Part shown: positions 1-42,444 of the stretch, piece by piece | Layout of the letters: each line of letters begins with the position of its first letter | How positions within the stretch are numbered: the first letter of the stretch is position 1 | Virus record (IMG/VR): IMGVR_UViG_3300012347_000185 | Span: 1-42,444 of that record | Origin: a virus | Reading direction: 5' to 3' (one strand) | DNA: 42,444 nt | Position numbers and translations under genes: made by a program | The notes under the pieces: generated by a model | Seen by the model: the letters and a program-made list of their open reading frames with translations, nothing else | Told to the model about the DNA's origin: nothing | Databases searched by the model: none

Positions 1-258
1 GCCAAGCAGGCAGGCATCGACAACTTCGCCATGATCCACGACTCGTTCGGGACCACAGCAGGGGATGTCGAGCAGCTCTACCACACCGTCCGAGAGGGCT
101 TTGTGGAGATGTACGGAGACGTGGATGTGATCGAGTCCTTCCGGGATGAGATTCTCCAGCAGCTCTCCGAGAAGAACCGGGAGAAACTGGAAGCCCTGCC
201 TCAGCGTGGCAACTTGGATCTCTCTGAGGTGGTGAACAGTCGCTACTGCTTTGCCTGA
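1..258 (+). CDS. T7-like single-subunit RNA polymerase, C-terminal part (continues from 40134..42444 across the circular junction)
   Basis: Frame 1 reads AKQAGIDNFAMIHDSFGT...SRYCFA*. It has the HDSFGT motif and a T7-RNAP-style aromatic C-terminus. Bases 1-55 duplicate 42390-42444. Confidence 0.95.
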   Translation, partial: AKQAGIDNFAMIHDSFGTTAGDVEQLYHTVREGFVEMYGDVDVIESFRDEILQQLSEKNREKLEALPQRGNLDLSEVVNSRYCFA

Positions 259-275
259 TCGTTTACCAGTTGGCA

Positions 276-295
276 ATGGTTGCACAATTGGAATA
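276..295 (+). promoter_or_regulatory. Candidate phage-RNAP promoter, copy 1 (ATGGTTGCACAATTGGAATA)
   Basis: One of six near-identical + strand copies. Intergenic, between the RNAP stop and the SSB operon. Confidence 0.6.
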
Positions 296-319
296 CCCAA
301 ACTTTGAAAAGGAACCTCC

Positions 320-433
320 ATGTTTCAGATCATCATGCCTGATGGCACCTTCCGCATTGCCAACTCTGTAGCAGAGCGCAACCAGATCATTCGTGAAATG
401 AAAGAGGCCTACGCAGGCCATTACAACAACTAA
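320..433 (+). CDS. Small hypothetical protein (37 aa, MFQIIMPDGTFRIANSVAERNQIIREMKEAYAGHYNN)
   Basis: ATG preceded by AAAAGGAACC. Fills the gap between promoter copy 1 and the SSB gene. Below the ORF-track cutoff, and no homology recognised. Confidence 0.35.
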   Translation: MFQIIMPDGTFRIANSVAERNQIIREMKEAYAGHYNN

Positions 434-440
434 GGACTTT

Positions 441-1052
441 ATGAGTAAAGTTAAGAACCCCCGATACACAACGCCTGCAGGCATTGCACAGTATCCCTAT
501 TTGACCAAGCCGGACACCAAGTTCAATCCTGATGGCGAGTACAAGATCTCTGTAGAGATCCCTGGAGCAGCAGCTCAGGACATCGTCACCTTTTTGGATG
601 AGCAGTTCGAAGCCTCTGTGGCCAAGGCCAAGAAGGACAACCCAGGCAAGAAGATCAAGGAAGGCGATGTCCCGTACTCCGTCAACGACGATACAGGCAA
701 GGTCACCGTCCGCTTCAAGCTGAAGGCCAAGGTCACCCCCAAGCAGGGCGACCCCTTCGAGCAGCGCCCAGCTCTCTTCGATGCCAAGGGCAAGCCCATT
801 GGTGCCGATGCCAAGATTGGTGGCGGCTCCAAGGTCAAGGTGGCCTACGAGCTGGTGCCCTACTACACCGCCATTGCTGGTGCAGGCATCTCGCTGCGAC
901 TGAAGGCTGTCCAGGTCATCGATCTGGTCGAGTTCTCAGGTGGCGCAAGTTCCGAGGCTTATGGCTTCGGTGAAGAAGAGGGTTACGAAGCGGAAGATAC
1001 CCCCGCTGCACAGAATGGCTTTGCTGAAGAAACGTCCGACACGGACTTCTAA
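441..1052 (+). CDS. ssDNA-binding protein, T7 gp2.5-like
   Basis: 203 aa. N-terminal YPYL..PD motif region, acidic C-terminal tail ending DTDF (T7 gp2.5 ends with an acidic tail plus F). Sits after RNAP. Confidence 0.85.
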   Translation: MSKVKNPRYTTPAGIAQYPYLTKPDTKFNPDGEYKISVEIPGAAAQDIVTFLDEQFEASVAKAKKDNPGKKIKEGDVPYSVNDDTGKVTVRFKLKAKVTPKQGDPFEQRPALFDAKGKPIGADAKIGGGSKVKVAYELVPYYTAIAGAGISLRLKAVQVIDLVEFSGGASSEAYGFGEEEGYEAEDTPAAQNGFAEETSDTDF

Positions 1053-1461
1053 AAAGCCTCTGAGCACAGCTCAGGTCGGACTCAAGTATGGGTTCCGATC
1101 TGGTCTGGAAGAATCTATTGCAGAAGACCTCACCTCGAAAGGGGTGAGTTTTTCATACGAGGAACTTGTAATCCCGTATGTCAAGCCTGAAAAGCCTGCA
1201 AAATATACTCCAGACTTTGTGCTTCCGAATGGCATCATCATCGAGAGCAAAGGAAGATTTCTGACTGAAGACCGTCAGAAACATTTGCTTGTAAAGAAAC
1301 AACATCCAGAACTCGACATACGTTTTGTTTTCAGTAATTCGAGAACTAAAATTTCTAAGCGCAGCGCAACGACATACGCAGACTGGGCTATAAAGAACGG
1401 CTTCCTGTTCTCGGACAAATCAATTCCAGCAGAATGGATAAACGAGCATCCCAGCGTGTAG
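1015..1461 (+). CDS. Endonuclease I (T7 gp3-like Holliday junction resolvase)
   Basis: YTPDFVLPNGIIIESKG...DRQKHLLVKKQHPELDIRFVFSNSRTK...IPAEWI closely mirrors T7 endonuclease I. Internal ATG at 1015 chosen so that overlap with the SSB gene is only 38 nt. Confidence 0.9.
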   Translation: MALLKKRPTRTSKKPLSTAQVGLKYGFRSGLEESIAEDLTSKGVSFSYEELVIPYVKPEKPAKYTPDFVLPNGIIIESKGRFLTEDRQKHLLVKKQHPELDIRFVFSNSRTKISKRSATTYADWAIKNGFLFSDKSIPAEWINEHPSV

Positions 1462-1715
1462 TCGAAAGAGGCAAGCAGAGGCGACAAGAAGCTGTTGCTA
1501 GTAGGGGCGGCATTTGTGAAATGTGCCAAACGAAGTTTCCCTACTATGTCTTTGATTTCCACCACACTGATCCGTCAGAAAAACTGTTTGGACTTTCCGT
1601 CAAGCATTTTGCCGGAAACACTATGGAAAAAATAAATAAGGAGATGGGTAAGTGCGTTATGCTTTGTGCAAACTGCCATAGAATTACCCATTACGACAAT
1701 GGCATACAAAGCTAA
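1434..1715 (+). CDS. HNH endonuclease (probable homing endonuclease)
   Basis: 93 aa with CEMC...FHHTDP...N...CANCHRITH (HNH with Cys zinc knuckles). AT-richer than neighbours. Inserted between endonuclease I and lysozyme. Confidence 0.8.
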   Translation: MDKRASQRVVERGKQRRQEAVASRGGICEMCQTKFPYYVFDFHHTDPSEKLFGLSVKHFAGNTMEKINKEMGKCVMLCANCHRITHYDNGIQS

Positions 1716-2154
1716 TACAAAGAAGCGAGAGAAGACAGACTTCATCGCCATCCATTGCAGTGCTACAGGCAACCAGAACTTTGGTGCCTCGGACATCGAC
1801 AAGTGGCACCGCAAGAATGGCTGGGCCTGCATCGGATACCACTACGTCATCAAGCGTGACGGTACCGTGGAAGAGGGCCGTGAAGAGAGCGTGATTGGTG
1901 CCCATGTGGCCGACTGGAACTCAGTGTCCCTGGGTATCTGCATGGTCGGTGGCGTGAGTGCTGACGATCACACCAAGGCTGAGAACAACTTCACCAAGGC
2001 ACAGTTCGAGTCCCTGAAGAAGCTCTTGGTGGATCTCAAGGTGAGATACCCCAAGGCCAAGATCCAGGGTCACCGAGATTTCCCGAAAGTAGCTAAGGCC
2101 TGCCCATCGTTTGATGTGGCTGAGTGGCTGAAGGTTGCACAATTGGATAACTAA
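1699..2154 (+). CDS. N-acetylmuramoyl-L-alanine amidase (T7 gp3.5 lysozyme-like)
   Basis: TDFIAIHCSAT...GYHYVI.RDGTVEEGR...GAH...N..SLGICMVGG...GHRDF..KACPSFD matches the T7 lysozyme/PGRP amidase pattern. Start at MAYKAN. Confidence 0.9.
   Translation: MAYKANTKKREKTDFIAIHCSATGNQNFGASDIDKWHRKNGWACIGYHYVIKRDGTVEEGREESVIGAHVADWNSVSLGICMVGGVSADDHTKAENNFTKAQFESLKKLLVDLKVRYPKAKIQGHRDFPKVAKACPSFDVAEWLKVAQLDN
2131..2150 (+). promoter_or_regulatory. Candidate phage-RNAP promoter, copy 2 (AAGGTTGCACAATTGGATAA)
   Basis: Motif lies in the last codons of the amidase gene, 16 nt upstream of the primase-helicase start. Confidence 0.55.
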
Positions 2155-2165
2155 CCGAAAGATAT

Positions 2166-3779
2166 ATGGATAAGGACGAAAGTACATTTCTGAGACACAT
2201 CCCCTGTGAGAACTGCGGCTCGTCCGATGCCAATTCTTTGTACTCGGACAACCACCAGTTCTGCTTTGCCTGCAACACACACGTCAAGGGTGACGGTACA
2301 TGCACGGACGCACCAGTTCAGACCGAAAAGAAGGAACGAGGATTGATCTCTGGATCATACCAGGACCTGATCAAGAGAGGTATCCGAGAGGACACCTGCA
2401 GGAAGTTTGGCTACCAGGTTGGAGAGTACCAGGGTCGCACTGCCCAGATTGCCCCGTACTACGATGCGAGTGGAACCCTTATTGCCCAAAAGATCCGTAC
2501 CCCGAGTAAAGACTTCCCGGTCCTAGGGGATACCAAGGGTCAGTCCTCCTGCCTCTTTGGCTCTCAGCTCTGGAACTCAGGCAAGAAGATCATTGTCACC
2601 GAAGGTGAGATCGACTGCATGACAGTCAGTCAGGTCCAAGGGAACAAGTGGCCCGTGGTCTCTGTACCTAACGGTGCCAGTGGTGCAAAAAAATCCATTG
2701 CCAAAAATTTGGAGTACCTCAACAAGTTCGAAGAAGTCATCTTCATGTTCGACATGGATGAACCCGGAAAGGAAGCTGCCGCCGAGTGTGTGCAGCTCTT
2801 CGAACCAGGCAAGGCCAAGATCGCCACGCTCCCCTTCAAGGATGCCAATGAGTGCCTCCAGAAGGGTCAGCCTGAGGCTATCGTTTCCGCAATGTGGAAT
2901 GCCAAGGCCTATCGCCCTGACGGTATCCTGGCAGGTGAGGATCTCTGGGCTGAGGTGTCCTCCAACGAGGTCATCCCCTCCATCCCATACCCATGGGAGA
3001 AGCTGAACAGCATCACTCACGGTGCCCGTAAGGGTGAGCTGGTGACCATGACTGCAGGCTCAGGCGTGGGCAAGTCGGCCATCGTCCGAGAGATCGCCCA
3101 CCACCTCATCAAGTCAGGTGAGACCGTGGGCATGATCATGCTGGAAGAGAACCCAAAACGTACTGCTCTGGGCCTCATGGGCATCGAGCTAAACAAACCG
3201 CTCCATCTGAGCAGAGAGGGTGTAAGTGAAGCAGATATTAAAGCGTCTTTCGATAAGACTGTTGGTTCTGGTCGTGTGTATCTTTACAATCACTTTGGTT
3301 CTAGCGACATCGATAACCTTGTATCACGAGTTCGGTTCCTCGCTAAAGGCTGTGGTTGCAATTGGATTGTTCTGGATCATCTCTCTATCGTTGTCAGCGG
3401 TCTTGGTGACGGAGACGAACGCCGCCTTATCGACAACGCGATGACCTCCCTGCGTACCCTGGTTGAAGAGACCGGGGTTGGACTGTTCCTCGTGTCACAC
3501 CTGAAGCGTCCCTCGGATGGCAAGGGGCATGAGGAGGGGGCCAAGACTTCCCTGTCTCAGCTCCGTGGTTCAGCAGCTATCGGCCAGCTCAGTGACATGG
3601 TCATTGGTCTGGAGCGGAACCAGCAAAGCGACAATCCCAACGTAACAACTCTGCGTATCCTGAAGAACCGCTTTAGTGGTGAGACAGGGGAGGCGGGGTA
3701 CTTACTGTATGATCGTGACACTGGTCGTCTCTCGGAGACTACTGGTGATTTCAAAGACGAAACTCAATCGGAATTCTAA
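2166..3779 (+). CDS. Primase-helicase (T7 gp4-like)
   Basis: 537 aa. N-terminal Cys4 zinc finger (CENCGSSD...CFACNTH), TOPRIM VTEGEIDCM, Walker A GSGVGKS, DnaB-like C-terminal domain. Confidence 0.95.
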   Translation: MDKDESTFLRHIPCENCGSSDANSLYSDNHQFCFACNTHVKGDGTCTDAPVQTEKKERGLISGSYQDLIKRGIREDTCRKFGYQVGEYQGRTAQIAPYYDASGTLIAQKIRTPSKDFPVLGDTKGQSSCLFGSQLWNSGKKIIVTEGEIDCMTVSQVQGNKWPVVSVPNGASGAKKSIAKNLEYLNKFEEVIFMFDMDEPGKEAAAECVQLFEPGKAKIATLPFKDANECLQKGQPEAIVSAMWNAKAYRPDGILAGEDLWAEVSSNEVIPSIPYPWEKLNSITHGARKGELVTMTAGSGVGKSAIVREIAHHLIKSGETVGMIMLEENPKRTALGLMGIELNKPLHLSREGVSEADIKASFDKTVGSGRVYLYNHFGSSDIDNLVSRVRFLAKGCGCNWIVLDHLSIVVSGLGDGDERRLIDNAMTSLRTLVEETGVGLFLVSHLKRPSDGKGHEEGAKTSLSQLRGSAAIGQLSDMVIGLERNQQSDNPNVTTLRILKNRFSGETGEAGYLLYDRDTGRLSETTGDFKDETQSEF

Positions 3780-3980
3780 ATGACACAGAACGACATCATC
3801 ATTCATCACCTTATGCGCTCAGGCAGCATTTCGCAGCGTGAGGCACTGATCGACTACTCGATCCAGTCCCTGACAAAACGTATCAGCGAGTTGCGTGACG
3901 AGGGTTATGAGATCCAGACCCAGCACAAGAACCACCCAGTGACTGGCCAGCGTTACGCTCGGTATGTCCTGAAGAAGTAA
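3780..3980 (+). CDS. Small winged-helix-like protein (66 aa), function unknown
   Basis: Start abuts the helicase stop. SISQREALIDYSIQSLTKRISELRDEGY resembles an HTH or wHTH. Confidence 0.55.
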   Translation: MTQNDIIIHHLMRSGSISQREALIDYSIQSLTKRISELRDEGYEIQTQHKNHPVTGQRYARYVLKK

Positions 3981-3986
3981 AGATTA

Positions 3987-4137
3987 CGGAACGAAGCGTG
4001 ATGCGGTGGCACGGTTGCACGTTGGAGTGCATCGCCCCTCAAGTGGCTCGATTGCTTGATACTGCCGGGAGATATCCCATGGCTACACAGCAGTCTTGTT
4101 AGGGGTCTAGTGGGTTCGACTCCCACCGTTCCGACCA
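3987..4137 (+). ncRNA. tRNA-like element, 151 nt, non-canonical length
   Basis: CGGAACG (3987-3993) pairs perfectly with CGTTCCG (4127-4133). A canonical T arm GTGGG-TTCGACT-CCCAC (4110-4126) sits directly next to it, followed by A and an encoded CCA (4135-4137). I could not fold the interior into a normal cloverleaf by eye. Confidence 0.45.
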
Positions 4138-4165
4138 TACATTAACGCACGTCGAAAGGGACAGC

Positions 4166-5953
4166 GTGGCACTTATATTCGATTTAGAAACAGATGGATT
4201 GCTGGATGAAGTAAGCAAGATACATTGTTTGGTTATCAAGGACACAGAGACTGGTGAGGTTATCCAGTGTGACAGTGAGCACAACAACATTGAGCCTGGC
4301 CTCAAGCTGCTGACCAAGGGTGACATCATTGCTGGTCACAACGTCATCAAGTATGACCTTCCTGTAATCCAGAAACTGTACCCTTGGTTCAAGGTAGACC
4401 CCTCCAAGGTCTTCGATACCCTAGTTGCCACGCGACTGATCTGGGCGAACGTCAAGGACACTGACAACATCCTCCTCAAGCAGGAGAAACTCCCCGGCAA
4501 ACTCTTCGGGTCTCACTCACTGGCTGCTTGGGGCTATCGCCTTGGCAACTACAAGGGTGACTACTCGGGTGGCTGGGAGACCTTCTCTCAGGAGATGCTC
4601 GACTACTGCGTCCAGGACGTAGAGGTCACTGCAGCCCTGTACCAGAAGATCATCGACAAGGACTATGCACAGGAAGCCCTGAAGCTGGAGCACGAGGTGG
4701 CATGGCTCATGGCCAAGCAGGAGCGCAACGGTTTCCACTTCGATATGAAGAAAGCCGCTGAACTTCTGGCCACTCTGGTACAACGCCGGGGTGAGCTGGA
4801 GAGAGAGCTGAAGGAGTACTTCGGCTCTTGGGAAGTCCAGATGCCTGACTTCATACCCAAGGTCAACAACAAGACCCGTGGTTATGTGAAGGGTGTCCCT
4901 GTAGCCAAGGTCAAGATGGTGGAGTTCAACCCCTCATCTCGTGACCACATCGCAGATCGCTTGATCACCCTCTACGGGTGGAAGCCTGTGGATTTCACTG
5001 AGGGTGGCAAGCCCATGGTGGATGAAGTGGTGCTAGGCAAGCTGACCTACCCACCTTGCAAACAACTCACCGAGTACCTTCTCGTCCAGAAGCGAATCTC
5101 TCAGCTCAATGAGGGTGGCCAAGCCTGGATGAAGTGCGAAAAGAAAGGGAAGATCCATGGATCTATTAATCCGAACGGAGCAGTCACTGGACGTGCTACT
5201 CACAGTTACCCGAATATTTCTCAAGTGCCTTCTTCTGGCTCTCCTTATGGGCCTGAGTGCCGTGCTCTTTTTACTGTGCCTGATGATTGGGTCTTGGTGG
5301 GGGCAGATGCTTCTGGCCTAGAGCTGAGATGCCTGGCCCACTTCATGGCCAAGTGGGACGGTGGCAAGTATGCAGAGATCCTGTTGGGCGGTGACATCCA
5401 CACGGAGAACCAGAAAGCCGCTGGCCTATCAACTCGTAACCAAGCAAAGACATTTATCTATGCATTCCTCTACGGAGCCGGAGACGCAAAGATCGGCTCC
5501 ATTACTGGTGGAGCTGCAAGTGAGGGAAGGAAACTCAAACAGAAGTTTCTACGCTCGTTGCCAGCCCTTGGACGACTGGTTGAAGCTGTCCAATCGGCTG
5601 CTAAGCGAGGCTACCTCGTCGGGCTGGACGGGCGGCATATTCACGTTAGAAGTTCACACGCTGCACTGAACACCCTCCTGCAGGGTGCCGGGGCATTGAT
5701 CTGCAAGAAGTGGTTGGTCCTCCTAGAGGAACACCTACAGGCTGCAGGCTACAAGCACGGCTGGGATGGTGACTATGCCAACTGTGCATGGTCCCACGAT
5801 GAAGTGCAGATTGCCTGCAGAACACCAGAGATCGCTGAGGCTGTCCGCAAGATAGCTGAGGACTGTGTGTTGAAAGCTGGCGAGTACTTCGCTTTCCGCT
5901 GCCCAACTGCAGGTGAGTCCAAGGTCGGCAAGACCTGGGCTGACACCCATTGA
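4166..5953 (+). CDS. DNA polymerase, family A (T7 gp5-like)
   Basis: 595 aa, GTG start. Exo motif IFDLETDGL, pol motifs DASGLELR, QAKTFIYAFLYGAG, HDEVQ. Confidence 0.95.
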   Translation: MALIFDLETDGLLDEVSKIHCLVIKDTETGEVIQCDSEHNNIEPGLKLLTKGDIIAGHNVIKYDLPVIQKLYPWFKVDPSKVFDTLVATRLIWANVKDTDNILLKQEKLPGKLFGSHSLAAWGYRLGNYKGDYSGGWETFSQEMLDYCVQDVEVTAALYQKIIDKDYAQEALKLEHEVAWLMAKQERNGFHFDMKKAAELLATLVQRRGELERELKEYFGSWEVQMPDFIPKVNNKTRGYVKGVPVAKVKMVEFNPSSRDHIADRLITLYGWKPVDFTEGGKPMVDEVVLGKLTYPPCKQLTEYLLVQKRISQLNEGGQAWMKCEKKGKIHGSINPNGAVTGRATHSYPNISQVPSSGSPYGPECRALFTVPDDWVLVGADASGLELRCLAHFMAKWDGGKYAEILLGGDIHTENQKAAGLSTRNQAKTFIYAFLYGAGDAKIGSITGGAASEGRKLKQKFLRSLPALGRLVEAVQSAAKRGYLVGLDGRHIHVRSSHAALNTLLQGAGALICKKWLVLLEEHLQAAGYKHGWDGDYANCAWSHDEVQIACRTPEIAEAVRKIAEDCVLKAGEYFAFRCPTAGESKVGKTWADTH

Positions 5954-5954
5954 T

Positions 5955-6167
5955 ATGAACCGCAAGACATCCAACGAGATCCTTCACAGGGTTTACCGCA
6001 GTGGCCTATCTCTCCAGTCAGAGATGGCCCGACAGTTCGACCAAGAGATCGCCGCTCTGGCATCTCTCGGATTGATCACAACGAAAGTAGCCCCACACCA
6101 GTACGGGCGTATATGGCGAATAACGGAGGAGGGTCTGGGACTTCTCCGTGAAGAAGGATATCTATGA
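5955..6167 (+). CDS. Hypothetical protein (70 aa), wHTH-like
   Basis: ATG two nt after the DNAP stop. LASLGLITT...YGRIWRITEEG resembles a winged-helix wing. Confidence 0.55.
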   Translation: MNRKTSNEILHRVYRSGLSLQSEMARQFDQEIAALASLGLITTKVAPHQYGRIWRITEEGLGLLREEGYL

Positions 6168-6562
6168 GTGAAGAGATTGAACAGCAGGACGAGGCTGTAG
6201 AGCTGTTAGACTACCGAGTGTATCGACCAGAGAGCCTTGTGTTCATGGGTCGGAATATCTCTGTACAGTTTCTTGAAGAAGGTCCATGGGGTTCTGATGC
6301 CTTTGGTGATTTCTATGCCAAGGAACAACGCATCCGAATCTTGGAAGGCCTGACACCCATCGAAGAGATGGACACCTTCCTGCACGAGGTCATCCACATG
6401 ATCATGTATTACATGCGTATCATGATGGGCCAAGTGGACGAGGAGATGATTACCCACCGATTGGCCACAGGACTGTCCTCAGTTCTCGTGGAGAACCCAC
6501 ACGTTGCAGACTACATTGCTGCTATCACCACCACCAGTACAACTGATTTGACCAAGGAATAA
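6164..6562 (+). CDS. Hypothetical protein with HExxH motif (132 aa)
   Basis: ATGA start/stop overlap with the previous gene. FLHEVIHMI is a possible metallopeptidase-like motif, but the family was not recognised. Confidence 0.65.
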   Translation: MSEEIEQQDEAVELLDYRVYRPESLVFMGRNISVQFLEEGPWGSDAFGDFYAKEQRIRILEGLTPIEEMDTFLHEVIHMIMYYMRIMMGQVDEEMITHRLATGLSSVLVENPHVADYIAAITTTSTTDLTKE

Positions 6563-6563
6563 C

Positions 6564-7274
6564 ATGAAGATTGCTGACATGAGTGTTGAATATCTGGACC
6601 ACATGGGTTCAGACCTGACCGTTGTGAACGCAGCTCGGGTTAGCTTTGCCAAAGAGCACGAAGAGTTTGACCACACGACTGACCGGGGACTGATCAAGTA
6701 CCTGGCCAAGCATAACCACTGGTCTCCCTTCGCTCATTGCTCAGCATCCTTCCGTGTCAAGGCTCCGATCTTCGTGGCCCGTCAGTTGGTGAAGCACACC
6801 GTGGGCTTTAGTTGGAATGAGGTAAGCCGTAGGTATGTGAATGACGACCCTGAGTTCTTCATTCCTGACGTGTGGCGCAAGGCAGCAGAGAACGTGAAGC
6901 AGGGCAGCTCCGATGAGCCTGTGCTGTTCAGCAGTGACCCCGCACGAGCCTCTACCGCCGCATGTTTCGAGACCTACAAGTACATGCTGAAGCTGGGTGT
7001 CTGTGCTGAGCAGGCCCGTATGGTCCTCCCCCAGAACACCATGACCGAGTGGATCTGGAGCGGAACCCTCTACGCTTGGTCCCGTATGTGTACCTTGCGA
7101 CTGGACTCCCATACCCAGAAGGAAACCCGTGAGGTTGCCCAATTGGTATCCTCCACCATGGCTGAAGTATTTCCGACCTCGTGGGAATTTTTAATGAACA
7201 TTGAACAGAAAGAAAAGCCATGCGTGTTGCTCTCATCGATGCCGACATCCTCGCCTACCAAGCCGCTGCAGTAA
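6564..7274 (+). CDS. thyX: FAD-dependent thymidylate synthase ThyX-like
   Basis: HWSPFAH, divergent signature ...KHTVGFSWNEVSRRY, and later SHTQKETRE, consistent with phage ThyX. Confidence 0.75.
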   Translation: MKIADMSVEYLDHMGSDLTVVNAARVSFAKEHEEFDHTTDRGLIKYLAKHNHWSPFAHCSASFRVKAPIFVARQLVKHTVGFSWNEVSRRYVNDDPEFFIPDVWRKAAENVKQGSSDEPVLFSSDPARASTAACFETYKYMLKLGVCAEQARMVLPQNTMTEWIWSGTLYAWSRMCTLRLDSHTQKETREVAQLVSSTMAEVFPTSWEFLMNIEQKEKPCVLLSSMPTSSPTKPLQ

Positions 7275-7999
7275 GCGAGAAGGCAACTGACTGGGGTGAT
7301 GGGCTGTGGACCCTCCATGCCTTCGAGGAAGAGGCTGCACTGGCCTTCGAGACATCCCTGAACAGGGTCCTTGAGAAGGTCGAGGCGACCAACTTCTTCC
7401 TGGCCTTCTCGGACTCCCAGAACTGGCGTAAGGATGTCCTGCCGACCTACAAGGGTAACCGTGCAGAGACCCGTAAGCCCATGCTCCTCAAGTGGATCAG
7501 GCAGTACGCACAGAAGTACAACTGCATCACCATCCCCACCCTTGAAGGTGATGATGTGTTGGGTATCTGGGCGACCACCAAGAGCAAGCTCGACCCTGTC
7601 CGTGAGTTCATCATTTGCACAACCGACAAGGATCTGAAGACGATCCCCGGCAAGCACTACAACTTTGGACGCGATGAGTTCTTTGAGATCACCGAGCACC
7701 AGGCTGACAAGTGGCACATGGTCCAGACCCTCACAGGGGACACCACGGATGGCTATGCAGGCTGTCCTGGAGTTGGCCCTGTGGGTGCCGAGAAGATCCT
7801 CGCTAAGGCACTGGAGGAGGGCACCCCATGGGCTAACCCTCAGCAGCTCCGAGAGATCTACTGGAAGCACGTTGTTGCTGCCTATTCCAAGGCTGGGTTT
7901 GGTGAAGAGGAAGCTCTGGTCCAAGCCCGTGTTGCCCGTATCCTCCGTGCTGAGGACTACGATGACGTTCTAAAGAAAGTAATTTTATGGACCCCATGA
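7220..7999 (+). CDS. 5'-3' exonuclease (T7 gp6-like)
   Basis: LAFSDSQNWRK...YKGNR, LEGDDVLG, TTDKDLKTIP, TGDTTDGYAG, ARILR...ILWTP parallel T7 gp6 along its length. Confidence 0.88.
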   Translation: MRVALIDADILAYQAAAVSEKATDWGDGLWTLHAFEEEAALAFETSLNRVLEKVEATNFFLAFSDSQNWRKDVLPTYKGNRAETRKPMLLKWIRQYAQKYNCITIPTLEGDDVLGIWATTKSKLDPVREFIICTTDKDLKTIPGKHYNFGRDEFFEITEHQADKWHMVQTLTGDTTDGYAGCPGVGPVGAEKILAKALEEGTPWANPQQLREIYWKHVVAAYSKAGFGEEEALVQARVARILRAEDYDDVLKKVILWTP

Positions 8000-8331
8000 C
8001 CCGTGCCTTCTTTGGTGGCCAGATGCCACTGTTCCCTGAGATCGAACCTCCGGTTACCCCTCAGGAAGATGAAGCCTTCAACGAGCTGTCAAAGGCTCAG
8101 AAGGAATACATCAAGGCCATTGGTACCGACCCTTTGTCAGAACAGGTTGGTGGTAACCACTACAAGATGCTGGCCATCCAGCCTATCGAGTACATCACCA
8201 AGAACAACCTTGGCTACTGCGAGGCCAACGTGGTGAAGTACATCTCCCGCTGGCGTGATAAGGGCGGCAAGAAGGATCTTGAGAAGGCCAAGCACTACAT
8301 TGACCTACTGATTCAACTAGAGAACCTATGA
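7987..8331 (+). CDS. DUF3310-like phage protein
   Basis: GGNHYK...IQPIEYI...ANVVKYISRWRDKGGKKDLEKAKHYIDLL fits my memory of the DUF3310 pattern. Confidence 0.7.
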   Translation: MDPMTRAFFGGQMPLFPEIEPPVTPQEDEAFNELSKAQKEYIKAIGTDPLSEQVGGNHYKMLAIQPIEYITKNNLGYCEANVVKYISRWRDKGGKKDLEKAKHYIDLLIQLENL

Positions 8332-8642
8332 AATTCAACGAGTATCAGGACATCGCTCTTTCATTCCGCCTCAAGACTGCCGATGAGCAGTACGCCATGC
8401 TGAACCTGGCAGGCGAGGTCGGTGAGCTTATGTCCCACGAAGCCAAGATGATCCGAGATGGTGGGAACATTGGTATGCACCTAGAGAACATCAAGAAGGA
8501 ACTTGGTGACATCCTGTGGTGCGTCTCTGCAATTGCACGAGACAATGGCTTCGACCTCGATGAGGTGGCCCAAGGTAACATCGACAAACTAACCCGCCGC
8601 AAGGCAAACAATACAATAAAAGGCTCAGGTGACGACCGTTAA
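8328..8642 (+). CDS. mazG: MazG-like nucleotide pyrophosphohydrolase
   Basis: 104 aa. LAGEVGEL...ELGDILW...IDKL..R matches the small MazG/NTP-PPase helical pattern. Confidence 0.85.
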   Translation: MKFNEYQDIALSFRLKTADEQYAMLNLAGEVGELMSHEAKMIRDGGNIGMHLENIKKELGDILWCVSAIARDNGFDLDEVAQGNIDKLTRRKANNTIKGSGDDR

Positions 8643-10614
8643 TCCATCCCTCCGTGCTCAGCTAATTACTCGCCGCACATACAACCGCCCTACCGACGAC
8701 ACTGGTAAGAACTTTGAGACCTGGGGTCAGACTGTAGATCGAGTGATCGATCACCAGCGTTGGCTCTGGGATCGTGCAGGTGCCAGCACTGTGGACAACA
8801 GTGAACTGGAAGAACTCCGCACCCTCATGATGGAGCGCAAAGTTCTCATGTCTGGTAGATCCCTCTGGCTTGGCGGCACTGACGTTGCCAAGAAGCGTGA
8901 GGCCTCTCAATTTAACTGTAGCTTTACAAATGCTGAAACCGTTCAAGATCTTGTGGACATCCTGTGGCTATTACTGCAGGGTTGTGGCGTTGGCTTCTCT
9001 CCTATTGTTGGGCAGCTTACAGGATTTCCTAAGCCAATTTCGGAATTCCAGGTAATCAAATCTACCCGGACTGACAAAGGTGGACAGCAAGGAAACTCCG
9101 AAACCTATGACCCAGCAACCGGAACATGGACCATCACTGTCGGAGACTCCGCAGAAGCCTGGGCCAAGTCCATTGGTAAGCTGGCCGCACATCCATATCC
9201 CGCCCGTAAACTTGTACTCGATTTCTCGCAGATTCGTCCTGCAGGTGAACGTCTGAAGGGTTACGGCTGGATCTCTTCTGGTGATGCTGCCATCGCCAAA
9301 GCATATGAATCAATTTTTCACATTCTTAACCGCCGTGCTGGCAGTTTGCTTACTCGGATTGATATCCTTGATATTGTCAATTGGCTTGGCACTGTACTCA
9401 GCTCTCGACGCTCTGCGGAAATTGCTCTGTTCGCCTATGGTGAAGACGAGTGGCAAGAGTTCGCTGTAGCCAAGAAGGACTGGTGGGTCAATAACATCCA
9501 ACGTGCCCAGTCGAACAACTCCCTGTTGTTCAAGACCAAGCCCCTTCGGACTGAGCTGGAGCACATCTTCGATATGATGGTGGAAGCGGGTGGCTCTGAG
9601 CCAGGCTTCATCAACGGCCAGACCGCAACCAAACGTGCCCCGTGGTTCAAAGGCTGCAACCCCTGTGCAGAGATCCTGCTGGGTAACAAGTCTTTCTGTA
9701 ACCTGACGGAGGTTGATGTTGGAAAATTCAAGGGTGACTCTTCGGGACTTCGTCGAGCAGTCCATATTGCCTCACGTGCAAACTACCGACAGACCTGTGT
9801 GGATCTTCATGACGGAATTCTCCAAGAAGCCTGGCACCTTAACAATGACTTCCTGCGGCTCTGTGGAGTGGGCCTTACAGGTATCGTTCGACGGCCTGAC
9901 TTGGGATCATACGACTACGAAGAACTGCAGCGAACAGCTACTGCCGGGGCTTATTCGATGGCTGATCAGCTTGGGACTCCACGACCTAAGAACATTACCA
10001 CCATCAAACCTTCCGGGACGCTGTCTAAGATCATGGATACTACTGAGGGGGTCCACAAACCCCTAGGCAAGTACGTGTTCAACAACGTGAACTTCTCGAA
10101 GTACGACCCTCTGGTCCCCCTGTGCCGTGCTGCAGGCTACCGTGTGTTTGACAACCCGACTGACTCTGAGTCTGTCCTGATCACCTTCCCGGTGAGCTGG
10201 GATGACGTACCCTTCGACAAGTTCCAGAAGGAGATCAACGGTCGTGAGCATACCCTTGAGGTGAACCTTGAGTCGGCCATTGGCCAGCTCGATCGCTACA
10301 AGATGCTCATGGAATCCTGGTGCCAGCAGAACGTCTCAGCGACCATCTCCTACTCGGTCGATGAGGTCCCGGCCATCATTGATTGGCTGATGGACAACTG
10401 GAACGTGTATGTGGGCGTGAGCTTCCTGTTCCGTGCCGATCCCACAAAGACGGCTGCAGATTTAGGTTATCGTTACCTCCCCCAAGAGGTGGTGACCAAG
10501 GAAGTGTTTGATGAATACGCTTCTCGTATTGCTCCTCTGGAGATTGACCGGGCTAACAGCTTTGACGAGATCCAAGGTGAAGATTGTTCAACTGGGGCAT
10601 GTCCCATCCGCTAA
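8629..10614 (+). CDS. Ribonucleotide reductase large (catalytic) protein, single ORF, class II-like
   Basis: 661 aa, GTG start. LQGCGVGFS, active-site NPCAEI, KPSGTLS, C-terminal Cys pair CSTGACPIR. No separate beta-subunit ORF seen. Class cannot be settled by eye. Confidence 0.8.
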   Translation: MTTVNPSLRAQLITRRTYNRPTDDTGKNFETWGQTVDRVIDHQRWLWDRAGASTVDNSELEELRTLMMERKVLMSGRSLWLGGTDVAKKREASQFNCSFTNAETVQDLVDILWLLLQGCGVGFSPIVGQLTGFPKPISEFQVIKSTRTDKGGQQGNSETYDPATGTWTITVGDSAEAWAKSIGKLAAHPYPARKLVLDFSQIRPAGERLKGYGWISSGDAAIAKAYESIFHILNRRAGSLLTRIDILDIVNWLGTVLSSRRSAEIALFAYGEDEWQEFAVAKKDWWVNNIQRAQSNNSLLFKTKPLRTELEHIFDMMVEAGGSEPGFINGQTATKRAPWFKGCNPCAEILLGNKSFCNLTEVDVGKFKGDSSGLRRAVHIASRANYRQTCVDLHDGILQEAWHLNNDFLRLCGVGLTGIVRRPDLGSYDYEELQRTATAGAYSMADQLGTPRPKNITTIKPSGTLSKIMDTTEGVHKPLGKYVFNNVNFSKYDPLVPLCRAAGYRVFDNPTDSESVLITFPVSWDDVPFDKFQKEINGREHTLEVNLESAIGQLDRYKMLMESWCQQNVSATISYSVDEVPAIIDWLMDNWNVYVGVSFLFRADPTKTAADLGYRYLPQEVVTKEVFDEYASRIAPLEIDRANSFDEIQGEDCSTGACPIR

Positions 10615-11297
10615 TGGCAACTAAACGCACATCGAAGTACCGTGCTAAGGAGGGGGAGGGTCGTCAGATCGTCCTCCTCCCGAAGAACGAAAACCAAGCC
10701 GCCTACATCAAGGCCCTCAAAACTTCTGACCAAGTCATCGTGACGGGTCCAGCAGGGACAGGCAAGACCTTCATTGCGTCTACCTATGCCGCCACCCTGT
10801 TTGCCCAAGGGAAGATCGACAAGATCATCCTGACCCGTCCTAACGTGGCCTCTGGTCGGTCTCTGGGTTTCTTCCCAGGCACCATGGAAGAGAAGATGGC
10901 CCCGTGGGTTATTCCGTTCACAGATGTGCTTCACGCCTGTCTGGGGGAGGGTGCCTTCAATATCGCAATGCAGAAGAAACAGATCGACATCGTCCCCTTC
11001 GAGGTGATGCGTGGCCGAACTTTCAACAATGCATTCGTGATCTTGGACGAGGCACAGAACACATCTCCAGCAGAGATGAAGATGTTCCTCACCCGGATTG
11101 GTGATGAGTCGAAAGTACTCCTTAATGGAGACATCAAGCAGTCAGACCTTCGGTCAACCTCTGGCCTGAAGACCATCATCGACATGATTCAAAAGCAGAA
11201 GATGCCCGTAGACCACATCGAATTTACCGTGGATGACATCGTCAGATCCGGTATTTGTGCCATGTGGGTCAAAGCCTTTGACAAAATTGGCATCTAA
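10614..11297 (+). CDS. phoH: PhoH-like ATPase
   Basis: TAATG stop/start overlap with the RNR gene. Walker A GPAGTGKTF, ILTRP, ILDEAQN. Confidence 0.9.
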   Translation: MATKRTSKYRAKEGEGRQIVLLPKNENQAAYIKALKTSDQVIVTGPAGTGKTFIASTYAATLFAQGKIDKIILTRPNVASGRSLGFFPGTMEEKMAPWVIPFTDVLHACLGEGAFNIAMQKKQIDIVPFEVMRGRTFNNAFVILDEAQNTSPAEMKMFLTRIGDESKVLLNGDIKQSDLRSTSGLKTIIDMIQKQKMPVDHIEFTVDDIVRSGICAMWVKAFDKIGI

Positions 11298-11316
11298 TGG
11301 TTGCCCAATTGGAAGA
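11297..11316 (+). promoter_or_regulatory. Candidate phage-RNAP promoter, copy 3 (ATGGTTGCCCAATTGGAAGA)
   Basis: Starts at the last base of the phoH stop codon. First motif copy upstream of the structural block. Confidence 0.6.
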
Positions 11317-11318
11317 CT

Positions 11319-11507
11319 ATGGATAACTTAAAGTTCCCAAAGATCTCTAAAGAATTACTTGAGGTGTTAGAATTGAGATTTCCTGATCGATCCCCAGATC
11401 TTCAGGACCCTGTGGATGCCATTAGGTTCCAGTCGGGGCAGGTCTCGGTCGTAAGACTAATTCGGCACCACTTCAACTTACAGAACCAGAACATTCTGGA
11501 GAAATGA
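11319..11507 (+). CDS. Hypothetical protein (62 aa)
   Basis: Internal ATG (MDNLKF...) chosen because the annotated upstream start lies inside the promoter motif. Confidence 0.5.
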   Translation: MDNLKFPKISKELLEVLELRFPDRSPDLQDPVDAIRFQSGQVSVVRLIRHHFNLQNQNILEK

Positions 11508-11510
11508 CTT

Positions 11511-11726
11511 ATGTGCCTCTTCGGCTCTTCTAAATCCGCACCCCCTCCTCCAGCCCCAGCGCCTGCCGCTCCTGCTGCTCCATTGACCAGCGTGGCCCCT
11601 GCTGAGGGCAGCAACCGTAAGGATGCCAGTACGCTCTCGGCAAACCGTGGCCGTGGTTCCCTCCGTATTGACCGCACCATGACTGACACAGGCTCTACTG
11701 GTAGCGGCCTGAACATTCCCGTTTAA
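11511..11726 (+). CDS. Hypothetical Pro/Ala-rich small protein (71 aa), pre-portal position
   Basis: Tightly spaced with its neighbours. APPPPAPAPAAPAAP low-complexity tract, no family recognised. Confidence 0.5.
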   Translation: MCLFGSSKSAPPPPAPAPAAPAAPLTSVAPAEGSNRKDASTLSANRGRGSLRIDRTMTDTGSTGSGLNIPV

Positions 11727-11734
11727 GGTAGTCA

Positions 11735-13327
11735 ATGGACGAGAAGAACGAAAATGAGCAGAAGGTAACAGCTGCGGCTCTATACGAGAGACTCTCGACG
11801 GATGACCGTCAGAGCTTCTTGGACCGTGCTCGGGACTGCTCCAAATATACAATCCCAACCCTTATTCCGCCTAGCGGCCATTCAAGCGGCACCAAGTATT
11901 ACACTCCCTATCAGGGTATTGGTGCTCGTGGTGTAAACAACCTGGCCTCAAAGCTGCTCCTCGCGCTTCTCCCTCCAAACTCCCCGTTCTTCCGTCTCCA
12001 GATTGATGACTTCACTCTGGAGCAGATGACCCAACAGGAAGGCATGAGGGCCAACGTTGAGGAAGGCCTGAACAAGATCGAACGGTCCGTCCAGTCTGAG
12101 ATCGAATCTGGAGCAATCCGGGTGTCTGGCTTTGAAGCTATGAAGCATCTCTTGGTTGGTGGTAACGCCTTGCTGTATCTCCCCGACGAGGGCGGTATGC
12201 GAGTGTTCCCCCTTGAGAAGTATGTTGTTCGACGTGACCCGATGGGCAACGTGCTGGACCTGCTTGTCAAAGAGTGCATCGCTGAAGACGCTTTGCCCAA
12301 GGACATCCGTGCGATGCTCCAAGGACCTGACGGCCAAGAGAAGAAGATCTCCGGTAAGAAAGACGTTGATCTGTACACCCACGTCCATCTCGAAGATGGC
12401 AAGTGGAAGGTGTATCAGGAAATCAAGGGTTCTATTGTTCCCGGCTCCGAAGGTACATACCCCAAGGACAAGTCCCCATGGATTCCCGTTCGCTTCACTA
12501 AGGTGGACGGCGAGAACTATGGCCGCTCCTATGTGGAAGAATACCTGGGCGATGTGAAGTCTCTCGAAGGCCTGTCTCAGTCCATCGTTGAAGGCTCCGC
12601 TGCTGCAGCCAAGGTCCTGTTCATGGTGAACCCTAACGGGACCACTAGCCAACGCGATATCGCTGAGGCTGCAAACGGTGACATCATTGAAGGTAACGAT
12701 CAGGACGTGTCTGTCCTCCAGCTCAACAAGTTTAACGACTTCCGTGTGGCTCTGGAGACGGCAACCCGTATCGAGGAACGCCTTGCTTTTGCCTTCCTGC
12801 TGAACTCCTCAGTCCAGCGTAATGGTGAGCGTGTCACTGCCGAAGAGATCCGGTACATGGCCAACGAGTTGGAATCAGCTCTTGGTGGTATCTACTCGAT
12901 CCTCTCGCAGGAGATGCAGCTCCCAATGGTGAACCGAATCATGTTCTCCATGGAACGCAAGAAGAAGATGCCAGTGCTCCCTAAGGGCACCGTCAAGCCT
13001 GTCATCGTGACTGGTATTGAAGCCCTTGGCCGTGGCAACGACATGACCAAGCTACAGTCCTTCTTCCAAGCTGCCTCCCTGATGGCCAACCTGCCTCCCG
13101 AGATCAATCGTGAGGATGCCCTGAAGCGTCTCGGTACCTCTCTGGGTATCGACATGAAGGGTCTGGTGAAGTCAGCAGAGCAGATGCAGGCTGAGCAAGA
13201 ACAGGCACAGATGATGGCTATGATGCAGCAGGGCTTGAACCCAGCAATTAGTCAAGCTGGCCAGCTCATGAAGCAAGGCATGGCCAATTCCGCACAACCC
13301 CCTGAACAAGGAGCACCTGGTGGCTAA
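11735..13327 (+). CDS. Portal (head-tail connector, T7 gp8-like)
   Basis: 530 aa. YTPYQGIGARGVNNLASKLLLALLPPNSPFFRL parallels the T7 gp8 N-terminal region. Position before the scaffold gene. Confidence 0.95.
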   Translation: MDEKNENEQKVTAAALYERLSTDDRQSFLDRARDCSKYTIPTLIPPSGHSSGTKYYTPYQGIGARGVNNLASKLLLALLPPNSPFFRLQIDDFTLEQMTQQEGMRANVEEGLNKIERSVQSEIESGAIRVSGFEAMKHLLVGGNALLYLPDEGGMRVFPLEKYVVRRDPMGNVLDLLVKECIAEDALPKDIRAMLQGPDGQEKKISGKKDVDLYTHVHLEDGKWKVYQEIKGSIVPGSEGTYPKDKSPWIPVRFTKVDGENYGRSYVEEYLGDVKSLEGLSQSIVEGSAAAAKVLFMVNPNGTTSQRDIAEAANGDIIEGNDQDVSVLQLNKFNDFRVALETATRIEERLAFAFLLNSSVQRNGERVTAEEIRYMANELESALGGIYSILSQEMQLPMVNRIMFSMERKKKMPVLPKGTVKPVIVTGIEALGRGNDMTKLQSFFQAASLMANLPPEINREDALKRLGTSLGIDMKGLVKSAEQMQAEQEQAQMMAMMQQGLNPAISQAGQLMKQGMANSAQPPEQGAPGG

Positions 13328-13502
13328 TGCTAATCCAGCGAGTGCTGCCCCTAAGAAAACCCCTAAGGCTCCTTCACAGGAGTCTGGGGGTCCCAAGATC
13401 GAGTATTTTGGTGAGGGTGCAGAGAAAGTTAAATTTACAGTAGATCCCAAAGCTACCTCCATTCGCGTTTATGCCAATGGGTTGGTGTTGACGGACTACT
13501 AA
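13320..13502 (+). CDS. Hypothetical protein (60 aa)
   Basis: GTG start overlapping the portal stop by 8 nt. Sequence is protein-like but no family recognised. Confidence 0.4.
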   Translation: MANANPASAAPKKTPKAPSQESGGPKIEYFGEGAEKVKFTVDPKATSIRVYANGLVLTDY

Positions 13503-13512
13503 TAGGAAACCA

Positions 13513-14301
13513 ATGGTTGATACTGTAGTTATTCAGAGTACTCCCCCGGCTACCCCGGAGGATCATGATCAGAAGATGATTGATAAGGTCGATGCGGCCT
13601 CCAATCCTCCCGTCGAGGGAACTGAAGGTACTCCCCCTGAGGATCGTCCCCAGTGGCTCCCGGAGAAGTTTAAGTCTCCTGAGGATATGGCCAAGGCCTA
13701 CTCCGAACTGGAAGCCAAGCTGGGCCAGGCTAAGCCTGCTGATCCTCCTGCGGCAGATCCTGCAGCTACCCCTCCAGCCGACCCTGAAGCTGCTCTTGCA
13801 GACAAGGGTCTGGATCTGCAGGACTTCTCCAATGAGTTCGCTCAGTCGGGTGAGTTGTCTGCAGAGAGCTATGAGAAGCTGGGCAAGGCTGGCTATTCCC
13901 GCCAGATCGTTGACCAGTACATTGAAGGCCAACGTGCTGTTGCAGCTCGATTCGAGACTGACATCATGACTGAAGTCGGTGGTGCTGAGAAGTACACCGA
14001 GATCACGAGCTGGGCCAAGGCCAACCTGACCCCCACAGAGATCGCTGCGTACAATGCTGCAGTCTCTTCGGGTAATGCAGATCAGGCCAAGCTGGCTGCT
14101 CTGGGCTTGGGTGCCAAGTTTGAGAAGGCGAACGGGTCTGACCCCAAGCGTCTCTTGGGTGGCCAGAGTGCTGGTACCACTGGTGATGTCTTTGAGTCTA
14201 TGGCTCAGGTGACTGCTGCCATGAAGGACCCACTGTACAAGGCTGACCCTGCATTCCGTGCAAAAGTTCAGGCCAAGTTGGCACGATCAAACGTGATCTA
14301 A
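13513..14301 (+). CDS. Scaffolding protein (T7 gp9 position)
   Basis: 262 aa, acidic, Pro/Ala-rich and helical, between portal and capsid. Confidence 0.8.
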   Translation: MVDTVVIQSTPPATPEDHDQKMIDKVDAASNPPVEGTEGTPPEDRPQWLPEKFKSPEDMAKAYSELEAKLGQAKPADPPAADPAATPPADPEAALADKGLDLQDFSNEFAQSGELSAESYEKLGKAGYSRQIVDQYIEGQRAVAARFETDIMTEVGGAEKYTEITSWAKANLTPTEIAAYNAAVSSGNADQAKLAALGLGAKFEKANGSDPKRLLGGQSAGTTGDVFESMAQVTAAMKDPLYKADPAFRAKVQAKLARSNVI

Positions 14302-14311
14302 AGGTATACCA

Positions 14312-14701
14312 ATGAACCCCCTTCTCCTCGGAGGTTTCTTTGACCTCGCGGGGAAGGTCTTTGACAAGATCTTTCCCAACCCACAGCAGGCTGCAGAAGC
14401 CAAGCTGAAACTCTTTGAGATGCAGCAGGCGGGTGAGCTTAAAGTTCTCGCTGGCCAAGTTGATATCATTACTGCTGAAGCTAAGAGTGAATCATGGCTG
14501 GCGGCAAGCTGGCGACCTATCACAATGTTGGTCTTTACAGGCCTCATTGTCGCACGGTGGTTTGGCTGGGCAGCGCCCAATCTTTCCCCTGAAGAGTACA
14601 TCAAGCTCTGGAGTATCGTGGAGCTGGGACTCGGCGGCTATGTTATTGGCCGAAGTGTCGAGAAGATTGCACCAGCTATTGCTACTGCCTTTAAGAAATA
14701 A
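14312..14701 (+). CDS. Putative holin, GTA-type 3TM holin family-like
   Basis: N-terminal FDKIFPNPQQAAEAKLKLFEMQQAGEL...AEAKSESWLAASWRP followed by hydrophobic segments. This matches my memory of the DUF3154/GTA_holin_3TM pattern. Confidence 0.55.
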   Translation: MNPLLLGGFFDLAGKVFDKIFPNPQQAAEAKLKLFEMQQAGELKVLAGQVDIITAEAKSESWLAASWRPITMLVFTGLIVARWFGWAAPNLSPEEYIKLWSIVELGLGGYVIGRSVEKIAPAIATAFKK

Positions 14702-14937
14702 TCCTACTACCTTAGGAACGTTGTCACCACGGTAAGGTGTCTGACAGCTCGGAAAGACGGCACTATTCTCGTGATCAATGAAGTTATTCCGCACTGCATT
14801 CTTATGCGGTGGAATTGCAATTCTTAGAACTGATAACACGTACCTTAGCCTCTGCGGAGACAACTACTGTGTGAAGTGTGTCGGGTCGATGAGTTTGCTC
14901 AACAAACTTTCTTCAACTCACACGAGATTAAAATATT

Positions 14938-15891
14938 ATGGCTAACGCTACCGTTTCGCGGATTGGTTCCGCTAACCAGGGTTCCGACAAGTCGGCCCTG
15001 TTCCTCAAAGTTTTCGCTGGTGAAGTTCTCACCGCCTTCGAAGAGGCCACCGTAACTGCTGGTCGTTTCATGGAGCGCACTATTGCCTCTGGCAAGTCTG
15101 CTCAGTTCCCTATCATGGCTGGCATTTCTGCTGAGTACCATGTGCCTGGTACTGAGATCGTTGGTGCCAACGTGAACCACAACGAAATCGTTGTGACCAT
15201 CGATGACCTGTTGATCTCTCACGCCTTCTTGGCGAACATCGACGAGGCCATGAACCACTATGACGTTCGTGCTCCTTACTCGACTGAGATTGGCCGTGCC
15301 TTGGCTTATGCTAAGGACAAGCAGTTGCTGCAGTTGGCCCTGTTGGCCGCTCGTGGCTCCGCACCTGTGACTGGCGAACCCGCTGGTGGCTCGGTGACTT
15401 CTGGCACTATGTTGTCGGACGCTACTGGTGAAGCCCTGGTTGCTTCCTTGTTCGCCGCTGCTCAGAAGTTGGACGAGAAGAACGTTGCTGCCGATGGCCG
15501 CACTGCCTTCTTGGCTCCTGCTGCTTACTACCTGTTGGCCCAGAACACCAAGATCATGAACAAGGATTGGGGTGGTGCTGGTGTGTACAGCGATGGTAAG
15601 GTGCTGCGTGTTGCTGGCATCGAGATCGTCAAGACTAACCACGCTCCTTTCGGCACTACCGTTGCTAACGGCACCGTGCAGGCTGGTACTGGTAACAAGT
15701 ACGCTGGTGTGTTCACTAACTCCGTTGGTGTTGTGGCCACTAAGGAAGCTGTCGGTACCGTCAAGTTGATGGATCTGGCAATGGAATCCGAGTACGACAT
15801 CCGCCGTCAGGGTACTCTGATGGTCGCTAAGTACGCTATGGGCCACGGTGTCCTGCGTCCTGCTTGCGCTATCGAACTGAAGACCGCCTAA
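14938..15891 (+). CDS. Major capsid protein (T7 gp10-like)
   Basis: DKSALFLKVFAGEVLTAFEEATVT..RFMERTIASGKSAQFPIM parallels T7 gp10A. Confidence 0.95.
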   Translation: MANATVSRIGSANQGSDKSALFLKVFAGEVLTAFEEATVTAGRFMERTIASGKSAQFPIMAGISAEYHVPGTEIVGANVNHNEIVVTIDDLLISHAFLANIDEAMNHYDVRAPYSTEIGRALAYAKDKQLLQLALLAARGSAPVTGEPAGGSVTSGTMLSDATGEALVASLFAAAQKLDEKNVAADGRTAFLAPAAYYLLAQNTKIMNKDWGGAGVYSDGKVLRVAGIEIVKTNHAPFGTTVANGTVQAGTGNKYAGVFTNSVGVVATKEAVGTVKLMDLAMESEYDIRRQGTLMVAKYAMGHGVLRPACAIELKTA

Positions 15892-15906
15892 TAACGGCTG
15901 ACCCTA

Positions 15907-15947
15907 AAGGGGGAATCTCATTAACTTGGGGTTCCCCCTTTTTTTTA
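15907..15947 (+). terminator. Stem-loop terminator after the capsid gene
   Basis: AAGGGGGAA (15907-15915) pairs with TTCCCCCTT (15932-15940), followed by a T run. Confidence 0.8.
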
Positions 15948-15961
15948 TTTATAGGTATACC

Positions 15962-16549
15962 ATGGCTCTTTCTATGACCTCAGAGCTTGATGCGATTAAC
16001 ATCATGCTTGGTACGATTGGCGAATCTCCAATCAACTCCCTCGATGCCGCTACTGGCGTTGTGGATGCTGTCACCGCTCGTGCGATCCTGTCTGAAGTCT
16101 CTGTTCAGGTTCAAGAAGAGGGCTGGCATTTCAATACTGACTACGAGTTCGAACTGACTCCTGCCCTGGGCACCAAGGAGATCTACGTTGCTGCCAACAC
16201 CATTGAGGTGGATGCCAGTGCGTATGACAAGAACGATATTGACGTAGCTATTCGCGGTAACCGTCTCTACGACCGCAAGAACAAGACATACGAATTCCAG
16301 CAGCCCATCAAGGCTGACCTGACGATTCTCCTAGAATTCAATGAGTTGCCCCAGGCAGCTCGTCACTACATCACCGTCCGTGCTGCCCGAGTGTTCCAGC
16401 AGCGTGTTGTCGGTTCTGATACCCTTGGCAGTTTCACAGAGAGGGACGAAGCACGAGCACTCCGCTCCATGCGCCGTTACGAATCTAAGACTGCAGACTA
16501 CAACATCCTCACTGGAAATTACTCAGTGATGCGGACTATTGATCGCTAA
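15962..16549 (+). CDS. Tail tubular protein A (T7 gp11-like)
   Basis: ELDAINIMLGTIGESPINSLD, GWHFN, ARHYITVRAARVFQQR parallel T7 gp11. Internal ATG chosen downstream of the terminator. Confidence 0.9.
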   Translation: MALSMTSELDAINIMLGTIGESPINSLDAATGVVDAVTARAILSEVSVQVQEEGWHFNTDYEFELTPALGTKEIYVAANTIEVDASAYDKNDIDVAIRGNRLYDRKNKTYEFQQPIKADLTILLEFNELPQAARHYITVRAARVFQQRVVGSDTLGSFTERDEARALRSMRRYESKTADYNILTGNYSVMRTIDR

Positions 16550-16552
16550 ACT

Positions 16553-18943
16553 ATGGCACTGATCTCTTCCTCAATCCCCAACTTTGTCAACGGTGTCTCG
16601 CAGCAACCCTATACTCTTCGACTGATCTCTCAGGGCGAAGTCCAAGAGAATGGTCTTTCCACTGTCTCTCAGGGGTTGAAGAAGCGTCCACCTACGAAGC
16701 ACCTCAAGAAGATCCAGAGCACTCCTCTGAGCAACTGCTTCATTCACACAATTAACCGCGATGAAGCTGAGCGTTACATCACAGTCCTGACCAACGGTGA
16801 TCTGAAGGTCTACGATATCAACGGTGTTGAAAAGACCGTGACCTTCCCTAATGGTAAGGGTTACCTTAGTGCGGCTACACCATCTACTGCATTCTCTGCA
16901 GTTACTGTGGCCGACTATACGTTCATTGTGAACAAGTCCATCACTGTGGCTGCTTCAGGCTCTATTACCCCCGCACGGCCCTATGAGGCCCTGATCAACG
17001 TCAAGGCGGGTAACTATGGCAAGACCTATCAGGTCTTAGTTAATGGCTCTGTAGGTGCAACATTCACAACCCCAGATGGCTCTGTGGCATCCCATAGTCC
17101 CCAGATCTCAACGGACTACATTGCTGCCCAGCTCTATAGTGGCCTTGCTGCAAACGGATATACAGCGGGATCGTGGGCGTGTTCTACCAGCGGCTCAACA
17201 CTGTATCTTGTAAACACAACAACCGACTTTACCATTAACACCCAAGACGGGTTTAACAATGGCGGCATGATTGGTATCAAGGGCAAACTGCAGAAGTTCT
17301 CGGACCTGCCGATCAACCCCGGTGTTGACGGCTTTGTTGTGGAGATCACTGGCACTGGTTCAGGTGAGACCGCCACCAGCCCATTTGATAGTTACTACGT
17401 GAAATTCGAGGCCTCTAATGGTGGGGCAGGGGTAGGTGTCTGGAAGGAAACAGTAGCTCCCAGTATCTCTCTCGGGTTGAATGCTGCAACTGTCCCCCAC
17501 ATTCTCGTGCGGGAAGCCAACGGCACGTTCACCTTCAAGCAGGCCACCTACAAGAACCGGATCGTTGGAGATAACGAATCGAACCCACTGCCATCCTTCA
17601 TTGGCCGCACTATCTCGGACGTGTTCTTCTACAGAAACCGCTTGGGTTTCCTCTCTGATGAAGCTGTGATCTTCTCTGAGTCGGGTGAGTATTTCAACTT
17701 CATGCGTACCACTGTCACTCAGTTGTTGGACAGTGACGCAATTGATGTCAACGCCAGCCACACTAAGGTGGCCATCCTCAAGCATGCGGTACCCTTCAAC
17801 AAGCAGCTCCTGCTGTTCTCTGAGCAGACGCAGTTCCTGATTGACCAAGACGATATCCTGTCTCCCAGGACTGTAGGCATCAAGGTGGCCACTGAGTTCC
17901 CATGCAACATCATTGCGAAGCCTGTGGGTATTGGTAAGAACGTGTACTTCTCAGTGGACAAGGGCACACACTCTTCGTTCCGTGAGTACTTCACTGATCT
18001 GAACAACCAAGCCAATGATGCGGTAGACGTTACCGCACACATTCCTCAGTACATCCCATCGAGCATCTATAAGATCTCGGTGGCTGTCAACGAGGACATC
18101 ATGGTTGCCCTGTCCACGGTGGACCCTTCGTCCCTGTACATCTACAAGTACTTCTTCAACGCCAACGAGAAGCTGCAGAGTTCGTGGTCGAAGTGGACCT
18201 TTGGGTCTGACTCAACGATCCTGAACGTGGACTTCATCGGCTCAGATATGTACATGGTGGTCAACAGGGCTGATGGTGTTTTCCTGGAGAAGGCGACTGT
18301 TTCCTTGGGAGACATAGGCCCCAGCGAACCCTACAACGTCCACCTGGATCGCAAGGTACAACTGGCCTCAGGTGCTGTGACCCACAGTGCTGGGTACTCC
18401 TCGGTAAACCTGACGACTCTGGGGTACACCCCGAGCGTTGGAAACTACCAGCTCGTTGTCCGAACCCACCCCACGCTCAAGCCGGGGGAGATCATGGATG
18501 TCATCTGGGATGGAACCAATGCAAAGGTTGCTGGAAACATCACTGGTGGAACATATACGTTTGGTCGCAAGTACGCCTTCAACTACCAGCTCTCTACCGT
18601 GACTGTCCGTACCCCCACCCAAAGTGGTGGTCAGAAGGCTGACACTGAGGGTCGTCTTCAGCTCCGTAAGATCTCCTTCAACTATGACGATACCGGATAC
18701 TTCAAGGTGAAGGTTACTCCTGCAGGTCGGGAGACCTACAACTACATCTTCTCCGGGAAAGTCCTCGGTCAGTCCTCCGGTACCATTGGTAGCTACAGTA
18801 TCAGCGAAGGTCGATTTATCGTCCCCATCATTAGCCAGAACATCGGCACCAACATTACTCTTGAAAATGACAGCCCACTCCCCAGCTCATTCCTCAGTGC
18901 AGACTGGGAAGGCTTCTACGTCAAGCGAAGCAAGGCCATCTAA
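16553..18943 (+). CDS. Tail tubular protein B (T7 gp12-like)
   Basis: 796 aa. N-terminal NFVNGVSQQP motif typical of gp12. Position after gp11. Confidence 0.9.
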   Translation: MALISSSIPNFVNGVSQQPYTLRLISQGEVQENGLSTVSQGLKKRPPTKHLKKIQSTPLSNCFIHTINRDEAERYITVLTNGDLKVYDINGVEKTVTFPNGKGYLSAATPSTAFSAVTVADYTFIVNKSITVAASGSITPARPYEALINVKAGNYGKTYQVLVNGSVGATFTTPDGSVASHSPQISTDYIAAQLYSGLAANGYTAGSWACSTSGSTLYLVNTTTDFTINTQDGFNNGGMIGIKGKLQKFSDLPINPGVDGFVVEITGTGSGETATSPFDSYYVKFEASNGGAGVGVWKETVAPSISLGLNAATVPHILVREANGTFTFKQATYKNRIVGDNESNPLPSFIGRTISDVFFYRNRLGFLSDEAVIFSESGEYFNFMRTTVTQLLDSDAIDVNASHTKVAILKHAVPFNKQLLLFSEQTQFLIDQDDILSPRTVGIKVATEFPCNIIAKPVGIGKNVYFSVDKGTHSSFREYFTDLNNQANDAVDVTAHIPQYIPSSIYKISVAVNEDIMVALSTVDPSSLYIYKYFFNANEKLQSSWSKWTFGSDSTILNVDFIGSDMYMVVNRADGVFLEKATVSLGDIGPSEPYNVHLDRKVQLASGAVTHSAGYSSVNLTTLGYTPSVGNYQLVVRTHPTLKPGEIMDVIWDGTNAKVAGNITGGTYTFGRKYAFNYQLSTVTVRTPTQSGGQKADTEGRLQLRKISFNYDDTGYFKVKVTPAGRETYNYIFSGKVLGQSSGTIGSYSISEGRFIVPIISQNIGTNITLENDSPLPSSFLSADWEGFYVKRSKAI

Positions 18944-18995
18944 TATTACCGTACGTCCTCCTCTCCTCAAGGATATCGCTGAGTTGTCAGTGACC

Positions 18996-19391
18996 ATGAG
19001 GCAGGAGGACAAGGATGAGATATGGCACCTGGCCCGTAAGCTCCCCATGGAGGCCCTAGAAGATGCCCTCGAAGCGTGTGACTACAACAAGGTTGTCCTT
19101 TTGGATGGCAAGGTAGTCTGCATGTTCGGGGTAGGGGGTCCCAAGGGTGGTGTAGGCATCCCATGGATGCTGGCCTCGGATCTCCTCACGGACATCTCCA
19201 AGCCCTTCCTCAGGGAGTGCAAGGAGTATGTCCTGGAGATGTCTCAAGGATACACTTCGCTGTATAACGTGGCGTGGTCAAAGAATGTGGTCCACATCAA
19301 GTGGCTCAAGTGGTTGGGCTTTGAGATTAAGCCAGCTATTCCTATGGGTCCCGATGGGGAGCTGTATCACCAATTCATTAAGGTAATTTAA
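18996..19391 (+). CDS. Hypothetical virion-associated protein at the gp13 position; start uncertain
   Basis: First ATG is at 18996. Protein-like sequence (ITVRPPLLKDIAELSV) continues in frame upstream to an ATT at 18945, just after the gp12 stop. Confidence 0.6.
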   Translation: MRQEDKDEIWHLARKLPMEALEDALEACDYNKVVLLDGKVVCMFGVGGPKGGVGIPWMLASDLLTDISKPFLRECKEYVLEMSQGYTSLYNVAWSKNVVHIKWLKWLGFEIKPAIPMGPDGELYHQFIKVI

Positions 19392-19392
19392 T

Positions 19393-19923
19393 ATGTGTTT
19401 ACCCGCATTAGCCCTAGCTCCTGGGCTTATGACCGGACTCCAGATCATTTCGTCAGTGGCTGGAGTCGTTGGTCAGATGCAGGCCCAGTCTGCTCAGGAA
19501 GAAGCCAATCAACGGCAATACGAAAATACGATGAGGGCACGAGCTGCCAACATCAACCAAACTAACCTCATGCAGCAACAGGAGCGGGAAGCCGCCATCC
19601 AGAAGCTCGATGAGAACAACATGGCCGCTCGGGCTTCAAGGTCCACCGCCACCACTTCTGCTGCTGAGAACGGTATCTCCGGGTTGTCTGTGGACGCTCT
19701 TGTTGCTGACCTCGGCACTAAACAGAACCGATTCAATTCCTCTGTTGCAACGAACTATAGCCTTGCTTCTCAAGGTATTGCCAACCAGCGTGAGAATGTG
19801 GACATCAATGCAGCGAGTCAGATCAATAGTCTGAAGACCCCTGCGATGCCAGATTACTTTGGTGCTGCTCTACGTATTGGTAAGTCGGTGTACGACTACC
19901 AAAACCCTAACAAAATTTCCTAA
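19393..19923 (+). CDS. Internal virion protein (gp14 position)
   Basis: 176 aa. Hydrophobic N-terminus then a Q/N/A-rich helical region. Gene order supports the call. Confidence 0.7.
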   Translation: MCLPALALAPGLMTGLQIISSVAGVVGQMQAQSAQEEANQRQYENTMRARAANINQTNLMQQQEREAAIQKLDENNMAARASRSTATTSAAENGISGLSVDALVADLGTKQNRFNSSVATNYSLASQGIANQRENVDINAASQINSLKTPAMPDYFGAALRIGKSVYDYQNPNKIS

Positions 19924-19932
19924 GGATACTCC

Positions 19933-21603
19933 ATGGCGCGAGTTCAAGTGGGATATAATCCCCGTGCTGAGGCACTGCAAACTACAGCAGCCCCTAACAT
20001 TGCTACCGAACAGGCGAGATTCGATCCCCGTGCAAGCTCTGCTTTCCAGTTGGCTGAGGCCTTGGGTAAAGCACAGCCAGTCTTGGATCAATTCAACCAG
20101 GATTACGAACGCAAGAAGGCTCAGGAAGCTCTCCTTCAGAACATGAAGATTGATACCTACAAGGAGCAATTCCAGCGTGACAATGTAAGTGGTGCGGTAA
20201 CTGCTGCACAGGTCAAAGAGAGATTCCCAGAGACTGTCCCTGTAGTGCAGGCCCGTGTTGCTGAGTCCATTGGTTTTGATTTCGGTAAGAAAGAAATCAA
20301 CAGTGTGATTGATGAGATCAACAAGGATGATAGTCTCCGTCTCGATAGCGTTAAACGCAATGCTTACCTCAAGACGAAGCGTGACGAGATCGTCGGTGGC
20401 CTAGCCAAGGACAACGAGTTCTACTCCGCAGGTGTCATCAAGGCCATCGATCAGGAACTCCGTGGGTGGGAGAATGGCTGGCAGCGTGATACCGCCACCT
20501 ACCACACCAAAGTGCAGGGCGAGGCTTTCGCCAATGAGGTAGGCCAAGTGCTGGCCGCTGGTGGTGATCTCACGGAAGTTGATAAGAAGTGGGCCTCCTC
20601 GTCCTCGCTGAACAACGCTGAGCGTAAGAAGCTGGTCGTGGATACCGTTATTGCCAAGGCCTATGCTGAGGACAATCCTGCGCTTCTCGCTAAGGTTCCT
20701 ACGGTCTTCCTGAACGATGAGTACAAGAAGAACTTGAAGCAGGCCGAATTGCAAATCCAGCAGATCCGTATTAGCAAGGTCCGTGACGCTCAGTTCCTTA
20801 AGCAGAACGCTCGTGAAGAAGCCACCCGCAGTGCCAAGACCGACATGATCGGCAAAGTGGCTCGTGGGGAGCCTGTTGACCCTAGCGCCTACCGTGGTGA
20901 TCCCGAAGCCTTCAACTATGCGATGCAACTGAAGGATGCAGGCCGTCTGCCTGATGTTCAGAGTGTCTCCACTGCCACCAAGGTTCGCACTTCGATCCTG
21001 AACGGCTCCACCGTGGGCACCATGAATCAGAACCAGGTGATTGACCAGATCATGGCCAACCCTGCGATGAACCCCAAAGAGAAGCAGGCGCTGATTGCGG
21101 ATGTCCCCAAGCTGATGGAAGGCATGTTGCTCCTGAAGGACGAGGGTGTGCAGACAGCAATGTCTACTCGCATCGATGCCCGTCTGAAGGTTCTCGAAGG
21201 GTCCACCAACGCCAAGATCCAGTCGCTGATTACCGGGGGTAACCTTCGTGCTCAGGCCATGCAGGTGTTCCAGCAGGGTCTGGAGAGTTCCTTCACGGCC
21301 TACTTCGAGGACAACAAACAGTGGCCCACAGGTAAGGCTAAGCAAGAGATCATCCGTGTCGAGACCGAGAAGGCTGAACGCCTGATCGAAGAACTGACTC
21401 GTATGGGAACCACAGCGGCACCTACAGGTCCTGCCCAGGCTGCTCCTACTCGTGGTGGTCCTATGGTCCCAGCCCCTCAGGCTTCTCCTGCACGTCCGGG
21501 AGCGACTACTCGCCCTGTGCCTACTCAGGCCGACATTGATTACGTGAAGAAGAATCCGCAGTCTCGTCAACAGTTTATTAATACATTCGGAAGGGAGCCG
21601 TAA
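19933..21603 (+). CDS. Internal core protein (gp15 position)
   Basis: 556 aa, helical. Gene order supports the call. Confidence 0.7.
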   Translation: MARVQVGYNPRAEALQTTAAPNIATEQARFDPRASSAFQLAEALGKAQPVLDQFNQDYERKKAQEALLQNMKIDTYKEQFQRDNVSGAVTAAQVKERFPETVPVVQARVAESIGFDFGKKEINSVIDEINKDDSLRLDSVKRNAYLKTKRDEIVGGLAKDNEFYSAGVIKAIDQELRGWENGWQRDTATYHTKVQGEAFANEVGQVLAAGGDLTEVDKKWASSSSLNNAERKKLVVDTVIAKAYAEDNPALLAKVPTVFLNDEYKKNLKQAELQIQQIRISKVRDAQFLKQNAREEATRSAKTDMIGKVARGEPVDPSAYRGDPEAFNYAMQLKDAGRLPDVQSVSTATKVRTSILNGSTVGTMNQNQVIDQIMANPAMNPKEKQALIADVPKLMEGMLLLKDEGVQTAMSTRIDARLKVLEGSTNAKIQSLITGGNLRAQAMQVFQQGLESSFTAYFEDNKQWPTGKAKQEIIRVETEKAERLIEELTRMGTTAAPTGPAQAAPTRGGPMVPAPQASPARPGATTRPVPTQADIDYVKKNPQSRQQFINTFGREP

Positions 21604-24600
21604 TGGCGACTGATATTCCAGGTTGGGCCAAAGAGGCAGAGCCTCAGGCAATTCCAAGCTGGGCATCTGCACCGGACAATGCGGCAGTGCCCTCGTGGGC
21701 ATCTGCACCAGCTCCTGCTCCTCAGACTCGTTCACAGCCTGTGGCGCAACCAGCAGCTAGTCCAGAAGCCAACGTCAAGAAGTTCTTGGACTTCCTTGGA
21801 CGAGCTGAGGGTGCCGACTACAACACCATCGTTGGTGGCAGCAAGTTCTCGGACTTCCGTGCTCACCCTCGGGTTGTCGGCTTGACCACCAAGGAAGGCC
21901 CCAGCACGGCTGCAGGTAAGTACCAGATCCTAGGGTCTACCTATGACGACATCGCCCCTAAGATTGGTGTGCGAGACTTCTCTCCAGACAGCCAGGACAA
22001 GATTGCCCTTGAGCTGATCCGCCGTAAGGGTGCTCTCGAAGATATCCGCAACGGCAACTTCGATGCAGCCGTGGGCAAACTGGGGGGTATCTGGGCATCC
22101 CTGCCTAGCTCTCCCTACAGTCAACCCAAGCGTAGTGCTGAGTGGGTCGCCAAGGAACTCGGTTCCCCTACGACTGTTCAATATCAGAACTTCGCCCCTG
22201 TCCGTCAGAACGTTGATCCTGCATCTCTGAACAAGGATCAGGATTGGCTCCGTGCCTCAGAGTTGCTCTACAGCTTCTATGAGCGGAAACCCTTCCAAGG
22301 CACAAAGGATGAACTTGCAGAGTGGGGTAAGGACTCCCTAGGCAACTTCAACTTCAACCTCGTGTCCATGGCAGAGATCGCCTACTCCCTCCAGAGTGCC
22401 ACTCAGGAAGAGAAGGAAGCCTTCCTGTTCATGATGGATACCTATGACAACACCAACTTCTCACTCGAAGGAGCGGGGAGGGCGGCTAAGGGTATCGTCA
22501 CCGATCCTACCAACTTGGTTGGCCTGGGTACTCTGGGTGTGGGCTTCATCGGGAAGTTCGCAGGTAAGCAAGCTGCCAAAGCTGGCATCCGTAAGCTAGT
22601 CCTCGACTCCCTTGCCCGTACAGGTATCGGCGCTGGTATCCAGTCCGGTGTGGTTGGAGCTGCAGACAGCACGATCCGTCAGGGCATCGAGGTATCCGCA
22701 GGTCGCCGTGAGGAGATCGATCTCTCCAAGGTGGGTGTGGATGCCGCTATCGCTGGTACCGCTGGTGTGATCCTCGGTACGGCTGCAGATGCTGCAGTGA
22801 CTAAGGTCGTGGGTGCCATCAAGGGCCGTAAGGCGATCGATACCCCTAACGTACCTGGAGAGGCTCCTAAGGCCCCTACAGACTCCGATCCCAACGTGTC
22901 AGGGGTAACCCCTCCAGTTGATCCTAAGTCTCCTACAGGCCTGTCTCCCGCAGAAGAGATTGGGCTGATCCAGCGCCAGCAAGATGGCCGTCTGCCTGCC
23001 GATGAGATCGTACCCAATGTGGGTGCAGACGTACCCAAAATCGATGTGCCTCAGTCCAACACAGGCCTCCGCACAACCCGCCTGACCGATGAACCTGTAG
23101 CTCCCTTGAGCAAGGTAGAGTTGGCCCAACAGGCTGACGTGGTGGTCACCCAGCTCCGTGATATCGAGACCAAGGATCTCCCGGCTGTCCTGGAGACTCT
23201 CCGCACTCGCAGTGACCTGTCTCGTGAAGAGATCCGGGTGGTCGATAAGGCTGTCCAGAACTACAAGAACGAGGTGGTTGTCGAGCTGGCTACACTCCGC
23301 AAGGAGCGCATGGCACTGGATGCAAAGACAGCCCTGAGTGAACCTGAGGTTATCCGTCAGCAGGAACTCAACACCCGTATCGAGGATCTCGAAGCACGGG
23401 TTGGATCAGCCCAGTTGGCAGATGATGCCACAGGCTCGATGGCTGGTTCCATCCTTCAGGATCGTCAGGACCCCATGAATGCCCTCAAGGGTGTCACGGT
23501 GGAATCCATCATGGCCGAGAAGGGTGTCACCAAGGTCGAGGCTGAACAGGTCTGGGCTGAGATGGTGGGCAAGGCTCACCTGCAGTCCGAAGGCCAGAAG
23601 ATCTCTGCGGTCTACGACGACATGGCCACCAAGGCTCTGGAAGCGGATGACCTTGAGGGAGCCATGAAGGCCTCCATCCTCAAGAACCGTGAGTTGGACG
23701 CAAAGATCGAAGCTCTGGCCCCCAAGGGTGCCTCCTTCGTGGACAAGCTGACTGAGTTTGCCATCTCCAACGTGTTCTCCATCAAGACGATCATCATCAA
23801 CTTGATCCCTTCGGGGATGAAGACGCTGGTGATCCCTGGATTGAAGGCAATCCTGAACAATCCCTTCGAGAAAGCCACACGAGCTGAGGCTGCTGCGTCC
23901 TATTCGGCCATGAGGTCGTCCTTCGGAGCAGCTTTGAACGCAGCCAAGAGTGGTTTCCGGTACGAACAGGCAATCCTGAGCCGTGACGGAACACGTTTGG
24001 TCGAAGGTGAGATGGCCATGACCGGGAAACTGGCCGGGGCCTGGCGTATCTTCCCCCGAATCCTCAATGCCTCCGACGAATTCCTCTCCCGGCTTAACTA
24101 CGACTCGTTCGTGGCTGGTAAAGCGGCTGCTGAAGCGGCCATGGAGGGGACCGAGAAGGGTTTGAAGGGTAAGGCACTGGACGATTTCATCTCAGAGGCC
24201 TCCAAGAAGGCTCTCGATGCGTCCATGAAGCCCACTTCGGGTGACGAACTGGTGCAGCCGATCATCAACAAGGGCCTGAATCTGGGTCTGACGGGTGAGG
24301 ACCTCTTCAAGTACGTCGAACGGGAAGCTGTCAGGGACCCTCAGTCACTCCGAAAGGGTAACGACGAGGACGCTCTGAACTTTGTTCGCGATGTTCTGTA
24401 CAAGCGCAAGTTCTCTGGCGAAGGCAGCATGTCCAAGGCGGCTCTGGCCTATGAAGATGCCATGAAAAAGTTCCCGACGCTCAAGCTGGTCATTGGCCAG
24501 TTGTTCTTTAGAACACCGATCCGGGTCTTTGAGGAGGGCATTCGCCTGACTCCTGGCCTACAGTTCGTGGCTCCTAACTTCATGAAGGATCTTGCAGGTG

Positions 24601-25733
24601 CCAATGGTTCCCTGCGCCAGGTCCGTGCCCAGGCTGAGGCCATGACCTCGCTGGTGATCGCCTCCGGTGTCCTCTCCCTGTATGCCCAAGGGCGTATCCA
24701 AGGGGATGGCGCCTACGACGATTACAAGCAACAGAAGAACCGCACAGACGGTCCGCTGCCTGAGCCGTACACGATCAAGATGTCCGATGGTTCCACCTGG
24801 AGCTACCGTGGCTTTGATCCGCTGGCCACCCCTGTGAAGATCATGGTCAACGCCCTGCAGAGAATGGACCAGCTCCGTCTCAGGGAAGCTCAAGGAGAGT
24901 TCGTGGACAAGGAGGCTTACAAGCCCATCTTGGCTGCGATCACCGTGGGTTCCATGTCAATCGCTTCGGCTATCCGTGATGCCTCCCTCGTGGAAGGTGC
25001 AGATAACTTCGCCAAGTTCGTGAAGACGGCCTTCAACCCCGAAGAGGGTGAGAGTGCCTTCATCAAGATCCTGGGTGACAAGCTCTTCCTGCTAGTTCCT
25101 AACACGCTCCACAAGATCGCTAGGGACAATGATCCCCAGATCCGTGACCCTCAGACCTTCTGGCAGATGGTTGAGCAAAAGCTGCTTCGTCCTGTGGGTC
25201 TCGATGAGCCAGCAAAGACAGCCTTTGCCTATGACGTTCTGGGTAATACCCGCAAGATGTCCGATACCGGATCTCTTTGGAATGTCTTCTCGACTGCTTC
25301 GGTGGAAGAGAGAGCCAAGGGAATGAACGAGAAAGAGCAGTTCATCCTGACCGAGATGGATCGACTGTCTCGTGTCACAGGTGTCACCTTTAAGCCTCCG
25401 GTGAAAGCCAAGGAGATGGGTGATGCTGACATGCGGACGATCATGGCGACTGACGGCAAGCGAACCCTCTACGATGTCTGGCAGCAGAACTACAAGTCTC
25501 TGAAACCAGAGGATGTCCTGTACCCGATCCTCAAGGCTCCATTGCCTGAGGGGACCTTCAAGTACAGGGCAGCAAAGGTTGAAGAGGCCCAGGCTATCAT
25601 CAACGATCTTCAGAGTGCAGCTATGGCAATGACCATGCAGCAGGAACAGAAGGTTGTGGATAAGTTCATCTCACAAGAGTTGCTCAAGGCAAAGTCTAAA
25701 GCTGGCCTGTTTGACACCCCTCGACCATATTAA
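21603..25733 (+). CDS. Internal core protein (gp16 position) with N-terminal lysozyme/lytic transglycosylase-like domain
   Basis: 1376 aa. FLDFLGRAEGADYNTIVGG..F.DF..HP......STAAGKYQIL resembles lambda-type (GH104-like) muramidases. Confidence 0.88.
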   Translation: MATDIPGWAKEAEPQAIPSWASAPDNAAVPSWASAPAPAPQTRSQPVAQPAASPEANVKKFLDFLGRAEGADYNTIVGGSKFSDFRAHPRVVGLTTKEGPSTAAGKYQILGSTYDDIAPKIGVRDFSPDSQDKIALELIRRKGALEDIRNGNFDAAVGKLGGIWASLPSSPYSQPKRSAEWVAKELGSPTTVQYQNFAPVRQNVDPASLNKDQDWLRASELLYSFYERKPFQGTKDELAEWGKDSLGNFNFNLVSMAEIAYSLQSATQEEKEAFLFMMDTYDNTNFSLEGAGRAAKGIVTDPTNLVGLGTLGVGFIGKFAGKQAAKAGIRKLVLDSLARTGIGAGIQSGVVGAADSTIRQGIEVSAGRREEIDLSKVGVDAAIAGTAGVILGTAADAAVTKVVGAIKGRKAIDTPNVPGEAPKAPTDSDPNVSGVTPPVDPKSPTGLSPAEEIGLIQRQQDGRLPADEIVPNVGADVPKIDVPQSNTGLRTTRLTDEPVAPLSKVELAQQADVVVTQLRDIETKDLPAVLETLRTRSDLSREEIRVVDKAVQNYKNEVVVELATLRKERMALDAKTALSEPEVIRQQELNTRIEDLEARVGSAQLADDATGSMAGSILQDRQDPMNALKGVTVESIMAEKGVTKVEAEQVWAEMVGKAHLQSEGQKISAVYDDMATKALEADDLEGAMKASILKNRELDAKIEALAPKGASFVDKLTEFAISNVFSIKTIIINLIPSGMKTLVIPGLKAILNNPFEKATRAEAAASYSAMRSSFGAALNAAKSGFRYEQAILSRDGTRLVEGEMAMTGKLAGAWRIFPRILNASDEFLSRLNYDSFVAGKAAAEAAMEGTEKGLKGKALDDFISEASKKALDASMKPTSGDELVQPIINKGLNLGLTGEDLFKYVEREAVRDPQSLRKGNDEDALNFVRDVLYKRKFSGEGSMSKAALAYEDAMKKFPTLKLVIGQLFFRTPIRVFEEGIRLTPGLQFVAPNFMKDLAGANGSLRQVRAQAEAMTSLVIASGVLSLYAQGRIQGDGAYDDYKQQKNRTDGPLPEPYTIKMSDGSTWSYRGFDPLATPVKIMVNALQRMDQLRLREAQGEFVDKEAYKPILAAITVGSMSIASAIRDASLVEGADNFAKFVKTAFNPEEGESAFIKILGDKLFLLVPNTLHKIARDNDPQIRDPQTFWQMVEQKLLRPVGLDEPAKTAFAYDVLGNTRKMSDTGSLWNVFSTASVEERAKGMNEKEQFILTEMDRLSRVTGVTFKPPVKAKEMGDADMRTIMATDGKRTLYDVWQQNYKSLKPEDVLYPILKAPLPEGTFKYRAAKVEEAQAIINDLQSAAMAMTMQQEQKVVDKFISQELLKAKSKAGLFDTPRPY

Positions 25734-25740
25734 GTTACAG

Positions 25741-25767
25741 CCCCCGGTTAACTCCGGGGGTTCTTTT
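25741..25767 (+). terminator. Stem-loop terminator after the gp16-like gene
   Basis: CCCCCGG (25741-25747) pairs with CCGGGGG (25754-25760), then TTCTTTT. Confidence 0.7.
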
Positions 25768-25779
25768 GGAGAATTCTAA

Positions 25780-28218
25780 GTGTCTTATAGTTACGTTCAG
25801 TATACCGGAAACGGTACGCTTGCCAACTACACATTCCCGTTTCAATACCTCAGTGCTGATCACGTCAAAGTCAAAGTGGACGGTGTCACAGCCATCTACA
25901 GTCTGCTGAACGCTAACACCGTCACCATTACTCCAACCCCCGCACTGGGTTCTATTATTGAGATCCGAAGGGTTACCCCTAAGGAAAACACCATTGTCAA
26001 CTTCACGGATGGCTCAGTCCTCCTTGAACGAGACCTGGACCTTCTCGCTAAATTTGACCTCTACATCGCTCAGGAAGCTGCAGACGCTGTTGAGGATACG
26101 ATCAGCAAGGATGCCCTTGGCCGCTGGGATGGCCAGGCTTTGCGTCTGGGTAACATTTCCCCCGCGATCAATGGCGATGAGGTCGTTATCAAGGAGACTC
26201 TGGACTACGAGTACCCCGCAGTTGCCCTCGTGGCATCTGAGCGAGAGAACATTGCCATCGTTGGTTCGGATCTGGGTGCTGAGACGACAGGTAACTCAGA
26301 TCTCGGATTGATTACTGAGGCTGTTGATTCCACTCCTGCTGAAGGCACAAGCCGAATTGTTGTAGTGGCCACTAATATCGATGCCGTTAATACCGTAGCA
26401 GAAAGCATTGAGGACATTCGAGACTCAATGACCTACTACGGTGCTACACCCCCCACTAGTCCTAGAGATTACAAGCGTTGGGTCAGTTCTGATGATGGCC
26501 GCGAGTATATGTGGCTCAATGACGGAGATTCCTCACAGTGGGTTGAGATTGGGGCCGCGTTGACTCCGGGGGTTGTTTCTGACGGAATTGTCACTGATGC
26601 TTCCGTCAGTACCGAGTCGAAACTCTATAATAGAATTTCTGAAACGGTAAGCCTACGAGATTTCGGTGCGGTGGGTGATTACACAACCGATGATTCTGAT
26701 GCTATCGAACTCGCGTTGGCTTATGTTTCATCCACTGGCGCAACCCTCTTTGTACCTAGAGGGGTGTACCGACACTCTCGCTCGTTTGATCTTCCCGCAG
26801 ACTTAGTACTGTATGGCGAAGGCGCTACTAAGATTGCGCATTTTCCACAAGTAGGCGGGGATAAAAGTAAACTTCGACCAGGATACAAGCACAAAATTGG
26901 TGGTTCAGTATTTATCTTTGATGGCACCGCAGACAAGACATACACGACCAACCGATCAGACCGTTACTCTTCTTTCAGTTATGTCTGGGGGTACAGGAAC
27001 TATTCCGGCTTTGATATTCGTGATGTATCCTTCATTCTCGATTGTGATGTGTACACATCAGGTGGAGTATTGACGACTGCAGCAAACGATAATAAATCAA
27101 TTGCTGGTTCAATTTTTGTGAACAATGGAACGCTTGGCTCTTTCCAAAACGTTACGATGTTTGGGTATACCAGTAATGCTGCGTATGTTTGTCACAATCA
27201 AACAGGCGGAACAACTTACGATAACGACTATATCCAGTTCTCAGGGAATTCTCTGATATCTGGGGGTGTGGCCATTATTGGGCATGATTCTGCAGCAGGA
27301 GCCTCGACAGAAGGGCTAACAGGCAACAGGTTTGTTGGTGCAGGCATCTACGGTGGGGACCACCATTATCGACCAGACGGCGATTACACTCGCCCAGCAA
27401 TTTATATTGATGGCCACATGGGAACAAGTGAGCAGGACGGCATTCGTGGCCACACATTCACGGCCTGTAATATTCGAACCTATGCCAACAGTTCTATCCT
27501 GACAGATAACTGCAACGACATCTCGTTTGTCAACTGTGTCTACGAGTTTCCAGCTCTTGCTGGTGTAGCTAACGCTGATACAACGGGGGGTTTTGTTGGA
27601 ACTACTGGGACCAAACGGTTCAGGGTCTTTGGCGCTGCAGCAACAGATGCAGCAAAAATGTTCACTTATCTATCATCTATTACTGGGCCTTGGCAGTGTA
27701 TCGGCGCAGGGGGATACGATGATGCAACGTTTGGCTATCAAGGTAATTTCATCCGTCTTCAAGCGTCAGCAACCCAATCAAACGTGCAGTTTGGTAGCGA
27801 CCTTTCTACAACAGTTGGGGGTTGGAAAATTGAGAGGGTTGTGAGCACAGGAGAATTGAGCTTCAAGTTAGACGGGGCTTCAAAATCCACAATGTATTCG
27901 GACGGACGCTTTCAACCGGATGTGTCCGCACCAAAGAAAAATAGGTGGGAGCGCAGCTCTTTGGTCATGTCTGGTGGAGCAATCACCGTTACGCGAAGCT
28001 ACCATTCAGTTACGGCTGGAACGGGTGCAGCGTTTAACGTAGAAACTATCAATGGTGGAACGCTTGGAGATACGCTATATTTGCAGGCAGGTCTTACCGC
28101 CGAACCCATGACATTGAAAATCACTGGGGGCAACATTCGTGGTGCTGCCGATAAAGTTGTTAGCGGATTCACTAGGGCACTCCTGGTATATGACGGCTCG
28201 TTCTGGGTTATCTATTAA
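25780..28218 (+). CDS. Tail fibre/tailspike: T7 gp17-like N-terminal adaptor plus beta-helix (pectate-lyase-like) domain
   Basis: GTG start with GGAG RBS. The N-terminus YVQYTGNGTLANYTFPFQYLSADHVKVKVDGV is gp17-like. SLRDFGAVGDYTTDDSDAIELALAY is typical of pectate_lyase_3-type spikes. Confidence 0.88.
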   Translation: MSYSYVQYTGNGTLANYTFPFQYLSADHVKVKVDGVTAIYSLLNANTVTITPTPALGSIIEIRRVTPKENTIVNFTDGSVLLERDLDLLAKFDLYIAQEAADAVEDTISKDALGRWDGQALRLGNISPAINGDEVVIKETLDYEYPAVALVASERENIAIVGSDLGAETTGNSDLGLITEAVDSTPAEGTSRIVVVATNIDAVNTVAESIEDIRDSMTYYGATPPTSPRDYKRWVSSDDGREYMWLNDGDSSQWVEIGAALTPGVVSDGIVTDASVSTESKLYNRISETVSLRDFGAVGDYTTDDSDAIELALAYVSSTGATLFVPRGVYRHSRSFDLPADLVLYGEGATKIAHFPQVGGDKSKLRPGYKHKIGGSVFIFDGTADKTYTTNRSDRYSSFSYVWGYRNYSGFDIRDVSFILDCDVYTSGGVLTTAANDNKSIAGSIFVNNGTLGSFQNVTMFGYTSNAAYVCHNQTGGTTYDNDYIQFSGNSLISGGVAIIGHDSAAGASTEGLTGNRFVGAGIYGGDHHYRPDGDYTRPAIYIDGHMGTSEQDGIRGHTFTACNIRTYANSSILTDNCNDISFVNCVYEFPALAGVANADTTGGFVGTTGTKRFRVFGAAATDAAKMFTYLSSITGPWQCIGAGGYDDATFGYQGNFIRLQASATQSNVQFGSDLSTTVGGWKIERVVSTGELSFKLDGASKSTMYSDGRFQPDVSAPKKNRWERSSLVMSGGAITVTRSYHSVTAGTGAAFNVETINGGTLGDTLYLQAGLTAEPMTLKITGGNIRGAADKVVSGFTRALLVYDGSFWVIY

Positions 28219-28235
28219 AATATGGAACAATAATA

Positions 28236-29156
28236 ATGGCACTTAACTTCCCCGCCTCTCCCGTACTCAACCAAGAGTACACCTTGGGTGGCAAGACGTG
28301 GGAGTGGAATGGAACGGGCTGGCAACTCCAGCCAGTCTCTACCGATGCAGCAACCCTAGCAGCAGTCAGCGCAGCCACGGCTACAACCAAGGCAAGCGAG
28401 GCTTCTGCTTCGGCAACTTCAGCGGCTTCCTCCGCTTCCTCCGCTTCTTCTTCCTCACTCTCATCCGCGTTTTCAGCTTCTATCGCTGCTACGTCTTCCG
28501 ATAACGCCGCAGCTTCTGCAACCACTGCGACCACCCAGGCATCCAACGCTGCTGCCTCAGCGACATCTGCGGGAACCAGTGCGACCAATGCGGCCACTTC
28601 GGCTACCGCTGCGTCTACCTCAGCATCTAATGCTGCTGCCAGTGCTGCCTCCACGGCTGCTCTGTTGGACAGCTTTGATGATCGCTATCTTGGCCCTAAG
28701 AGTTCTGCTCCTACGCTGGACAATGACGGCAACGCCCTGGTTGTTGGTGCCCTGTACTTCGATACGACTTCAGGGAAGATGCGTGTCTATACAGTCAGTG
28801 GTTGGGTGGATGCATCCTCCGCTGCTCAAGCAGCCCTGACGGTTTACCGCTACACTGCTACAGCGGCTCAGACTGTCTTCAGCGGAACCGATGTAAACGG
28901 TGTAACCTTGGCCTACTTGGCTGGTGGTATCGTGGTCTCCCTCAACGGCTCTGTGATTGTTGGTGGTGGAGATGACTACACCGCAAGCAATGGGACATCT
29001 ATTGTGTTGACCTCAGGAGCAACTGCAGGTGACACGCTTGAGATCTACGCATTCGCTAGTTTCTCTATTGCAAGCCTTAACGGTTCGGCCATCGTGGACA
29101 GCACGGTCACTGTGGACAAGCTGACTAATATTATTGATCTTGGAGTTCTTCCTTAA
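28236..29156 (+). CDS. Tail fibre-like protein with Ala/Ser/Thr repeat shaft
   Basis: 306 aa. About 100 aa of A-S/T-S-A repeats, then DDRYLG...LDNDGNAL.VGALYFD...KMRVY..SGW, a recurrent phage-fibre motif. Confidence 0.75.
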   Translation: MALNFPASPVLNQEYTLGGKTWEWNGTGWQLQPVSTDAATLAAVSAATATTKASEASASATSAASSASSASSSSLSSAFSASIAATSSDNAAASATTATTQASNAAASATSAGTSATNAATSATAASTSASNAAASAASTAALLDSFDDRYLGPKSSAPTLDNDGNALVVGALYFDTTSGKMRVYTVSGWVDASSAAQAALTVYRYTATAAQTVFSGTDVNGVTLAYLAGGIVVSLNGSVIVGGGDDYTASNGTSIVLTSGATAGDTLEIYAFASFSIASLNGSAIVDSTVTVDKLTNIIDLGVLP

Positions 29157-30358
29157 TGTCTAAGCAACTTAAACTTCGCCGTGGTACTACGGCACAGCAC
29201 AGCACATTCACCGGAGCAGAAGGTGAAGTGACTGTGGATACCACTAAGGATACTCTTGTGGTTCACGATGGGACGACTGCGGGTGGTATCCCTCTGGCCA
29301 CGGAGGCTTCGGTTACCTCAAAGCAGCCTTTGGACGCTGAGCTGACCACTCTGGCAGGGATGTCCTCAAGCCGAGCCACTTATCTGGCAAGCACTCAAGG
29401 CTTTGGCTTCCGTAACCGCATCATCAACGGTGATATGCGGATTGACCAGCGTAATGCTGGTGCGAGTGTGGCTGTTGTATCAGGCTTGGCGTTTCCTGTA
29501 GACAGGAATCAGGTTGTTGTAAACGCAGCTTCAGGAAGTACGGCTCAACGCTCAACACAAGCACCGGCAGGTTTTACAAACAGTCTTGTTGTAACGATAG
29601 GGACAGGAGCATCCCCAACAGCATCGCAACAAGGACGCATCCTTCAACCAATTGAGGGTTTAAATTGCTCAGACCTTGCGTGGGGCACTGCATCCGCAGC
29701 TCCTGTGACAATTTCGTTTTGGGTTAGAAGCAGCGTTACCGGAACATACGCTGGTGGTTTATATGGCGGCGGCGCTTACATCTTTACTTACGCTATTTCT
29801 GCTGCAAACACTTGGGAATACAAGACTGTCACGATTCCCGGGCCAACTACAGGGTCATGGCCTACAGACAACTCTGCGTCCATCAACGTCAACTTTGATC
29901 TTGGGACAGGCTCAAATTACCAAGGAACTGCGGGTTCTTGGACAACAGGGGCGCTATGGTCTACCTCGTCCTCGGTAAAACTGTGCGCCACATCTGGAGC
30001 CACCTTCTACATCACAGGCGTACAGCTTGAAGCTGGCAGCGTTGCTTCCCCGTTTGAGCGCAGGGACTACGGGCGTGAGTTGATGATGTGCCAGCGGTAT
30101 TATGTGGGGACACAATTTGCTGGCGGTTTTGCTGGTTGTTACACCACAAACGGCTGGATTACAGGGGCTTTTTCTTTCCCGGTACAGATGCGGGCCGTAC
30201 CAACGGTTACGTTCACTGCGTCAGCGGCAGGAGTAGTGGGGACACCTTCCGCCAACGGGACAACTGCAACTGGATGCAGAGCGACGATTAGCGCAACCGG
30301 AACAGTGAATGCAAACGCCTACATTGACTCCTTTTATTCAGCAACGGCGGAGCTTTAA
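29156..30358 (+). CDS. Tail fibre-like protein, Mtd_N/hyaluronidase-repeat-type N-terminus
   Basis: LKLRRGTTAQHSTFTGAEGEVTVDTTKDTLVVHDGTTAGGIPLA is the common phage-fibre N-terminal module. TAATG overlap with the previous gene. Confidence 0.75.
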   Translation: MSKQLKLRRGTTAQHSTFTGAEGEVTVDTTKDTLVVHDGTTAGGIPLATEASVTSKQPLDAELTTLAGMSSSRATYLASTQGFGFRNRIINGDMRIDQRNAGASVAVVSGLAFPVDRNQVVVNAASGSTAQRSTQAPAGFTNSLVVTIGTGASPTASQQGRILQPIEGLNCSDLAWGTASAAPVTISFWVRSSVTGTYAGGLYGGGAYIFTYAISAANTWEYKTVTIPGPTTGSWPTDNSASINVNFDLGTGSNYQGTAGSWTTGALWSTSSSVKLCATSGATFYITGVQLEAGSVASPFERRDYGRELMMCQRYYVGTQFAGGFAGCYTTNGWITGAFSFPVQMRAVPTVTFTASAAGVVGTPSANGTTATGCRATISATGTVNANAYIDSFYSATAEL

Positions 30359-30360
30359 TC

Positions 30361-30534
30361 ATGTACCAAGAAATCACATTTATCGGGCAAAAACAGAATT
30401 CCGTTAAGCGTATTGCCGACAATGCTGTTATCCCTTTTGACCCCGCCAACACAGACTACGCTGAGTACCTGAAATGGCTGGAAGAAGGCAACACGCCTAT
30501 CCCGGCTGACACCCCTGAACAGGGAGGTGTATGA
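30361..30534 (+). CDS. Small hypothetical protein (57 aa), fibre-cluster accessory
   Basis: Not in the ORF track (below 60 aa). ATG 2 nt after the previous stop and ATGA overlap with the next gene. Contains DPANTDYAEYLKWLEEGNTP. Confidence 0.5.
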   Translation: MYQEITFIGQKQNSVKRIADNAVIPFDPANTDYAEYLKWLEEGNTPIPADTPEQGGV

Positions 30535-31022
30535 GTAATGCACGACTCCTCTCAGCGACCAAGCCTCTGATATCCGGGACATCCCAAGCGACCACCAGTG
30601 GTACCTTCAAAGACTTCACGGGGATTCCCTCGTGGGTCAAAAGGATCACTGTGATGCTCAACGGGGTGTCTACAAACGGGACGGCACAGGTTGGAGTCCA
30701 GCTAGGTGACTCAGGTGGTATTGAGACCTCCGGTTATGTTGGAGGTGGGTATGACGGCGCAACGACATACGCAACACAGAGCACATATTTCAGCGACAAC
30801 ACCGGGGCTTCCACGACTGTCCGCTACCACATCTACACGCTGACGTTAATTGATGCGTCCACAAATACTTGGGCGTGTCAAATGCTGGGTGGCTTTTCTG
30901 TGGTCGGCTTTCGTGGGTTTGCTGGAACCAAGGCGCTGACAGGAACGCTAGATCGCATCCGCATCACCGCAGGCGGCACAGACACCTTCGACGCTGGCTC
31001 CGTCAACATTCTTTACGAGTAA
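30531..31022 (+). CDS. Hypothetical structural protein (163 aa)
   Basis: Translationally coupled. Gly/Thr-rich and beta-like, ending DRIRITAGG.DTFDAGSVNILYE. Lies within the fibre cluster. Confidence 0.6.
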   Translation: MSNARLLSATKPLISGTSQATTSGTFKDFTGIPSWVKRITVMLNGVSTNGTAQVGVQLGDSGGIETSGYVGGGYDGATTYATQSTYFSDNTGASTTVRYHIYTLTLIDASTNTWACQMLGGFSVVGFRGFAGTKALTGTLDRIRITAGGTDTFDAGSVNILYE

Positions 31023-31025
31023 CCA

Positions 31026-31241
31026 ATGGAACTAGAACACCGCATCATTAAGCTGGAGCTGAAGGTGGATGACCACGCAGAGGAACTGAAGAAACTTCAA
31101 GACATCTCTGCGGATCTCCGTAAGTCTCTTGCAGGTATCGAGAAGACACTCGCTCAGATCAAGTACTTGGCCATGGGTGCCGTGGCTGTCGTTGTCTCTC
31201 AGTCTGTTGGAATCGACAAAGCTCTCAAACTATTCCTATGA
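31026..31241 (+). CDS. Small membrane protein (coiled-coil N-terminus, C-terminal TM), T7 gp17.5 position
   Basis: 71 aa. Hydrophobic segment YLAMGAVAVVVSQSVGI. Lies just before the small terminase gene. Confidence 0.55.
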   Translation: MELEHRIIKLELKVDDHAEELKKLQDISADLRKSLAGIEKTLAQIKYLAMGAVAVVVSQSVGIDKALKLFL

Positions 31242-31504
31242 CCATGAACAAAGCTGACGAGAAGGCTCTTGGTAGCCTTCACGGTAAGCTGGCAGAGGTA
31301 TTGAAAGATGCCCTGTCTCAGGACTTCACTGATCCTGAGACGGGGATCTCCATGCCCCCTGCAGCTATCCTCAACGTTGCCCGACAGTTTCTGAAGGACA
31401 ACAAGATTGAGGCTGTGGCTGCTCAGGGTTCCCCTCTGGCTGACCTTGCCGATCTCCCCATCTTCGAGGACGACAACATCGTCCCCATCCGTAAATCATC
31501 CTAA
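31238..31504 (+). CDS. Terminase small subunit (T7 gp18-like), positional call
   Basis: 88 aa (T7 gp18 is of similar size). ATGA overlap with the upstream gene. Upstream of the large terminase gene. Confidence 0.55.
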   Translation: MTMNKADEKALGSLHGKLAEVLKDALSQDFTDPETGISMPPAAILNVARQFLKDNKIEAVAAQGSPLADLADLPIFEDDNIVPIRKSS

Positions 31505-31725
31505 TGTACACAATCTACGGCAGATCTGGCTGCGCCCCCTGCATGGCCGCTAAAGACCTCATTGGTTCTACAGGGGTTGAATTTACCTATGTCGATGTCA
31601 TGGCTCTCCCAAAAGGAGAGTTGGCAGACTTCCTCTCGAAGGGATTCAAGACAGTCCCCCAAGTATTCTGGGAGGATACCCACATTGGTGGACTTGATGA
31701 CCTCCGCAGGCACCTAATTAAATAA
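31504..31725 (+). CDS. Glutaredoxin/NrdH-like redoxin
   Basis: 73 aa. CAPC active site near the N-terminus, TVPQVF..D.HIGG.DDL. Confidence 0.85.
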   Translation: MYTIYGRSGCAPCMAAKDLIGSTGVEFTYVDVMALPKGELADFLSKGFKTVPQVFWEDTHIGGLDDLRRHLIK

Positions 31726-31809
31726 GCCCACAAGGCTTTTTCTGAGGTTACCCTACCTACCCCCTAGGTAACCTTGGAAAACGTCTTCTAGCCCCCTTAA
31801 AATCAATCT

Positions 31810-33471
31810 ATGACCCCATCCAAACATCCAGCCCTGGCAGACTTCAGGGTATTCATGTTCCTCGTGTGGAAACACCTTGGTCTCCCAGAGCCTACTCCGG
31901 TTCAATACGACATTGCCCATTACCTACAGAACGGACCTAGACGATCCGTCATCGAGGCCTTTCGAGGGGTAGGCAAGTCTTGGATCACCTCAGCGTTTGT
32001 CTGCTGGTTGATCCTGAACAACCCCCAGTTGAAGATCCTGGTGGTGTCTGCCTCCAAGGAACGAGCTGATGCCTTCTCCACATTCGTCAAGAGGTTGATC
32101 AACGAGATCCCCATGCTGCAACACCTGAAGCCTCAGGATGGCCAGCGGGACTCTGTGATCGCCTTTGATGTGGGACCAGCTACCCCAGACCACAGTCCCT
32201 CGGTGAAATCCGTGGGTATCACTGGGCAGATCACGGGTTCCCGTGCAGACATCCTGATTGCTGATGACGTGGAGGTACCCAACAACTCCTCCACCCAGAT
32301 GATGCGGGATAAACTCTCGGAGGCTGTCAAGGAATTCGATGCGATCTTGAAGCCTGGTGGCCGTATCCTGTACCTCGGTACCCCTCAGACAGAGATGTCC
32401 CTGTACAACCAGCTCCCAGAGCGTGGCTATGAGGTCCGTATCTGGCCAGCCCTGTACCCAGAGTTGCAGCAAGTGATCAAGTACCAGGGCAAACTGGCCC
32501 CGATGATCACCAAGGCACTGGAGGCTTCTGCAGATAACGCTGGGATGCCTACGGACTCCAAGCGATTCGACGAGGCAGACCTGCTGGAGCGGAGAGCTTC
32601 CTACGGTAAGGCAGGCTTTGCCCTCCAGTTCCAGCTCGACACGTCTCTGAGTGATGCCGATCGATACCCTCTGAAGGTCTCAGACCTGATCATCCAGAAT
32701 CTGGGTCCTACCATGGGGCACCTGAAGTTGGCATGGGCTGCTGCACCAGAACTGTGCATCAATGACATCCCCAATGTGGCTCTCACAGGGGACAGGTACT
32801 ACCGACCCATGTGGCACTCTGACGATATGTCTGAGTACACCGGGTCTGTCATGTCCATCGACCCCTCTGGTCGTGGTAAGGACGAGACAGGCTATGCCGT
32901 GGTCAAGGCTCTGGCTGGTAACCTGTTTCTCACAGAAGCTGGAGGGATCACCGGAGGCTATGAGCTGGAGACACTCGAAGCTCTGGCCTATGCAGCCAAG
33001 AGGAATCAGGTCAAGTACATCGTCATCGAGGCTAACTTCGGTGATGGTATGTTCACCCAGCTCCTCAAGCCTGTCCTTCAGAGGATCTACCCCTGCACTG
33101 TGGAGGAGGTAAAGCACTCCACCCAGAAGGAAGCCCGTATCATCGACACCCTTGAACCTGTGATGTCCACACATAGACTCATAGTGGACCAGAGGGTGAT
33201 CCAGAAGGACTTCGACACAGCTAAGGATGTCAAGTACTCCCTGTTCTACCAACTCACCCGTATCACCAGAGACAGGGGAGCCTTGGTTCATGACGATAGG
33301 TTGGATGCCTTGGCTATTGCTGTGAACTACTGGACCGAGACCATGGCCAGAGACAACGACAGAGCAGCCTCAGATATCCGTGGGACAGCCATAGATAAGG
33401 AACTGAAGAAGTTCATGGGGAGTGTCCTAGGGATGAAACCTAAGGCAACCTCATGGATGTCTAGATCCTGA
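31810..33471 (+). CDS. Terminase large subunit (T7 gp19-like)
   Basis: 553 aa. Walker A-like FRGVGKS, ILIADDVE Walker B. Last gene of the structural block. Confidence 0.93.
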   Translation: MTPSKHPALADFRVFMFLVWKHLGLPEPTPVQYDIAHYLQNGPRRSVIEAFRGVGKSWITSAFVCWLILNNPQLKILVVSASKERADAFSTFVKRLINEIPMLQHLKPQDGQRDSVIAFDVGPATPDHSPSVKSVGITGQITGSRADILIADDVEVPNNSSTQMMRDKLSEAVKEFDAILKPGGRILYLGTPQTEMSLYNQLPERGYEVRIWPALYPELQQVIKYQGKLAPMITKALEASADNAGMPTDSKRFDEADLLERRASYGKAGFALQFQLDTSLSDADRYPLKVSDLIIQNLGPTMGHLKLAWAAAPELCINDIPNVALTGDRYYRPMWHSDDMSEYTGSVMSIDPSGRGKDETGYAVVKALAGNLFLTEAGGITGGYELETLEALAYAAKRNQVKYIVIEANFGDGMFTQLLKPVLQRIYPCTVEEVKHSTQKEARIIDTLEPVMSTHRLIVDQRVIQKDFDTAKDVKYSLFYQLTRITRDRGALVHDDRLDALAIAVNYWTETMARDNDRAASDIRGTAIDKELKKFMGSVLGMKPKATSWMSRS

Positions 33472-33479
33472 GGAGATCT

Positions 33480-33499
33480 ATGGTTGCCCAATTGGAAAG
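33480..33499 (+). promoter_or_regulatory. Candidate phage-RNAP promoter, copy 4 (ATGGTTGCCCAATTGGAAAG)
   Basis: 9 nt after the terminase stop. Confidence 0.55.
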
Positions 33500-33619
33500 G
33501 TTACTTTCTGAGGGAATATCTTGAGTGCGAATAGCTACTTGAGGTACCGGCTTTAGCTGGCAGGTCCTCATGTCGTGCTCAGGATGCTCCTTAGGGGGAC
33601 CTGGCGATATGGGCACCAA

Positions 33620-33696
33620 CCCACTCTCTATTCTAATTATAGATGCTGTAAGCAAATTGTAAGCTCCCAGTATCTGTAAATAGAATAGAGAGAGGG
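33620..33696. repeat. 16-bp inverted repeat (15/16) with 45-bp spacer
   Basis: CCCACTCTCTATTCTA (33620-33635) and TAGAATAGAGAGAGGG (33681-33696). Confidence 0.7.
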
Positions 33697-33754
33697 AACA
33701 GGTAGCCTATATCCGCTAGGATACCCTCTATAGTATACAATTCTAAGATAACTT

Positions 33755-34174
33755 ATGGATATACCAAAGGATAGACCAGAGGCTTTGTCTCTAGGTATGG
33801 ATATTTATTACGGTAATGAGTGTAAACATTGTGGTACCACAGTAAAGAGAGTCAAGAAGTATGACTGCCTAGAGTGTCACAGGGTTGCTCGTAAAGGCTA
33901 TCTCAAGGATTTCCGCAAGACTCCTAAGGGGAGGGCTGTTAGACGCTCTCAGAAGATCCTTAGAGACCGTACACAACGACAGGCCATGCCTCCTTGGGCT
34001 AACCGAGAGAAGATCCTAGAGATTTATCTGAAGGCTCGTGAGATGGGGATGCATGTGGATCACATCGTTCCGTTGAACCATGGGTTGGTCTGTGGGTTAC
34101 ACAACGAGTTCAACCTACAGCTTCTTCCGCCAGACGAGAACATTGCCAAGAGTAATCTCTTTGAGGTGTCTTGA
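33755..34174 (+). CDS. HNH endonuclease (second copy, unrelated in sequence to the first)
   Basis: 139 aa. Cys pairs CKHC...CLEC, then HVDHIVPLNHGLVCGLHNEFNLQLLPPDENIAKSN (H-N-N/H core). The surrounding segment is AT-richer. Confidence 0.85.
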   Translation: MDIPKDRPEALSLGMDIYYGNECKHCGTTVKRVKKYDCLECHRVARKGYLKDFRKTPKGRAVRRSQKILRDRTQRQAMPPWANREKILEIYLKAREMGMHVDHIVPLNHGLVCGLHNEFNLQLLPPDENIAKSNLFEVS

Positions 34175-34440
34175 GGGGTCCAGAATAATTTGGTAGAAAA
34201 ATATGTGACCTATACCGCATATTGTCGAGCGGCTGAGTCCCCCTCGGCCCCTACCGTGTGCGCCCGGGCGATCCACGCACGTTGACGGGCGCGGTATTGC
34301 CTGCCCGATACCGCCCACGTTGACACGCGAGGTGTCCCAAGGGGCTGTAAGTTGTTGATTTCATTGGAGTTTCACTAGCTCAGAAAGCTAGTTGGCACCA
34401 TGCGCGTGACATCCTGCGGGTGTGCGAGGTTGTCCCAAGG

Positions 34441-34473
34441 TTATCCACAGGACTTATCCACAGGTTATGCACT
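34441..34473 (+). promoter_or_regulatory. DnaA-box cluster: two perfect TTATCCACA boxes plus one degenerate box
   Basis: TTATCCACA at 34441-34449 and 34454-34462, and TTATGCACT at 34465-34473. All are direct repeats in non-coding DNA. Confidence 0.5.
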
Positions 34474-34543
34474 GTGTTGGTGCGTTTGCATCAGTTCGTT
34501 TTTACTGTGTTTTTATACAGTACTTTGAGACATCCTCAGGTCA

Positions 34544-34683
34544 CACCTCAAGCTCACCTCAAGCTCACCTCAAGCTCACCACCAGACCACCACCAGATCA
34601 CCTCAAGCTCACCACCAGGTGACACCTCAGGACCTCCACAGATCTGCCCTCAGATCACCTCAAGCTCACCACCAGGTGACACC
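34544..34683 (+). repeat. 11-bp phased tandem array (CACCTCAAGCT / CACCACCAGNT) with an embedded 31-bp perfect direct repeat
   Basis: Seven contiguous 11-mers at 34544-34620. GATCACCTCAAGCTCACCACCAGGTGACACC occurs at 34596-34626 and again at 34653-34683. Confidence 0.9.
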
Positions 34684-34686
34684 CTC

Positions 34687-34725
34687 AAGCCTCAAGCACT
34701 CCACCAGTGCCTGGGGCTTTTTTTT
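34687..34725 (+). terminator. Candidate intrinsic terminator closing the repeat array
   Basis: AAGCC..GCACT-CCACC-AGTGC..GGCTT two-tier stem, immediately followed by T8. Confidence 0.5.
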
Positions 34726-34843
34726 CTGATCTAAGGGTTTGTCCTAATAACTTTTTTTTCATCGGTCGGTTTTTGCCTGTTTTTCTCGATAAAATTCAGC
34801 TCATGCACAGCACACCGCACAGTGCAAACCTGGAGATCACCTC

Positions 34844-35047
34844 ATGAGCTACACTATCACCCGCAAGGTACTTAACGCGATCAAGCCCTACACTGTCACC
34901 ACCCGCGACAGCGATGGCGACACCTTCAAACACAAAGCCTGGAGCACACGTGAGGCTCTGGCCTGGGCTAAGTGCTACGGGCAGGGCTGGGGCACCACTA
35001 CAATTCAAACCCGCACAGGTCGCTTTGTGGCCTCTGTTACCCGCTGA
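34844..35047 (+). CDS. Early hypothetical protein (67 aa)
   Basis: ATG preceded by CCTGGAGATCACCTC. First ORF after the non-coding hub. Confidence 0.6.
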   Translation: MSYTITRKVLNAIKPYTVTTRDSDGDTFKHKAWSTREALAWAKCYGQGWGTTTIQTRTGRFVASVTR

Positions 35048-35066
35048 TTCACCTGGAGATCACACC

Positions 35067-35204
35067 ATGCAATTCGACCGCAACATCTTTACCGACCGCA
35101 AGCCCTCATTCACAGAGCGCCTCGCAGATCTGGCCCTGGCCATTGTCCTGGGTCTCACCTTCGCTGCGGGTCTCCTGCACTGGTGCGATGCACTTTTTGC
35201 TTGA
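35067..35204 (+). CDS. Early small membrane protein (45 aa)
   Basis: ATG preceded by CCTGGAGATCACACC. Hydrophobic LALAIVLGLTFAAGLL. Below the ORF-track cutoff as a Met-started ORF. Confidence 0.5.
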   Translation: MQFDRNIFTDRKPSFTERLADLALAIVLGLTFAAGLLHWCDALFA

Positions 35205-35266
35205 TCCATCGCTTGCCATCTGACAATCATTTCCAACACGCAACTATTCACCCTGGAGCTTCTATC

Positions 35267-35947
35267 ATGCCCTACACCGCACACCTCACCCTCAAGTCAC
35301 GTAATGAAAAAGTCGGCCCGATCCCTGTGAGCACCACAGAGGCCAAGACCTGCCCTCAGTCCTGCCCATTCAAGAAAAATGGATGCTACGCTGATGGCGG
35401 CCCTCTGGCCCTGTTCTGGGGCAAGGTCTCCAGAGGTGAGGCAGGTCTGCCCTGGGGTGAATTCTGTGGCCAGATCGAGGCCCTGCCTGATGGCCAGCTC
35501 TGGAGGCACAATCAAGCGGGTGATCTGCCCTCCGCTGATGGCCAGGTGATCGACCACGCCGCACTGATGGACCTGGTCAACGCAAACCAGGGTAAACGAG
35601 GCTTCACCTACACTCACCACGATGTCACCAGGCAGGAAAACGCAGACAGCGTGTTGCTGGCCAACCTGCAGGGCTTCACTGTGAACCTCTCAGGCAACAC
35701 CCTGGCCCATGCTGACACCCTCGCAGCTCTCCAGATCGGCCCTGTGGTCTCTGTGGTGCCTGAGGATCACCCAGAGCACAGCACGACACCTGCAGGTCGC
35801 AAGGTGGTGGTCTGCCCAGAGCAAACGGGCAAGGCCAAGAACTGCGTGGAGTGCGGCCTCTGTCAGAAAATCGACCGCAAGGTGATTGTCGCCTTCCGTG
35901 CCCACGGTGTCAGCAAAAAGAAGGCCATCGCCATCGCTCGTGCCTGA
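35267..35947 (+). CDS. Early Cys-rich protein (226 aa), possibly GP88-like family
   Basis: CPQSCPFKKNGCYADGGPL near the N-terminus and CPEQTGKAKNCVECGLCQK near the C-terminus, suggesting metal or Fe-S ligands. The family assignment is from memory only. Confidence 0.7.
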   Translation: MPYTAHLTLKSRNEKVGPIPVSTTEAKTCPQSCPFKKNGCYADGGPLALFWGKVSRGEAGLPWGEFCGQIEALPDGQLWRHNQAGDLPSADGQVIDHAALMDLVNANQGKRGFTYTHHDVTRQENADSVLLANLQGFTVNLSGNTLAHADTLAALQIGPVVSVVPEDHPEHSTTPAGRKVVVCPEQTGKAKNCVECGLCQKIDRKVIVAFRAHGVSKKKAIAIARA

Positions 35948-35964
35948 TCACTTGCCAAGTGGCA

Positions 35965-35984
35965 ATGGTTGCCCATCTGGGTCA
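35965..35984 (+). promoter_or_regulatory. Candidate phage-RNAP promoter, copy 5, degenerate (ATGGTTGCCCATCTGGGTCA)
   Basis: Shares the upstream half and about 23 nt of 5' flank with copy 1. The downstream half differs. Confidence 0.4.
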
Positions 35985-36047
35985 CACCAGAGGGCAACTG
36001 TGGACACCTTGCGCCCTCAGTCCTGGGGCACACCTGGAGCTTCTATC

Positions 36048-36266
36048 ATGCGATTATTCAACGCAGGCCAGACCGTGGCCTTCTCCTCAAAATTCCTCAA
36101 GTCCACCCAGGCCCATGAGCTGGCCAGATCTCGCGGTGAGGTCCTGGAGGTGGCCTCAAGCGGTGGCCTGGTGCTGGTGGCTGTGCGGTGGTCTGATGGC
36201 CGGGTGACCCGTGCCCTCCACCAGAACCTGGTCGCAGCAGACCGCATCCACCTGGAGGCTGTATGA
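36048..36266 (+). CDS. Early hypothetical protein (72 aa)
   Basis: ATG inside a 19-nt leader (CCTGGAGCTTCTATCATGC) identical to the one at 35252-35270. Confidence 0.6.
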   Translation: MRLFNAGQTVAFSSKFLKSTQAHELARSRGEVLEVASSGGLVLVAVRWSDGRVTRALHQNLVAADRIHLEAV

Positions 36267-36487
36267 GCACCAGGGCACACCCTCCAACCTATTTTGGAGA
36301 CTCTGTGAGGATCTCCTATCATGGCCCAGGGCCTGATCACGACCTGGTGGTGCAGCGGTGGTCTGATGTCTCTGGAGGGTGGCACGACGTGCGGACCTTC
36401 GATCACACCTTCGATTTTGCCTGGTCTGACGCGAGGCTGTACGCTGCAGCTCTGGCCTCCAGCATGCGCCGCGAGGTGAACCCGTGA
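36263..36487 (+). CDS. Early hypothetical protein (74 aa)
   Basis: ATGA overlap with the upstream gene. Confidence 0.5.
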   Translation: MSTRAHPPTYFGDSVRISYHGPGPDHDLVVQRWSDVSGGWHDVRTFDHTFDFAWSDARLYAAALASSMRREVNP

Positions 36488-36813
36488 GCGCCGATCTCCT
36501 GGCCCAGCTCCAGGCCTTCGCACAGGCCCATGGTGGCAAGCTCAGGACAGGCCCACAGGCCCGGAAACCCGAGAGTTGTCCACAGGCCCCATGCGAGGGT
36601 TGTCCACAGGCCCTCACGGGTGGGTCTGCCCTCGCGCCCTCACGCGCACAGGTATGCGCCCACGCACCTGCAGGCACCCGCGAGAGCGCCCGAGAGGCCC
36701 ACGCAGGGAGTCCGCCTTGCATAGGGCGCACCCAGCCCGTCCAAAAGCCCCAAAACCGCGACCCGTGGCTTGACTACACGGACGACTATTCACTGTGGAA
36801 GCAGGGTCAATGA
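36484..36813 (+). CDS. Doubtful ORF (109 aa) in a very GC-rich segment
   Basis: GTGA overlap with the upstream gene. Several frames are open on both strands here, and the segment contains DNA-level repeats, so coding status is uncertain. Confidence 0.35.
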   Translation: MSADLLAQLQAFAQAHGGKLRTGPQARKPESCPQAPCEGCPQALTGGSALAPSRAQVCAHAPAGTRESAREAHAGSPPCIGRTQPVQKPQNRDPWLDYTDDYSLWKQGQ

Positions 36814-36825
36814 CCCCACAAACTG

Positions 36826-36850
36826 AAAGGCCTTAGCATAGGGCCTTTTG
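36826..36850 (+). terminator. Candidate intrinsic terminator
   Basis: AAAGGCC (36826-36832) pairs with GGCCTTT (36842-36848), followed by T-rich sequence. Confidence 0.55.
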
Positions 36851-36855
36851 GTGTG

Positions 36856-36867
36856 TGCTATACTCAC
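36856..36867 (+). promoter_or_regulatory. Candidate host sigma70-type extended -10 (TGcTATACT)
   Basis: TG-n-TATACT immediately after the terminator and upstream of the 36988 operon. Confidence 0.4.
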
Positions 36868-36987
36868 GCACAGCCCAGGTCATCGCACCTGTGCCCCGCT
36901 GATCTTTAACAATCCCCAAGAGTACAAGCATAGGGCGCACCCTGCCATTCGGTGGGGTCTCTGTGTTTGTACCATTGGAGATTCAAC

Positions 36988-37140
36988 ATGACCGAAAATG
37001 ACAAGTTGACAGCCCAAGAGGTTGTCCGTGGGTCTTGGCCCACCTGGCCCTTCACTCGCTTAGGGCGCAAAGACATGACCGATCTCATCAAGAAGCTGGA
37101 GCAGGAGAAGCGAGAGCAACTTGAGGAGGCACTGCTGTGA
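36988..37140 (+). CDS. Early hypothetical protein (50 aa)
   Basis: ATG preceded by TTGGAGATTCAAC. First gene of a chain of overlapping small ORFs. Confidence 0.5.
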   Translation: MTENDKLTAQEVVRGSWPTWPFTRLGRKDMTDLIKKLEQEKREQLEEALL

Positions 37141-37316
37141 CTGAAGAAGATTACATCATGCTGCAGATACGGATACTCCAAGAGGCGCACCAGAAGACCT
37201 TGGAGCCATACTTCCAACGCTTGTATTGGATTAAGGCCCTTCAGCCATCTCCTCCGATTTATGTGCGGTTCTTTGACGGCCCCAATCCAGTCCCCTTTGG
37301 TTGGGAGGCCCCATGA
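37137..37316 (+). CDS. Early hypothetical protein (59 aa)
   Basis: GTGA overlap upstream and ATGA overlap downstream. Not in the ORF track. Confidence 0.4.
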   Translation: MTEEDYIMLQIRILQEAHQKTLEPYFQRLYWIKALQPSPPIYVRFFDGPNPVPFGWEAP

Positions 37317-37462
37317 CCACAGAACACCTCATCGTAGGAGCCACAGGCATCGGATACCTGATCGTGGGTGTCTTGCAGTGGTCCAAAGGCGAACTCTCAA
37401 ACGGTATGATCTGGACAGGCTATGCCTTCGCCCAGGTCGGTTTATGGATGAACATCAAATGA
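37313..37462 (+). CDS. Early two-TM micro-protein (49 aa)
   Basis: MTTEHLIVGATGIGYLIVGVLQW...MIWTGYAFAQVGLWMNIK. ATGA overlaps at both ends. Not in the ORF track. Confidence 0.45.
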   Translation: MTTEHLIVGATGIGYLIVGVLQWSKGELSNGMIWTGYAFAQVGLWMNIK

Positions 37463-37683
37463 TCTCAGAAATCGATATCAAGGATATGGCAGAGCAGCCA
37501 GCACAGTACAGCGACATCGTTTCTGATGGCGGCTTTGACCCACGCAACAAGTTTGATGTCCCAACACAGCGCACATGGGTTGGGCTGACGGATGAAGAAA
37601 TACTAATAATGAGTAGATACGATTTAGAGTATGCCGCTTTAATTGGGGAAGTGCAAAGAAAACTCAAGGAGAAGAACACATGA
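37459..37683 (+). CDS. Early hypothetical protein (74 aa)
   Basis: ATGA overlap with the upstream gene. Acidic. Confidence 0.5.
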   Translation: MISEIDIKDMAEQPAQYSDIVSDGGFDPRNKFDVPTQRTWVGLTDEEILIMSRYDLEYAALIGEVQRKLKEKNT

Positions 37684-37895
37684 AAACAGCACTCTTCATC
37701 GAGGACACGCCAGCAGGTCTCAAAACGAAGTTCGTGTGGCAGGCCAATGGCCACATGGACCACGCTGCAGAGTCCATCGCCATGAATGTCATGGCCAACC
37801 TCACCCTGTTCATCAGGGACATGGAGGACAAGAAGCTGGTCAGGTTGGTGAAAGAGGGGCCGGGGGATAACCCTCAGTCTTCTACGGTAACCTGA
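37680..37895 (+). CDS. Early hypothetical protein (71 aa)
   Basis: ATGA overlap with the upstream gene. Confidence 0.5.
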   Translation: MKTALFIEDTPAGLKTKFVWQANGHMDHAAESIAMNVMANLTLFIRDMEDKKLVRLVKEGPGDNPQSSTVT

Positions 37896-38175
37896 GCTGC
37901 AGCTTCATGAAGGCGTCACGGATTGCCGCTGATTCGGATCTGAATGGTCCGTCCTCGTCGAAGTCCGTGACCCTTCCCCTCTGGGTTCTCATCCAGTACC
38001 AGCCGCCATACCTCAGAGGTTCCTCGCTTATACGGGCTGAGTTCCAAACCTTTGTGGTATTTCGACTGGCGAAATAGACCTTCACGCCTGCCTTCTTGAC
38101 AGTCTCAATGAACGCATCTGGTAGTCTCACGCTTTCCTCCGTGAAAATGTTGCCACCAGACAAAAGTGGAGCCAT
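37882..38175 (-). CDS. Hypothetical protein (97 aa from ATG; 102 aa from TTG at 38190), the only credible minus-strand gene
   Basis: Convergent with the early operon (14-nt tail overlap) and divergent from the MarR-like/integrase genes. Not antisense to any + gene. Confidence 0.55.
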   Translation of the reverse strand: MAPLLSGGNIFTEESVRLPDAFIETVKKAGVKVYFASRNTTKVWNSARISEEPLRYGGWYWMRTQRGRVTDFDEDGPFRSESAAIRDAFMKLQLRLP

Positions 38176-38205
38176 GGCAACGATTGTCAATTAGGCATAC
38201 TGCGG

Positions 38206-38230
38206 GTTTCCACACTTACCAAGTGGAAAC
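38206..38230. promoter_or_regulatory. Candidate operator: perfect 8-bp inverted repeat GTTTCCAC-N9-GTGGAAAC
   Basis: Lies in the 119-bp divergent intergenic region between the minus-strand gene and the MarR-like gene. Confidence 0.5.
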
Positions 38231-38235
38231 AGTCA

Positions 38236-38264
38236 TTGACACAGAGTCGCACCTGAATCATGAT
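38236..38264 (+). promoter_or_regulatory. Candidate sigma70-type promoter TTGACA-N17-CATGAT for the regulator/integrase operon
   Basis: Perfect -35, 17-nt spacer, 4/6 match at -10. About 30 nt upstream of the MarR-like start. Confidence 0.45.
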
Positions 38265-38294
38265 CCTGCGGTCTAAACCCCTAAGGAATGAGAG

Positions 38295-38642
38295 ATGGTT
38301 GTGCCCCTGAAGGATGCAATTCAGCTAATTCAAGGGATCTCCCAAATAGAACCGGAGATGCCCTTGCAGCAACTACATGTACTACTCCTCATTGCGGAAG
38401 CAGGGGAGGGGACATCACTTACAGACCTGGCCAAGAAAGCAGGCATAGGTCTAGCAACTGCGTCTCGTTATGTTTCCGCACTAGGCAAACAGAACAGGCA
38501 CAGGCAGGAGGGGCTACTTCTAGTAGAATCCTTCGAGGACCCTATGGAAAGGCGAAAAAAGATAATTCGCCTGACAGGTAAGGGTAAATCCGCACTCATG
38601 AAACTGATAGGAGAACTGAATGCCCATCTACCAAAGGGGTGA
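38295..38642 (+). CDS. MarR-family-like winged-helix transcriptional regulator (candidate repressor)
   Basis: 115 aa. SLTDLAKKAGIGLATASRYVSAL...GLLLVESFEDPMERRKKIIRLTGKG fits the MarR HTH plus wing pattern. Confidence 0.75.
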   Translation: MVVPLKDAIQLIQGISQIEPEMPLQQLHVLLLIAEAGEGTSLTDLAKKAGIGLATASRYVSALGKQNRHRQEGLLLVESFEDPMERRKKIIRLTGKGKSALMKLIGELNAHLPKG

Positions 38643-39657
38643 TGCCTTCATGGTGTCAGTCGGAAGTAAGGGAAACCGCTACCGACAGTCCTTCAAGACC
38701 AAACAGGAAGCTGAACTGGCAGAACTGCAGGCATTGACCCGCCTGAAGGCCTCAGGAAGCCCTCTAGAAGCCTCTACAAGCCCCCCAATTGATGTAGTTA
38801 AGGGCTACACACTCAAGGATGCCCACGACCTCACCTGGAGGCTCTACTGGAAAGGTGACAAGGGCAAGGGTTGCCACGAGGTGACCATCAACTGTGTCTT
38901 TCGGACGATCCCGAGTCAGACACTGCTGACCGATATCACTCCCGCAATGGTCCTTGAGGCCATCGAAGAATGGGAGGATGAGGGCAACTCAGGCTCTACG
39001 GTCAACCGCAAGGTGTCTCACATCTCCAAGATGCTGAACACCGCAGCGGAGCAGGGGTGGATCAATGCTGTCCCCAAGCTGCCCCGCAGGAAGCCTGGCA
39101 AGCACCGCATCCGGTGGATGGCCGAGCAGGAGGAGCTGAGGGTCCTGAACGCCTGCACCCAGTTGGGTCTGGACGATCTGAGGGACTTCATCGTGGTGGC
39201 CATCGACACTGGCTTCCGTAGGTCGGAGCTGCTGGGCCTCGTGTCCAACGACTTCGTCAACGGGATGGTCCAGCTCCACGCTGGGTCCACCAAGAGCGAC
39301 AAGGCGAGGGCTGTCCCGGCTACCCGTAGGGTGTCCGAGATCCTCACCCGCAGGTCTGTCAACAGGAAGCTCTTCGACTTCCAGTTCCACACCCTGAGGG
39401 CACGTTGGCTGTCCCTGAAGTCCCACCTAGGGATGGACGATGACACCCAGTTCGTCATCCACATGCTGCGCCATACGTGTGCATCTCGGATGGTCCAGAG
39501 GGGTGTCAACCTGGCCGTGGTTCAGCAGTGGATGGGTCACTCCAACATCGCCACCACGCTACGGTATGCCCACCTTGCACCTGACAGCCTGGCCATCGGA
39601 CGTGAAGCCCTTGAGCAAGTATCCACAGTTCCTCTCTTGAGGGCTGTGAACTGTTGA
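38620..39657 (+). CDS. int: Tyrosine integrase/recombinase
   Basis: 345 aa with GGAG RBS. Catalytic-domain signature: TGFRRSELLGL (Arg), HMLRHTCASRMVQRG (H-x-x-R), GHSNIATTLRYAHL (Tyr). Confidence 0.9.
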   Translation: MPIYQRGDAFMVSVGSKGNRYRQSFKTKQEAELAELQALTRLKASGSPLEASTSPPIDVVKGYTLKDAHDLTWRLYWKGDKGKGCHEVTINCVFRTIPSQTLLTDITPAMVLEAIEEWEDEGNSGSTVNRKVSHISKMLNTAAEQGWINAVPKLPRRKPGKHRIRWMAEQEELRVLNACTQLGLDDLRDFIVVAIDTGFRRSELLGLVSNDFVNGMVQLHAGSTKSDKARAVPATRRVSEILTRRSVNRKLFDFQFHTLRARWLSLKSHLGMDDDTQFVIHMLRHTCASRMVQRGVNLAVVQQWMGHSNIATTLRYAHLAPDSLAIGREALEQVSTVPLLRAVNC

Positions 39658-39750
39658 AACTGAGTTGTCACAGGCCATTGAGCTGTGACATTTGGACTCC
39701 TTTTAGGGACGTTGTGACAACCTAAGTGATTGGAAATACACGGTAAGTAC

Positions 39751-39808
39751 AGCTTGAGGTGCTAGTAACTTAACCGTTGTGGAGGTTCGAGTCCTCTCGA
39801 CCGCACCA
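39751..39808 (+). other. Candidate attP core: 3' two-thirds of a tRNA-Leu(GAG)-like gene
   Basis: Anticodon loop TTGAGGT (39754-39760), GCTAG stem strand, long variable arm, T arm GGAGG-TTCGAGT-CCTCT, acceptor strand CGACCGC, then A and CCA. There is no matching 5' acceptor strand or D arm upstream. Confidence 0.6.
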
Positions 39809-39830
39809 ATCATCCCTAAGGGAAACTGAA

Positions 39831-39867
39831 GAGAACTCCTTGTAAACCAAGGGGTTCTCTTTCGTTT
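39831..39867 (+). terminator. Intrinsic terminator downstream of the tRNA fragment
   Basis: GAGAACTCCTTG-TAAAC-CAAGGGGTTCTC (12-bp stem with one G-T pair), followed by TTTCGTTT. Confidence 0.7.
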
Positions 39868-40004
39868 GACCCCTATAGTTTCCATATGGAATCAATTGTT
39901 CATAGACAACCCTTGCACTAGGGAAATCTTGTGACAACTTTTGTGTCACAGCTGGGACAACTCCTTGCCACTAGACAACCCTTTCGAACAGAGAGGGAAC
40001 GTCT

Positions 40005-40024
40005 ATGGTTGCACAATTGGATAG
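40005..40024 (+). promoter_or_regulatory. Candidate phage-RNAP promoter, copy 6 (ATGGTTGCACAATTGGATAG)
   Basis: 110 nt upstream of the RNAP start codon. Confidence 0.55.
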
Positions 40025-40081
40025 ACAAGAGAGATCTAGAGATAGACTCTGAGATAATCCTCAAAGATATCTTCTCTAGGT

Positions 40082-40099
40082 TATACTCATGTATACTCA
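40082..40099 (+). promoter_or_regulatory. Tandem TATACTCA -10-like boxes upstream of the RNAP gene
   Basis: TATACTCA at 40082-40089 and 40092-40099. The same TATACTCAC occurs at 36859-36867. No good -35 seen. Confidence 0.3.
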
Positions 40100-40133
40100 C
40101 CTATAGTTACCACCACAACAGGAACCATTAGAA

Positions 40134-42444
40134 ATGCAAAACTTTAACCTTGAAGAAGACTTGATGTCACTCCAGATTCAACTGGAGGAGGGGATGACCC
40201 AACGAGGCGCTGAGAAGTACCTCCGGGATGTCTCCAAGGCCATCTCTGCTGGCCGTGAGGAGTCCACCGCATACGGGACAACCATCCTGTCCCACCGCCT
40301 GGAGACCCTCTCCAAGGCCATCGACGAGTGGAAGCAGGTCACCTCCAAGGGTTCCGCTGGGGTGCGCTCTGCGACCTACCCCAAGGTCAAGGACGTAGAC
40401 AGCCGTTTGCTGGCCTTCCTGACCCTCAAGAGCGTCCTGTCGGGCATCTCCAGCCTCAGGACCCTCCAGTTCGTCGGAGTGGCCATAGGGTCGGCTGTGG
40501 AGGACGAGCTGCGGTTCAGCCTGATCCGGGAGACCGAGCGCAAGGCCTACGAGAAGCTGGTCATCGGTGCCAAGAAGCGCACCTCAGGTCACTACCGCCA
40601 CATGTACGCCGTGCGTCAGGCAGATCGTCTCGAGGATGGCTGGAAGCGGTGGGCCCGGACTGACCGCCTCCATGTGGGCATCAAGCTCCTCGACCTGTGC
40701 ATCCAGTCCGTGGGTCTGGTCGAGCTAACCCACCAGAAGGTTGATAAAGATCAATCGATCAAGTACGTGAAGGCCCTGCCCGAGACCCTCGACTGGATCG
40801 AGAAAAAGAACGAGGTCACCCAGTTCCTGCGCCCCGTCTATGAACCCATGGTCGTGATCCCCCGTGATTGGACCACGCCCTTCAACGGGGGGTACATCAG
40901 CTCCAACATCAAGCCCTTGAAAATGGTCAAGACCAAAAACAAGGCCTACCTAGACGAGCTGAAGAACACCGACATGCCCATCGTCTACGAGGCCGTGAAC
41001 GCCCTGCAGAGGACCGCATGGCAGATCAACAGCCAGGTGCTGGAGGTCATGGAGGAACTGTGGGCCACAGGGTCTGAGATCGCAGGGTTGCCTCCTCGTG
41101 AGGGTCTCCCATTGCCCACCAAGCCTCACGACATCGACTCGAATGAGGAAGCCAAGCGTGAGTACCGCATCAAGGCGGCAAAGATCCACGTTCAGAACCT
41201 CTCCCTGCTGGGCCAGAGGATCGGCTTCAACATGGCTCTGGGAATCGCTCGTCGCTACGAGAAGTTCCGCAAGATCCACATGCCCTACCAGTTGGACTTC
41301 CGTGGTCGGATCTACGCGATCCCCCACCTGAATCCACAGGGGGCAGACTTTCAGAAGGCGCTCCTGCGGTTCGCCAATGGGAAACCGTTGGGGTCTGAGG
41401 GTTGGAAATGGTTGGCAATCCACGGTGCCAACGTTGCAGGCTACGACAAGGCCAGCTTTGAAGACCGTGTCAATTGGGTACAAGACAATGAAGATGAAAT
41501 TATCGCTATCGCATCAGACCCTTACAACAACCGAGGGTGGTGTTCTTCTGTGGGAGATGTGGAGATTGACAAGCCCTGGCAGTTCCTTGCCTTTTGCTTC
41601 GAGTGGGCCGGTTTCACCGAGCATGGTGAGTCGTTCGTATCGAAGCTGCCCGTGGCTATGGACGGTTCATGCTCTGGCATCCAGCACTTCTCGGCAATGC
41701 TACGCGATGAAGTCGGAGGATCTGCAGTCAACCTCGTCCCCAGGGAGCTTCCAGCAGATGTCTACCAGCTCGTGGCCAACAAGGTTATGGAACAAGTTGA
41801 GCACGATATTCTGCACGGCACCGAGGACGAGCTGAAGCACACCGAAGCCGGGGTTGCCTACGTCAAGCAGGGGACCAAGGCCATCGCTGCCCAGTGGAAG
41901 GAGTTTGGGATCACCCGCAAGGTGACCAAGCGATCCGTCATGACGCTGGCCTACGGGTCCAAGGAGTACGGCTTCAAGGAGCAGCTCATGGAGGACATCC
42001 TGCGTCCCGCCAAGCAGTCCAACAAGCCCTTCCCCTTCCAGGGTGACGGCTACCAGGCTGCTCAGTACATGGCCAAGGCGATCTGGGTCTCCGTGAACAA
42101 GGTGCTGGTGAAAGCTGGCGAGGCCATGAAGTGGCTCCAAGGTGCCGCCTCTCTGGCAGCATCTGAGGAACTCCCTGTCCGCTGGTCTACCGCCGTGGGC
42201 TTCCCCGTGATGCAGGCCTATGCCGATCTGGAGAAGCGCAAGGTCAAGACCGCGATCAACGGGAAGCTGGTGTACCTGACCATGTACCAAGACAAGGACA
42301 ATCTGGACCGCCGCAAGCAGTCCTCAGGGATCGCCCCCAACTTTGTCCACTCCTGCGATGCAGCACACATGATGCTGACCGTGACGAGGGCCAAGCAGGC
42401 AGGCATCGACAACTTCGCCATGATCCACGACTCGTTCGGGACCA
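40134..42444 (+). CDS. T7-like single-subunit RNA polymerase, N-terminal and central part (runs off the window; continues at base 56)
   Basis: MQNFNLEED... Contains YQLDFRGRIY, PWQFLAFCFEW, MDGSCSGIQHFSAMLRD, TRKVTKRSVMTLAYG, HDSFGT. Joined with 56..258 it gives an 837-aa protein. Confidence 0.95.
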   Translation, partial: MQNFNLEEDLMSLQIQLEEGMTQRGAEKYLRDVSKAISAGREESTAYGTTILSHRLETLSKAIDEWKQVTSKGSAGVRSATYPKVKDVDSRLLAFLTLKSVLSGISSLRTLQFVGVAIGSAVEDELRFSLIRETERKAYEKLVIGAKKRTSGHYRHMYAVRQADRLEDGWKRWARTDRLHVGIKLLDLCIQSVGLVELTHQKVDKDQSIKYVKALPETLDWIEKKNEVTQFLRPVYEPMVVIPRDWTTPFNGGYISSNIKPLKMVKTKNKAYLDELKNTDMPIVYEAVNALQRTAWQINSQVLEVMEELWATGSEIAGLPPREGLPLPTKPHDIDSNEEAKREYRIKAAKIHVQNLSLLGQRIGFNMALGIARRYEKFRKIHMPYQLDFRGRIYAIPHLNPQGADFQKALLRFANGKPLGSEGWKWLAIHGANVAGYDKASFEDRVNWVQDNEDEIIAIASDPYNNRGWCSSVGDVEIDKPWQFLAFCFEWAGFTEHGESFVSKLPVAMDGSCSGIQHFSAMLRDEVGGSAVNLVPRELPADVYQLVANKVMEQVEHDILHGTEDELKHTEAGVAYVKQGTKAIAAQWKEFGITRKVTKRSVMTLAYGSKEYGFKEQLMEDILRPAKQSNKPFPFQGDGYQAAQYMAKAIWVSVNKVLVKAGEAMKWLQGAASLAASEELPVRWSTAVGFPVMQAYADLEKRKVKTAINGKLVYLTMYQDKDNLDRRKQSSGIAPNFVHSCDAAHMMLTVTRAKQAGIDNFAMIHDSFGT
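42390..42444 (+). repeat. 55-nt terminal overlap identical to bases 1-55 (circular-assembly closure)
   Basis: Direct comparison of both ends shows every base identical. Confidence 0.98.

What the first reader, a model, noticed from the sequence alone, without database searches (positions are those of the whole stretch)
3987..4137. A 151-nt tRNA-like element between the helicase and DNA polymerase genes
A perfect 7-bp acceptor helix (CGGAACG with CGTTCCG) closes a 151-nt segment. Its 3' side has a textbook T arm (GTGGG TTCGACT CCCAC), a discriminator A and an encoded CCA. The interior is about 75 nt too long for a tRNA. It contains a D-arm-like hairpin (GCAC-GTTGGA-GTGC), a long helix (CCCCTCAAG with CTTG-TT-AGGGG), and nested hairpins (ACTGC/GCAGT, GGGA-GATA-TCCC). 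I could not place a 7-nt anticodon loop. Options are an interrupted or intron-bearing tRNA, a tRNA-derived structured RNA with another role, or a decayed tRNA. It also embeds a near-copy of the promoter motif (CGGTTGCACGTTGGAG, 4012-4027), so promoter and RNA structure may be intertwined.
Basis: partly seen in the sequence, partly recalled or inferred. Interest (0 to 1): 0.65.

Follow-up and report, generated by a model that had tools for sequence, protein, structure and literature searches.

The report
Giant-armed tRNA-like RNA cassette in phage
A temperate T7-like phage carries, just upstream of its DNA polymerase gene, a 151-base RNA gene built on a leucine-tRNA frame that cannot decode, and close relatives carry true tRNAs, other tRNA look-alikes or nothing at the same spot.

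Summary
Window 3987-4137 has a perfect 7-bp acceptor helix, a canonical T arm, discriminator A and CCA. That architecture with a TTYRANN loop occurs once in the genome against 0.025 expected.

It is not a working tRNA and not a cleanly interrupted one. It has the five-helix layout of a class II tRNA:
- acceptor helix;
- D-like hairpin CGTG/CACG;
- an "anticodon" hairpin with a 6-nt loop;
- a 71-nt arm in the variable-arm position;
- T arm.

ARAGORN calls exactly this model once the long arm is shortened.

Its two ends match a phage tRNA-Leu(GAG): 13 of 16 bases at the 5' end and 29 of 29 at the 3' end. Its 37-nt centre is 92% identical to a similarly folded RNA in an unrelated phage. There it lies in a ~247-nt insertion that sister contigs lack.

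The slot between the HTH gene and the polymerase gene is hypervariable. It holds true tRNAs, at least five other tRNA-like cassettes, plain hairpins, small ORFs or nothing.

The likeliest mechanism is inferred, not shown. The element is co-transcribed, then cut out by RNase P and the 3' tRNA-processing enzymes as a stable tRNA-framed RNA. The closest known analogue is T4 RNAC, whose role is unknown. No orthologue was found, so direct covariation could not be tested.

The parts
3987..4137 (+). The whole 151-nt tRNA-like element. It has a class II tRNA layout: a five-way junction.
3981..3986 (+). 5' flank AGATTA. With C3987 it reads AGATTAC, the same string that precedes four other non-homologous cassettes in relatives. 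The expected RNase P site is between A3986 and C3987.
   Evidence: for the shared flank. The cleavage site is inferred.
3987..3993 (+). Acceptor helix, 5' strand CGGAACG. It is identical to the 5' end of phage tRNA-Leu(GAG) in L081.
3997..4013 (+). D-arm-like hairpin CGTG-ATGCGGTGG-CACG. The loop contains GG. It follows a 3-nt linker AAG, so position 8 is A rather than U.
   Evidence: ARAGORN model.
4016..4031 (+). Hairpin in the anticodon-arm position, TGCAC-GTTGGA-GTGCA. The loop has 6 nt, so there is no normal anticodon. The hairpin is identical in L170/L171.
4011..4026 (+). Promoter-like string ACGGTTGCAC-GTTGGA, with 2 substitutions and 1 deletion relative to the phage promoter motif. Probably not a working promoter.
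4012..4048 (+). Conserved core, 34 of 37 bases identical to L170 502-538. It holds the anticodon-position hairpin and the base of the long arm, including CAAGYGGCU.
4035..4105 (+). 71-nt irregular long arm in the variable-arm position. The base helix is GCCCCU/AGGGGU, and the arm is capped by GGGA-GATA-TCCC.
   Evidence: z = -2.6; removing it restores an ARAGORN call. Two compensatory pairs at the base relative to L170.
4110..4126 (+). Canonical T arm GTGGG-TTCGACT-CCCAC.
   Evidence: Identical to L081 tRNA-Leu(GAG).
4127..4137 (+). Acceptor 3' strand CGTTCCG, discriminator A, and encoded CCA (an RCCA motif).
4138..4165 (+). A/T-rich 3' flank TACATTAACGCA, then the polymerase leader hairpin GTC-GAAAGG-GAC (4151-4162). 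The hairpin holds the ribosome-binding site, 4 nt before the GTG start at 4166.
   Evidence: The stem covaries GTC/GAC to CTC/GAG across loci.
2131..2147 (+). Nearest upstream copy of the phage promoter motif. No + strand terminator-like site lies between it and the element, so co-transcription with helicase, HTH and polymerase genes is inferred.

Best explanation
The element is a tRNA-derived RNA gene that no longer decodes.

It keeps the frame of a class II leucine-type tRNA: a 7-bp acceptor helix, a D-like hairpin, a T arm, A73 and CCA. Its anticodon-position hairpin has a 6-nt loop, and its variable arm is 71 nt long. It appears to be a mosaic. The ends come from a phage tRNA-Leu lineage. 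The centre is a conserved core also found in an unrelated phage.

It sits in an accessory slot between the HTH_39 gene and the DNA polymerase gene. This slot turns over very fast among relatives.

Inferred mechanism (none of these steps is shown):
1. The element is transcribed inside the helicase-HTH-polymerase message from the phage promoter at 2131.
2. The stacked acceptor/T helix with its ACCA tail is recognised by host RNase P, which would cut between A3986 and C3987.
3. RNase E, 3' exonucleases and the CCA-adding enzyme finish the 3' end, just after 4137.
4. This releases a stable ~151-nt tRNA-framed RNA.
5. The same cuts sever the message directly upstream of the polymerase leader hairpin.

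If the RNA has a role of its own, the conserved hairpin and junction, not decoding, are the likely working part. That role is unknown.
For: tRNA ancestry
- The 29-nt 3' end and the 7-nt 5' end are identical to tRNA-Leu(GAG) in L081, and 13 of the first 16 nt match.
- The same 3' end was not found in any tRNA gene of 185,579 bacterial species genomes.

Fold
- ARAGORN at default thresholds calls a tRNA over the whole element once the long arm is deleted or shortened. The call has a 6-nt anticodon loop ('tRNA-???(tg)').
- All 21 base pairs of the four short helices are Watson-Crick.

The core is conserved elsewhere
- L170/L171 share 34 of 37 nt and the same five-way layout: closing helix, hairpin 1, an identical hairpin 2, a long arm, and a T-loop-like hairpin abutting the 3' closing strand. 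The fold has z = -3.7.
- The base of the long arm differs by two compensatory pairs.

Accessory and exchangeable
- The four closest relatives by polymerase (91-94% aa identity) have four different slot contents.
- Phages with an identical 66-aa HTH protein also differ in the slot.
- The slot holds tRNA-Gly and tRNA-Gln, and other closures made of acceptor helix, T hairpin and ACC: L015, L159, L164, L016/L154, L010/L039.
- Six of 37 inserts pass a strict test (T-loop, acceptor, NCC) against 0.11 expected from shuffles.
- Slot RNA families show compensatory changes.
- The L170 RNA lies in a ~247-nt insertion flanked by a 13-nt direct repeat, and sister contigs lack the insertion.

Transcription context
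- A promoter lies at 2131 with no + strand terminator before the polymerase gene.

Precedent
- T4 RNAC (139 nt) has the same plan: a terminal helix, a canonical T arm abutting it, and long inner arms.
- RNase E cutting 1-3 nt after an encoded CCA and RNase P cutting at the 5' end are the established E. coli pathway (PMC2190699 abstract).
Against: - No orthologue of this exact element was found in IMG/VR, JGI metagenomes or the Logan/ENA look-ups. Covariation of its acceptor and T helices cannot be tested, and it is a single sequence.
- No expression or processing data exist.
- Rfam gives no hit even at E <= 10.
- The whole-element fold is not exceptional (z = -1.5).
- Position 8 is A and the linker has 3 nt, which departs from the tRNA core.
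- C1:G72 and A(-1) are not the preferred bacterial RNase P context.
- The slot is empty in several relatives, so whatever the cassette does is dispensable.
- Only two distinct sequences carry the core.
Confidence: 0.55

Rival explanations
1. A decaying tRNA-Leu pseudogene. A phage tRNA gene was damaged by insertions and rearrangement, is neutral, and is on its way to loss.
For: - It is a single copy with no orthologues.
- The anticodon loop is abnormal and there is no Rfam or ARAGORN call.
- The slot is dispensable and turns over quickly, and some relatives have it empty.
Against: - All helices are perfectly paired.
- The long arm is more stable than shuffles.
- 36 nt at the ends are still identical to a working tRNA, while the middle is not random. 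It is shared at 92% with a differently framed RNA in another phage, with compensatory pairs at the arm base.
- Other cassettes in the slot keep their structure through compensatory changes.
Confidence: 0.2
2. A functional decoding tRNA that is interrupted. The extra ~75 nt are removed as an intron, or the RNA decodes abnormally, for example by reading two bases or shifting frame through its 6/8-nt loop.
For: - The acceptor helix, T arm, A73 and CCA are intact.
- LeuRS does not need the anticodon arm for charging (PMC2377443 abstract).
- 13 of 4365 deletion variants give canonical ARAGORN calls.
Against: - ARAGORN intron mode finds only a model with a different, mismatched acceptor.
- The 13 canonical calls disagree with each other (Ser, Cys, Asn, Gly).
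- 247 of the 261 calls anchored at the 5' end give the same 6-nt-loop model.
- The insert is too short for a group I intron and no intron family matches in Rfam.
- From general knowledge: no bacterial splicing route is known for an insert in the variable arm.
- U8 is replaced by A, which breaks the U8-A14 contact that LeuRS needs.
Confidence: 0.05
3. Mainly a DNA-level element. Either it is a weak or extra phage RNA polymerase promoter for the polymerase gene, or it is a selfish mobile DNA cassette whose hairpins serve its own movement.
For: - 4011-4026 is the only site besides the 7 promoters that matches the motif within 2 substitutions and 1 indel, against 0.48 expected per genome.
- From general knowledge: T7 has a promoter at the equivalent place, upstream of gene 4.7.
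- Relatives show presence or absence of cassettes.
- The L170 insertion has a 13-nt direct repeat.
- TTAC directly precedes five different cassettes.
Against: - From general knowledge: a 1-nt deletion in the spacing of a T7-type promoter is expected to be damaging.
- The same string is conserved inside the RNA core of a 41%-GC phage locus, and the 3.2 kb held shows no other copy of the motif.
- Relatives have no promoter in the slot.
- No transposase, reverse transcriptase or terminal inverted repeats are seen in the window.
- The tRNA features are oriented with transcription.
Confidence: 0.12
4. An integration site (attP) that carries part of a host tRNA gene.
For: The phage has a tyrosine integrase, and temperate T7-like phages integrate into tRNA genes.
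Against: - The element has both acceptor strands and lies about 7 kb from the integrase gene on the circular map (about 35 kb in window coordinates).
- A separate tRNA 3' fragment at 39772-39808, 115 nt after the integrase gene, fits the attP role.
- No bacterial tRNA in 185,579 species genomes has this 3' end.
Confidence: 0.02

Closest known systems
Phage-encoded class II tRNA-Leu (for example tRNA-Leu(GAG), L081 3084-3171)
   Same: The acceptor helix, T arm, A73 and CCA are identical. 13 of the first 16 nt match. The order of helices is the same five-helix order.
   Different: - The anticodon loop has 6 nt instead of 7.
- The variable arm has 71 nt instead of about 13-16.
- The acceptor-D linker has 3 nt, with A at position 8.
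- It is not called by ARAGORN or Rfam.
Bacteriophage T4 RNAC (species 1 RNA, rnaC)
   Same: - It is a phage-encoded stable RNA of similar size (139 nt against 151 nt).
- It has a terminal helix with a canonical T arm (CCGGG-UUCGAAU-CCCGG) abutting its 3' strand, and long inner arms in place of normal tRNA arms.
- It lies beside true tRNA genes.
- Its role is unknown (PMC3014915).
   Different: - There is no sequence similarity.
- The T4 terminal helix has U-U mismatches and no encoded CCA.
- T4 RNAC is a four-way junction, not a five-way one.
- It sits in a tRNA cluster, not between replication genes.
tRNA-like processing signals in messages (plant mitochondrial t-elements; the principle of tRNA punctuation)
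   Same: A tRNA-like fold sits between coding regions of a polycistronic transcript, where RNase P and 3' tRNA-processing enzymes could define mRNA ends (PMC1920247, listed).
   Different: The organelle examples belong to a different system. Cleavage here is only inferred, and the slot can be empty, so processing is not essential.
tmRNA tRNA-like domain
   Same: An acceptor helix, T arm and CCA close a much longer RNA.
   Different: - There is no G3:U70 pair, no tag reading frame and no pseudoknots.
- At 151 nt it is far too short.
- ARAGORN at default thresholds finds no tmRNA; a relaxed run gave only a spurious permuted call overrunning the test segment. Rfam finds none.
Bacterial Y-RNA-like YrlA (a tRNA-mimicking module)
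   Same: A non-coding RNA that copies the tRNA T arm and D arm (PMC4201824, listed).
   Different: No Ro60 gene was seen among the window proteins scanned and there is no Rfam hit.

Membership tests
Canonical tRNA (Rfam RF00005 / ARAGORN) | 7-bp acceptor helix, discriminator base and CCA | tested here: met
   3987-3993 pairs with 4127-4133 by Watson-Crick pairs only. A4134 and CCA 4135-4137 follow.
Canonical tRNA (Rfam RF00005 / ARAGORN) | T arm with a 5-bp stem and a 7-nt TTCRANN loop abutting the acceptor 3' strand | tested here: met
   GTGGG-TTCGACT-CCCAC at 4110-4126.
Canonical tRNA (Rfam RF00005 / ARAGORN) | Anticodon arm with a 7-nt loop carrying U33 and a 3-nt anticodon | tested here: not met
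   The loop is GTTGGA, 6 nt, or 8 nt if the closing C:G pair opens. ARAGORN reports 'tRNA-???(tg)'.
Canonical tRNA (Rfam RF00005 / ARAGORN) | Variable region of at most about 21 nt and total length of at most about 95 nt | tested here: not met
   The arm is 71 nt and the element is 151 nt.
Canonical tRNA (Rfam RF00005 / ARAGORN) | Recognised by standard detectors | tested here: not met
   ARAGORN finds 0 genes. Rfam finds nothing at the gathering score or at E <= 10.
Intron-bearing tRNA | Removing one contiguous insert restores a canonical tRNA, or the insert is a known intron class | tested here: not met
   ARAGORN intron mode gives an implausible model. The deletion scan gives no consistent canonical solution. 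No intron family matches in Rfam.
tmRNA | tRNA-like domain plus a tag-peptide reading frame, detected by ARAGORN or Rfam | tested here: not met
   In one search, ARAGORN at a lowered threshold gave only a spurious permuted-tmRNA call that overran the test segment. The third acceptor pair is G3:C70, not G3:U70.
Phage tRNA-like stable RNA of the T4 RNAC type | Terminal helix with a canonical T arm abutting its 3' strand, enlarged non-tRNA interior, phage-encoded | tested here: met
   The architecture is shared. There is no sequence homology, so this is likeness of kind, not shown common descent.
Phage tRNA-like stable RNA of the T4 RNAC type | Accumulates as a stable RNA processed by tRNA-maturation enzymes | not testable with these tools
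   Needs RNA from infected cells or an in vitro RNase P assay.
tRNA-like mRNA processing signal (t-element type) | Cleavage by RNase P and RNase Z/E defines the ends of neighbouring mRNAs | not testable with these tools
   Only the context fits: the element lies inside a polycistronic unit, with an RCCA tail and an A/U-rich 3' flank.
Phage RNA polymerase promoter of this genome | Match to ATGGTTGCMCAATTGGA with the correct spacing | tested here: not met
   It is not among the sites with at most 3 mismatches. It needs 2 substitutions and a 1-nt deletion.
attP with a tRNA fragment | Only the 3' part of a host tRNA, next to the integrase gene, matching a host tRNA | tested here: not met
   Both acceptor strands are present and the integrase gene is far away. 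No bacterial tRNA matches. The site at 39772-39808 fits attP instead.

The most novel reading that the evidence does not exclude
The element is one member of an unrecognised family of phage RNAs that is mobile and mosaic. In this family a tRNA acceptor/T frame serves as a processing and stability chassis. It carries a conserved non-tRNA core: the UGCAC-GUUGGA-GUGCA hairpin plus the CAAGYGGCU junction. The core would act in trans, for example as a decoy or sponge for a host tRNA-directed defence enzyme or for an RNA-binding protein. The slot upstream of the polymerase gene would then be an arms-race locus for such RNAs. This reading would also give a handle on the unexplained T4 RNAC/RNAD class.
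Probability: 0.25. Interest if true: 0.8.

Novelty: new variant of a known kind. Interest (0 to 1): 0.6.

Why it matters
Phage tRNA-like stable RNAs have been known since T4 RNAC and RNAD, and their roles are still unknown.

This locus offers a comparative route to that question. One short slot in a clade of freshwater T7-like phages swaps among true tRNAs, several unrelated tRNA look-alikes, hairpins and nothing. This happens even between phages whose neighbouring protein is identical.

The window's version shows that a tRNA frame can carry a 71-nt arm and a conserved foreign core. It resembles a natural version of the engineered 'tRNA scaffold'.

If these RNAs are processed and stable, there are two possible consequences. 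They may be a new class of phage accessory RNAs, possibly acting against host defences. Alternatively, they may be interchangeable mRNA-processing modules that set polymerase expression.

There is also an annotation point. Standard tRNA and Rfam scans miss all of them.

Tried and rejected
Detectors on the element
- ARAGORN default, relaxed, intron and tmRNA modes gave no credible gene.
- Rfam at the gathering score and at E <= 10 gave nothing.

Searches for orthologues (none found)
- BLAST against 80 polymerase-linked loci.
- Scans with the polymerase-leader pattern of IMG/VR and of the metagenomes.
- Exact 20-mers of the long arm and of the D region in IMG/VR.
- Exact-protein look-ups for the HTH protein, helicase relatives and neighbouring genes.
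- INPHARED phages by blastn gave only T-arm hits to ordinary tRNAs.

Host origin of the tRNA ends
- The 26-mer is absent from bacterial genomes.
- The 19-mer gave 6 hits with no tRNA call in any locus, close to the ~4 expected by chance; the sequence context was read for only one of them.

Alternative models
- A clean intron was rejected.
- An active promoter was considered unlikely. The 13-nt matches in L086 lie inside coding sequence.

Other leads that gave nothing
- More relatives of the L170 element were sought through its neighbouring ORF. This yielded one identical copy, two empty sites and unrelated loci, so there is no new variation for covariation.
- The L170 element against isolate phages gave nothing.
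- An HDV-like (theta) ribozyme reading of the GGCUGGG motif was rejected on topology by eye, and Rfam was silent.
- Bordetella phage BB8, the closest isolate checked, has small ORFs in the equivalent region and no such RNA.
- No tRNA-related enzyme was found among the window's accessory proteins.
- A covariance model built from only two sequences was judged not worth running.
Full report
CONTEXT

The window is a closed genome of about 42.4 kb. Bases 1-55 repeat exactly at 42390-42444. It belongs to a T7-like podophage with all genes on the + strand.
- Genes near the finding are a primase/helicase (2166-3779), a 66-aa HTH_39 protein (3780-3980) and a family A DNA polymerase (4166-5953, GTG start).
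- The phage also has a tyrosine integrase (38620-39657).
- The closest isolates by polymerase are Bordetella phage BB8 and Ralstonia phages, at about 62% aa identity.
- One helicase relative is labelled as coming from a Polynucleobacter MAG. The host is therefore probably a freshwater member of the Burkholderiales. This is an inference.
- A 17-nt motif, ATGGTTGCMCAATTGGA, occurs 7 times on the + strand only, against 0.16 expected. I take it to be the phage RNA polymerase promoter.
- The nearest copy upstream of the finding is at 2131. No + strand terminator-like site lies between it and the next promoter at 7131.
- The 185-nt gap that holds the finding should therefore be transcribed as part of the helicase-HTH-polymerase message. 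This too is an inference.

CGGAACG (3987-3993) pairs perfectly with CGTTCCG (4127-4133). The T arm GTGGG-TTCGACT-CCCAC (4110-4126) abuts the 3' strand. A and CCA follow.

A 7-bp closure plus any 5-bp/7-nt hairpin is common by chance: 24 in the genome against about 14 in shuffles. Requiring a TTYRANN loop leaves only this site, against 0.025 per shuffled genome.

Standard detectors see nothing.
- ARAGORN finds no tRNA or tmRNA in the window.
- Rfam finds nothing at the gathering scores.
- Rfam also finds nothing at E <= 10 on 3800-4300.

WHAT THE FOLD IS

The element has five helices in the order of a class II tRNA. I deleted the long helix (4035-4105), or replaced it with a normal 13-nt variable arm. 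ARAGORN at default thresholds then called a tRNA over exactly the whole element:
- a 7-bp acceptor helix;
- a 3-nt linker AAG;
- D stem CGTG/CACG with loop ATGCGGTGG;
- a 5-bp stem TGCAC/GTGCA with the 6-nt loop GTTGGA, reported as 'tRNA-???(tg)';
- the variable region;
- the T arm, A73 and CCA.

ARAGORN does not call that model.

I then scanned 4365 single-deletion variants.
- 261 calls were anchored at the element's 5' end.
- 247 of them were the same 6-nt-loop model.
- Only 13 gave a canonical anticodon, and these disagreed with one another (Ser, Cys, Asn, Gly).
- There is therefore no clean intron.

ARAGORN's own intron mode uses a different, mismatched acceptor and is not credible. The long arm alone folds as one irregular hairpin with z = -2.6.

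WHERE THE PARTS COME FROM

The ends. The 22-mer covering the T arm and the acceptor strand occurs once in IMG/VR, in L081.
- L081 is an unrelated contig with 28 tRNA genes. The match is its tRNA-Leu(GAG).
- Alignment shows 13 of 16 identical bases at the 5' end and 29 of 29 at the 3' end. The middle is unrelated.
- No bacterial species genome has a tRNA with this 3' end. The 26-mer is absent.
- The 19-mer gives 6 hits in loci where ARAGORN calls no tRNA, close to the roughly 4 expected by chance; the sequence context was read for only one of them.

The centre. A 20-mer of the anticodon-position hairpin hit one IMG/VR contig, L170. The 3.2 kb held for L170 is 41% GC and carries no T7-like genes.
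- Window 4012-4048 is 34 of 37 identical to L170 502-538.
- The L170 RNA folds with z = -3.7 into the same five-way plan. It has a closing helix of 17 bp without CCA and a first hairpin CGCGU-UUCG-AUGCG.
- It also has an identical second hairpin UGCAC-GUUGGA-GUGCA and a long arm.
- Last comes a hairpin with a T-loop-like loop (CUUGG-UGAAAAU-CCAAG) that abuts the 3' closing strand.
- The base of the long arm is GCCCCU/AGGGGU in the window and GCCCAG/CUGGGC in L170. That is two compensatory pairs within otherwise conserved sequence, and both share CAAGYGGCU.
- In L170 and L171 this RNA lies in a ~247-nt insertion flanked by a 13-nt direct repeat, GGCCGTAAAAAAT. Sister contigs L172 and L173 have the uninterrupted site.

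The window element therefore looks like a mosaic: a tRNA-Leu-type frame around a core that also exists, differently framed, in another phage.

THE SLOT IS HYPERVARIABLE

I collected relatives in four ways: through the polymerase, through a conserved leader pattern, through the exact HTH protein and through helicase relatives. This gave 44 distinct inserts of 11-264 nt.
- The four closest relatives (polymerase 91-94% aa identity) have four different contents: an empty slot, a 'GGCTGGG' RNA, a plain hairpin and a 193-nt two-domain RNA.
- Phages with an identical HTH protein also differ in the slot.
- True tRNAs occur in the same place: tRNA-Gly(TCC) in L013, L020 and L126, and tRNA-Gln(TTG) in L023. 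Like the window element, they end 16-17 nt before the polymerase leader.
- Other cassettes that no detector calls have a closing helix, an abutting hairpin with a T-loop-like loop, and then ACC. They are L015 (94 nt), L164 (about 105 nt, loop TTCGATT), L159, L016/L154 and L010/L039.
- L159 is a 68-nt three-way junction whose only other arm ends in a GNRA loop, so it has no anticodon at all.
- A strict test (T-loop U1/A5, acceptor of at least 5 bp, NCC) is passed by 6 of 37 inserts of 50 nt or more, against 0.11 expected from shuffles.
- Families with several members keep their helices through compensatory changes.
- Five unrelated cassettes share the 5' flank AGATTAC. All filled slots share a 3' flank of the form TAYATTTAWYGC before the leader.

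Across cassettes, what is retained is the stacked acceptor/T helix plus RCC, not an anticodon.

MECHANISM (INFERRED)

A stacked acceptor/T helix with a T loop and an RCCA tail is what bacterial RNase P and the 3' tRNA-processing enzymes recognise. This is established knowledge. The E. coli pathway, with RNase E cutting 1-3 nt after an encoded CCA and RNase P cutting at the 5' end, is summarised in the PMC2190699 abstract.

I therefore expect the element to be cut out of the message at 3986/3987 and just after 4137. That would have two results.
- It would give a stable 151-nt RNA.
- It would free the polymerase mRNA. The polymerase leader is a small hairpin (GTC-GAAAGG-GAC, 4151-4162) that holds the ribosome-binding site and covaries to CTC/GAG in 14 loci.

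Which of the two outcomes is selected is unknown.
- The empty slots show the cassette is dispensable.
- The conserved core shared with L170 suggests the RNA itself matters.
- Charging by LeuRS is conceivable. A73 is present and the anticodon arm is dispensable for aminoacylation. However, U8 is replaced by A, which breaks the U8-A14 contact that LeuRS needs (PMC2377443 abstract).

THE PROMOTER-LIKE STRING

4011-4026 is the only site besides the 7 promoters that matches the motif within 2 substitutions and 1 indel, against 0.48 expected per genome. Three points argue that it is not a working promoter.
- It carries a 1-nt deletion.
- The same string is part of the RNA core conserved in L170, and the 3.2 kb held for L170 shows no other copy of the motif.
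- Relatives have no promoter in the slot.

I rate it as probably coincidental or vestigial. End-mapping would settle it.

COMPARISON WITH WHAT IS KNOWN

- It fails membership as a canonical tRNA (loop, arm length, detectors), as an intron-bearing tRNA, as a tmRNA, as a promoter and as an attP.
- The closest analogue in kind is T4 RNAC (species 1 RNA, 139 nt). Folding it shows a terminal helix, two long arms and a canonical T arm abutting the 3' strand. Its role is still unknown (PMC3014915).
- Plant mitochondrial t-elements are the closest functional analogy for tRNA-like processing signals (PMC1920247, listed).
- I found no paper describing tRNA-like cassettes in T7-like phages.

VERDICT

This is a real, tRNA-derived, non-decoding structured RNA gene. 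It is a new variant of the phage tRNA-like RNA kind, and it sits in a strikingly variable accessory slot.

There are three main limits. Only a single sequence is available. There is only one distant structural homologue. There are no expression data.

Noticed in passing
window 39772-39808 (with the integrase gene at 38620-39657): A second tRNA-like 3' end, GGAGGTTCGAGTCCTCTCGACCGCACCA, with no 5' acceptor partner. It lies 115 nt after a tyrosine integrase gene, so it is probably the phage attachment site in a host tRNA gene. The phage would then be temperate.
   Followed up: partly
window 1-55 and 42390-42444: An exact 55-nt terminal repeat that runs through the RNA polymerase gene. The contig is a circularly closed assembly of a genome of about 42,389 bp.
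   Followed up: partly
window 276, 2131, 7131, 11297, 33480, 35965, 40005 (all + strand): Seven copies of ATGGTTGCMCAATTGGA against 0.16 expected. This is presumably the phage RNA polymerase promoter.
   Followed up: partly
window 4151-4168: A conserved hairpin, GTC-GAAAGG-GAC, holds the polymerase ribosome-binding site just before the GTG start. The stem covaries to CTC/GAG in 14 related loci, which suggests translational control of the DNA polymerase.
   Followed up: partly
L170 409-670, L171, and the empty sites in L172 and L173: The structural homologue of the element lies in a ~247-nt insertion flanked by a 13-nt direct repeat, GGCCGTAAAAAAT. The repeat duplicates the end of the upstream ORF. 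Two sister contigs lack the insertion, which hints that these RNA cassettes move.
   Followed up: partly
L167 14086-14107, L169 1247-1268, L168 11489-11510; slot cassettes of L002, L008, L153, L163: The 22-nt motif GGCTGGGTAGCTCCCAGATATG opens one slot-cassette family. It also occurs exactly in unrelated large AT-rich phage contigs, 2 nt after a tRNA 3' end. In L168 it starts a ~190-nt RNA that ends in a T arm and ACCA. It has no Rfam family and its nature is unknown.
   Followed up: partly
slot 5' flanks in the window (3981-3987), L015, L016, L112 and L164: Five unrelated cassettes are all preceded by AGATTAC. TTAC is the target sequence of IS608-type elements. No transposase is present and the link is untested.
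   Followed up: no
L126, about 200 nt upstream of the polymerase leader: tRNA-Gly(TCC) is followed directly by a second structured cassette of the L012/L019 family. The slot can therefore hold tandem RNA cassettes.
   Followed up: no
window 34533-34679: An array of 11-nt tandem repeats (CACCTCAAGCT and variants) in the accessory region.
   Followed up: no
L013/L020 2897-2972: The tRNA-Gly(TCC) in the slot is called by ARAGORN. It scores just under the Rfam tRNA threshold (27.8 against 29 bits), so even the 'true' tRNAs of this slot are somewhat atypical.
   Followed up: partly
L152 and L028, slot: A cysteine-rich ORF of about 127 aa that looks HNH-like occupies the slot in some relatives. Pfam gives only a weak NinG hit. 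A nuclease here could drive cassette turnover.
   Followed up: partly

Follow-up and report, generated by a model that had tools for sequence, protein, structure and literature searches.

Consensus DnaA boxes at the predicted genome-end junction of a T7-like phage and their possible role in genome-end handling

Results

The window, i.e., the whole 42,444-nt stretch of viral DNA analysed here, is a circularised assembly, and the DnaA boxes considered below sit in its genome-end junction. Both the circularity and the location at a terminal repeat and concatemer junction were overlooked in the first-pass annotation, which a model had made from the letters of the sequence. The junction region and the adjoining early region contain the following features.

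33477–33499, plus strand: phage-RNAP promoter-like element (putative promoter) just after terL, positioned like T7 phiOR
34157–34190, plus strand: short repeats CTTGAGGTG / TTGAGGGGTC, left of the predicted terminal repeat and inverse of the right-side array
~34214–34490, plus strand: predicted direct terminal repeat (DTR) of ~277 bp, a single collapsed copy in the circular assembly, placed by homology
34348–34361, minus strand: conserved TAAGTTGTTGATTT, the reverse complement of which (AATCAACAACTTA) fits the IHF consensus WATCAANNNNTTR (a consensus match only)
34375–34391, no strand: palindrome CTAGCT-N5-AGCTAG within the repeat, also present in relatives and in the Ralstonia phage DTR
34441–34449, plus strand: DnaA box 1, TTATCCACA(GG), perfect
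34454–34462, plus strand: DnaA box 2, TTATCCACA(GG), perfect, 13 bp after box 1 (start to start)
34465–34473, plus strand: DnaA box 3, TTATGCACT, degenerate, 11 bp after box 2, one mismatch to TTATNCACA
34490–34501, plus strand: ATCAGTTCGTTT, resembling the class II pause/terminator of the T7 concatemer junction and predicted to form the right edge of the DTR
34503–34522, no strand: perfect LexA SOS box TACTGT-N8-ACAGTA, TACTGTGTTTTTATACAGTA (1 found, 0.00 expected)
34544–34700, plus strand: 11-bp tandem array of CACCTCAAGCT and variants, counterpart of the T7 short repeats right of the terminal repeat
34699–34725, plus strand: terminator-like hairpin followed by a T-run, with homologous GGGGCTTTTTTT in relatives and the Ralstonia phage
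34761–34795, plus strand: second ATCGGTCGGTTT motif with TAAAAT 17 nt later, candidate first early host promoter
36576–36610, plus strand: second pair of boxes, two copies of TTGTCCACAGG 24 bp apart, a tandem duplication in an early ORF

The region is built like the concatemer junctions of T7 and T3, with a promoter after terL, short repeats, a repeat start of the ...TCCCCC type, an ATC(N)GTT right edge and inverted short-repeat arrays followed by early promoters. The features of the T7 group were all found, i.e., left-end homology, a predicted repeat of fitting length (~160–280 bp in the group) downstream of terL, an ATCAGTT edge and flanking arrays of short repeats. The element after terL belongs to a promoter-like family, GGTTGC(A/C)CAATTGGA, with five copies (278, 2133, 11299, 33482, and 40007) that are all intergenic, and from 33477–33499 it would direct phage transcription rightward into the junction. 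The left boundary of the DTR was placed by homology to the annotated 281-bp DTR of Ralstonia phage vRsoP-WF2 (AAAAAT and 11 nt, then ACCGC...TCCCCC), and the predicted right boundary was set at the ATCAGTT motif. ATCAGTT at 34490 matches six of the seven positions of the T7 class II sequence ATCTGTT, which starts at the first base after the DTR in T7 (161) and T3 (232), and in T7, T3, phiEap-1, A7, and vRsoP-WF2 alike the DTR end adjoins an ATC(T/A)GT motif. The extended ATCAGTTCGTTT-type motif has only two matches in the window, both in the junction region, and is found one to three times per junction in those relatives where the pattern matched. The T7 junction sequence is described in the literature as a class II pause/terminator, of which ATCAGTT is the putative counterpart here. 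The left flank of the repeat consists of CTTGAGG-type repeats, CTTGAGGTG being the reverse complement of CACCTCAAG, and the right flank of the CACCTCAAGCT array (period 11 and 6.4 copies at 34544–34613 by TRF, with the repeat family reaching ~34700), comparable to the CCTAAAG arrays that follow position 161 in T7. The first early ORF starts at 34844, downstream of the candidate promoter at 34761–34795, and the spacing motif-17 nt-TAnAAT/TACACT on which this predicted promoter is based is found in the window and in relatives L122, L125, L131, and L136. The TAAGTTGTTGATTT element is kept in nearly all relatives. Unlike the window, T7 and T3 have no DnaA boxes in their repeats and carry ATCTGTT rather than ATCAGTT, and the window has in addition the LexA box after the motif.

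The three boxes occupy positions 228–260 of the predicted 277-bp repeat, i.e., they lie in its last 50 bp, in non-coding DNA, and the array stops 16 nt before ATCAGTT. The first-pass annotation had reported two perfect boxes 13 bp apart and a degenerate third, and coordinates and sequences are as described: two sites agree fully with the consensus TT(A/T)TNCACA and one departs from it at a single position, with spacings of 13 and 11 bp that provide the clustering and phasing associated with cooperative binding. A comparison with shuffled sequence, which had been proposed as a check, placed the boxes beyond chance. The perfect 9-mer TTATCCACA occurs three times in the whole window against 0.19 expected, a number reached in 0 of 100 shuffles, and there are 17 DnaA-box matches with one mismatch allowed (7.4 expected) and four copies of TTRTCCACAGG (0.08 expected). 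The boxes at 34441–34473 are thus real, consensus-matching and non-random predicted sites for host DnaA. No DnaA homologue was found below E ~1 when Thermus and Competibacter DnaA were searched with phmmer against all six-frame ORFs of the whole window, and tRNA and Rfam scans gave no matches. The exact double box TTATCCACAGG-NN-TTATCCACAGG is present in dnaA-flanked clusters (dnaA-dnaN, oriC-type) of Thermus, Competibacter, and an Oligoflexia MAG as well as in >120 unrelated viral contigs; in the genome collection it was mostly found in Streptomyces among the matches listed. Because the same double box occurs in bacterial oriC-type loci and in these viral contigs, a conserved host reader is a better explanation than a phage-specific one.

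All four copies claimed earlier as one 11-mer family, including TTGTCCACA at 36576 and 36600, have the coordinates, the GG extension and the plus-strand orientation that were described. The second pair is however a 24-bp tandem duplication within a stretch of 43 codons inserted in frame into a conserved small early ORF (36484–36813), and this insertion is missing in L122 and L136 and present in L125 as TTATCCACA / TTATTCACA. Since the second pair is coding and born of duplication, the claim of a single functional family is weakened, and the pair is not an independent intergenic site family.

The segment at 34494–34530, which had been regarded as T-rich and easily melted, is only moderately AT-rich (GC 0.33–0.35 in 40-nt windows) and is made of two elements, the junction-type motif ATCAGTTCGTTT at 34490–34501 and the perfect SOS box TACTGTGTTTTTATACAGTA at 34503–34522. 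The latter is a predicted LexA operator with a perfect 20-mer consensus and no clear sigma-70 promoter overlapping it. Strict CTGT-N8-ACAG sites are enriched in the relatives, with 8 in 59 kb of junctions vs. 4 in 347 kb of coding sequence, and double SOS boxes are found in L167, L178–180, and L189. A consensus scan of 34440–34540 gave no sigma-70-type promoter, nor was a consistent -35/-10 seen at the first ATC motif in the relatives. Two further ideas, that the TTGGCAC elements are sigma-54 sites and that palindromes other than the LexA-type and Fur-like ones can be assigned to particular proteins, were considered and dropped as too weak.

A search of related phages for the boxes, also proposed earlier, covered 59 distinct TerL relatives, with the junction taken as the 1 kb after terL (59 kb in total) and 347 kb of coding sequence for comparison. 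The boxes are conserved in position, although the array is absent from 43 of the 59 relatives. Perfect TTATNCACA is found 47 times in the junctions vs. 8 times in coding sequence (~35-fold enriched), and 45 of the 47 junction copies are on the plus strand. The earlier description of the sites as canonical, non-random and biased in orientation is borne out by these counts. At least two boxes are present at 16 loci. There are 14 distinct clusters of 2–5 boxes each, most commonly spaced 11 bp apart (14/25 intervals), with 21–22 bp also found, and single-mismatch variants in them are few and scattered (three at position 5, which is N in the consensus, two at position 3, and four elsewhere). In L125 the boxes are kept while the flanks vary; its alignment with the window has 2-nt and 5-nt indels in 34500–34530, and at the position of box 3 it carries TTATGCACA, which is within the consensus. 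The boxes of L123 and L128 lie directly after the first ATC motif and would therefore fall outside the terminal repeat. In many close relatives the slot is filled by other palindromes, including LexA-type and Fur-like ones. As T7, T3, and many close relatives are without boxes, the basic T7 cycle does not require the array. Among the relatives, the occurrence of the boxes is not matched strictly by that of any early ORF; the best association (8 of 12 box-positive vs. 6 of 39 box-negative loci) is probably phylogenetic. At the DNA level only a short unrelated Pseudomonas match was found among cultured phages, and IMG/VR scans that required two boxes together with an exact ATCTGTT were uninformative, giving 30 and 43 heterogeneous stretches of which only five share any protein with the window.

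Similar arrays are present in cultured, strictly lytic Studiervirinae, phages of Enterobacterales. There are five perfect boxes in the 195-bp DTR of phiEap-1 (Eapunavirus), four perfect and five degenerate boxes in the 177-bp DTR of Shigella phage A7 (Berlinvirus), and boxes just upstream of the ATCTGTT of Klebsiella phage cp31 (Przondovirus). As predicted for the window, the arrays are inside the DTR, ending ~18–22 nt before ATCTGT, and the spacing is 11–30 bp; the orientation is opposite to that of the window in phiEap-1 and A7 and mixed in cp31. No description of these three arrays was found in the literature searched. A single BLAST match lies inside the PhageTerm-predicted repeat of Stenotrophomonas phage Siara, and matches in Arthrobacter phages lie ~80 nt from a record end. 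Arrays that could be read in general as docking sites are seen in several T7-like genera (including strictly lytic Klebsiella, Enterobacter, and Shigella phages) and in T5-like phages, with Siara as a further candidate.

The injection-stop region (iss) in the left terminal repeat of T5, with DnaA boxes of which the first was noted in 1987, offers the closest precedent (Davison, 2020, bioRxiv 10.1101/866236). Twenty-five T5-like phages carry paired boxes in this repeat, and binding of membrane DnaA to stop injection was put forward as a hypothesis only (bioRxiv 10.1101/866236). In both cases TT(A/T)TNCACA boxes are paired a few bp apart in a non-coding part of a terminal repeat, as is found here within the predicted 277-bp repeat. 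T5 is likewise a lytic phage with its own replisome, its boxes are located among repeats and palindromes and kept across relatives, and they are, like those of the window, considered an unlikely origin. In contrast, T5 has eight boxes in two inverted-repeat units, 5–9 kb from the end of a 10-kb repeat, whereas the window and its relatives have 2–5 direct boxes (three in the window) in a predicted repeat of ~277 bp, with a T7-type junction motif 16 nt away. No inverted-repeat units of the T5 IRC/IRD type were found around the boxes in the window.

Discussion

The explanation that best accounts for the boxes, to which a probability of roughly 0.4 is assigned, is that they form a docking array for host DnaA on the terminal repeat, with a role in events at the genome ends. 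DnaA would oligomerise on boxes about one helical turn apart and coat the inner end of each repeat, i.e., both ends of the virion DNA and every concatemer junction, and this host-protein cap would act in transactions of the genome end. The cap might capture or anchor the DNA that enters first, pair the repeats, or mark off the junction for pausing, cutting and packaging, and the term genome-end transaction covers several such candidate sub-mechanisms. The array would neither fire DnaA-dependent replication nor serve as a lysogeny switch. A roadblock strengthening the junction pause was downgraded as the sole mechanism, the boxes of the cultured phages all being upstream of the motif and inside the repeat.

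Control of early transcription by the state of the host is an unlikely alternative. A weak host-RNAP promoter at the edge of the repeat would be controlled jointly by DnaA and LexA, with a T-rich -35 hexamer GTTCGT (34494–34499), a -10 hexamer TACAGT (34516–34521), the boxes at about -55 to -87 and the LexA box over the spacer and the -10, so that the first early transcription, and hence genome internalisation and prophage induction, would be tied to the replication and SOS status of the host. The perfect SOS box directly downstream of the boxes and the enrichment of SOS boxes, including double ones, in the junctions of the relatives point this way, and the LexA-type, Fur-like and other operator-like palindromes in the same slot of box-less relatives fit a regulatory reading about as well as a genome-end one. 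In >120 unrelated phage contigs the double box is directly upstream of a TTGACA-17-TACGCT promoter, a 2026 preprint describes the T7 junction class II sequence as a context-dependent sigma-70 promoter, and the phage, with its MarR-like and integrase genes, is of the temperate T7-like type. On the other hand the hexamers are weak, without TGn and not constantly spaced in the relatives, in line with the negative promoter scan; the terminator-like site at 34699–34725 is placed between the boundary and the early genes; and strictly lytic phages share the arrays, with a motif after the boxes that is not promoter-like in phiEap-1 and cp31.

The main idea of the first-pass annotation, an auxiliary DnaA-dependent origin near the left end, now appears distinctly unlikely. 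At such an origin DnaA would melt the AT-richer DNA and the phage helicase-primase would load. The boxes are tandem, of one orientation and helically phased like chromosomal oriC-type clusters, and the double box is identical to that in the dnaA-dnaN region of Thermus and Competibacter; GC falls to 0.33–0.35 just downstream. The low-affinity arrays of E. coli oriC have 2-bp gaps and a phasing of ~11 bp, and in T7 secondary origins lie close to the termini, at phiOL and phiOR. However, the 60 bp downstream of the boxes, where an unwinding element should lie, are held by ATCAGTTCGTTT and the LexA box, and no DnaA-trios or 13-mer unwinding repeats are visible in the sequence after the boxes. Retention with a fixed polarity is not seen either, since the array is missing or replaced by other palindromes in many close relatives and its inversion in phiEap-1 and A7 and mixed state in cp31 leave no fixed unwinding side. 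T7-type replisomes initiate from RNAP transcripts, no Rep or helicase-loader family was matched among the early-region ORFs scanned, and the 11-mer array mirrors the short terminal repeats of T7 rather than iterons. The window differs from a chromosomal oriC in that an unwinding element, DnaA-trios, a dnaA/dnaN neighbourhood and a helicase loader (the last among the early-region ORFs scanned) are missing and in that relatives can do without the array. Host DnaA is also used by phage DNA in the lambda pR/ori region and at oriR of the P1 plasmid-prophage, where a phage initiator (O or RepA) works together with the boxes, either at an internal origin or at a promoter; those of the window are terminal and without an initiator gene among the early-region ORFs screened.

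A link between the boxes and lysogeny, suggested earlier from the integrase and repressor-like genes, is not supported by the relatives either. The window carries a lysogeny cassette consisting of a wHTH (MarR-like) gene at 38295–38642, an integrase gene at 38620–39657 and, ahead of the RNAP gene, a site at 40007 that resembles a phage promoter. The same cassette, a MarR-like regulator and an integrase upstream of the RNAP gene, is described for the temperate T7-like phage LUZ100, the TerL of which is 62% identical, and DnaA boxes are not mentioned in the passages of that report covered here (PMC10134795). The boxes do not follow the cassette: L142 has five boxes without an integrase or MarR module, four integrase-positive relatives are without boxes, and strictly lytic phiEap-1, A7, and cp31 carry the same arrays. 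Because the boxes are located in the predicted DTR by the junction signal and are found also in lytic T7 relatives, genome-end handling is likelier than a lysogeny-linked origin.

It is improbable, although conceivable, that the array is specifically a T5-style injection stop or anchor, in which membrane-located DnaA grips the boxes of the first-entering repeat and entry is paused or the DNA tethered. In T7 the left end enters first, and the boxes of the window are ~230–260 bp from the predicted left end, with the two clusters at ~0.23 kb and ~2.4 kb from that end. This is a narrower version of genome-end handling, and the second pair, 2.1 kb further in, would perhaps be gripped too. The T5 iss model and the paired boxes of 25 T5-like phages speak for it; that model is however itself a hypothesis, the LexA-type and Fur-like substitutes in relatives point to proteins that are not membrane proteins, and the second pair, which L122 and L136 lack, is a duplication within coding sequence.

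Still less probable is that the 11-mers are sites for a phage protein (e.g., the small terminase or an early protein), or simply the T7-like short repeats of this lineage, and that their likeness to DnaA boxes is incidental. T7-group junctions are indeed full of lineage-specific short repeats, and the common GG extension could mean a longer recognition site; the GG is however also found at R1 of E. coli oriC (TTATCCACAGGG). The perfect 9/9 consensus recurs where other repeats have diverged, i.e., in the freshwater lineage, Eapunavirus, Berlinvirus, Przondovirus, and T5-like phages, the identical double box is found in bacterial dnaA-flanked clusters, and there is no strictly co-occurring early ORF that could supply the reader. 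A decoy role, in which hundreds of replicated genomes, each with two repeats of 2–5 predicted high-affinity boxes, titrate DnaA and shut down host initiation, is very improbable, as it leaves the fixed position by the junction motif unexplained, has no evident benefit for phages that degrade host DNA and does not fit the absence of boxes in many relatives.

T7-type phages are the textbook example of phages that replicate and package their DNA independently of host initiation factors. Phased and conserved boxes in terminal repeats, next to the pause/cleavage signal, imply an input of host factors at the genome ends for which current models make no provision. It is possible, but on balance doubtful, that many phages with terminally redundant linear genomes build DnaA docking arrays into their terminal repeats and that DnaA is an unrecognised host factor of phage genome ends. 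If so, DnaA would help to capture entering DNA, to pair the repeats, or to cut and package the junction in phages that are taken to be independent of it, and LexA-type or Fur-like sites in the same slot would suggest, as a general principle, that the phage terminus is capped by a host protein that binds tightly. For annotation, DnaA boxes alone do not justify calling an origin. Lytic phages that are easy to grow (phiEap-1, KP32-like Przondoviruses, and Berlinvirus A7) share this design, so the proposal is directly testable, and tests in these phages could also settle the DnaA hypothesis for the two-step injection of T5.

DnaA Boxes of the Window

In the genome-end junction, the concatemer-junction region after terL, consensus DnaA boxes form a conserved array, and several T7-like lineages share this design. 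Re-reading the sequence bore out the boxes of the first-pass annotation at 34441, 34454, 36576, and 36600, in coordinates as well as in sequence.

Features of the window
31810-33471: TerL gene
33477-33499: phage-promoter-like element directly after terL, one of a five-copy family
33755-34174: endonuclease VII/HNH-like gene
34441, + strand: DnaA box 1, perfect TTATCCACA, GG extension
34454, + strand: DnaA box 2, perfect TTATCCACA, GG extension
34465, + strand: DnaA box 3, TTATGCACT, GG extension
Early region: DUF7227 gene
36576 and 36600, + strand: second pair, TTGTCCACA twice, GG extension on both
38295-38642: MarR/IclR-like wHTH gene
38620-39657: tyrosine integrase gene
From 40107: single-subunit RNA polymerase (RNAP) gene

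Chance does not explain the boxes: in the window perfect TTATCCACA was found 3 times against 0.19 expected and TTRTCCACAGG 4 times against 0.08, and TTATCCACA with at most one mismatch 17 times against 7.4. A third perfect TTATCCACA (25655-25663, - strand) stands alone inside the 1376-aa internal-core gene and has probably arisen by chance. The first cluster lies in non-coding DNA; alignment with the closest relative reveals frame-breaking indels in 34500-34530.

The four sites had been proposed as one family, and their matching sequences, shared GG and common strand stand; the second pair is no independent evidence, as 36576 and 36600 each make up one half of a 24-bp tandem duplication inside an ORF. 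This small early ORF (36484-36813) has N- and C-terminal parts that four phages conserve, and the duplication belongs to an insertion of 43 codons, in frame, GC-rich and of low complexity, which occurs in the window and in its closest relative, L125, and is missing from the related loci L122 and L136. The L125 counterparts are TTATCCACA and TTATTCACA, changes that alter residues (C to Y, P to S) yet keep the DnaA consensus, a suggestive pattern in numbers too small to count. The second pair is possibly functional.

The window ends (1-55 and 42390-42444) overlap exactly by 55 bp, so the window is a closed circular assembly and the genome about 42.39 kb long, with the RNAP gene spanning the artificial ends. 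In T7-type genomes the physical ends fall between the last late and the first early gene, and the box-bearing non-coding stretch (34175-34843) sits between these genes. The gene content is T7-like plus a lysogeny cassette. The closest TerLs are those of Ralstonia phages (up to 77.5%), Bordetella BB8, and a Limnohabitans phage, and TerL of the temperate T7-like phage LUZ100 is 62% identical. A sigma-70-like TTGACA-17-CATGAT (38236-38264), directly upstream of the MarR-like gene, has the same position as promoter P3 of LUZ100 (PMC10134795). Directly 3' of the integrase gene, GTGGAGGTTCGAGTCCTCTCGACCGCACCA (39775-39808) matches a tRNA in its 3' part, with T-arm, acceptor stem and CCA, and is a likely attP core; ARAGORN found no complete tRNA there.

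Conservation and Occurrence in Other Phages

A TerL-based search gave 80 related IMG/VR loci, and the counts use the 59 non-identical ones with enough downstream DNA. Boxes concentrate in their junctions: perfect TTATNCACA has 47 copies in 59 kb (the stretches 300-1300 nt downstream of terL) and 8 in 347 kb of coding sequence upstream, an enrichment of about 35-fold, with 45/47 junction copies on the + strand and at least two boxes in 16/59 loci. The 14 distinct clusters hold 2-5 boxes each, most commonly spaced by 11 bp (14 of 25 intervals), with 21-22 bp also present. Single-mismatch variants are few and scattered, three at position 5, where TT(A/T)TNCACA has its N, two at position 3, and the remaining four at positions 1, 2, and 7. 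L125 repeats the box layout of the window exactly, second pair included. The initial observation was right, with stronger support than the sequence alone could give.

A BLAST search of cultured phages with three 11-mers in tandem returned 139 records, including T5-like phages (hits about 5.5-6.3 kb from a record end) and T7-like phages of about 40 kb (hits 100-175 nt from record ends); three of the T7-like phages were verified. Phage phiEap-1 (Eapunavirus) has five perfect TGTGGATAA within its 195-bp repeat, in Shigella phage A7 (Berlinvirus) four perfect and five degenerate boxes fill most of the 177-bp repeat, and in Klebsiella cp31 (Przondovirus) two boxes in forward and three in inverted orientation stand right before ATCTGTT. 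The terminal repeats of T7 and T3 contain none, and box orientation varies between T7-like lineages. The BLAST hits also placed tandem DnaA-box-like arrays near the termini of other, unrelated phages, in Arthrobacter phages about 80 nt from a record end and in Stenotrophomonas phage Siara at 556-587, within a repeat predicted by PhageTerm, and in some microviruses (gokushoviruses).

Anatomy of the Predicted Terminal Repeat and Junction

The annotated 281-bp repeat of Ralstonia phage vRsoP-WF2 is preceded by AAAAATTTGAAAGCCCC, starts with ACTCGAAATTCGACG...TTCCCCCC and has the A of ATCAGTTTGC as its last base. The window homologue of its left end is AAAAATATGTGACCTAT followed, across the boundary, by ACCGCATATTGTCGAG...TCCCCC, which places the left boundary at 34214. 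At the right end, ATC(T/A)GT abuts the repeat in every phage with checkable termini.

Right ends of terminal repeats
T7: 160 bp; ATCTGTT from 161
T3: 231 bp (annotated); ATCTGTT from 232
phiEap-1: 195 bp (exact end overlap); ...gtgttcc, boundary, tATCTGTT
Shigella A7: 177 bp; right end is the A of ATCTGTA
Ralstonia vRsoP-WF2: 281 bp (annotated); right end is the A of ATCAGTT

T7 ATCTGTT is known from the literature as a class II pause/terminator acting in the concatemer junction. In the window the extended motif ATC(A/G)GTnnGTTT, a match to ATCTGTT of T7 and T3, is confined to 34490-34501 and 34761-34772; relatives in which this pattern matched have 1-3 copies in each junction. From the left-end homology and the motif abutting the right end in the checked phages, a terminal repeat of 277 bp (34214-34490) is predicted, of which the boxes would take up positions 228-260, stopping 16 nt short of ATCAGTT.

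The rest of the T7 junction plan is also found: the promoter-like element, short repeats of inverse orientation on the two sides (left CTTGAGG-type, right an 11-bp CACCTCAAGCT array), a terminator-like site, and the second ATC motif (34761-34772), followed after 17 nt by a -10-like TAAAAT right before the first early ORF, a spacing kept in four relatives. GGTTGC(A/C)CAATTGGA has five intergenic copies (278, 2133, 11299, 33482, and 40007) and is probably a phage RNAP promoter; the post-terL copy (33482) has a position similar to T7 phiOR, and that at 40007 is directly upstream of the RNAP gene, as described for LUZ100 (PMC10134795). Within the predicted repeat, TAAGTTGTTGATTT (34348-34361) is kept in nearly all relatives and, read as the reverse complement, matches the consensus for IHF, WATCAANNNNTTR; after it comes CTAGCT-N5-AGCTAG (34375-34391), a palindrome that is likewise conserved.

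The T-rich segment behind the boxes (34494-34530) had been taken as easily melted; its T-run is present, but instead of an unwinding element it comprises the T-run of the junction motif and a perfect LexA SOS box, TACTGTGTTTTTATACAGTA (34503-34522). The junctions of relatives (59 kb) contain strict CTGT-N8-ACAG 8 times and their coding sequence (347 kb) 4 times, and loci L167, L178-180, and L189 have tandem double LexA boxes. Relatives without DnaA boxes hold other palindromes in the slot directly upstream of the first ATC motif, which the boxes fill in the window (GTTGT-N7-ACAAC, TTAGT...ACTAA, Fur-box-like GAGAATCATTCTC, double LexA boxes), and the slot therefore appears to be a variable site for DNA-binding proteins, with DnaA as one occupant. 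In L129, L140, L144, L156, and L170, palindromes resembling Fur boxes (GAGAATCATTCTC; AATGATAATCATTCTCATT in L156) border the first junction motif, on its upstream side in L129 and on its downstream side in L140 and L144, with 4-5 mismatches to the 19-mer Fur consensus.

Discussion

With high confidence, judged from sequence comparison, host DnaA is the predicted reader of the boxes. Exact TTATCCACAGG-NN-TTATCCACAGG occurs in oriC-type dnaA-dnaN box clusters of Thermus, Competibacter, and an Oligoflexia MAG, and in more than 120 IMG/VR contigs with nothing else common to the window; no DnaA-like protein was found encoded in the window, no early ORF co-occurs strictly with the boxes among relatives, and the box repeat stays at the universal DnaA consensus while other junction short repeats vary by lineage. 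In the unrelated contigs (L001-L120) whose contexts were inspected, the identical double box mostly lies directly after a stop codon, as in L018 (13700-14535) behind an FmdB-like Zn-ribbon gene, about 700 bp from a contig end bearing an HNH gene, and in most is followed by an inverted box and a TTGACA-17-TACGCT promoter.

The array may tentatively be regarded, with a probability of about 0.4, as a host DnaA docking site on the terminal repeat that serves genome-end transactions. DnaA docked on these boxes could capture or anchor the entering genome end, pair the terminal repeats, or mark the junction for pausing, cutting, and packaging; here we infer DnaA binding and function, as well as the exact repeat boundaries. 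The closest precedent is T5, in whose relatives the left terminal repeat has paired consensus DnaA boxes at the injection-stop region; membrane-bound DnaA was hypothesized to arrest DNA entry, and an origin role was argued against (Davison, 2020, bioRxiv 10.1101/866236).

A host promoter at the repeat boundary under DnaA and LexA control is the main rival, though an unlikely one: the SOS box beside the junction motif speaks for it, as do the double boxes lying near promoters in an unrelated phage family, but a recognisable promoter was not found, none clearly overlapping the SOS box at 34503-34522, and the boxes occur in lytic phages. The alternative origin initially suggested is more doubtful still, as there is no unwinding element, boxes are not kept in close relatives and polarity is not fixed between lineages. 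Nor is the proposed tie to the integrase and repressor genes supported, as L142, a related locus reaching the RNAP gene, has five boxes and no integrase or MarR gene, four integrase-positive relatives lack boxes, and lytic phages carry them.

The reading thus moves from an alternative origin or lysogeny device to a host-factor array of the terminal repeat. Among the papers searched, none reports DnaA boxes from the terminal repeats of T7-like phages. As a kind, boxes of this sort in the terminal repeats of phages are already known and poorly understood, and the window adds a T7-type case, moderately surprising for such phages, for which cultured relatives allow the role of the terminal-repeat boxes to be tested directly.

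Follow-up and report, generated by a model that had tools for sequence, protein, structure and literature searches.

The window, a stretch of 42,444 nucleotides that makes up the whole of IMG/VR virus record IMGVR_UViG_3300012347_000185, represents the entire genome of a temperate-type T7-like phage, assembled as a circle, and it carries at its genome-end junction a phased array of short repeats that, judged by sequence and layout, is very probably the left-end short-repeat array of such a phage, i.e., the counterpart of the CCTAAAG array situated to the right of the terminal repeat (TR) in T7. This kind of array has been known since T7 was sequenced and the one in the window is a further example, so the preliminary description of the region, which knew of no such phage element, missed the same layout in T7 (verified on NC_001604). 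The TR-flanking arrays of T7 were reportedly named SRL and SRR by Dunn and Studier in 1983; a full-text literature search among open papers found none describing SRL/SRR. The first reading of the array as a real, phased element holds, and it probably consists of repeated sites on DNA, while the origin and anti-Shine-Dalgarno (anti-SD) roles then proposed do not: the array shows no sign of a ribosome-mimicking RNA or of a replication origin.

The array (34533–34707, + strand) is made of 13 CCNNNAG heptamers, seven of them CCTCAAG, five CCACCAG and one CCCTCAG. Its core, the seven contiguous 11-mers at 34544–34620 noticed from the outset, was borne out by reading the sequence, by the register of the units (CACCTCAAGCT three times from 34544, CACCACCAGAC at 34577, CACCACCAGAT at 34588, CACCTCAAGCT again at 34599, and CACCACCAGGT at 34610) and by Tandem Repeats Finder (34544–34613, period 11, 6.4 copies, 86% matches, score 91). 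Identity at a lag of 11 over 66 bp was 0.83 in the array vs. 0.42–0.62 in 17 coding chunks of the window. Degenerate units run on to 34707, and the phased chain holds 10 of the 13 heptamers (counted within 300 bp), all on the + strand. The perfect direct repeat described before does end at 34683, but its exact length is 33 bp and not 31 bp (34594–34626 = 34651–34683). The + strand of the array is 45% C and 13% G (C/G = 78/23 over 175 nt), and the predicted fold of its RNA has −30.7 kcal/mol (z = −2.2).

The two ends of the window overlap by 55 bp, and the genome has the hallmarks of a T7-like phage: a single-subunit, T7-type RNA polymerase (Pfam PF00940/PF14700), a gp18/gp19-type terminase, and genes on one strand. 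The terminase small subunit (TerS; 31238–31504, + strand) belongs to the T7 gp18 family (Pfam PF11123, E 2e-18), shares 46% identity with the annotated TerS of vRsoP-WF2, and is a candidate binder of the junction repeats. The T7-type large subunit (TerL; 31810–33471, + strand; Pfam PF22530, E 9e-40) marks the genetic right end and is 75–77% identical to Ralstonia phage TerL, with identities of at most 65% for prophage relatives (185,579 genomes compared). The host is probably a member of Burkholderiales. The first early ORF (34844–35047, + strand, 67 aa) is preceded by GGAG at 34832–34835, and among the early ORFs scanned the sole match to a DNA-binding family was one MarR/IclR-like regulator. 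As blastn of positions 34150–34900 against 50,697 phage records gave zero matches, the comparison with relatives was run via TerL-anchored loci.

The gap between TerL and the first early gene contains both the array and a predicted, collapsed TR. In T7 (TR of 160 bp), vRsoP-WF2 (281 bp, annotated) and Pasto (271 bp, PhageTerm) the boundaries follow the rule AAAAAT-N11|TR...TR|ATC(T/A)GT, the motif directly after the TR being ATCTGTT, ATCAGTT and ATCTGT, respectively. Applied to the window together with the 55-bp end overlap, this rule predicts a direct TR of 276 bp at 34214–34489 (+ strand), in single copy in the circular assembly, with the left-boundary motif (AAAAAT plus 11 nt, the same motif and spacing as in these three phages) at 34197–34213 (+ strand). 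The predicted right boundary carries ATCAGTTCGTTTT (34490–34502, + strand), which resembles the class II pause/termination signal (ATCTGTT plus T run in T7); the pattern ATCRGTNNNNTTT has three matches in the window vs. 0.43 expected, and two of them flank the array, which starts ~45 bp to the right of the predicted TR, behind ATCAGTT. An alternative TR end at 34760, where a hairpin-T8 is followed after ~36 nt by ATCRGT as in WF2/BB8, would place the array inside the TR; the end at 34489 is preferred, since with it the spacing from TerL, the length of the TR and the arrays on either side agree with WF2, Pasto and the meta-profile of the relatives. One related contig (L050), which ends 18 nt past its T8 terminator, has its predicted TR start in single copy and is uninformative for TR mapping.

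A phage-promoter-like motif, GGTTGCCCAATTGG (33482–33495, + strand), lies 11 bp past the TerL stop codon and points rightward into the junction. Seven copies occur in the window, against 0.52 expected, and every one is on the + strand; the same motif also occurs 3–136 bp past TerL in 14/34 relatives, and its position is equivalent to that of T7 phiOR, ~100 bp past gene 19. Another candidate promoter, TAAGTnnTTGATTT, was dropped in favor of GGTTGCMCAATTGG, being a single copy in the genome that fits the IHF consensus instead. To the left of the predicted TR, two inverted heptamer units (TTGAGGTGT and CTTGAGGGG; 34161–34178, − strand) are a remnant of the left-hand array. Inside the predicted TR are the only match in the window to the IHF consensus (YAANNNNTTGATW; 34348–34360, + strand), found at the same place in relatives, and the DnaA boxes that had been seen upstream of the array, which are real and number three within 33 bp (34441–34473, + strand; TTATCCACA at 34441 and 34454, TTATGCACT at 34465); in relatives the number of perfect boxes reaches five, spaced 11 bp apart. 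The “T-rich stretch” noted next to them consists of ATCAGTTCGTTTT followed by a perfect LexA box (TACTGTGTTTTTATACAGTA; 34503–34522); LexA-like boxes or other palindromes occupy the equivalent position in relatives.

On its other side the array is closed by an intrinsic terminator (34687–34725, + strand; −18.0 kcal/mol), consisting of a hairpin at 34687–34719, whose 5′ arm holds the last CCTCAAG unit, and of T8 at 34718–34725. It is strong and rightward: the stem is kept in 11 homologous hairpins of relatives with compensatory changes at 6/13 pairs, and one invariant U·G pair is compatible with + strand RNA only. A genuine, rightward terminator suggests that the array can be transcribed. Between it and a second ATCGGT sits a degenerate palindrome of the same half-site family (CTAAGGGtttgtCCTAA; 34731–34747), with CTAGGGtttgtCCCTAG as its form in L004, L007, L014 and L018. 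The second motif, ATCGGTCGGTTTT (34761–34773, + strand), closes the array region and is followed by a −10-like TAAAAT at 34790–34795; in the same four relatives the distance from this motif to TAGAAT/TACAAT/TACACT is fixed at ~29 nt. Such −10-like hexamers behind each ATCRGT motif were found by hand and are candidate promoters only. A sigma-70 scan of the + strand over 34190–34843 gave no consensus promoter, the − strand of the array region gave no promoter or terminator evidence, and an Rfam search gave only sub-threshold chance matches.

Searching relatives for arrays at the same position, a check proposed at the start, gave at least three phased CCNNNAG heptamers within 300 bp past the anchor in 25/32 related genomes; some genomes (L021 and the WF2/BB8 group) have no array, and even near-identical phages differ in unit sequence and copy number. 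What is conserved is the skeleton CC-N3-AG (CCTCAAG, CCACAAG, CCGCAAG, CCTCTAG, CCTAAAG, CCACCAG), and the spacers that replace the flanking CA of CACCTC include tcat, acaa, agat and others. The cultured Limnohabitans phage YIMV22061 has at least 10 CCACCAG units at the equivalent place, and the T7 core CCTAAAG is present in the arrays of L023, together with CCTCAAG, and of L047. Single arrays hold side-by-side blocks of different unit variants. Array periods range over 11–13 bp (among 118 adjacent pairs, 12 bp in 29 and 13 bp in 9), and across 79 distinct units from 26 genomes G makes up 9.5% of the variable spacers, vs. 24% of the TR, and 12.7% of the central heptamer positions. In the meta-profile, CCNNNAG stands at 4–8 fold over background on the right-hand side of the anchor; its inverted form, CTNNNGG, is enriched 3–5 fold between −500 and −300 from the first ATCRGT (30 relatives); the junction carries two to three ATCRGT-type motif copies in the clade of the window. 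TerS is 100% identical between the window and L007, as well as between L022 and L023, and the units differ in both pairs. Co-variation of TerS and units was therefore rejected, and TerS would not read the central heptamer positions.

With low confidence, we assign to the array a cis-acting role in end maturation. The mechanism we infer, a row of low-specificity sites acting at the level of DNA, is tentative, and identity and mechanism taken together, the best explanation as a whole, have somewhat less than an even chance of being right. Only CC and AG, three bases apart, would be read, at a period of 11–13 bp, with sites pointing away from the TR and a mirror-image row across it. Late in infection, the phage RNA polymerase would start at 33482, cross the TR and pause at ATCAGTT; a gp18-type TerS ring and TerL, helped by an IHF bend in the TR, would assemble on the flanking repeat rows, and the machinery on these rows would set or stabilize the cuts at 34213/34214 and 34489/34490, the predicted ends. 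The array would tune the efficiency of this step without being essential, which would explain the drift of copy number and unit sequence and the absence from some relatives. The T7-type TerL, TerS and RNA polymerase, the circular assembly, the T7-like order of landmarks, the TR boundary rule, the 6/7 match to the T7 heptamer, the arrays in 25/32 genomes, the meta-profile, the half-site palindrome and the IHF site all count in favor of the explanation as a whole. T7 phagemids depend on a pac site in addition to the terminal repeat (PMC13236587). Against it stand the identical TerS with differing units and the missing arrays of the WF2 group and of L021; unit spacings of 12 or 13 bp (T7 included), which fall off one helix face; a + strand G depletion that reaches into the spacers, needless for a double-strand binder; and the right-end array of T7, which is same-oriented and not a mirror image. 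T7 packaging starts at the right end, and if this applies here, the array would lie on the unpackaged side of the first cut, which likewise speaks against the explanation.

It is unlikely that the array works instead as an unstructured, C-rich and G-poor RNA with C-containing motifs every 11–13 nt, which would load Rho or otherwise insulate transcription and, with help from the hairpin-T8 terminator and the class II-like motifs, would keep transcripts that exit the TR from reaching the early genes, or as a ~200-nt RNA from a LexA-gated start near 34525. The + strand composition of the array and the depletion of G in variable spacers and central heptamer positions agree with such an RNA, and the 11–13 range of the period fits the distance between C residues reported for Rho-dependent terminators (Alifano, 1991). 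The terminator is a + strand RNA structure, the phage-promoter-like motif reads into the region, and immediately before the array comes the LexA box with its −10-like TACAGT. The + strand of 34190–34843 nevertheless has no consensus sigma-70 promoter, the array RNA does fold, the G depletion may have been inherited from one ancestral unit without selection, and a Rho site would be redundant with an intrinsic terminator right behind it. A 2026 preprint, in which the equivalent T7 region is still listed as unassigned, suggests that this region may work through RNA and that the T7 concatemer junction (CJ) signal doubles as an E. coli promoter, but it also notes that stable transcripts of the region were not abundant, which counts against an RNA-level role. 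A wider version, in which the junction arrays of the T7 family, T7 SRL included, are single-strand-level elements and not double-strand sites, giving in the window a LexA-gated C-rich RNA of ~200 nt that loads Rho or regulates the early operon, seems rather improbable; it draws on the G-poor + strand, even in freely varying spacers, and on the period floating between 11 and 13. If it were true, an array RNA starting at the TR boundary and ending at the conserved terminator would act on the early operon, as an insulator or regulator, at the genome end that enters first.

We also consider it improbable that the array is a slippage-prone minisatellite without sequence-specific function, tolerated in the non-coding junction and reshaped by slippage or unequal recombination. 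Copy number and unit type differ between phages with identical TerS, blocks of different variants adjoin within single arrays, L021 and the WF2/BB8 group lack the array, and the 33-bp exact repeat suggests a recent duplication; but position, orientation and CC-N3-AG are kept from T7 to this clade in 25/32 genomes, a mirror-image array lies across the TR, and the strand-specific G depletion is consistent across genomes.

A replication origin, the role proposed at first, is very unlikely; it would involve a DnaA filament extending from the three boxes over low-affinity 11-bp units, or iterons for a phage initiator, and T-rich DNA in between that opens. The DnaA box cluster does lie 70 bp upstream of the array, whose units fall exactly into the 11-bp register of the box at 34465 (34465 + 77 = 34542), some relatives have units one base off a DnaA box (e.g., TTATCCTCAAG and TCATCCACAAG in L020 and L005), and in some relatives the boxes themselves are arrayed at 11 bp. 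T7, Limnohabitans phage YIMV22061, L012, L031 and L047, however, have arrays without any DnaA box, and by coordinate arithmetic the register is kept in the window only and not in L007, L018, L023, L035 or L071, so that a DnaA filament continuing into the array was rejected. The DnaA-box consensus is TTATNCACA, and units with CCTCA lose the A7 of TTATCCACA, a critical position. The scan of early ORFs turned up no Rep-like protein, the array mixes different units that are altered or missing in close relatives, unlike iterons, and the ATCAGT plus T-run motif and the LexA box together explain the “T-rich stretch”. Moreover, replication in T7-type phages relies on promoter-dependent origins and on a helicase-primase and polymerase of the phage itself.

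We give still less credit to a Chi-like decoy, in which CCACCAG, as the complement of CTGGTGG (7/8 of E. coli Chi, GCTGGTGG), would protect the left end, the first to enter the cell, against RecBCD, for whose entry there the units are oriented. Five units of the array and at least 10 at the equivalent place in the cultured Limnohabitans phage are CCACCAG, and GCTGGTGG occurs five times on the top strand of the window and once on the bottom strand, a bias that could be a codon effect; most relatives, though, use CCTCAAG, CCACAAG or CCTCTAG and T7 uses CCTAAAG, the 5′ G is missing in every unit, and the Chi consensus used is that of E. coli and may not be that of the host.

Practically no credence is left for the anti-SD mimic, a + strand RNA sponging ribosome-binding sites or a − strand RNA sponging ribosomes: although two copies of GATCACCTC lie in the array and one lies in the first leader, and the terminator shows that + strand transcription can end at the array, the identity with the 16S rRNA 3′ end goes no further than CCUC (the array contains no CACCTCC, and GGAG-type sites need CUCC, so the missing CCUCC core counts against pairing), the conserved part is CC-N3-AG and not CACCTC, whose spacer before CC varies freely among relatives, GAGGTG precedes only 3/66 candidate starts, the − strand gave neither promoter nor terminator evidence, and Rfam gave no match. 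The supposed special link to the GGAG of the first gene dissolves likewise: GATCACCTC is indeed found at 34835, as at 34596, at 34653 and, inside TerL, at 31983, but GATCACC in that leader is the usual SD-to-ATG spacer of the group (CCTAAGGAAATCACCATG in L004 and L014).

For the preferred reading as a genome-end array, the natural variants of the window and its relatives narrow the question of what the TR-flanking arrays of T7 do, without answering it: CC-N3-AG is kept, the period is 11–13 bp, the + strand is G-poor, a mirror array lies to the left of the TR, and the array is dispensable in some lineages. With the rule AAAAAT-N11|TR|ATC(T/A)GT, virion ends can be predicted for contigs that were assembled in circularly permuted form, and in annotation such arrays in T7-like contigs should be taken as genome-end markers, not as origins or regulatory RNAs.

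Among known systems, rut sites resemble the array in being more than 80 nt of untranslated, C-rich and G-poor sequence with regularly spaced C-containing motifs, but they are not built from tandem repeats, and the array already has an intrinsic terminator behind it. The low-affinity DnaA site arrays of E. coli oriC, reportedly 9-mers separated by 2 bp (Rozgaja et al., 2011), share the 11-bp phasing, the single orientation and the strong boxes close by; the units of the window, in contrast, violate the conserved ACA of the DnaA box, arrays of relatives occur without boxes, and the register is not conserved. Plasmid and phage iterons, usually 17–22 bp, near-identical within a replicon and accompanied by a cognate Rep initiator gene, are likewise tandem direct repeats, phased roughly with the helix and adjoining DnaA boxes and A+T-rich DNA, whereas the units here are heterogeneous and a Rep gene was not found among the early ORFs scanned. 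In the lambda cos region, repeated R sites for the small terminase subunit and an IHF bend (I1) lie beside the cut, and the translocating terminase meets a signal (cosQ) before the final cut; the candidate sites of the window share the arrangement of repeated small-terminase sites and IHF bend by the cut, but lambda has an unrelated terminase family, few, non-tandem R sites of 16 bp, and cohesive ends in place of a direct TR.

The closest counterparts are those of T7. Its class II pause/termination signal at the CJ (ATCTGTT, then a T run) is matched in the window by ATCAGTT (6/7), likewise with a T run behind it. The ATCAGTT lies at the predicted right TR boundary, downstream of the phage promoter-like motif past TerL, and rightward transcription would have it on the non-template strand. 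Position 4 is A/G in the clade of the window and T in T7, and since any base change is reported to abolish termination by the T7 signal, the putative signal of the window would need the specificity of its own polymerase. The array differs from T7 SRL in its period (11 bp vs. 13 bp in T7), in the terminator and second ATCGGT motif that follow it, and in the LexA, DnaA and IHF sites that precede it, which T7 does not have there; the right-end array of T7 is oriented as the left one, while that of the window clade is inverted. In both phages, a heptamer array of ~12 head-to-tail units in one orientation, with a C-rich and G-poor top strand and cores that agree at 6/7 positions (CCTAAAG in T7, CCTCAAG in the window), lies directly to the right of the TR (predicted in the window) and its ATC(T/A)GT motif, and the landmarks follow the same order: promoter past TerL, repeats, AAAAAT-N11, TR, ATC(T/A)GT and heptamer array.

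The 11-bp array lies in a 670-bp non-coding gap, which is bounded by the right-end genes (TerL, the terminase large subunit, and an HNH-like ORF) on one side and by the first early ORF (34844) on the other. Read in an 11-base register from 34544, it consists of CACCTCAAGCT three times, CACCACCAGAC, CACCACCAGAT, CACCTCAAGCT, and CACCACCAGGT up to base 34620, which confirms the seven contiguous 11-mers of the preliminary description; Tandem Repeats Finder likewise returned period 11 (6.4 copies, 86% matches, score 91), and lag-11 identity was 0.83, while in 17 coding chunks of the window the best lag gave 0.42–0.62. Including degenerate units, 34533–34707 holds 13 heptamers with the skeleton CCNNNAG (seven CCTCAAG, five CCACCAG, and one CCCTCAG). 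The perfect direct repeat described before is present, its length being 33 bp rather than 31 bp (34594–34626 = 34651–34683, the longest exact repeat in the array), and GATCACCTC occurs at 34596, 34653, 34835, and, within TerL, 31983.

The window ends (1–55 and 42390–42444) are identical over 55 bp, an assembly overlap, and the T7-type single-subunit RNA polymerase gene, starting at 40107, is split by the window boundary; the window is therefore a complete, circularly assembled genome. In the virion genome, the gap between TerL and the early genes is the site of both ends and of the direct terminal repeat (TR), which circular assembly collapses to one copy. TerL (31810–33471) carries a T7-type nuclease domain and shares 75–77% identity with its counterpart in Gyeongsanvirus, a genus of Ralstonia phages, and the small subunit TerS (31238–31504) belongs to the T7 gp18 family; between them lies a small glutaredoxin-like ORF (31504–31725) with a CxxC motif recognized by eye. 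The HNH-like ORF (33755–34174; DHIVPL...GLHN...N by eye, no Pfam match) is inserted between TerL and TR and is absent from most relatives. Just upstream of the gene for RNA polymerase lie a MarR/IclR-like regulator (38295–38642) and a tyrosine integrase (38620–39657), a pairing that recurs in LUZ100 and in other T7-like phages showing temperate features (PMC10134795). Downstream of the integrase, GGTTCGAGTCCTCTCGACCGCACCA (39776–39809) resembles the 3′ part of a tRNA gene and is a candidate attP core, ARAGORN finding no complete tRNA at this site. Several TGTGACA/TGTCACA motifs at 39660–39960, in the stretch that separates the integrase from the RNA polymerase gene, are possible operators of the MarR-like regulator; the TR of four related loci (L008, L017, L018, and L035) contains similar TTGTCAC/TGTCAC pairs.

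A boundary rule was drawn from three phages with known ends (slashes mark the boundaries). The right end of T7 (NC_001604) reads ...AAAAATctgagtgacta/TCTCACAG, and its TR (1–160) runs straight into ATCTGTT, behind which CCTAAAG heptamers extend from 175 to ~355, most of them at 13-bp spacing; the annotated 281-bp repeat of vRsoP-WF2 starts at AAAAATttgaaagcccc/ACTCGAAA and ends at ...ggcc/ATCAGTTtgcttt, while the 271-bp TR of Pasto, determined by PhageTerm, starts at AAAAATccgagacactg/AACTCGAC and ends at ...ctccct/ATCTGTttc. As all these ends fit, the rule was set as AAAAAT plus 11 nt, the TR, and ATC(T/A)GT, and with it virion ends can be predicted from assembled contigs. In the window, AAAAAT at 34197 then places the TR start at 34214 and ATCAGTTCGTTTT at 34490 places its end at 34489, i.e., a predicted TR of 276 bp. 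The motif ATCRGTNNNNTTT occurs three times in 42 kb (0.43 expected), with two copies (34490 and 34761) flanking the array. In T7, ATCTGTT with a T run behind it serves as the class II pause/termination signal of the RNA polymerase, and polymerase paused at this signal has been reported to interact with gp18/gp19, starting maturation (PMC3276506). By synteny with vRsoP-WF2 and BB8, in which a hairpin-T8 terminator lies within the TR ~36 nt before ATCAGT, the TR could alternatively end at 34760, with the array inside it. We prefer the end at 34489, because the distance from TerL to the first ATCRGT is in nearly all relatives about as in vRsoP-WF2, because the TR length then matches vRsoP-WF2 and Pasto, and because the TR then has repeat rows to its left and right. 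This distance is +690 to +810 in nearly all relatives and +1018 in the window, owing to the extra HNH-like ORF.

Right of the TR, the order is ATCAGTT, LexA box, array, terminator, palindrome, second ATCGGT motif, and first gene. The hairpin and T8 reported after the array proved to be a genuine, good intrinsic terminator (34687–34719, –18.0 kcal/mol), kept in 11 homologous hairpins from relatives with compensatory changes in 6 of 13 pairs; one invariant U·G pair makes sense only in + strand RNA. A degenerate palindrome of array half-sites (34731–34747) lies between the terminator and the second ATCGGT motif. At the other side, GGTTGCCCAATTGG is found 11 bp past the TerL stop codon (33482), with seven copies in the genome vs. 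0.52 expected; the GGTTGCMCAATTGG copies, all on the + strand, start at 278, 2133, 7133, 11299, 33482, 35967, and 40007, one directly upstream of the gene for RNA polymerase and another directly after TerL. The motif is likely the promoter of the phage RNA polymerase, and it lies 3–136 bp after TerL in 14 of 34 relatives. It is reasonable to suppose that the array may be transcribed, with a promoter-like motif reading in and the terminator ending it.

Relatives were collected by a TerL-anchored search that reached 80 viral contigs (64–98% TerL identity), 47 bacterial-genome loci (≤ 65%), and several GenBank phages. When scanned de novo for periodicity, many of them showed strong short-period arrays 0.7–1.3 kb past TerL (lag 11 in seven loci, lag 12 in four, lag 10 in one), and of 32 genomes bearing the anchor ATC(T/A/G)GT, 25 had at least three and 13 at least five phased CCNNNAG heptamers in the 300 bp behind it. 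Averaged over 30 non-identical loci, counts per 50 bp rose to 1.2–2.3 for CCNNNAG between 0 and +150 (background 0.28) and to 0.9–1.8 for the inverted CTNNNGG between –500 and –300, left of the TR (background 0.34), with a C-G skew of +0.40 right and –0.25 left of the TR; in the window, the final codons of the HNH-like ORF overlap the two inverted units. The cultured Limnohabitans phage YIMV22061 carries at least ten CCACCAG units, 11–12 bp apart, directly after ATCTGT. Cores among close relatives include CCTCAAG, CCACAAG, CCGCAAG, CCTCTAG, CCTAGAG, CCTTTAG, CCTAAAG, and CCACCAG; the four spacer bases vary freely, and only CC-N3-AG, the orientation, and a 10–13 bp period are kept (118 adjacent pairs: 11 in 75, 12 in 29, 13 in 9, 10 in 5). 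Spacer G on the + strand amounts to 9.5% (79 distinct units, 26 genomes) vs. 24% in the adjacent TR. TerS is 100% identical between the window and L007, and identical between L022 and L023, and the arrays differ in both pairs; L021 (88% TerS identity) and the vRsoP-WF2/BB8/RsoP1EGY group have essentially no array. The array type as such is therefore conserved, its details evolve fast, and it can be dispensed with. In Pseudomonas phage LUZ100, two CCTCAAG 12 bp apart, followed by degenerate copies (L086, 472–491; record 36971–36990), lie ~110 bp left of the right terminal repeat, so that a distant T7-like phage with another host makes use of this heptamer too.

The predicted TR also contains host-factor sites. 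The window's only match to the IHF consensus YAANNNNTTGATW (TAAGTTGTTGATT, 34348–34360) is kept at the same place in relatives and the Limnohabitans phage, with one mismatch each in vRsoP-WF2 and BB8; a hairpin conserved in relatives follows at 34373–34393. The DnaA boxes reported near the array are real (two perfect TTATCCACA and one TTATGCACT, 34441–34473), and up to five perfect boxes are present in relatives as TTATCCACAGG units with 11-bp phasing (L022, 6291–6353; L023, 3274–3346). We know of no T7-like phage for which recruitment of host DnaA to the end region has been described. Directly after ATCAGT lies a perfect LexA box (TACTGTGTTTTTATACAGTA, 34503–34522), with LexA-like boxes at this position in L007, L008, L018, L021, and L071, and other palindromes elsewhere (GTTGT-N8/9-ACAAC in L008, L014, and L017; TTAGTG-N6-CTAAC in L004, L005, and L010), which suggests that the TR boundary holds an exchangeable operator slot. 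Such packing of predicted IHF, DnaA, and LexA sites in the TR region of temperate-type T7-like phages is unexpected and worth keeping in view.

As for function, we tentatively prefer a platform for end maturation, a possibility that we would not yet call probable. In this model, the rows of repeats to the left and right of the TR would serve as low-specificity DNA sites on which the maturation machinery would assemble, next to polymerase paused at ATCAGTT and aided by an IHF bend within the TR; the array would modulate the two cuts without being required for them. However, several observations argue against such a platform: identical TerS proteins with different units, 12- and 13-bp periods, spacers that are G-depleted in a strand-specific way, and the shared orientation of the T7 arrays. 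The main rival, an unlikely one, is a single-strand or RNA role in which an unstructured C-rich transcript, possibly with a LexA-gated start, would be a Rho loading site or insulator. Array composition favors it, and a recent preprint considers an action as RNA possible for the corresponding T7 region, but also notes that stable transcripts from it were not abundant; against it, the promoter scan found no consensus host promoter on the + strand from 34190 to 34843, and the array RNA has a modest predicted fold. A neutral minisatellite would fit the turnover of the array, yet is quite improbable, since it does not account for the mirror arrays or for the conservation of orientation and skeleton.

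Neither of the two roles proposed in the preliminary description holds up. An iteron-type origin driven by DnaA is very improbable, since arrays occur without any DnaA box in T7, the Limnohabitans phage, L012, L031, and L047; the T-rich stretch is present, but consists of the LexA box together with the T run that belongs to the ATCAGT motif. The 11-bp register between boxes and array (34465 + 77 = 34542) is not kept in L007, L018, L023, L035, and L071, CCTCA departs from the DnaA consensus at its ACA, and no Rep-like protein was found among the early ORFs. Mimicry of the anti-Shine-Dalgarno (anti-SD) sequence is hardly credible either: the units resemble 16S rRNA because of the CA before CCTC, which is spacer and gives way in relatives to tcat, acaa, agat, and other sequences. 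Pairing with GGAG sites would need CUCC, and the CCUCC core is never present in the units; GAGGTG precedes only 3 of 66 candidate starts, and the GATCACC of the first leader is the usual SD-to-ATG spacer of this phage group. The T7 array contains CACCTCCTAA, which shows how easily anti-SD look-alikes arise in C-rich repeats. A Chi decoy is scarcely plausible as well. In the whole window, CCTCAAG occurs 34 times (9.3 expected; 25 on the + strand) and E. coli Chi (GCTGGTGG) five times on the top and once on the bottom strand, an excess and a bias that may be codon effects, all genes being on the + strand.

The landmarks of the junction thus follow the T7 order, with the promoter-like motif after TerL corresponding in position to phiOR and the array standing at the place of the T7 left-end array, which we take to be the SRL of Dunn and Studier (1983). 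At the sequence level, the position, orientation, skeleton, phasing, and flanking signals of the array and their T7 parallel are established. The element is therefore not without precedent, as had been supposed, T7 carrying an equivalent array beside its TR (NC_001604), and the arrays of the relatives give constraints on the old question of the role of the T7 junction repeats. The two differ in detail: the T7 array consists of CCTAAAG, mostly 13 bp apart, directly after TR and ATCTGTT, whereas that of the window is CCTCAAG-rich with period 11, and the T7 arrays share one orientation, whereas the window's clade has a mirror, inverted row left of the TR.

Follow-up and report, generated by a model that had tools for sequence, protein, structure and literature searches.

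A conserved divergent regulatory node beside the MarR-like regulator and integrase genes of a T7-like phage

Introduction

Does the divergent region in front of the integrase gene of this T7-like phage belong to a lysogeny control module, and what part would the small gene on the opposite strand play in it? Our study addressed this question in the viral record IMGVR_UViG_3300012347_000185, analysed over its whole length of 42,444 nucleotides (hereafter, the window). A MarR-family gene located directly upstream of the integrase gene is annotated in the HTVC019P-type pelagiphages and in P-SSP7 (gp0.7), S-CBP2, CRP-804, RHEph01, and LUZ100, and tblastn searches with the regulator of our phage matched the annotated MarR genes of HTVC019P, LUZ100, P-SSP7, S-CBP2, and RHEph01. 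MarR-based control of lysis and lysogeny in T7-like phages has also been proposed, in a passage of PMC10134795 that cites Boeckman et al. 2022 (Virology 568:86), and the Boeckman et al. 2022 model is reported in a passage of PMC11321410 as well. Consequently, the view expressed in an earlier note on this DNA, that a repressor-type partner of the integrase is not established in such phages, has to be abandoned: the regulator-integrase pairing itself is already known. The new element at this locus is an orphan family of minus-strand genes. Judged from its sequence, the locus is a member of the known module, with a MarR-like gene followed by a tyrosine integrase gene, placed between the early genes and the polymerase gene and homologous to the other members.

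Results

Layout and conservation of the divergent region

A minus-strand open reading frame ending at 37882, a winged-helix gene at 38295–38642, and an integrase gene at 38620–39657 are all present in the sequence. Their divergent arrangement, described in the earlier note, turned out to be conserved: the minus-strand gene lies divergently upstream of the regulator gene in 19 of the 20 viral contigs that encode a regulator of 60% identity or more, and this pairing persists although the identity of the integrases spans 45–94%. In the aligned loci, both -35 boxes and the palindromic operator between them (O1) are invariant. Together with a second operator (O2) over the core of the leftward promoter, the retained layout and these invariant elements make the region a genuine regulatory node. 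The layout of an immunity switch had been read into this region; the divergent genes, the -35 boxes, and the operator bear that out, but a two-repressor switch of the lambda type is at most putative: there is one repressor-like protein, the second protein has no detectable DNA-binding fold, and O2 overlaps the leftward promoter, but O1 lies upstream of both core promoters.

The minus-strand gene had been described as encoding 97 amino acids, and the program-made reading frame extends to 38190. The core conserved among its homologues begins at (M/V/L)RLP, which corresponds to a GTG codon at 38130 preceded by the Shine-Dalgarno sequence GGAGGAA (38134–38140, minus strand), as read from the sequence, and the relatives retain a GGAGG-like block there. 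Therefore, the gene most likely spans 37882–38130 and encodes 82 amino acids, and the intergenic region measures 164 bp instead of the 119 bp previously given. That the gene is a real protein-coding one is indicated by its homologues, which form 174 protein clusters with 64–93% identity, and by dN/dS values of 0.07–0.18 against 11 relatives. The other long minus-strand open reading frames in the window have no family match; most of them overlap plus-strand frames, several of which do have matches.

Two promoters leave this region back to back. The rightward one, TTGACA (38236–38241), 17 nucleotides, and CATGAT (38259–38264), reached 10 of 12 matches in our promoter scan; its TTGAC is invariant and its spacing is conserved, in agreement with the promoter already suspected to face the regulator and integrase genes. 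In LUZ100, the experimentally mapped host promoter P3 occupies the same position. The candidate leftward promoter (38162–38190, minus strand) has a -35 box TTGACA at 38190–38185, which the list of open reading frames reads as a TTG start codon, and whose TTGTCAA is identical in all 10 aligned loci; a spacer of 17–18 nucleotides leads to a weak -10 element, ACTTTT or CTTTTG (38167–38161), which we placed by spacing only. A different leftward promoter, TTGGTA-N17-TATGCC, had been suggested before. The motif does occur on the minus strand, but we rejected it as the conserved promoter because it sits in a stretch of variable length and sequence among the relatives.

Two GANTC motifs, GAGTC (38244–38248) and GAATC (38255–38259), lie inside the rightward promoter. 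Both are found in all 10 aligned loci and in L175, a locus that has the regulator and no minus-strand gene, and their central base varies freely; GANTC is depleted genome-wide (112 occurrences, with 209 ± 13 expected). No such pair was found upstream of the MarR genes of RHEph01, CRP-804, LUZ100, the Limnohabitans phage, or BB8, so we regard the pair as specific to this clade and its link to the methyltransferase CcrM as only a lead.

A 16-bp operator repeated along the genome

The perfect inverted repeat previously taken for the operator consists of the arms GTTTCCAC (38206–38213) and GTGGAAAC (38223–38230), separated by nine nucleotides. It is present as described, and its exact pattern occurs once in the window. 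Perfect 8-bp inverted repeats with spacers of at most 12 nucleotides are not enriched genome-wide (8 were seen and 10.3 ± 3.2 expected), and about 0.04 of them would be expected in a region of 164 bp. The left arm belongs to the same variable stretch that contains the rejected promoter, and it is retained only in the nearest relatives, L005 (GTTCCCAC) and, with an indel, L006. The conserved operator is instead the 16-bp palindrome O1, CTTACCAAGTGGAAAC (38215–38230), which has only the right arm in common with the repeat and ends 5 bp before the rightward -35 box. Its invariant columns in the aligned loci are TT.CCA..TGGAAAC, and the consensus of the operator family is GTTGCCAAGTGGAAAC. With a matrix built from other loci only, O1 is the best match in the window (21.1 bits), and O1 was recovered in eight of nine loci left out of matrix building. 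The two halves are conserved symmetrically, and the palindrome is perfect in L005 and L011.

Further copies of the operator were found at several promoters. O2, GTTGCCACCAGACAAA (38149–38164), lies over the leftward promoter at its -10 element and start region. It is weak and degenerate in the window (6.0 bits) and scores 18.4 bits in L006, 14.0 in L011, and 13.6 in L016; in 8 of 10 loci the best matrix match has a fixed position, 19 bp downstream of the -35 box. O3a, GTTTCCATATGGAATC (39878–39893, 20.6 bits), is a strong site between the terminator and the RNA polymerase gene, and it is present in all the aligned relatives as well as in several loci outside the matrix set. In the early region, CTTGCCAAGTGGCAAT (35951–35966, 18.4 bits) abuts the phage-promoter-like sequence GGTTGCCCA, and the relatives, including loci outside the matrix set, carry early-region operators 2–2.5 kb upstream of the minus-strand gene. 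An operator-like site, TTTACCAGTTGGCAAT (262–277, 13.7 bits), lies 4 bp past the polymerase stop codon and abuts a phage promoter at 278–295; its score is within the chance range by itself, and an equivalent site follows the polymerase stop codon in L016. With the matrix from other loci, the five best matches in the window (38215, 39878, 35951, 35212, and 262) are all in non-coding DNA. A further candidate, O3c at 39964–39979 (TTGCCACTAGACAA), was set aside as ambiguous because it contains the arm-type repeat TAGACAAC. The operators are missing from L013, which has the minus-strand gene and no regulator, and are kept in L175. Among the other phages compared, only LUZ100 has a palindrome, a different one located downstream of P3, and no repeat of it was found near the LUZ100 polymerase gene.

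The candidate promoter of the phage RNA polymerase, GGTTGCACAATTGGATAG (40007–40024, plus strand), lies directly upstream of the polymerase gene, which starts at 40134. The same motif occurs at 278, 2131, 11299, and 33480, always between genes, and the copy at 40007–40024 is probably the counterpart of phi1 of LUZ100.

The regulator and a proposed mechanism

The regulator gene (38295–38642, plus strand) encodes 115 amino acids. Its product matches phrog_9665 and the Pfam family HTH_IclR (30.9 bits, cutoff 22) and stays below the cutoffs of MarR (22.1 versus 24.6) and MarR_2 (22.4 versus 27); NCBIfam gave sub-threshold MarR/IclR matches only. When its AlphaFold2 model (pLDDT 81) was compared with the PDB using Foldseek, the top 50 matches were all MarR-family proteins (probability 1.00, TM 0.5–0.66), among them Rv1404, BpsR, MarR, MepR, and MexR. 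In the wing, the sequence DPMERRKKIIRLTGKG fits the motif D-x-R-x5-LT-x2-G. Compared with the MarR-family members among these matches (135–150 amino acids), the protein is short, and its model has no last C-terminal helix. The model thus predicts a winged helix-turn-helix of MarR topology, and the earlier description of a MarR-type regulator overlapping the integrase gene holds. From the absence of any other recognisable DNA-binding protein nearby, and from the habits of the family, we infer that this protein binds the operators; a conserved 16-bp palindrome 5 bp from the -35 box is consistent with a homodimer binding its own promoter region.

The explanation that we consider rather probable is that this region controls the regulator-integrase lysogeny module in a T7-like phage of temperate type, whose host probably belongs to the Hyphomicrobiales, and that its operators would allow the repressor to silence several promoters. 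The host sigma-70-type promoter at 38236–38264 would drive an operon composed of the MarR-fold repressor and the tyrosine integrase, and the repressor, presumably a dimer, would recognise the 16-bp palindrome. Binding at O1, just upstream of the -35 box of the operon itself, would provide autoregulation; binding at O2 would repress the minus-strand gene; and the remaining sites would act before the polymerase gene (O3a), beside the phage-polymerase promoters, and in the early region. With the palindrome at several sites, one protein could silence the minus-strand gene at the same time as early transcription and expression of the polymerase. The minus-strand gene would be the divergent target of the regulator, as in a textbook MarR locus, and production of its small, basic, orphan protein would depend on its own host-type promoter alone and require low levels of the repressor. 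Several observations weigh against parts of this explanation, among them the resemblance of the operators to the phage promoter motif and the lack of an integrated copy in the collections searched, both described below. The O2 site is weak in the window itself, and O1 overlaps neither core promoter, so that repression of the rightward promoter, the sign of regulation that we infer at O1, is not forced by geometry.

The minus-strand protein

Special attention was given to the product of the minus-strand gene. It is a basic protein (pI about 10) whose AlphaFold2 model (pLDDT 90.6) has the order alpha-beta-alpha-beta-beta-alpha, and it includes a conserved polar helix, RNTTKVWNSAR. A tblastn search of 50,697 phage records found no match, and neither did searches of PHROGs, NCBIfam, and PADLOC; in Pfam, only a sub-threshold DUF1674 match was obtained, and the longer distant homologues had none. 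Foldseek against the PDB returned nothing with E below 0.7, only weak dsRBD-like matches; a profile search of PDB sequences found no match, and the only BFVD match is an uncharacterised homologue.

In P2 (C-int versus cox) and 186 (cI-int versus apl), a small basic protein is transcribed away from an operon of repressor and integrase. By analogy, the locus could be a bistable two-component switch in which the minus-strand protein antagonises the repressor in the manner of Cox or Apl, as an anti-repressor or Cro-like factor, an excision directionality factor, or both. We hold this alternative to be possible but doubtful. The layout matches that of both phages in that repressor and integrase would be co-transcribed and a small basic protein adjoins them on the opposite strand; the size, charge, and polar helix of the protein, along with the K/R-rich tails of its distant homologues, would fit a nucleic-acid-binding protein. 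Repression through O2 is the logic expected of an excisionase, the module holds no other candidate excision factor, the gene is tightly co-inherited with the regulator (19 of 20), and the T7-like genomes that show the minus-strand gene over a long enough stretch also carry an integrase. Nevertheless, the protein resembles neither DNA-binding proteins nor excisionases in fold or sequence: the AlphaFold2 model, Foldseek, and profile searches revealed no helix-turn-helix or winged-helix fold, unlike in Cox and Apl, and no homology to them. Moreover, the two partners are not always inherited together. Homologues of the gene lie antisense beside the DNA polymerase gene, with neither regulator nor operators, in L013/L015 and L141 and in a non-T7 contig of 59.7 kb. 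The regulator is absent from L013, L141, and L166, which have the gene, and in L175 the gene is missing from a locus that retains O1, the promoter, the regulator, and the integrase. On this distribution the gene is dispensable and mobile, though carried by 19 of the 20 close relatives. Finally, it is a lone gene and not the head of a lytic operon, and the promoters here are back to back, not face to face as in P2 and 186.

A more specific proposal, which we consider unlikely, casts the minus-strand protein as the second component so far missing from lysogeny control in T7-like phages, namely a factor of Cox/Apl type but new structure that is repressed through O2, and adds a tie to the state of the host through GANTC and CcrM. 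Once derepressed, such a protein would direct excision, antagonise the repressor, or both, and the GANTC pair would make the decision depend on methylation by CcrM and, through it, on where an alphaproteobacterial host stands in replication and the cell cycle.

Integrase, attachment site, and host

The tyrosine integrase (38620–39657, plus strand, 345 amino acids; Phage_integrase E=6e-23, phrog_1) overlaps the regulator gene by 23 nucleotides and is 50–51% identical to the integrases of Ralstonia phage DU_RP_I and Bordetella phage BB8. Downstream of it, the attP core (39751–39808, plus strand) reproduces 58 bp of the 3' part of a tRNA-Leu(GAG) gene, with 100% identity to tRNA-Leu genes in Alsobacter, Rhodoblastus, and Methylobacteriaceae genomes. 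In the P arm, the inverted repeat TGTCACAG-N9-CTGTGACA (39666–39690) is conserved, and together with five (T/G)(G/A)GACAAC repeats between 39714 and 39979 it probably provides the arm-type sites of the integrase. An intrinsic terminator (39823–39867, plus strand) follows, with a 15-bp stem, -30.2 kcal/mol, and z = -5.2, and it is conserved in the relatives. A complete attP of this kind contradicts the statement that every other feature of the genome is that of an obligately lytic phage. ARAGORN found no complete tRNA, and an Rfam scan of 33400–40400 returned only a chance miRNA match.

The 120 matches of the tRNA pattern in genomes all belong to Alphaproteobacteria, mostly Hyphomicrobiales, and the closest cultured relatives of the phage infect Ralstonia, Bordetella, Rhizobium, Pseudomonas, and Limnohabitans. 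The marine origin assumed before therefore finds no support, and the match of the attP core to tRNA-Leu genes of Hyphomicrobiales makes a member of this order the probable host.

The earlier note had also suggested a search for prophages carrying the module. No relative of the minus-strand gene was found in 185,579 representative genomes, collections that may lack the host; no integrase, regulator, or polymerase gene was found beside the 120 matching tRNA-Leu genes, and about 30 metagenomic loci, like the viral ones, were all in phage configuration, with no integrated copy. For this reason, lysogeny is putative here, as it is for LUZ100. These results lend some weight to another reading, which we judge improbable: that lysogeny is a function which the module has lost or never had, the regulator being mainly a lytic timing device that shuts off early transcription by the host polymerase and gates synthesis of the phage polymerase, and the minus-strand gene an early host-interaction gene insulated by its orientation from phage transcription. 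The same reading could account for the operators beside phage promoters and in the early region, and for LUZ100, in which stable lysogens were not obtained though the operon is transcribed during infection. It fits poorly with the intact integrase and with an attP core that keeps perfect tRNA identity with arm-type repeats alongside. In addition, the tRNA variable arms differ between related phages, suggesting that integration and excision continue, and integration of related pelagiphages is reported in a passage of bioRxiv 10.1101/410191.

Discussion

Our study establishes the anatomy of the divergent node, its conservation, its operator regulon, and the folds of its proteins. We consider it very unlikely that the 16-bp palindromes serve instead as variants of the phage-polymerase promoter or as binding sites of a host factor or the minus-strand protein. 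Some may indeed be promoter variants: they resemble the phage promoter GGTTGC(A/C)CAATTGGA, from which they differ by one base of spacing, two of them directly abut such promoters, and the invariant half-sites leave no regulator-operator covariation to read. Their symmetric halves, however, are those expected for a dimer, and they are absent where the regulator is absent (L013) and kept where the minus-strand gene is absent.

The proposed repressor-operator module shares most of its parts with those of LUZ100 and the pelagiphages: a homologous MarR-fold gene directly upstream of a co-oriented tyrosine integrase gene, an attP derived from tRNA-Leu, a location with the early genes on one side and the phage RNA polymerase gene on the other, a host-type promoter before the regulator, a terminator after the integrase, and a phage promoter before the polymerase gene. 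The tRNA-Leu sequence has the same place in LUZ100 and the Limnohabitans phage as the attP here, and the whole series, from the promoter through regulator, integrase, tRNA-Leu attP, terminator, and phage promoter to the polymerase, follows the order of the LUZ100 transcript map. In the model for these phages, repressor sites have been proposed near the polymerase promoter, as they are in ours. Our clade differs from them by the additional divergent gene, whose separate promoter is conserved and overlaid by an operator copy, by a defined operator sequence with a multi-site distribution, and by the two GANTC motifs in the regulator promoter; none of the annotated relatives examined has a minus-strand gene adjoining the regulator.

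Canonical MarR loci such as marRAB and mepR/mepA have the regulator gene divergent from its target and palindromic sites of 16–20 bp in the shared intergenic region, through which the regulator controls its own gene and represses the target. The divergent gene, the intergenic palindrome, and the fold are common to those loci and ours, whereas the regulator here has 115 amino acids, matches Pfam MarR below threshold, is in an operon with an integrase, and has operators spread over several promoters of the phage genome. With lambda CI/Cro the locus shares divergent promoters, with repeated operators of differing strength that lie between and across them. Unlike in lambda, the regulator gene points the same way as the lytic genes, the second protein cannot be recognised as a repressor, operators are also found far off at the polymerase gene and the phage promoters, and a phage RNA polymerase carries out the lytic programme.

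These results bear on whether T7-like phages truly lysogenise and on how a phage that encodes its own RNA polymerase could be silenced. The MarR-based model has so far been a proposal without mapped operators, and this clade gives a concrete, testable operator sequence, with a map that places sites at the promoter of the regulator, at the divergent gene, in front of the polymerase gene, and beside phage promoters. The attP points to Hyphomicrobiales, and not to marine cyanobacteria, as the place to seek lysogens. The clade also adds a candidate extra player, the conserved small minus-strand protein; if it proved to be an excision or anti-repressor factor, it would represent a new protein family for that role.

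The divergent region and its conserved operator

The earlier note described the region at 37882-38642 as a divergent, immunity-switch-like arrangement, and each element that it listed is present in the sequence where it was placed; a promoter scan also recovered the TTGACA-17-CATGAT promoter facing the regulator, a MarR-fold wHTH gene (38295-38642) that precedes the integrase gene (38620-39657). Genome-wide, perfect 8-bp repeats of this inverted kind with a short spacer are no more frequent than chance predicts (8 observed vs ~10 expected), and only ~0.04 are expected by chance in the intergenic region; the observation is real and non-random. Our alignment of 10 loci identified three invariant blocks, namely TTGTCAA, which read on the minus strand gives a TTGACA -35 (38190-38185), TT.CCA..TGGAAAC (38215-38230) and TTGAC (38236-38240), and the stretch between the first two differs in length and sequence. 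Of the palindrome originally proposed, the right arm belongs to the conserved 16-bp operator and the left arm falls in this variable stretch, where the proposed leftward TTGGTA/TATGCC promoter also sits and is consequently abandoned. The ORF on the minus strand is a genuine gene, probably of ~82 aa rather than 97 aa, which makes the shared non-coding region 164 bp rather than 119 bp, because the conserved protein start, (M/V/L)RLP, corresponds in the window to GTG 38130, with GGAGGAA 5' of it.

GANTC is strongly depleted in the whole window (112 observed vs 209 +/- 13 expected). Two GANTC sites with a free central base lie at 38244-38259 in the regulator promoter and are kept in every relative, including L175, the one close relative without the minus gene; no such pair was found upstream of the MarR genes of five other phages. 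The regulator promoter may be sensitive to CcrM methylation.

Operator sites

A 16-bp weight matrix was trained on related loci only, with the window excluded, and its top five matches in the window are all non-coding (5/5). The best is the divergent-region site (38215-38230, 21.1 bits), followed by one between the terminator and the polymerase gene (39878-39893, 20.6 bits), one at 35951-35966 (18.4 bits) and two of 13.7 bits each at 35212-35227 and 262-277; those at 35951-35966 and 262-277 directly abut phage-promoter sequence. The divergent-region site was recovered in eight of the nine loci outside the training set, where pre-polymerase and early-region sites often accompany it. In 8/10 loci a weaker copy lies at a constant distance of 19 bp past the leftward -35, which places it over the -10 and start region of the minus-gene promoter. 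Such a pattern would be expected of one repressor acting through operators of graded strength.

MarR-family proteins typically bind such palindromes between their own gene and a divergent target, and the MarR-fold regulator is the sole DNA-binding protein in sight. Because the sites are absent from phages with the minus gene but without the regulator (locus L013), and because L175 retains both site and promoter, we would assign them to the regulator and not to the minus-strand protein. The minus gene is read as the regulator's divergent target.

The regulator-integrase module and attP

The 115-aa regulator scores over the HTH_IclR threshold and narrowly under the MarR thresholds, and the top 50 PDB matches to its model (pLDDT 81) are MarR-family without exception. 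Its gene shares 23 nt with the start of the integrase gene. Homologues annotated as MarR-family genes immediately upstream of integrases occur in HTVC019P-type pelagiphages, P-SSP7 (gp0.7), S-CBP2, CRP-804, RHEph01 and LUZ100, and the order mapped experimentally in LUZ100 (P3 / MarR / integrase / T4 / phi1 / polymerase) is that of the window. PMC10134795 (also PMC11321410) summarises the model of Boeckman et al., in which MarR represses polymerase expression by way of sites on both sides of the promoter that precedes the polymerase gene. The module is thus of a known kind, and the statement that a repressor-type partner for such integrases is not established is out of date as a hypothesis, because the pairing is annotated and a model has been published.

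The 58-bp attP core (39751-39808) matches the 3' part of tRNA-Leu(GAG) genes from Alsobacter, Rhodoblastus and Methylobacteriaceae at 100% identity. On either side of it lie a conserved perfect inverted repeat downstream of the integrase, TGTCACAG-N9-CTGTGACA (39666-39690), and five direct (T/G)(G/A)GACAAC repeats (39714-39979), which are probably integrase arm-type sites. The related locus L011 has four tandem repeat copies on one side. A strong terminator follows attP, and then, at 40007-40024, the motif GGTTGCACAATTGGATAG (general form GGTTGC(A/C)CAATTGGA(A/T)(A/T)), which is found again at four other intergenic places (278-295, 2131-2148, 11299-11315 and 33480-33499). Most simply, it is a candidate phage-polymerase promoter, and it resembles the operator palindrome with one extra base between the halves.

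Genome and host

Because its ends share 55 identical bp (1-55 vs 42390-42444), the window represents a genome of ~42.4 kb that assembled as a circle; the RNA polymerase gene runs from 40134 across the ends to 258 (resuming at 56). The genes are those expected of a T7-like podovirus (primase/helicase, DNA polymerase, ribonucleotide reductase, portal, capsid, tail proteins and large terminase), in the order terminase, a block of small early genes 3' of it (33.7-37.9 kb), divergent region, integrase, a 480-bp non-coding stretch and polymerase gene. By capsid protein, the nearest cultured relatives are phages of Ralstonia, Bordetella, Rhizobium, Pseudomonas (LUZ100) and Limnohabitans, with no cyanophages among them. 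The marine setting implied in the earlier note is not supported: the genome matches to the attP tRNA pattern all come from Alphaproteobacteria (120/120), mostly Hyphomicrobiales, and the host is probably not marine.

Over the whole window, GRCGYC is nearly missing (2 observed vs 36 +/- 6 expected), a scarcity that points to a restriction site of the host being avoided, and GATC is in excess (288 observed vs 194 expected). Antisense ORFs of up to 444 aa over plus-strand genes (e.g. 20401-21735, minus strand) have no family matches and appear to be shadow ORFs; a plus-strand 556-aa ORF (19933-21603) likewise has no PHROG match. In the early region, an 11-bp tandem array (CACCTCAAGCT, 6.4 copies, 34544-34613) continues as degenerate copies to ~34700, followed by a T-rich terminator-like stretch. 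Several early genes share near-identical translation-initiation regions (CACCTGGAGCTTCTATCATG or CACCTGGAGATCAC..CATG; 35249-35269, 36030-36050, also 34828-34847 and 35050-35069), and operator-like sites lie 5' of two of these.

The minus-strand gene

Conservation of the minus-strand ORF, on which the earlier proposal depended, is borne out by homologues in 174 protein clusters (64-93% identity, many on 41-42-kb contigs) and by a dN/dS of 0.07-0.18 against eleven relatives. The protein is modelled confidently (pLDDT 90.6) as an alpha-beta-alpha-beta-beta-alpha fold; nothing similar was found in the PDB, and the sole BFVD match is an uncharacterised viral homologue. Among 1.8 billion representatives, a profile search gave ~100 clusters of 80-160-aa proteins, some with K/R-rich tails that hint at nucleic-acid binding. 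Among 20 viral contigs whose regulator is at least 60% identical, the gene lies divergently upstream in 19, and integrase identity spans 45-94%. Homologues also occur antisense next to the DNA polymerase gene of other T7-like phages and in a 59.7-kb non-T7 contig; from these contexts, set against the 19/20 contigs, coupling of the gene to the regulator is stable within this clade, but the gene is mobile and can be dispensed with. The ENA contig NODE_2 (71,532 bp; L013 and L014) contains twice, with different flanks, a ~16-kb replication block that includes an antisense homologue; this has the look of two related T7-like phages joined as a concatemer or chimera, not of a prophage.

Lysogeny and overall reading

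The search for prophages in bacterial genomes, proposed as a check, found no integrated copy in 185,579 representative genomes, adjoining matching tRNA genes or among metagenomic loci, and present-day lysogeny is unproven. Past integration and excision are suggested by two features: tRNA variable arms differ between relatives, and one of them, L004, carries a 1.3-kb insertion (about 160-1450 in the reverse-complemented locus) with a tRNA-Leu 3' fragment at each end, the two differing in their variable arms, which is reminiscent of cargo capture at attP. L004 and another relative, L152, carry ~1.3-1.7 kb with extra ORFs between the integrase and polymerase genes.

The earlier reading stands in outline, as the regulatory node of a lysogeny module; a two-repressor switch is not demonstrated. 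An excision or anti-repressor role for the minus-strand protein, by analogy with the small P2/186 proteins Cox and Apl, is rather unlikely and is at the same time its most interesting possibility. What is new here is a conserved antisense orphan gene, a defined operator with a map of its sites, and the paired GANTC motifs of the regulator promoter.

Follow-up and report, generated by a model that had tools for sequence, protein, structure and literature searches.

The window analysed here is the whole 42,444-nt stretch of IMG/VR record IMGVR_UViG_3300012347_000185, behind which stands a complete assembly in the form of a 42,389-bp circle, and the phage that it encodes is an integrase-bearing T7-like podovirus. 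Besides the size of the circle, the genome displays the long plus-strand open reading frames of the Autographiviridae-like phages and a T7-like single-subunit RNA polymerase of 837 aa, whose gene (plus strand, 40134-42444 and on to window position 258, as read from the circularised sequence) carries both the RNA_pol (Pfam, E=2e-103) and RPOL_N (E=9e-18) domains. Database matches among phages were limited to those of Ralstonia, Bordetella, Roseobacter and Celeribacter. The region of interest runs, in order, through a MarR-like regulator, an integrase, a candidate attP, a terminator-like hairpin, a candidate phage promoter and the RNA polymerase gene, the order that has been reported for T7-like phages with an integrase. 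The regulator is a winged-helix protein of the MarR/IclR type (115 aa, plus strand, 38295-38642) that overlaps the start of the integrase gene by 23 nt; it matches HTH_IclR (Pfam, E=2e-7), MarR and MarR_2 (E=1e-4) and PHROG 9665, transcriptional regulator (E=4e-21), and is 71% identical to its counterpart in the related environmental contig L009. Ahead of this regulator-integrase operon, a consensus scan returned a candidate sigma-70-like promoter on the plus strand (TTGACA, 17-nt spacer, CATGAT; 38236-38264), which agrees with the consensus at 10 of 12 positions, weak evidence when taken alone, and which sits where the MarR-integrase operon of phage LUZ100 has its host promoter P3 (PMC10134795). 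An element bearing the motif TTGC[AC]CAATTGGA lies at 40007-40026 on the plus strand, and the motif recurs in the window (six copies against 0.76 expected), always on the plus strand and mostly between genes.

The integrase (345 aa, plus strand, 38620-39657) is a tyrosine recombinase with a full Phage_integrase domain (Pfam PF00589, E=6e-23), weak N-terminal matches to SAM-like and arm-binding domains, and a match to PHROG 1, integrase (E=2e-53). Among solved structures its top match is the catalytic domain of HP1 integrase (PDB 1aih, E=2e-13), a likeness that is confined to the catalytic domain and of low identity, with the active-site residues nonetheless all aligned: the arginine (TGFRRSE), the lysine (STKSDKARAVP), the HxxR motif (HMLRHT), the second histidine (GHS) and the tyrosine (LRYAH). 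HP1, which infects the gammaproteobacterium Haemophilus influenzae, is a P2-like myovirus, whereas the phage described here is T7-like. HP1 integrates into a tRNA-Leu gene, and its crossover lies close to the anticodon stem-loop.

Downstream of the integrase gene, 93 nt past its stop codon where the first-pass annotation had given ninety-odd, lies a plus-strand block (39751-39808) that is an exact copy of nucleotides 30-87 of an 87-nt host tRNA-Leu(GAG) gene. The block opens with 3 nt of the anticodon stem and continues through the anticodon loop (TTGAGGT, 39754-39760), the variable arm (39766-39780), the T arm (39781-39797) and the acceptor 3' strand (39798-39804) to the discriminator A plus CCA (39805-39808), and it sits within the non-coding gap between the end of the integrase gene at 39657 and the start of the RNA polymerase gene at 40134. 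The 3' tRNA-Leu(GAG) match, first read from the letters as running from the anticodon loop to CCA, was borne out in full, being 58/58 identical to complete, ARAGORN-called tRNA-Leu(GAG) genes in eight GTDB reference species and five metagenome contigs, a match well beyond the 30 nt or so that had been set as the least to be expected of a bacterial tRNA gene. The identity ends exactly at both ends of the block, the right end being CCA. Absence of a D arm and a 5' acceptor strand was likewise upheld, as the 32 nt on the 5' side of the core share 9 of their positions with the 5' half of the host tRNA, no more than chance would give. A complete phage-encoded tRNA gene, of which the fragment might have formed part, was ruled out by the same comparison together with ARAGORN, which called no tRNA gene in the window, and Rfam, which recognised no tRNA in 39500-40100 at thresholds as loose as E=10. 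The retention of a perfect T arm and of an acceptor 3' strand with its CCA could suggest that the fragment acts as RNA on the integrase transcript, whether as a processing signal, a decoy or a substrate of tRNA enzymes. We consider such a role highly improbable: the fragment lacks the 5' acceptor strand and the D arm with which it could pair, a structural mimic would have no need of exact identity to the host, and no RNA family in Rfam is matched.

The core is flanked on both sides by short repeats that are candidate protein-binding sites. To its left, the P arm (39662-39726) comprises an inverted repeat, TGTCACAG-N9-CTGTGACA, at 39666-39690 and a copy of GTTGTGACAACCTAAG at 39711-39726, and this arrangement is kept in relatives down to approximately 61% integrase identity. 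To its right, the P' arm (39903-39983), also conserved in relatives, contains two copies of TAGACAACCCTT (39903 and 39972), an inverted repeat, TGTGACAAC-N5-TGTCACAG (39930-39951), and GGGACAAC (39953). Exact copies of TGTGACAAC number three in the 42-kb window (39664, 39713 and 39930), where chance alone would give about 0.3. The TGTGACAAC/GACAAC motifs on either side of the core could be sites for the arm domain of the integrase, for the MarR-like protein, or for both.

Between the core and the right arm lies a hairpin with a U tract that resembles an intrinsic terminator (39828-39867, plus strand). The hairpin proper (39828-39862) consists of a 15-bp stem and a 5-nt loop, UAAAC, followed by TTTCGTTT; its folding energy is -29.9 kcal/mol (z-score -4.9), a stability equalled by none of 200 shuffled sequences. 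It begins 20 nt past the CCA, which falls within the range of positions taken by native terminators behind host tRNA genes, and it is retained in the relatives L009, L010 and L023 with substitutions that preserve pairing. The U tract of the window is broken up (UUUCGUUU) and lies partly within the stem, and that of the relatives is better (UUUUUGUUUU). As part of the T run is inside the maximal stem, a simple consensus terminator scan of the plus strand did not call the hairpin. The strong terminator proposed at first reading thus holds with respect to the hairpin and its stability, and less so with respect to the interrupted U tract and the silent scan.

Taking the placement of the fragment and its identity to the host gene together, we consider it likely that 39751-39808 is the attP core of this integrase-bearing T7-like podovirus and that its target is tRNA-Leu(GAG). 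Copying the 3' part of a tRNA is the standard way for such phages to insert without breaking the gene, and the present locus is an ordinary and well-supported example. The integrase would bring the core together with its exact counterpart in the host tRNA-Leu(GAG) gene (attB) and exchange strands inside this block, most likely in or beside the anticodon loop; since phage and host agree throughout the block, any crossover inside it leaves the tRNA unchanged. The resulting attL would join ...GGTAGACGCGCTAGC, on the side of the tRNA 5' half, to the core and then to ATCATCCCTAAGGGAAACTGAAGAGAAC, and would contain an intact tRNA-Leu gene because the phage copy reaches from the anticodon stem as far as CCA without any difference from the host sequence; the phage hairpin (39828-39867) would then follow the rebuilt gene. 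From there the prophage would begin with the RNA polymerase gene, continue round the genome as far as the integrase gene and close with the duplicated tRNA 3' fragment, attR, which would read ...GGAAATACACGGTAAGTAC, core, host sequence. The MarR-like regulator would, per published models, silence the phage RNA polymerase gene.

Integration by this phage, whether stable (lysogeny) or transient, is something that we infer, because no attL, attR or prophage copy was found. The prophage-like remnants that the first-pass annotation had suggested might stand beside the matching tRNA did not appear at the eight reference loci, which reach just 1-5 kb past the tRNA: searches by tblastn with the integrase and regulator and by blastn with the window recovered only the 58-61 nt tRNA match. 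A scan of 241 million metagenome records with a 55-nt core yielded five attB contexts and one attP context and neither attL nor attR. All 16 IMG/VR contigs that carry the core backbone were of the phage type, with no hybrid junction. None of the best 120 integrase clusters and best 120 RNA polymerase clusters was chromosomal, all of their contigs being 43.2 kb or shorter, and extra look-ups of integrases present on several contigs returned phage context only.

Finding attL, attR and prophage nowhere in these searches is compatible with integration that is rare or transient. It is also what would be expected if the fragment were a dead relic of a host tRNA, acquired by a past imprecise excision and now functionless, and LUZ100 and the pelagiphages have been suggested to have gained tRNA sequence in this way (PMC10134795). 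A relic, however, would drift as its flanks do, and the relatives of this phage argue that the core has not. Integrase and RNA polymerase clusters related to the phage number in the hundreds in metagenomes, and in approximately 25 related environmental contigs the tRNA-Leu(GAG) 3' fragment lies, without exception, about 100 nt past the integrase stop codon, with constant boundaries at the anticodon loop on the left and at CCA on the right. At the DNA level, the contigs L009 and L010 share approximately 82% overall identity with the window and are 55/55 identical in the core, with the 24 nt immediately to its left nearly unalignable; by simple arithmetic, the chance of 55 unchanged bases at 82% identity is approximately 2e-5. 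Nor has the integrase decayed, for its reading frame and catalytic residues are intact throughout the clade.

Where the core does vary, it varies in a manner that is also at odds with a relic. At least eight variable-arm alleles, all intact, occur among the roughly 25 relatives (TAACTTAACCGTTG, CCCCGAAAGGGG, GGAGAAATCC, GGGAGAAATCCC, CCTGTAACAGGG, GGGCGAAAGCTC, GGGGTAACTCCC and GGGGTAACACCC), and both members vary at each of the four pairs of the variable-arm stem, pairing holds in 91% of cells, and the covariation score was reached by none of 500 shuffles. Within a fragment that is not itself a tRNA, the sole way to show such a pattern is to have been copied from functional host tRNAs, and as such the alleles with their covarying stems indicate that the attP site tracks real host tRNA genes. 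In several relatives the base that ends the 5' strand of the anticodon stem is an A or G against a C in the host, which puts the stretch that must be identical, and with it the crossover, at the anticodon loop or to its right. A functionless relic is therefore improbable in our estimation, and the initial proposal, a candidate attP by which the host tRNA would be rebuilt, gains support from the geometry of the locus, the intact integrase, the conserved core and the switching of alleles.

The exact matches to the core also speak to the identity of the host. All of them belong to Hyphomicrobiales or to unclassified high-GC Alphaproteobacteria, in a host matching that covered the window's own core allele. 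The attB-carrying sequences have a G+C content of 65-72% against 53.5% for the phage, an unusually large gap between phage and host, and no host genus can be named on account of it. The expectation that an exact match would identify the host lineage was thus realised to the level of Hyphomicrobiales-type Alphaproteobacteria, with no genus and no cyanobacterium. A cyanophage with a marine cyanobacterial host was considered and rejected, as no cyanobacterial tRNA matched and the phage resembles no cyanophage at the nucleotide level; for the same reason, and because the matches are to Alphaproteobacteria, P-SSP7 is to be regarded as an analogue and not as a relative. The closest cultured relatives by integrase, Roseobacter phage CRP-804, Bordetella phage BB8 and Ralstonia phage BOESR1, have no recognisable tRNA fragment between integrase and RNA polymerase, and their known hosts are consequently of no use in calibrating the host call; this lack, like the G+C gap, counts against the attP reading. 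The sample accessions (ERR3489835, SRR1302010 and GCA_013565675.1) yielded nothing on habitat.

The most unusual side result of this work is a tandem pair of attP sites around a shared cassette of approximately 1.2 kb in three relatives (L023, L037 and L039). The boundaries of the cassette fall within the 13-nt block TTGAGGTGCTAGT, which covers the anticodon loop and the adjacent stem, and the cassette is found in three different resident backbones. It has no integrase gene; it carries its own complete attP (P arm, allele 2 core and P' arm) together with changeable cargo genes, whose open reading frames gave no Pfam match. It is possible, and we advance it only tentatively, that the attP core doubles as an active hot spot of site-specific recombination between phage genomes, with cassettes inserting into resident attPs. 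If this were true, the cassettes would be comparable to those of integrons, with the phage integrase mobilising them in trans, and the phages that carry them would have a pair of attP sites, each directed at a different host tRNA-Leu allele. A stronger form of this idea holds that the core serves mainly for recombination of attP with attP between phages, with cassette capture, and not for chromosomal insertion. The two tandem cores with their boundaries in the block described above are in its favour, as is the lack of observed chromosomal integration in the metagenome scan and the best 120 clusters. It nevertheless leaves unexplained the perfect copies of the tRNA 3' part to CCA with pairing, allele-specific stems, which matching to attB predicts, and the two roles are not mutually exclusive. 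We regard the stronger form as unlikely, and retain attP-to-attB integration at tRNA-Leu(GAG) as the likely principal function of the core.

Comparable loci have been described in other T7-like phages. The first-pass annotation spoke of integration into tRNA-Leu as proposed for the cyanophage P-SSP7; the target was correctly given, and integration of T7-like cyanophages has since been demonstrated by experiment, with P-SSP7 and S-TIP37 having an attP downstream of int that is identical to the host tRNA-Leu, and with int and attP both required for integration (PMC8776855). In the cyanophages, as for the present phage, intact prophages have never been seen; cyanophage integration was rare and transient. 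The host phylum differs, being cyanobacteria for the P-SSP7 group and Alphaproteobacteria (Hyphomicrobiales) by the matches here, as does the length of the core, 58 nt here against 42 bp for P-SSP7 (bioRxiv 10.1101/410191), and unlike the cyanophages this phage has a MarR-like regulator directly upstream of its integrase. Comparable too are the HTVC019P-type pelagiphages, which are T7-like, carry attP in the non-coding gap between int and the RNA polymerase gene, and use attB sites in tRNA genes, tRNA-Leu included, of alphaproteobacterial hosts (bioRxiv 10.1101/410191). Their cores, however, are of 11-46 bp and often derive from the middle or 5' end of the tRNA, whereas that described here is a 58-nt 3' part to CCA; some of them disrupt the tRNA gene or bring a complete phage tRNA, whereas here the gene would be rebuilt exactly; and their attL and attR were detected by PCR and in GOS reads (bioRxiv 10.1101/410191), whereas none were found for this phage.

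The regulator-integrase operon finds its counterparts elsewhere. The Pseudomonas phage LUZ100 likewise has a MarR-like regulator directly upstream of its integrase, and the two genes seem to share a transcript that starts at a host-type promoter (PMC10134795), and the temperate T7-like Agrobacterium phage Pasto, as it is described there (PMC10134795, its reference 14), has the same MarR-integrase-RNA polymerase module. By the same description, LUZ100 and Pasto have a terminator between the regulator-integrase operon and the RNA polymerase gene (PMC10134795), where this phage has its terminator-like hairpin. LUZ100 differs in carrying a complete tRNA-Leu upstream of the integrase with no attP defined (PMC10134795), as opposed to the partial tRNA downstream of it here, and the similarity of this phage to LUZ100 and Pasto is at the level of protein families only.

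These observations leave the present view of the working of such modules as it is, and they add one more lineage to the accumulating evidence that a strictly lytic life cycle is not universal among T7-like phages. The tRNA match provides a culture-free clue to the host of a large clade of 42-kb T7-like phages that has yet to be cultured, and the series of variable-arm alleles could act as a barcode that ties each phage variant to a host lineage.

The plus-strand ORF at 38620-39657 encodes a 345-aa tyrosine recombinase, with clear matches to Phage_integrase in Pfam (E=6e-23; the N-terminal SAM-like and arm-DNA-binding matches were weak) and to the PHROG 1 integrase (E=2e-53). The solved structure that aligned best to its catalytic domain was HP1 integrase (1aih, E=2e-13), and that alignment shows conservation at every one of the R, K, HxxR, H and Y positions. 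Beginning 93 nt past the integrase stop codon, at 39751-39808, lies a tRNA-Leu(GAG) 3' fragment that reads AGC-TTGAGGT-GCTAG-TAACTTAACCGTTGT-GGAGG-TTCGAGT-CCTCT-CGACCGC-A-CCA: three bases of the anticodon-stem 5' strand, the 7-nt loop with anticodon GAG, the anticodon-stem 3' strand, a long variable arm, the T arm, the acceptor 3' strand, the discriminator base and CCA. The 5' half of the tRNA is absent. The first-pass annotation, which had described the integrase, this fragment and the hairpin beyond it, was accurate to the base. It had also considered that the fragment might belong to a complete phage tRNA; ARAGORN found zero tRNA genes in the entire window, and Rfam gave no tRNA match in 39500-40100 even at E=10.

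An exact-pattern search with the 50-nt stretch 39756-39805 against 185,579 species, one genome each, returned 8 genomes, and in 8/8 ARAGORN placed a complete 87-nt tRNA-Leu(GAG) at the matching position. By alignment and BLAST the window fragment is identical at 58/58 positions to bases 30-87 of the host tRNA; the identity starts three bases 5' of the anticodon loop and stops at CCA, with unrelated flanks on both sides. The exact bacterial match anticipated in the annotation thus exists. When 241 million metagenome records were scanned with the 55-nt core, six matches came up: one phage relative and five complete tRNA-Leu genes with host surroundings. The named hosts with a matching tRNA are all Alphaproteobacteria, and the reference matches comprise four Alsobacter species or MAGs, Rhodoblastus, a Methylobacteriaceae MAG and a Hyphomicrobiales MAG, all of the Hyphomicrobiales, together with one unclassified alphaproteobacterial MAG. 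The host indicated by the tRNA match is therefore a Hyphomicrobiales-type alphaproteobacterium, at a resolution too coarse for a genus. Since the attB-bearing sequences (L001-L008, L022, L024-L027) have 65-72% G+C and the phage, over the whole window, 53.5%, the gap of 12-18 points cautions against naming Alsobacter or Rhodoblastus. A cyanobacterial host, as the annotation had entertained, was not borne out, given the alphaproteobacterial identity of the named hosts and the finding of no nucleotide similarity to cyanophages among deposited phages. Nucleotide similarity to deposited phages was short and weak throughout. It was confined to Ralstonia, Bordetella, Roseobacter and Celeribacter podoviruses, and fell in their integrase, DNA polymerase, ribonucleotide reductase and capsid genes. 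At the nucleotide level, the 661-aa ORF at 8629-10614 resembles the gene that Celeribacter phage P12053L has for class II ribonucleotide reductase, a frequent auxiliary gene in marine podoviruses.

In the relatives L009 and L010 the integrase shares 84% identity with that of the window and the DNA ~82%. Their core is identical at 55/55 positions, and the 24 nt on its left side hardly align. By our own arithmetic, the probability of an unconstrained 55-mer remaining unchanged at ~82% identity is ~2e-5. An integrase search and a degenerate core pattern gathered ~25 distinct related contigs, all of which carry a tRNA-Leu(GAG) 3' fragment ~100 nt past the integrase stop and none of which carries the 5' half. 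These fragments (loci L009-L049) fall into at least 8 alleles, for instance CCCC-GAAA-GGGG, GGGA-GAAA-TCCC, CCTG-TAAC-AGGG and GGGC-GAAA-GCTC, with differences almost confined to the variable arm. There, 4/4 stem pairs vary on both sides, 91% of cells are paired, and the covariation score was matched by no shuffle. A fragment that is unable to fold as a tRNA would by itself gain nothing from a paired variable arm, so the pattern means that the phages have each copied the tRNA-Leu(GAG) gene of their own host; each allele presumably matches that of a separate host lineage. Several relatives are mismatched to the tRNA at the base immediately preceding the anticodon loop, with A or G against C in the host, which places the required match, and hence the probable crossover, from the loop rightwards. 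Two acceptor variants, CTCTCGACC and CTCTTGACC, were also seen among the relatives.

Three related contigs (L023, labelled marine metagenome, and the IMG/VR loci L037 and L039, which share contigs with L011 and L012, respectively) have, in the interval from integrase to polymerase gene, a pair of cores that differ in allele and are separated by 1.1-1.2 kb; in L023 they lie at 7323-7377 and 8495-8549. The inner segment runs from an allele-2 variable arm through its own right arm with a promoter-like motif and cargo ORFs to a second left arm. The cargo ORFs vary between contigs and gave no Pfam match. Among the three contigs, identity is 93-97% for the inner right arms and 89-97% for the inner left arms, whereas the outer arms track three different resident phage backbones. 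This arrangement suggests site-specific insertion of a cassette without an integrase gene, although a two-phage cointegrate followed by deletion, or homologous recombination, are alternative origins. At either end, the boundary of the inner segment lies within the 13-nt block TTGAGGTGCTAGT, which is the footprint expected of an attP-bearing circle inserted into a phage attP near the anticodon loop.

The core is flanked by repeats that may serve as protein-binding sites. Three exact copies of TGTGACAAC occur in the window, at 39664 (-), 39713 (+) and 39930 (+), where ~0.3 are expected. An inverted repeat TGTCACAG-N9-CTGTGACA lies left of the core and another, TGTGACAAC-N5-TGTCACAG, right of it, with additional GACAAC copies, among them TAGACAACCCTT twice. 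The layout is kept in relatives with integrases down to ~61% identity. Judged from sequence, the N-terminal domain of the integrase may use these motifs as arm-type sites, the MarR-like protein may use them as operators, or both; in the published model for temperate T7-like phages, given in PMC10134795 after its reference 14, MarR sites surround the promoter 5' of the polymerase gene. Repeats of the same motif type as in the window's left arm are found right after the integrase stop in Roseobacter phage CRP-804 (clustered TGTGACA, L050 2590-2625) and Bordetella phage BB8 (a TGTGGCACA/TGTGCCACA inverted repeat, L051 2715-2740), yet, unlike the window, neither phage has a tRNA fragment between its integrase and polymerase genes.

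The identical 55-nt direct repeat at 1-55 and 42390-42444 indicates that the window is a circular assembly with a true length of 42,389 bp, and L009 confirms continuity over the junction. The long ORFs are on the plus strand. The T7-type RNA polymerase gene (837 aa) runs from 40134 over the junction to 258 and is split by the window ends. Directly 5' of the integrase, and overlapping it by 23 nt, is a 115-aa MarR/IclR-like winged-helix regulator (Pfam/PHROG) preceded by a sigma-70-like promoter. Just 5' of this operon is a 102-aa minus-strand ORF (37882-38190), the sole conserved one noticed in the region, with counterparts of ~81-82 aa at the same position in L023, L029, L045 and L046; Pfam and PHROG searches gave no match for its product, and a lysogeny-related gene read opposite to the lytic genes would fit this location. 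The motif GGTTGCACAATTGGATAGAC lies just 5' of the polymerase gene as a candidate phage promoter. Its core, TTGC[AC]CAATTGGA, has six copies, all plus-strand and mostly intergenic (280, 2135, 11301, 33484, 36967 and 40009; 0.76 expected), and likewise lies directly 5' of the polymerase gene in BB8, BOESR1 and LUZ100; most likely it serves as promoter for the polymerase that the phage encodes. The resulting order of regulator, integrase, candidate attP, putative terminator, probable phage promoter and polymerase has been reported for integrase-bearing T7-like phages (PMC10134795; bioRxiv 10.1101/410191; PMC8776855).

No integrated copy was found in the reference loci, the metagenome scan, IMG/VR or the contigs of the best clusters. 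The eight reference loci hold no phage sequence beyond the tRNA block, no attL or attR appeared among the 241 million metagenome records or in IMG/VR, the contigs of the best 120 integrase and best 120 polymerase clusters were all at most 43.2 kb, and further contig-context look-ups gave phage neighbourhoods only. In this the phage resembles the T7-like cyanophages, in which integration does take place, if rarely, and no lysogen has ever been obtained (PMC8776855).

The annotation's proposal that the fragment is a candidate attP which would rebuild the host tRNA is nonetheless supported by the 58/58 host identity, the conservation and the allele covariation. The integrase would recombine the core with its identical counterpart in the host tRNA-Leu gene. 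Given the orientation, the tRNA-side junction would join the 5' part of the host gene to the 3' part from the phage, with the phage hairpin behind it, and so leave the tRNA-Leu gene unchanged. That hairpin (39828-39862) has a 15-bp stem and a UAAAC loop followed by UUUCGUUU, and folds at -29.9 kcal/mol (z=-4.9; 0/200 shuffles as stable). It begins 20 nt past CCA, within the position range of the native terminators of host tRNA genes, and would become the new terminator of the rebuilt gene. Starting at the polymerase gene, the prophage would continue round to the integrase gene, with a duplicated tRNA 3' fragment at its end. As long as the phage is free, the hairpin would halt the regulator-integrase transcript before the polymerase gene, a role equivalent to that proposed for terminator T4 of LUZ100 (PMC10134795). 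The site belongs to a well-known kind, that of the tRNA-targeting attP following the integrase gene.
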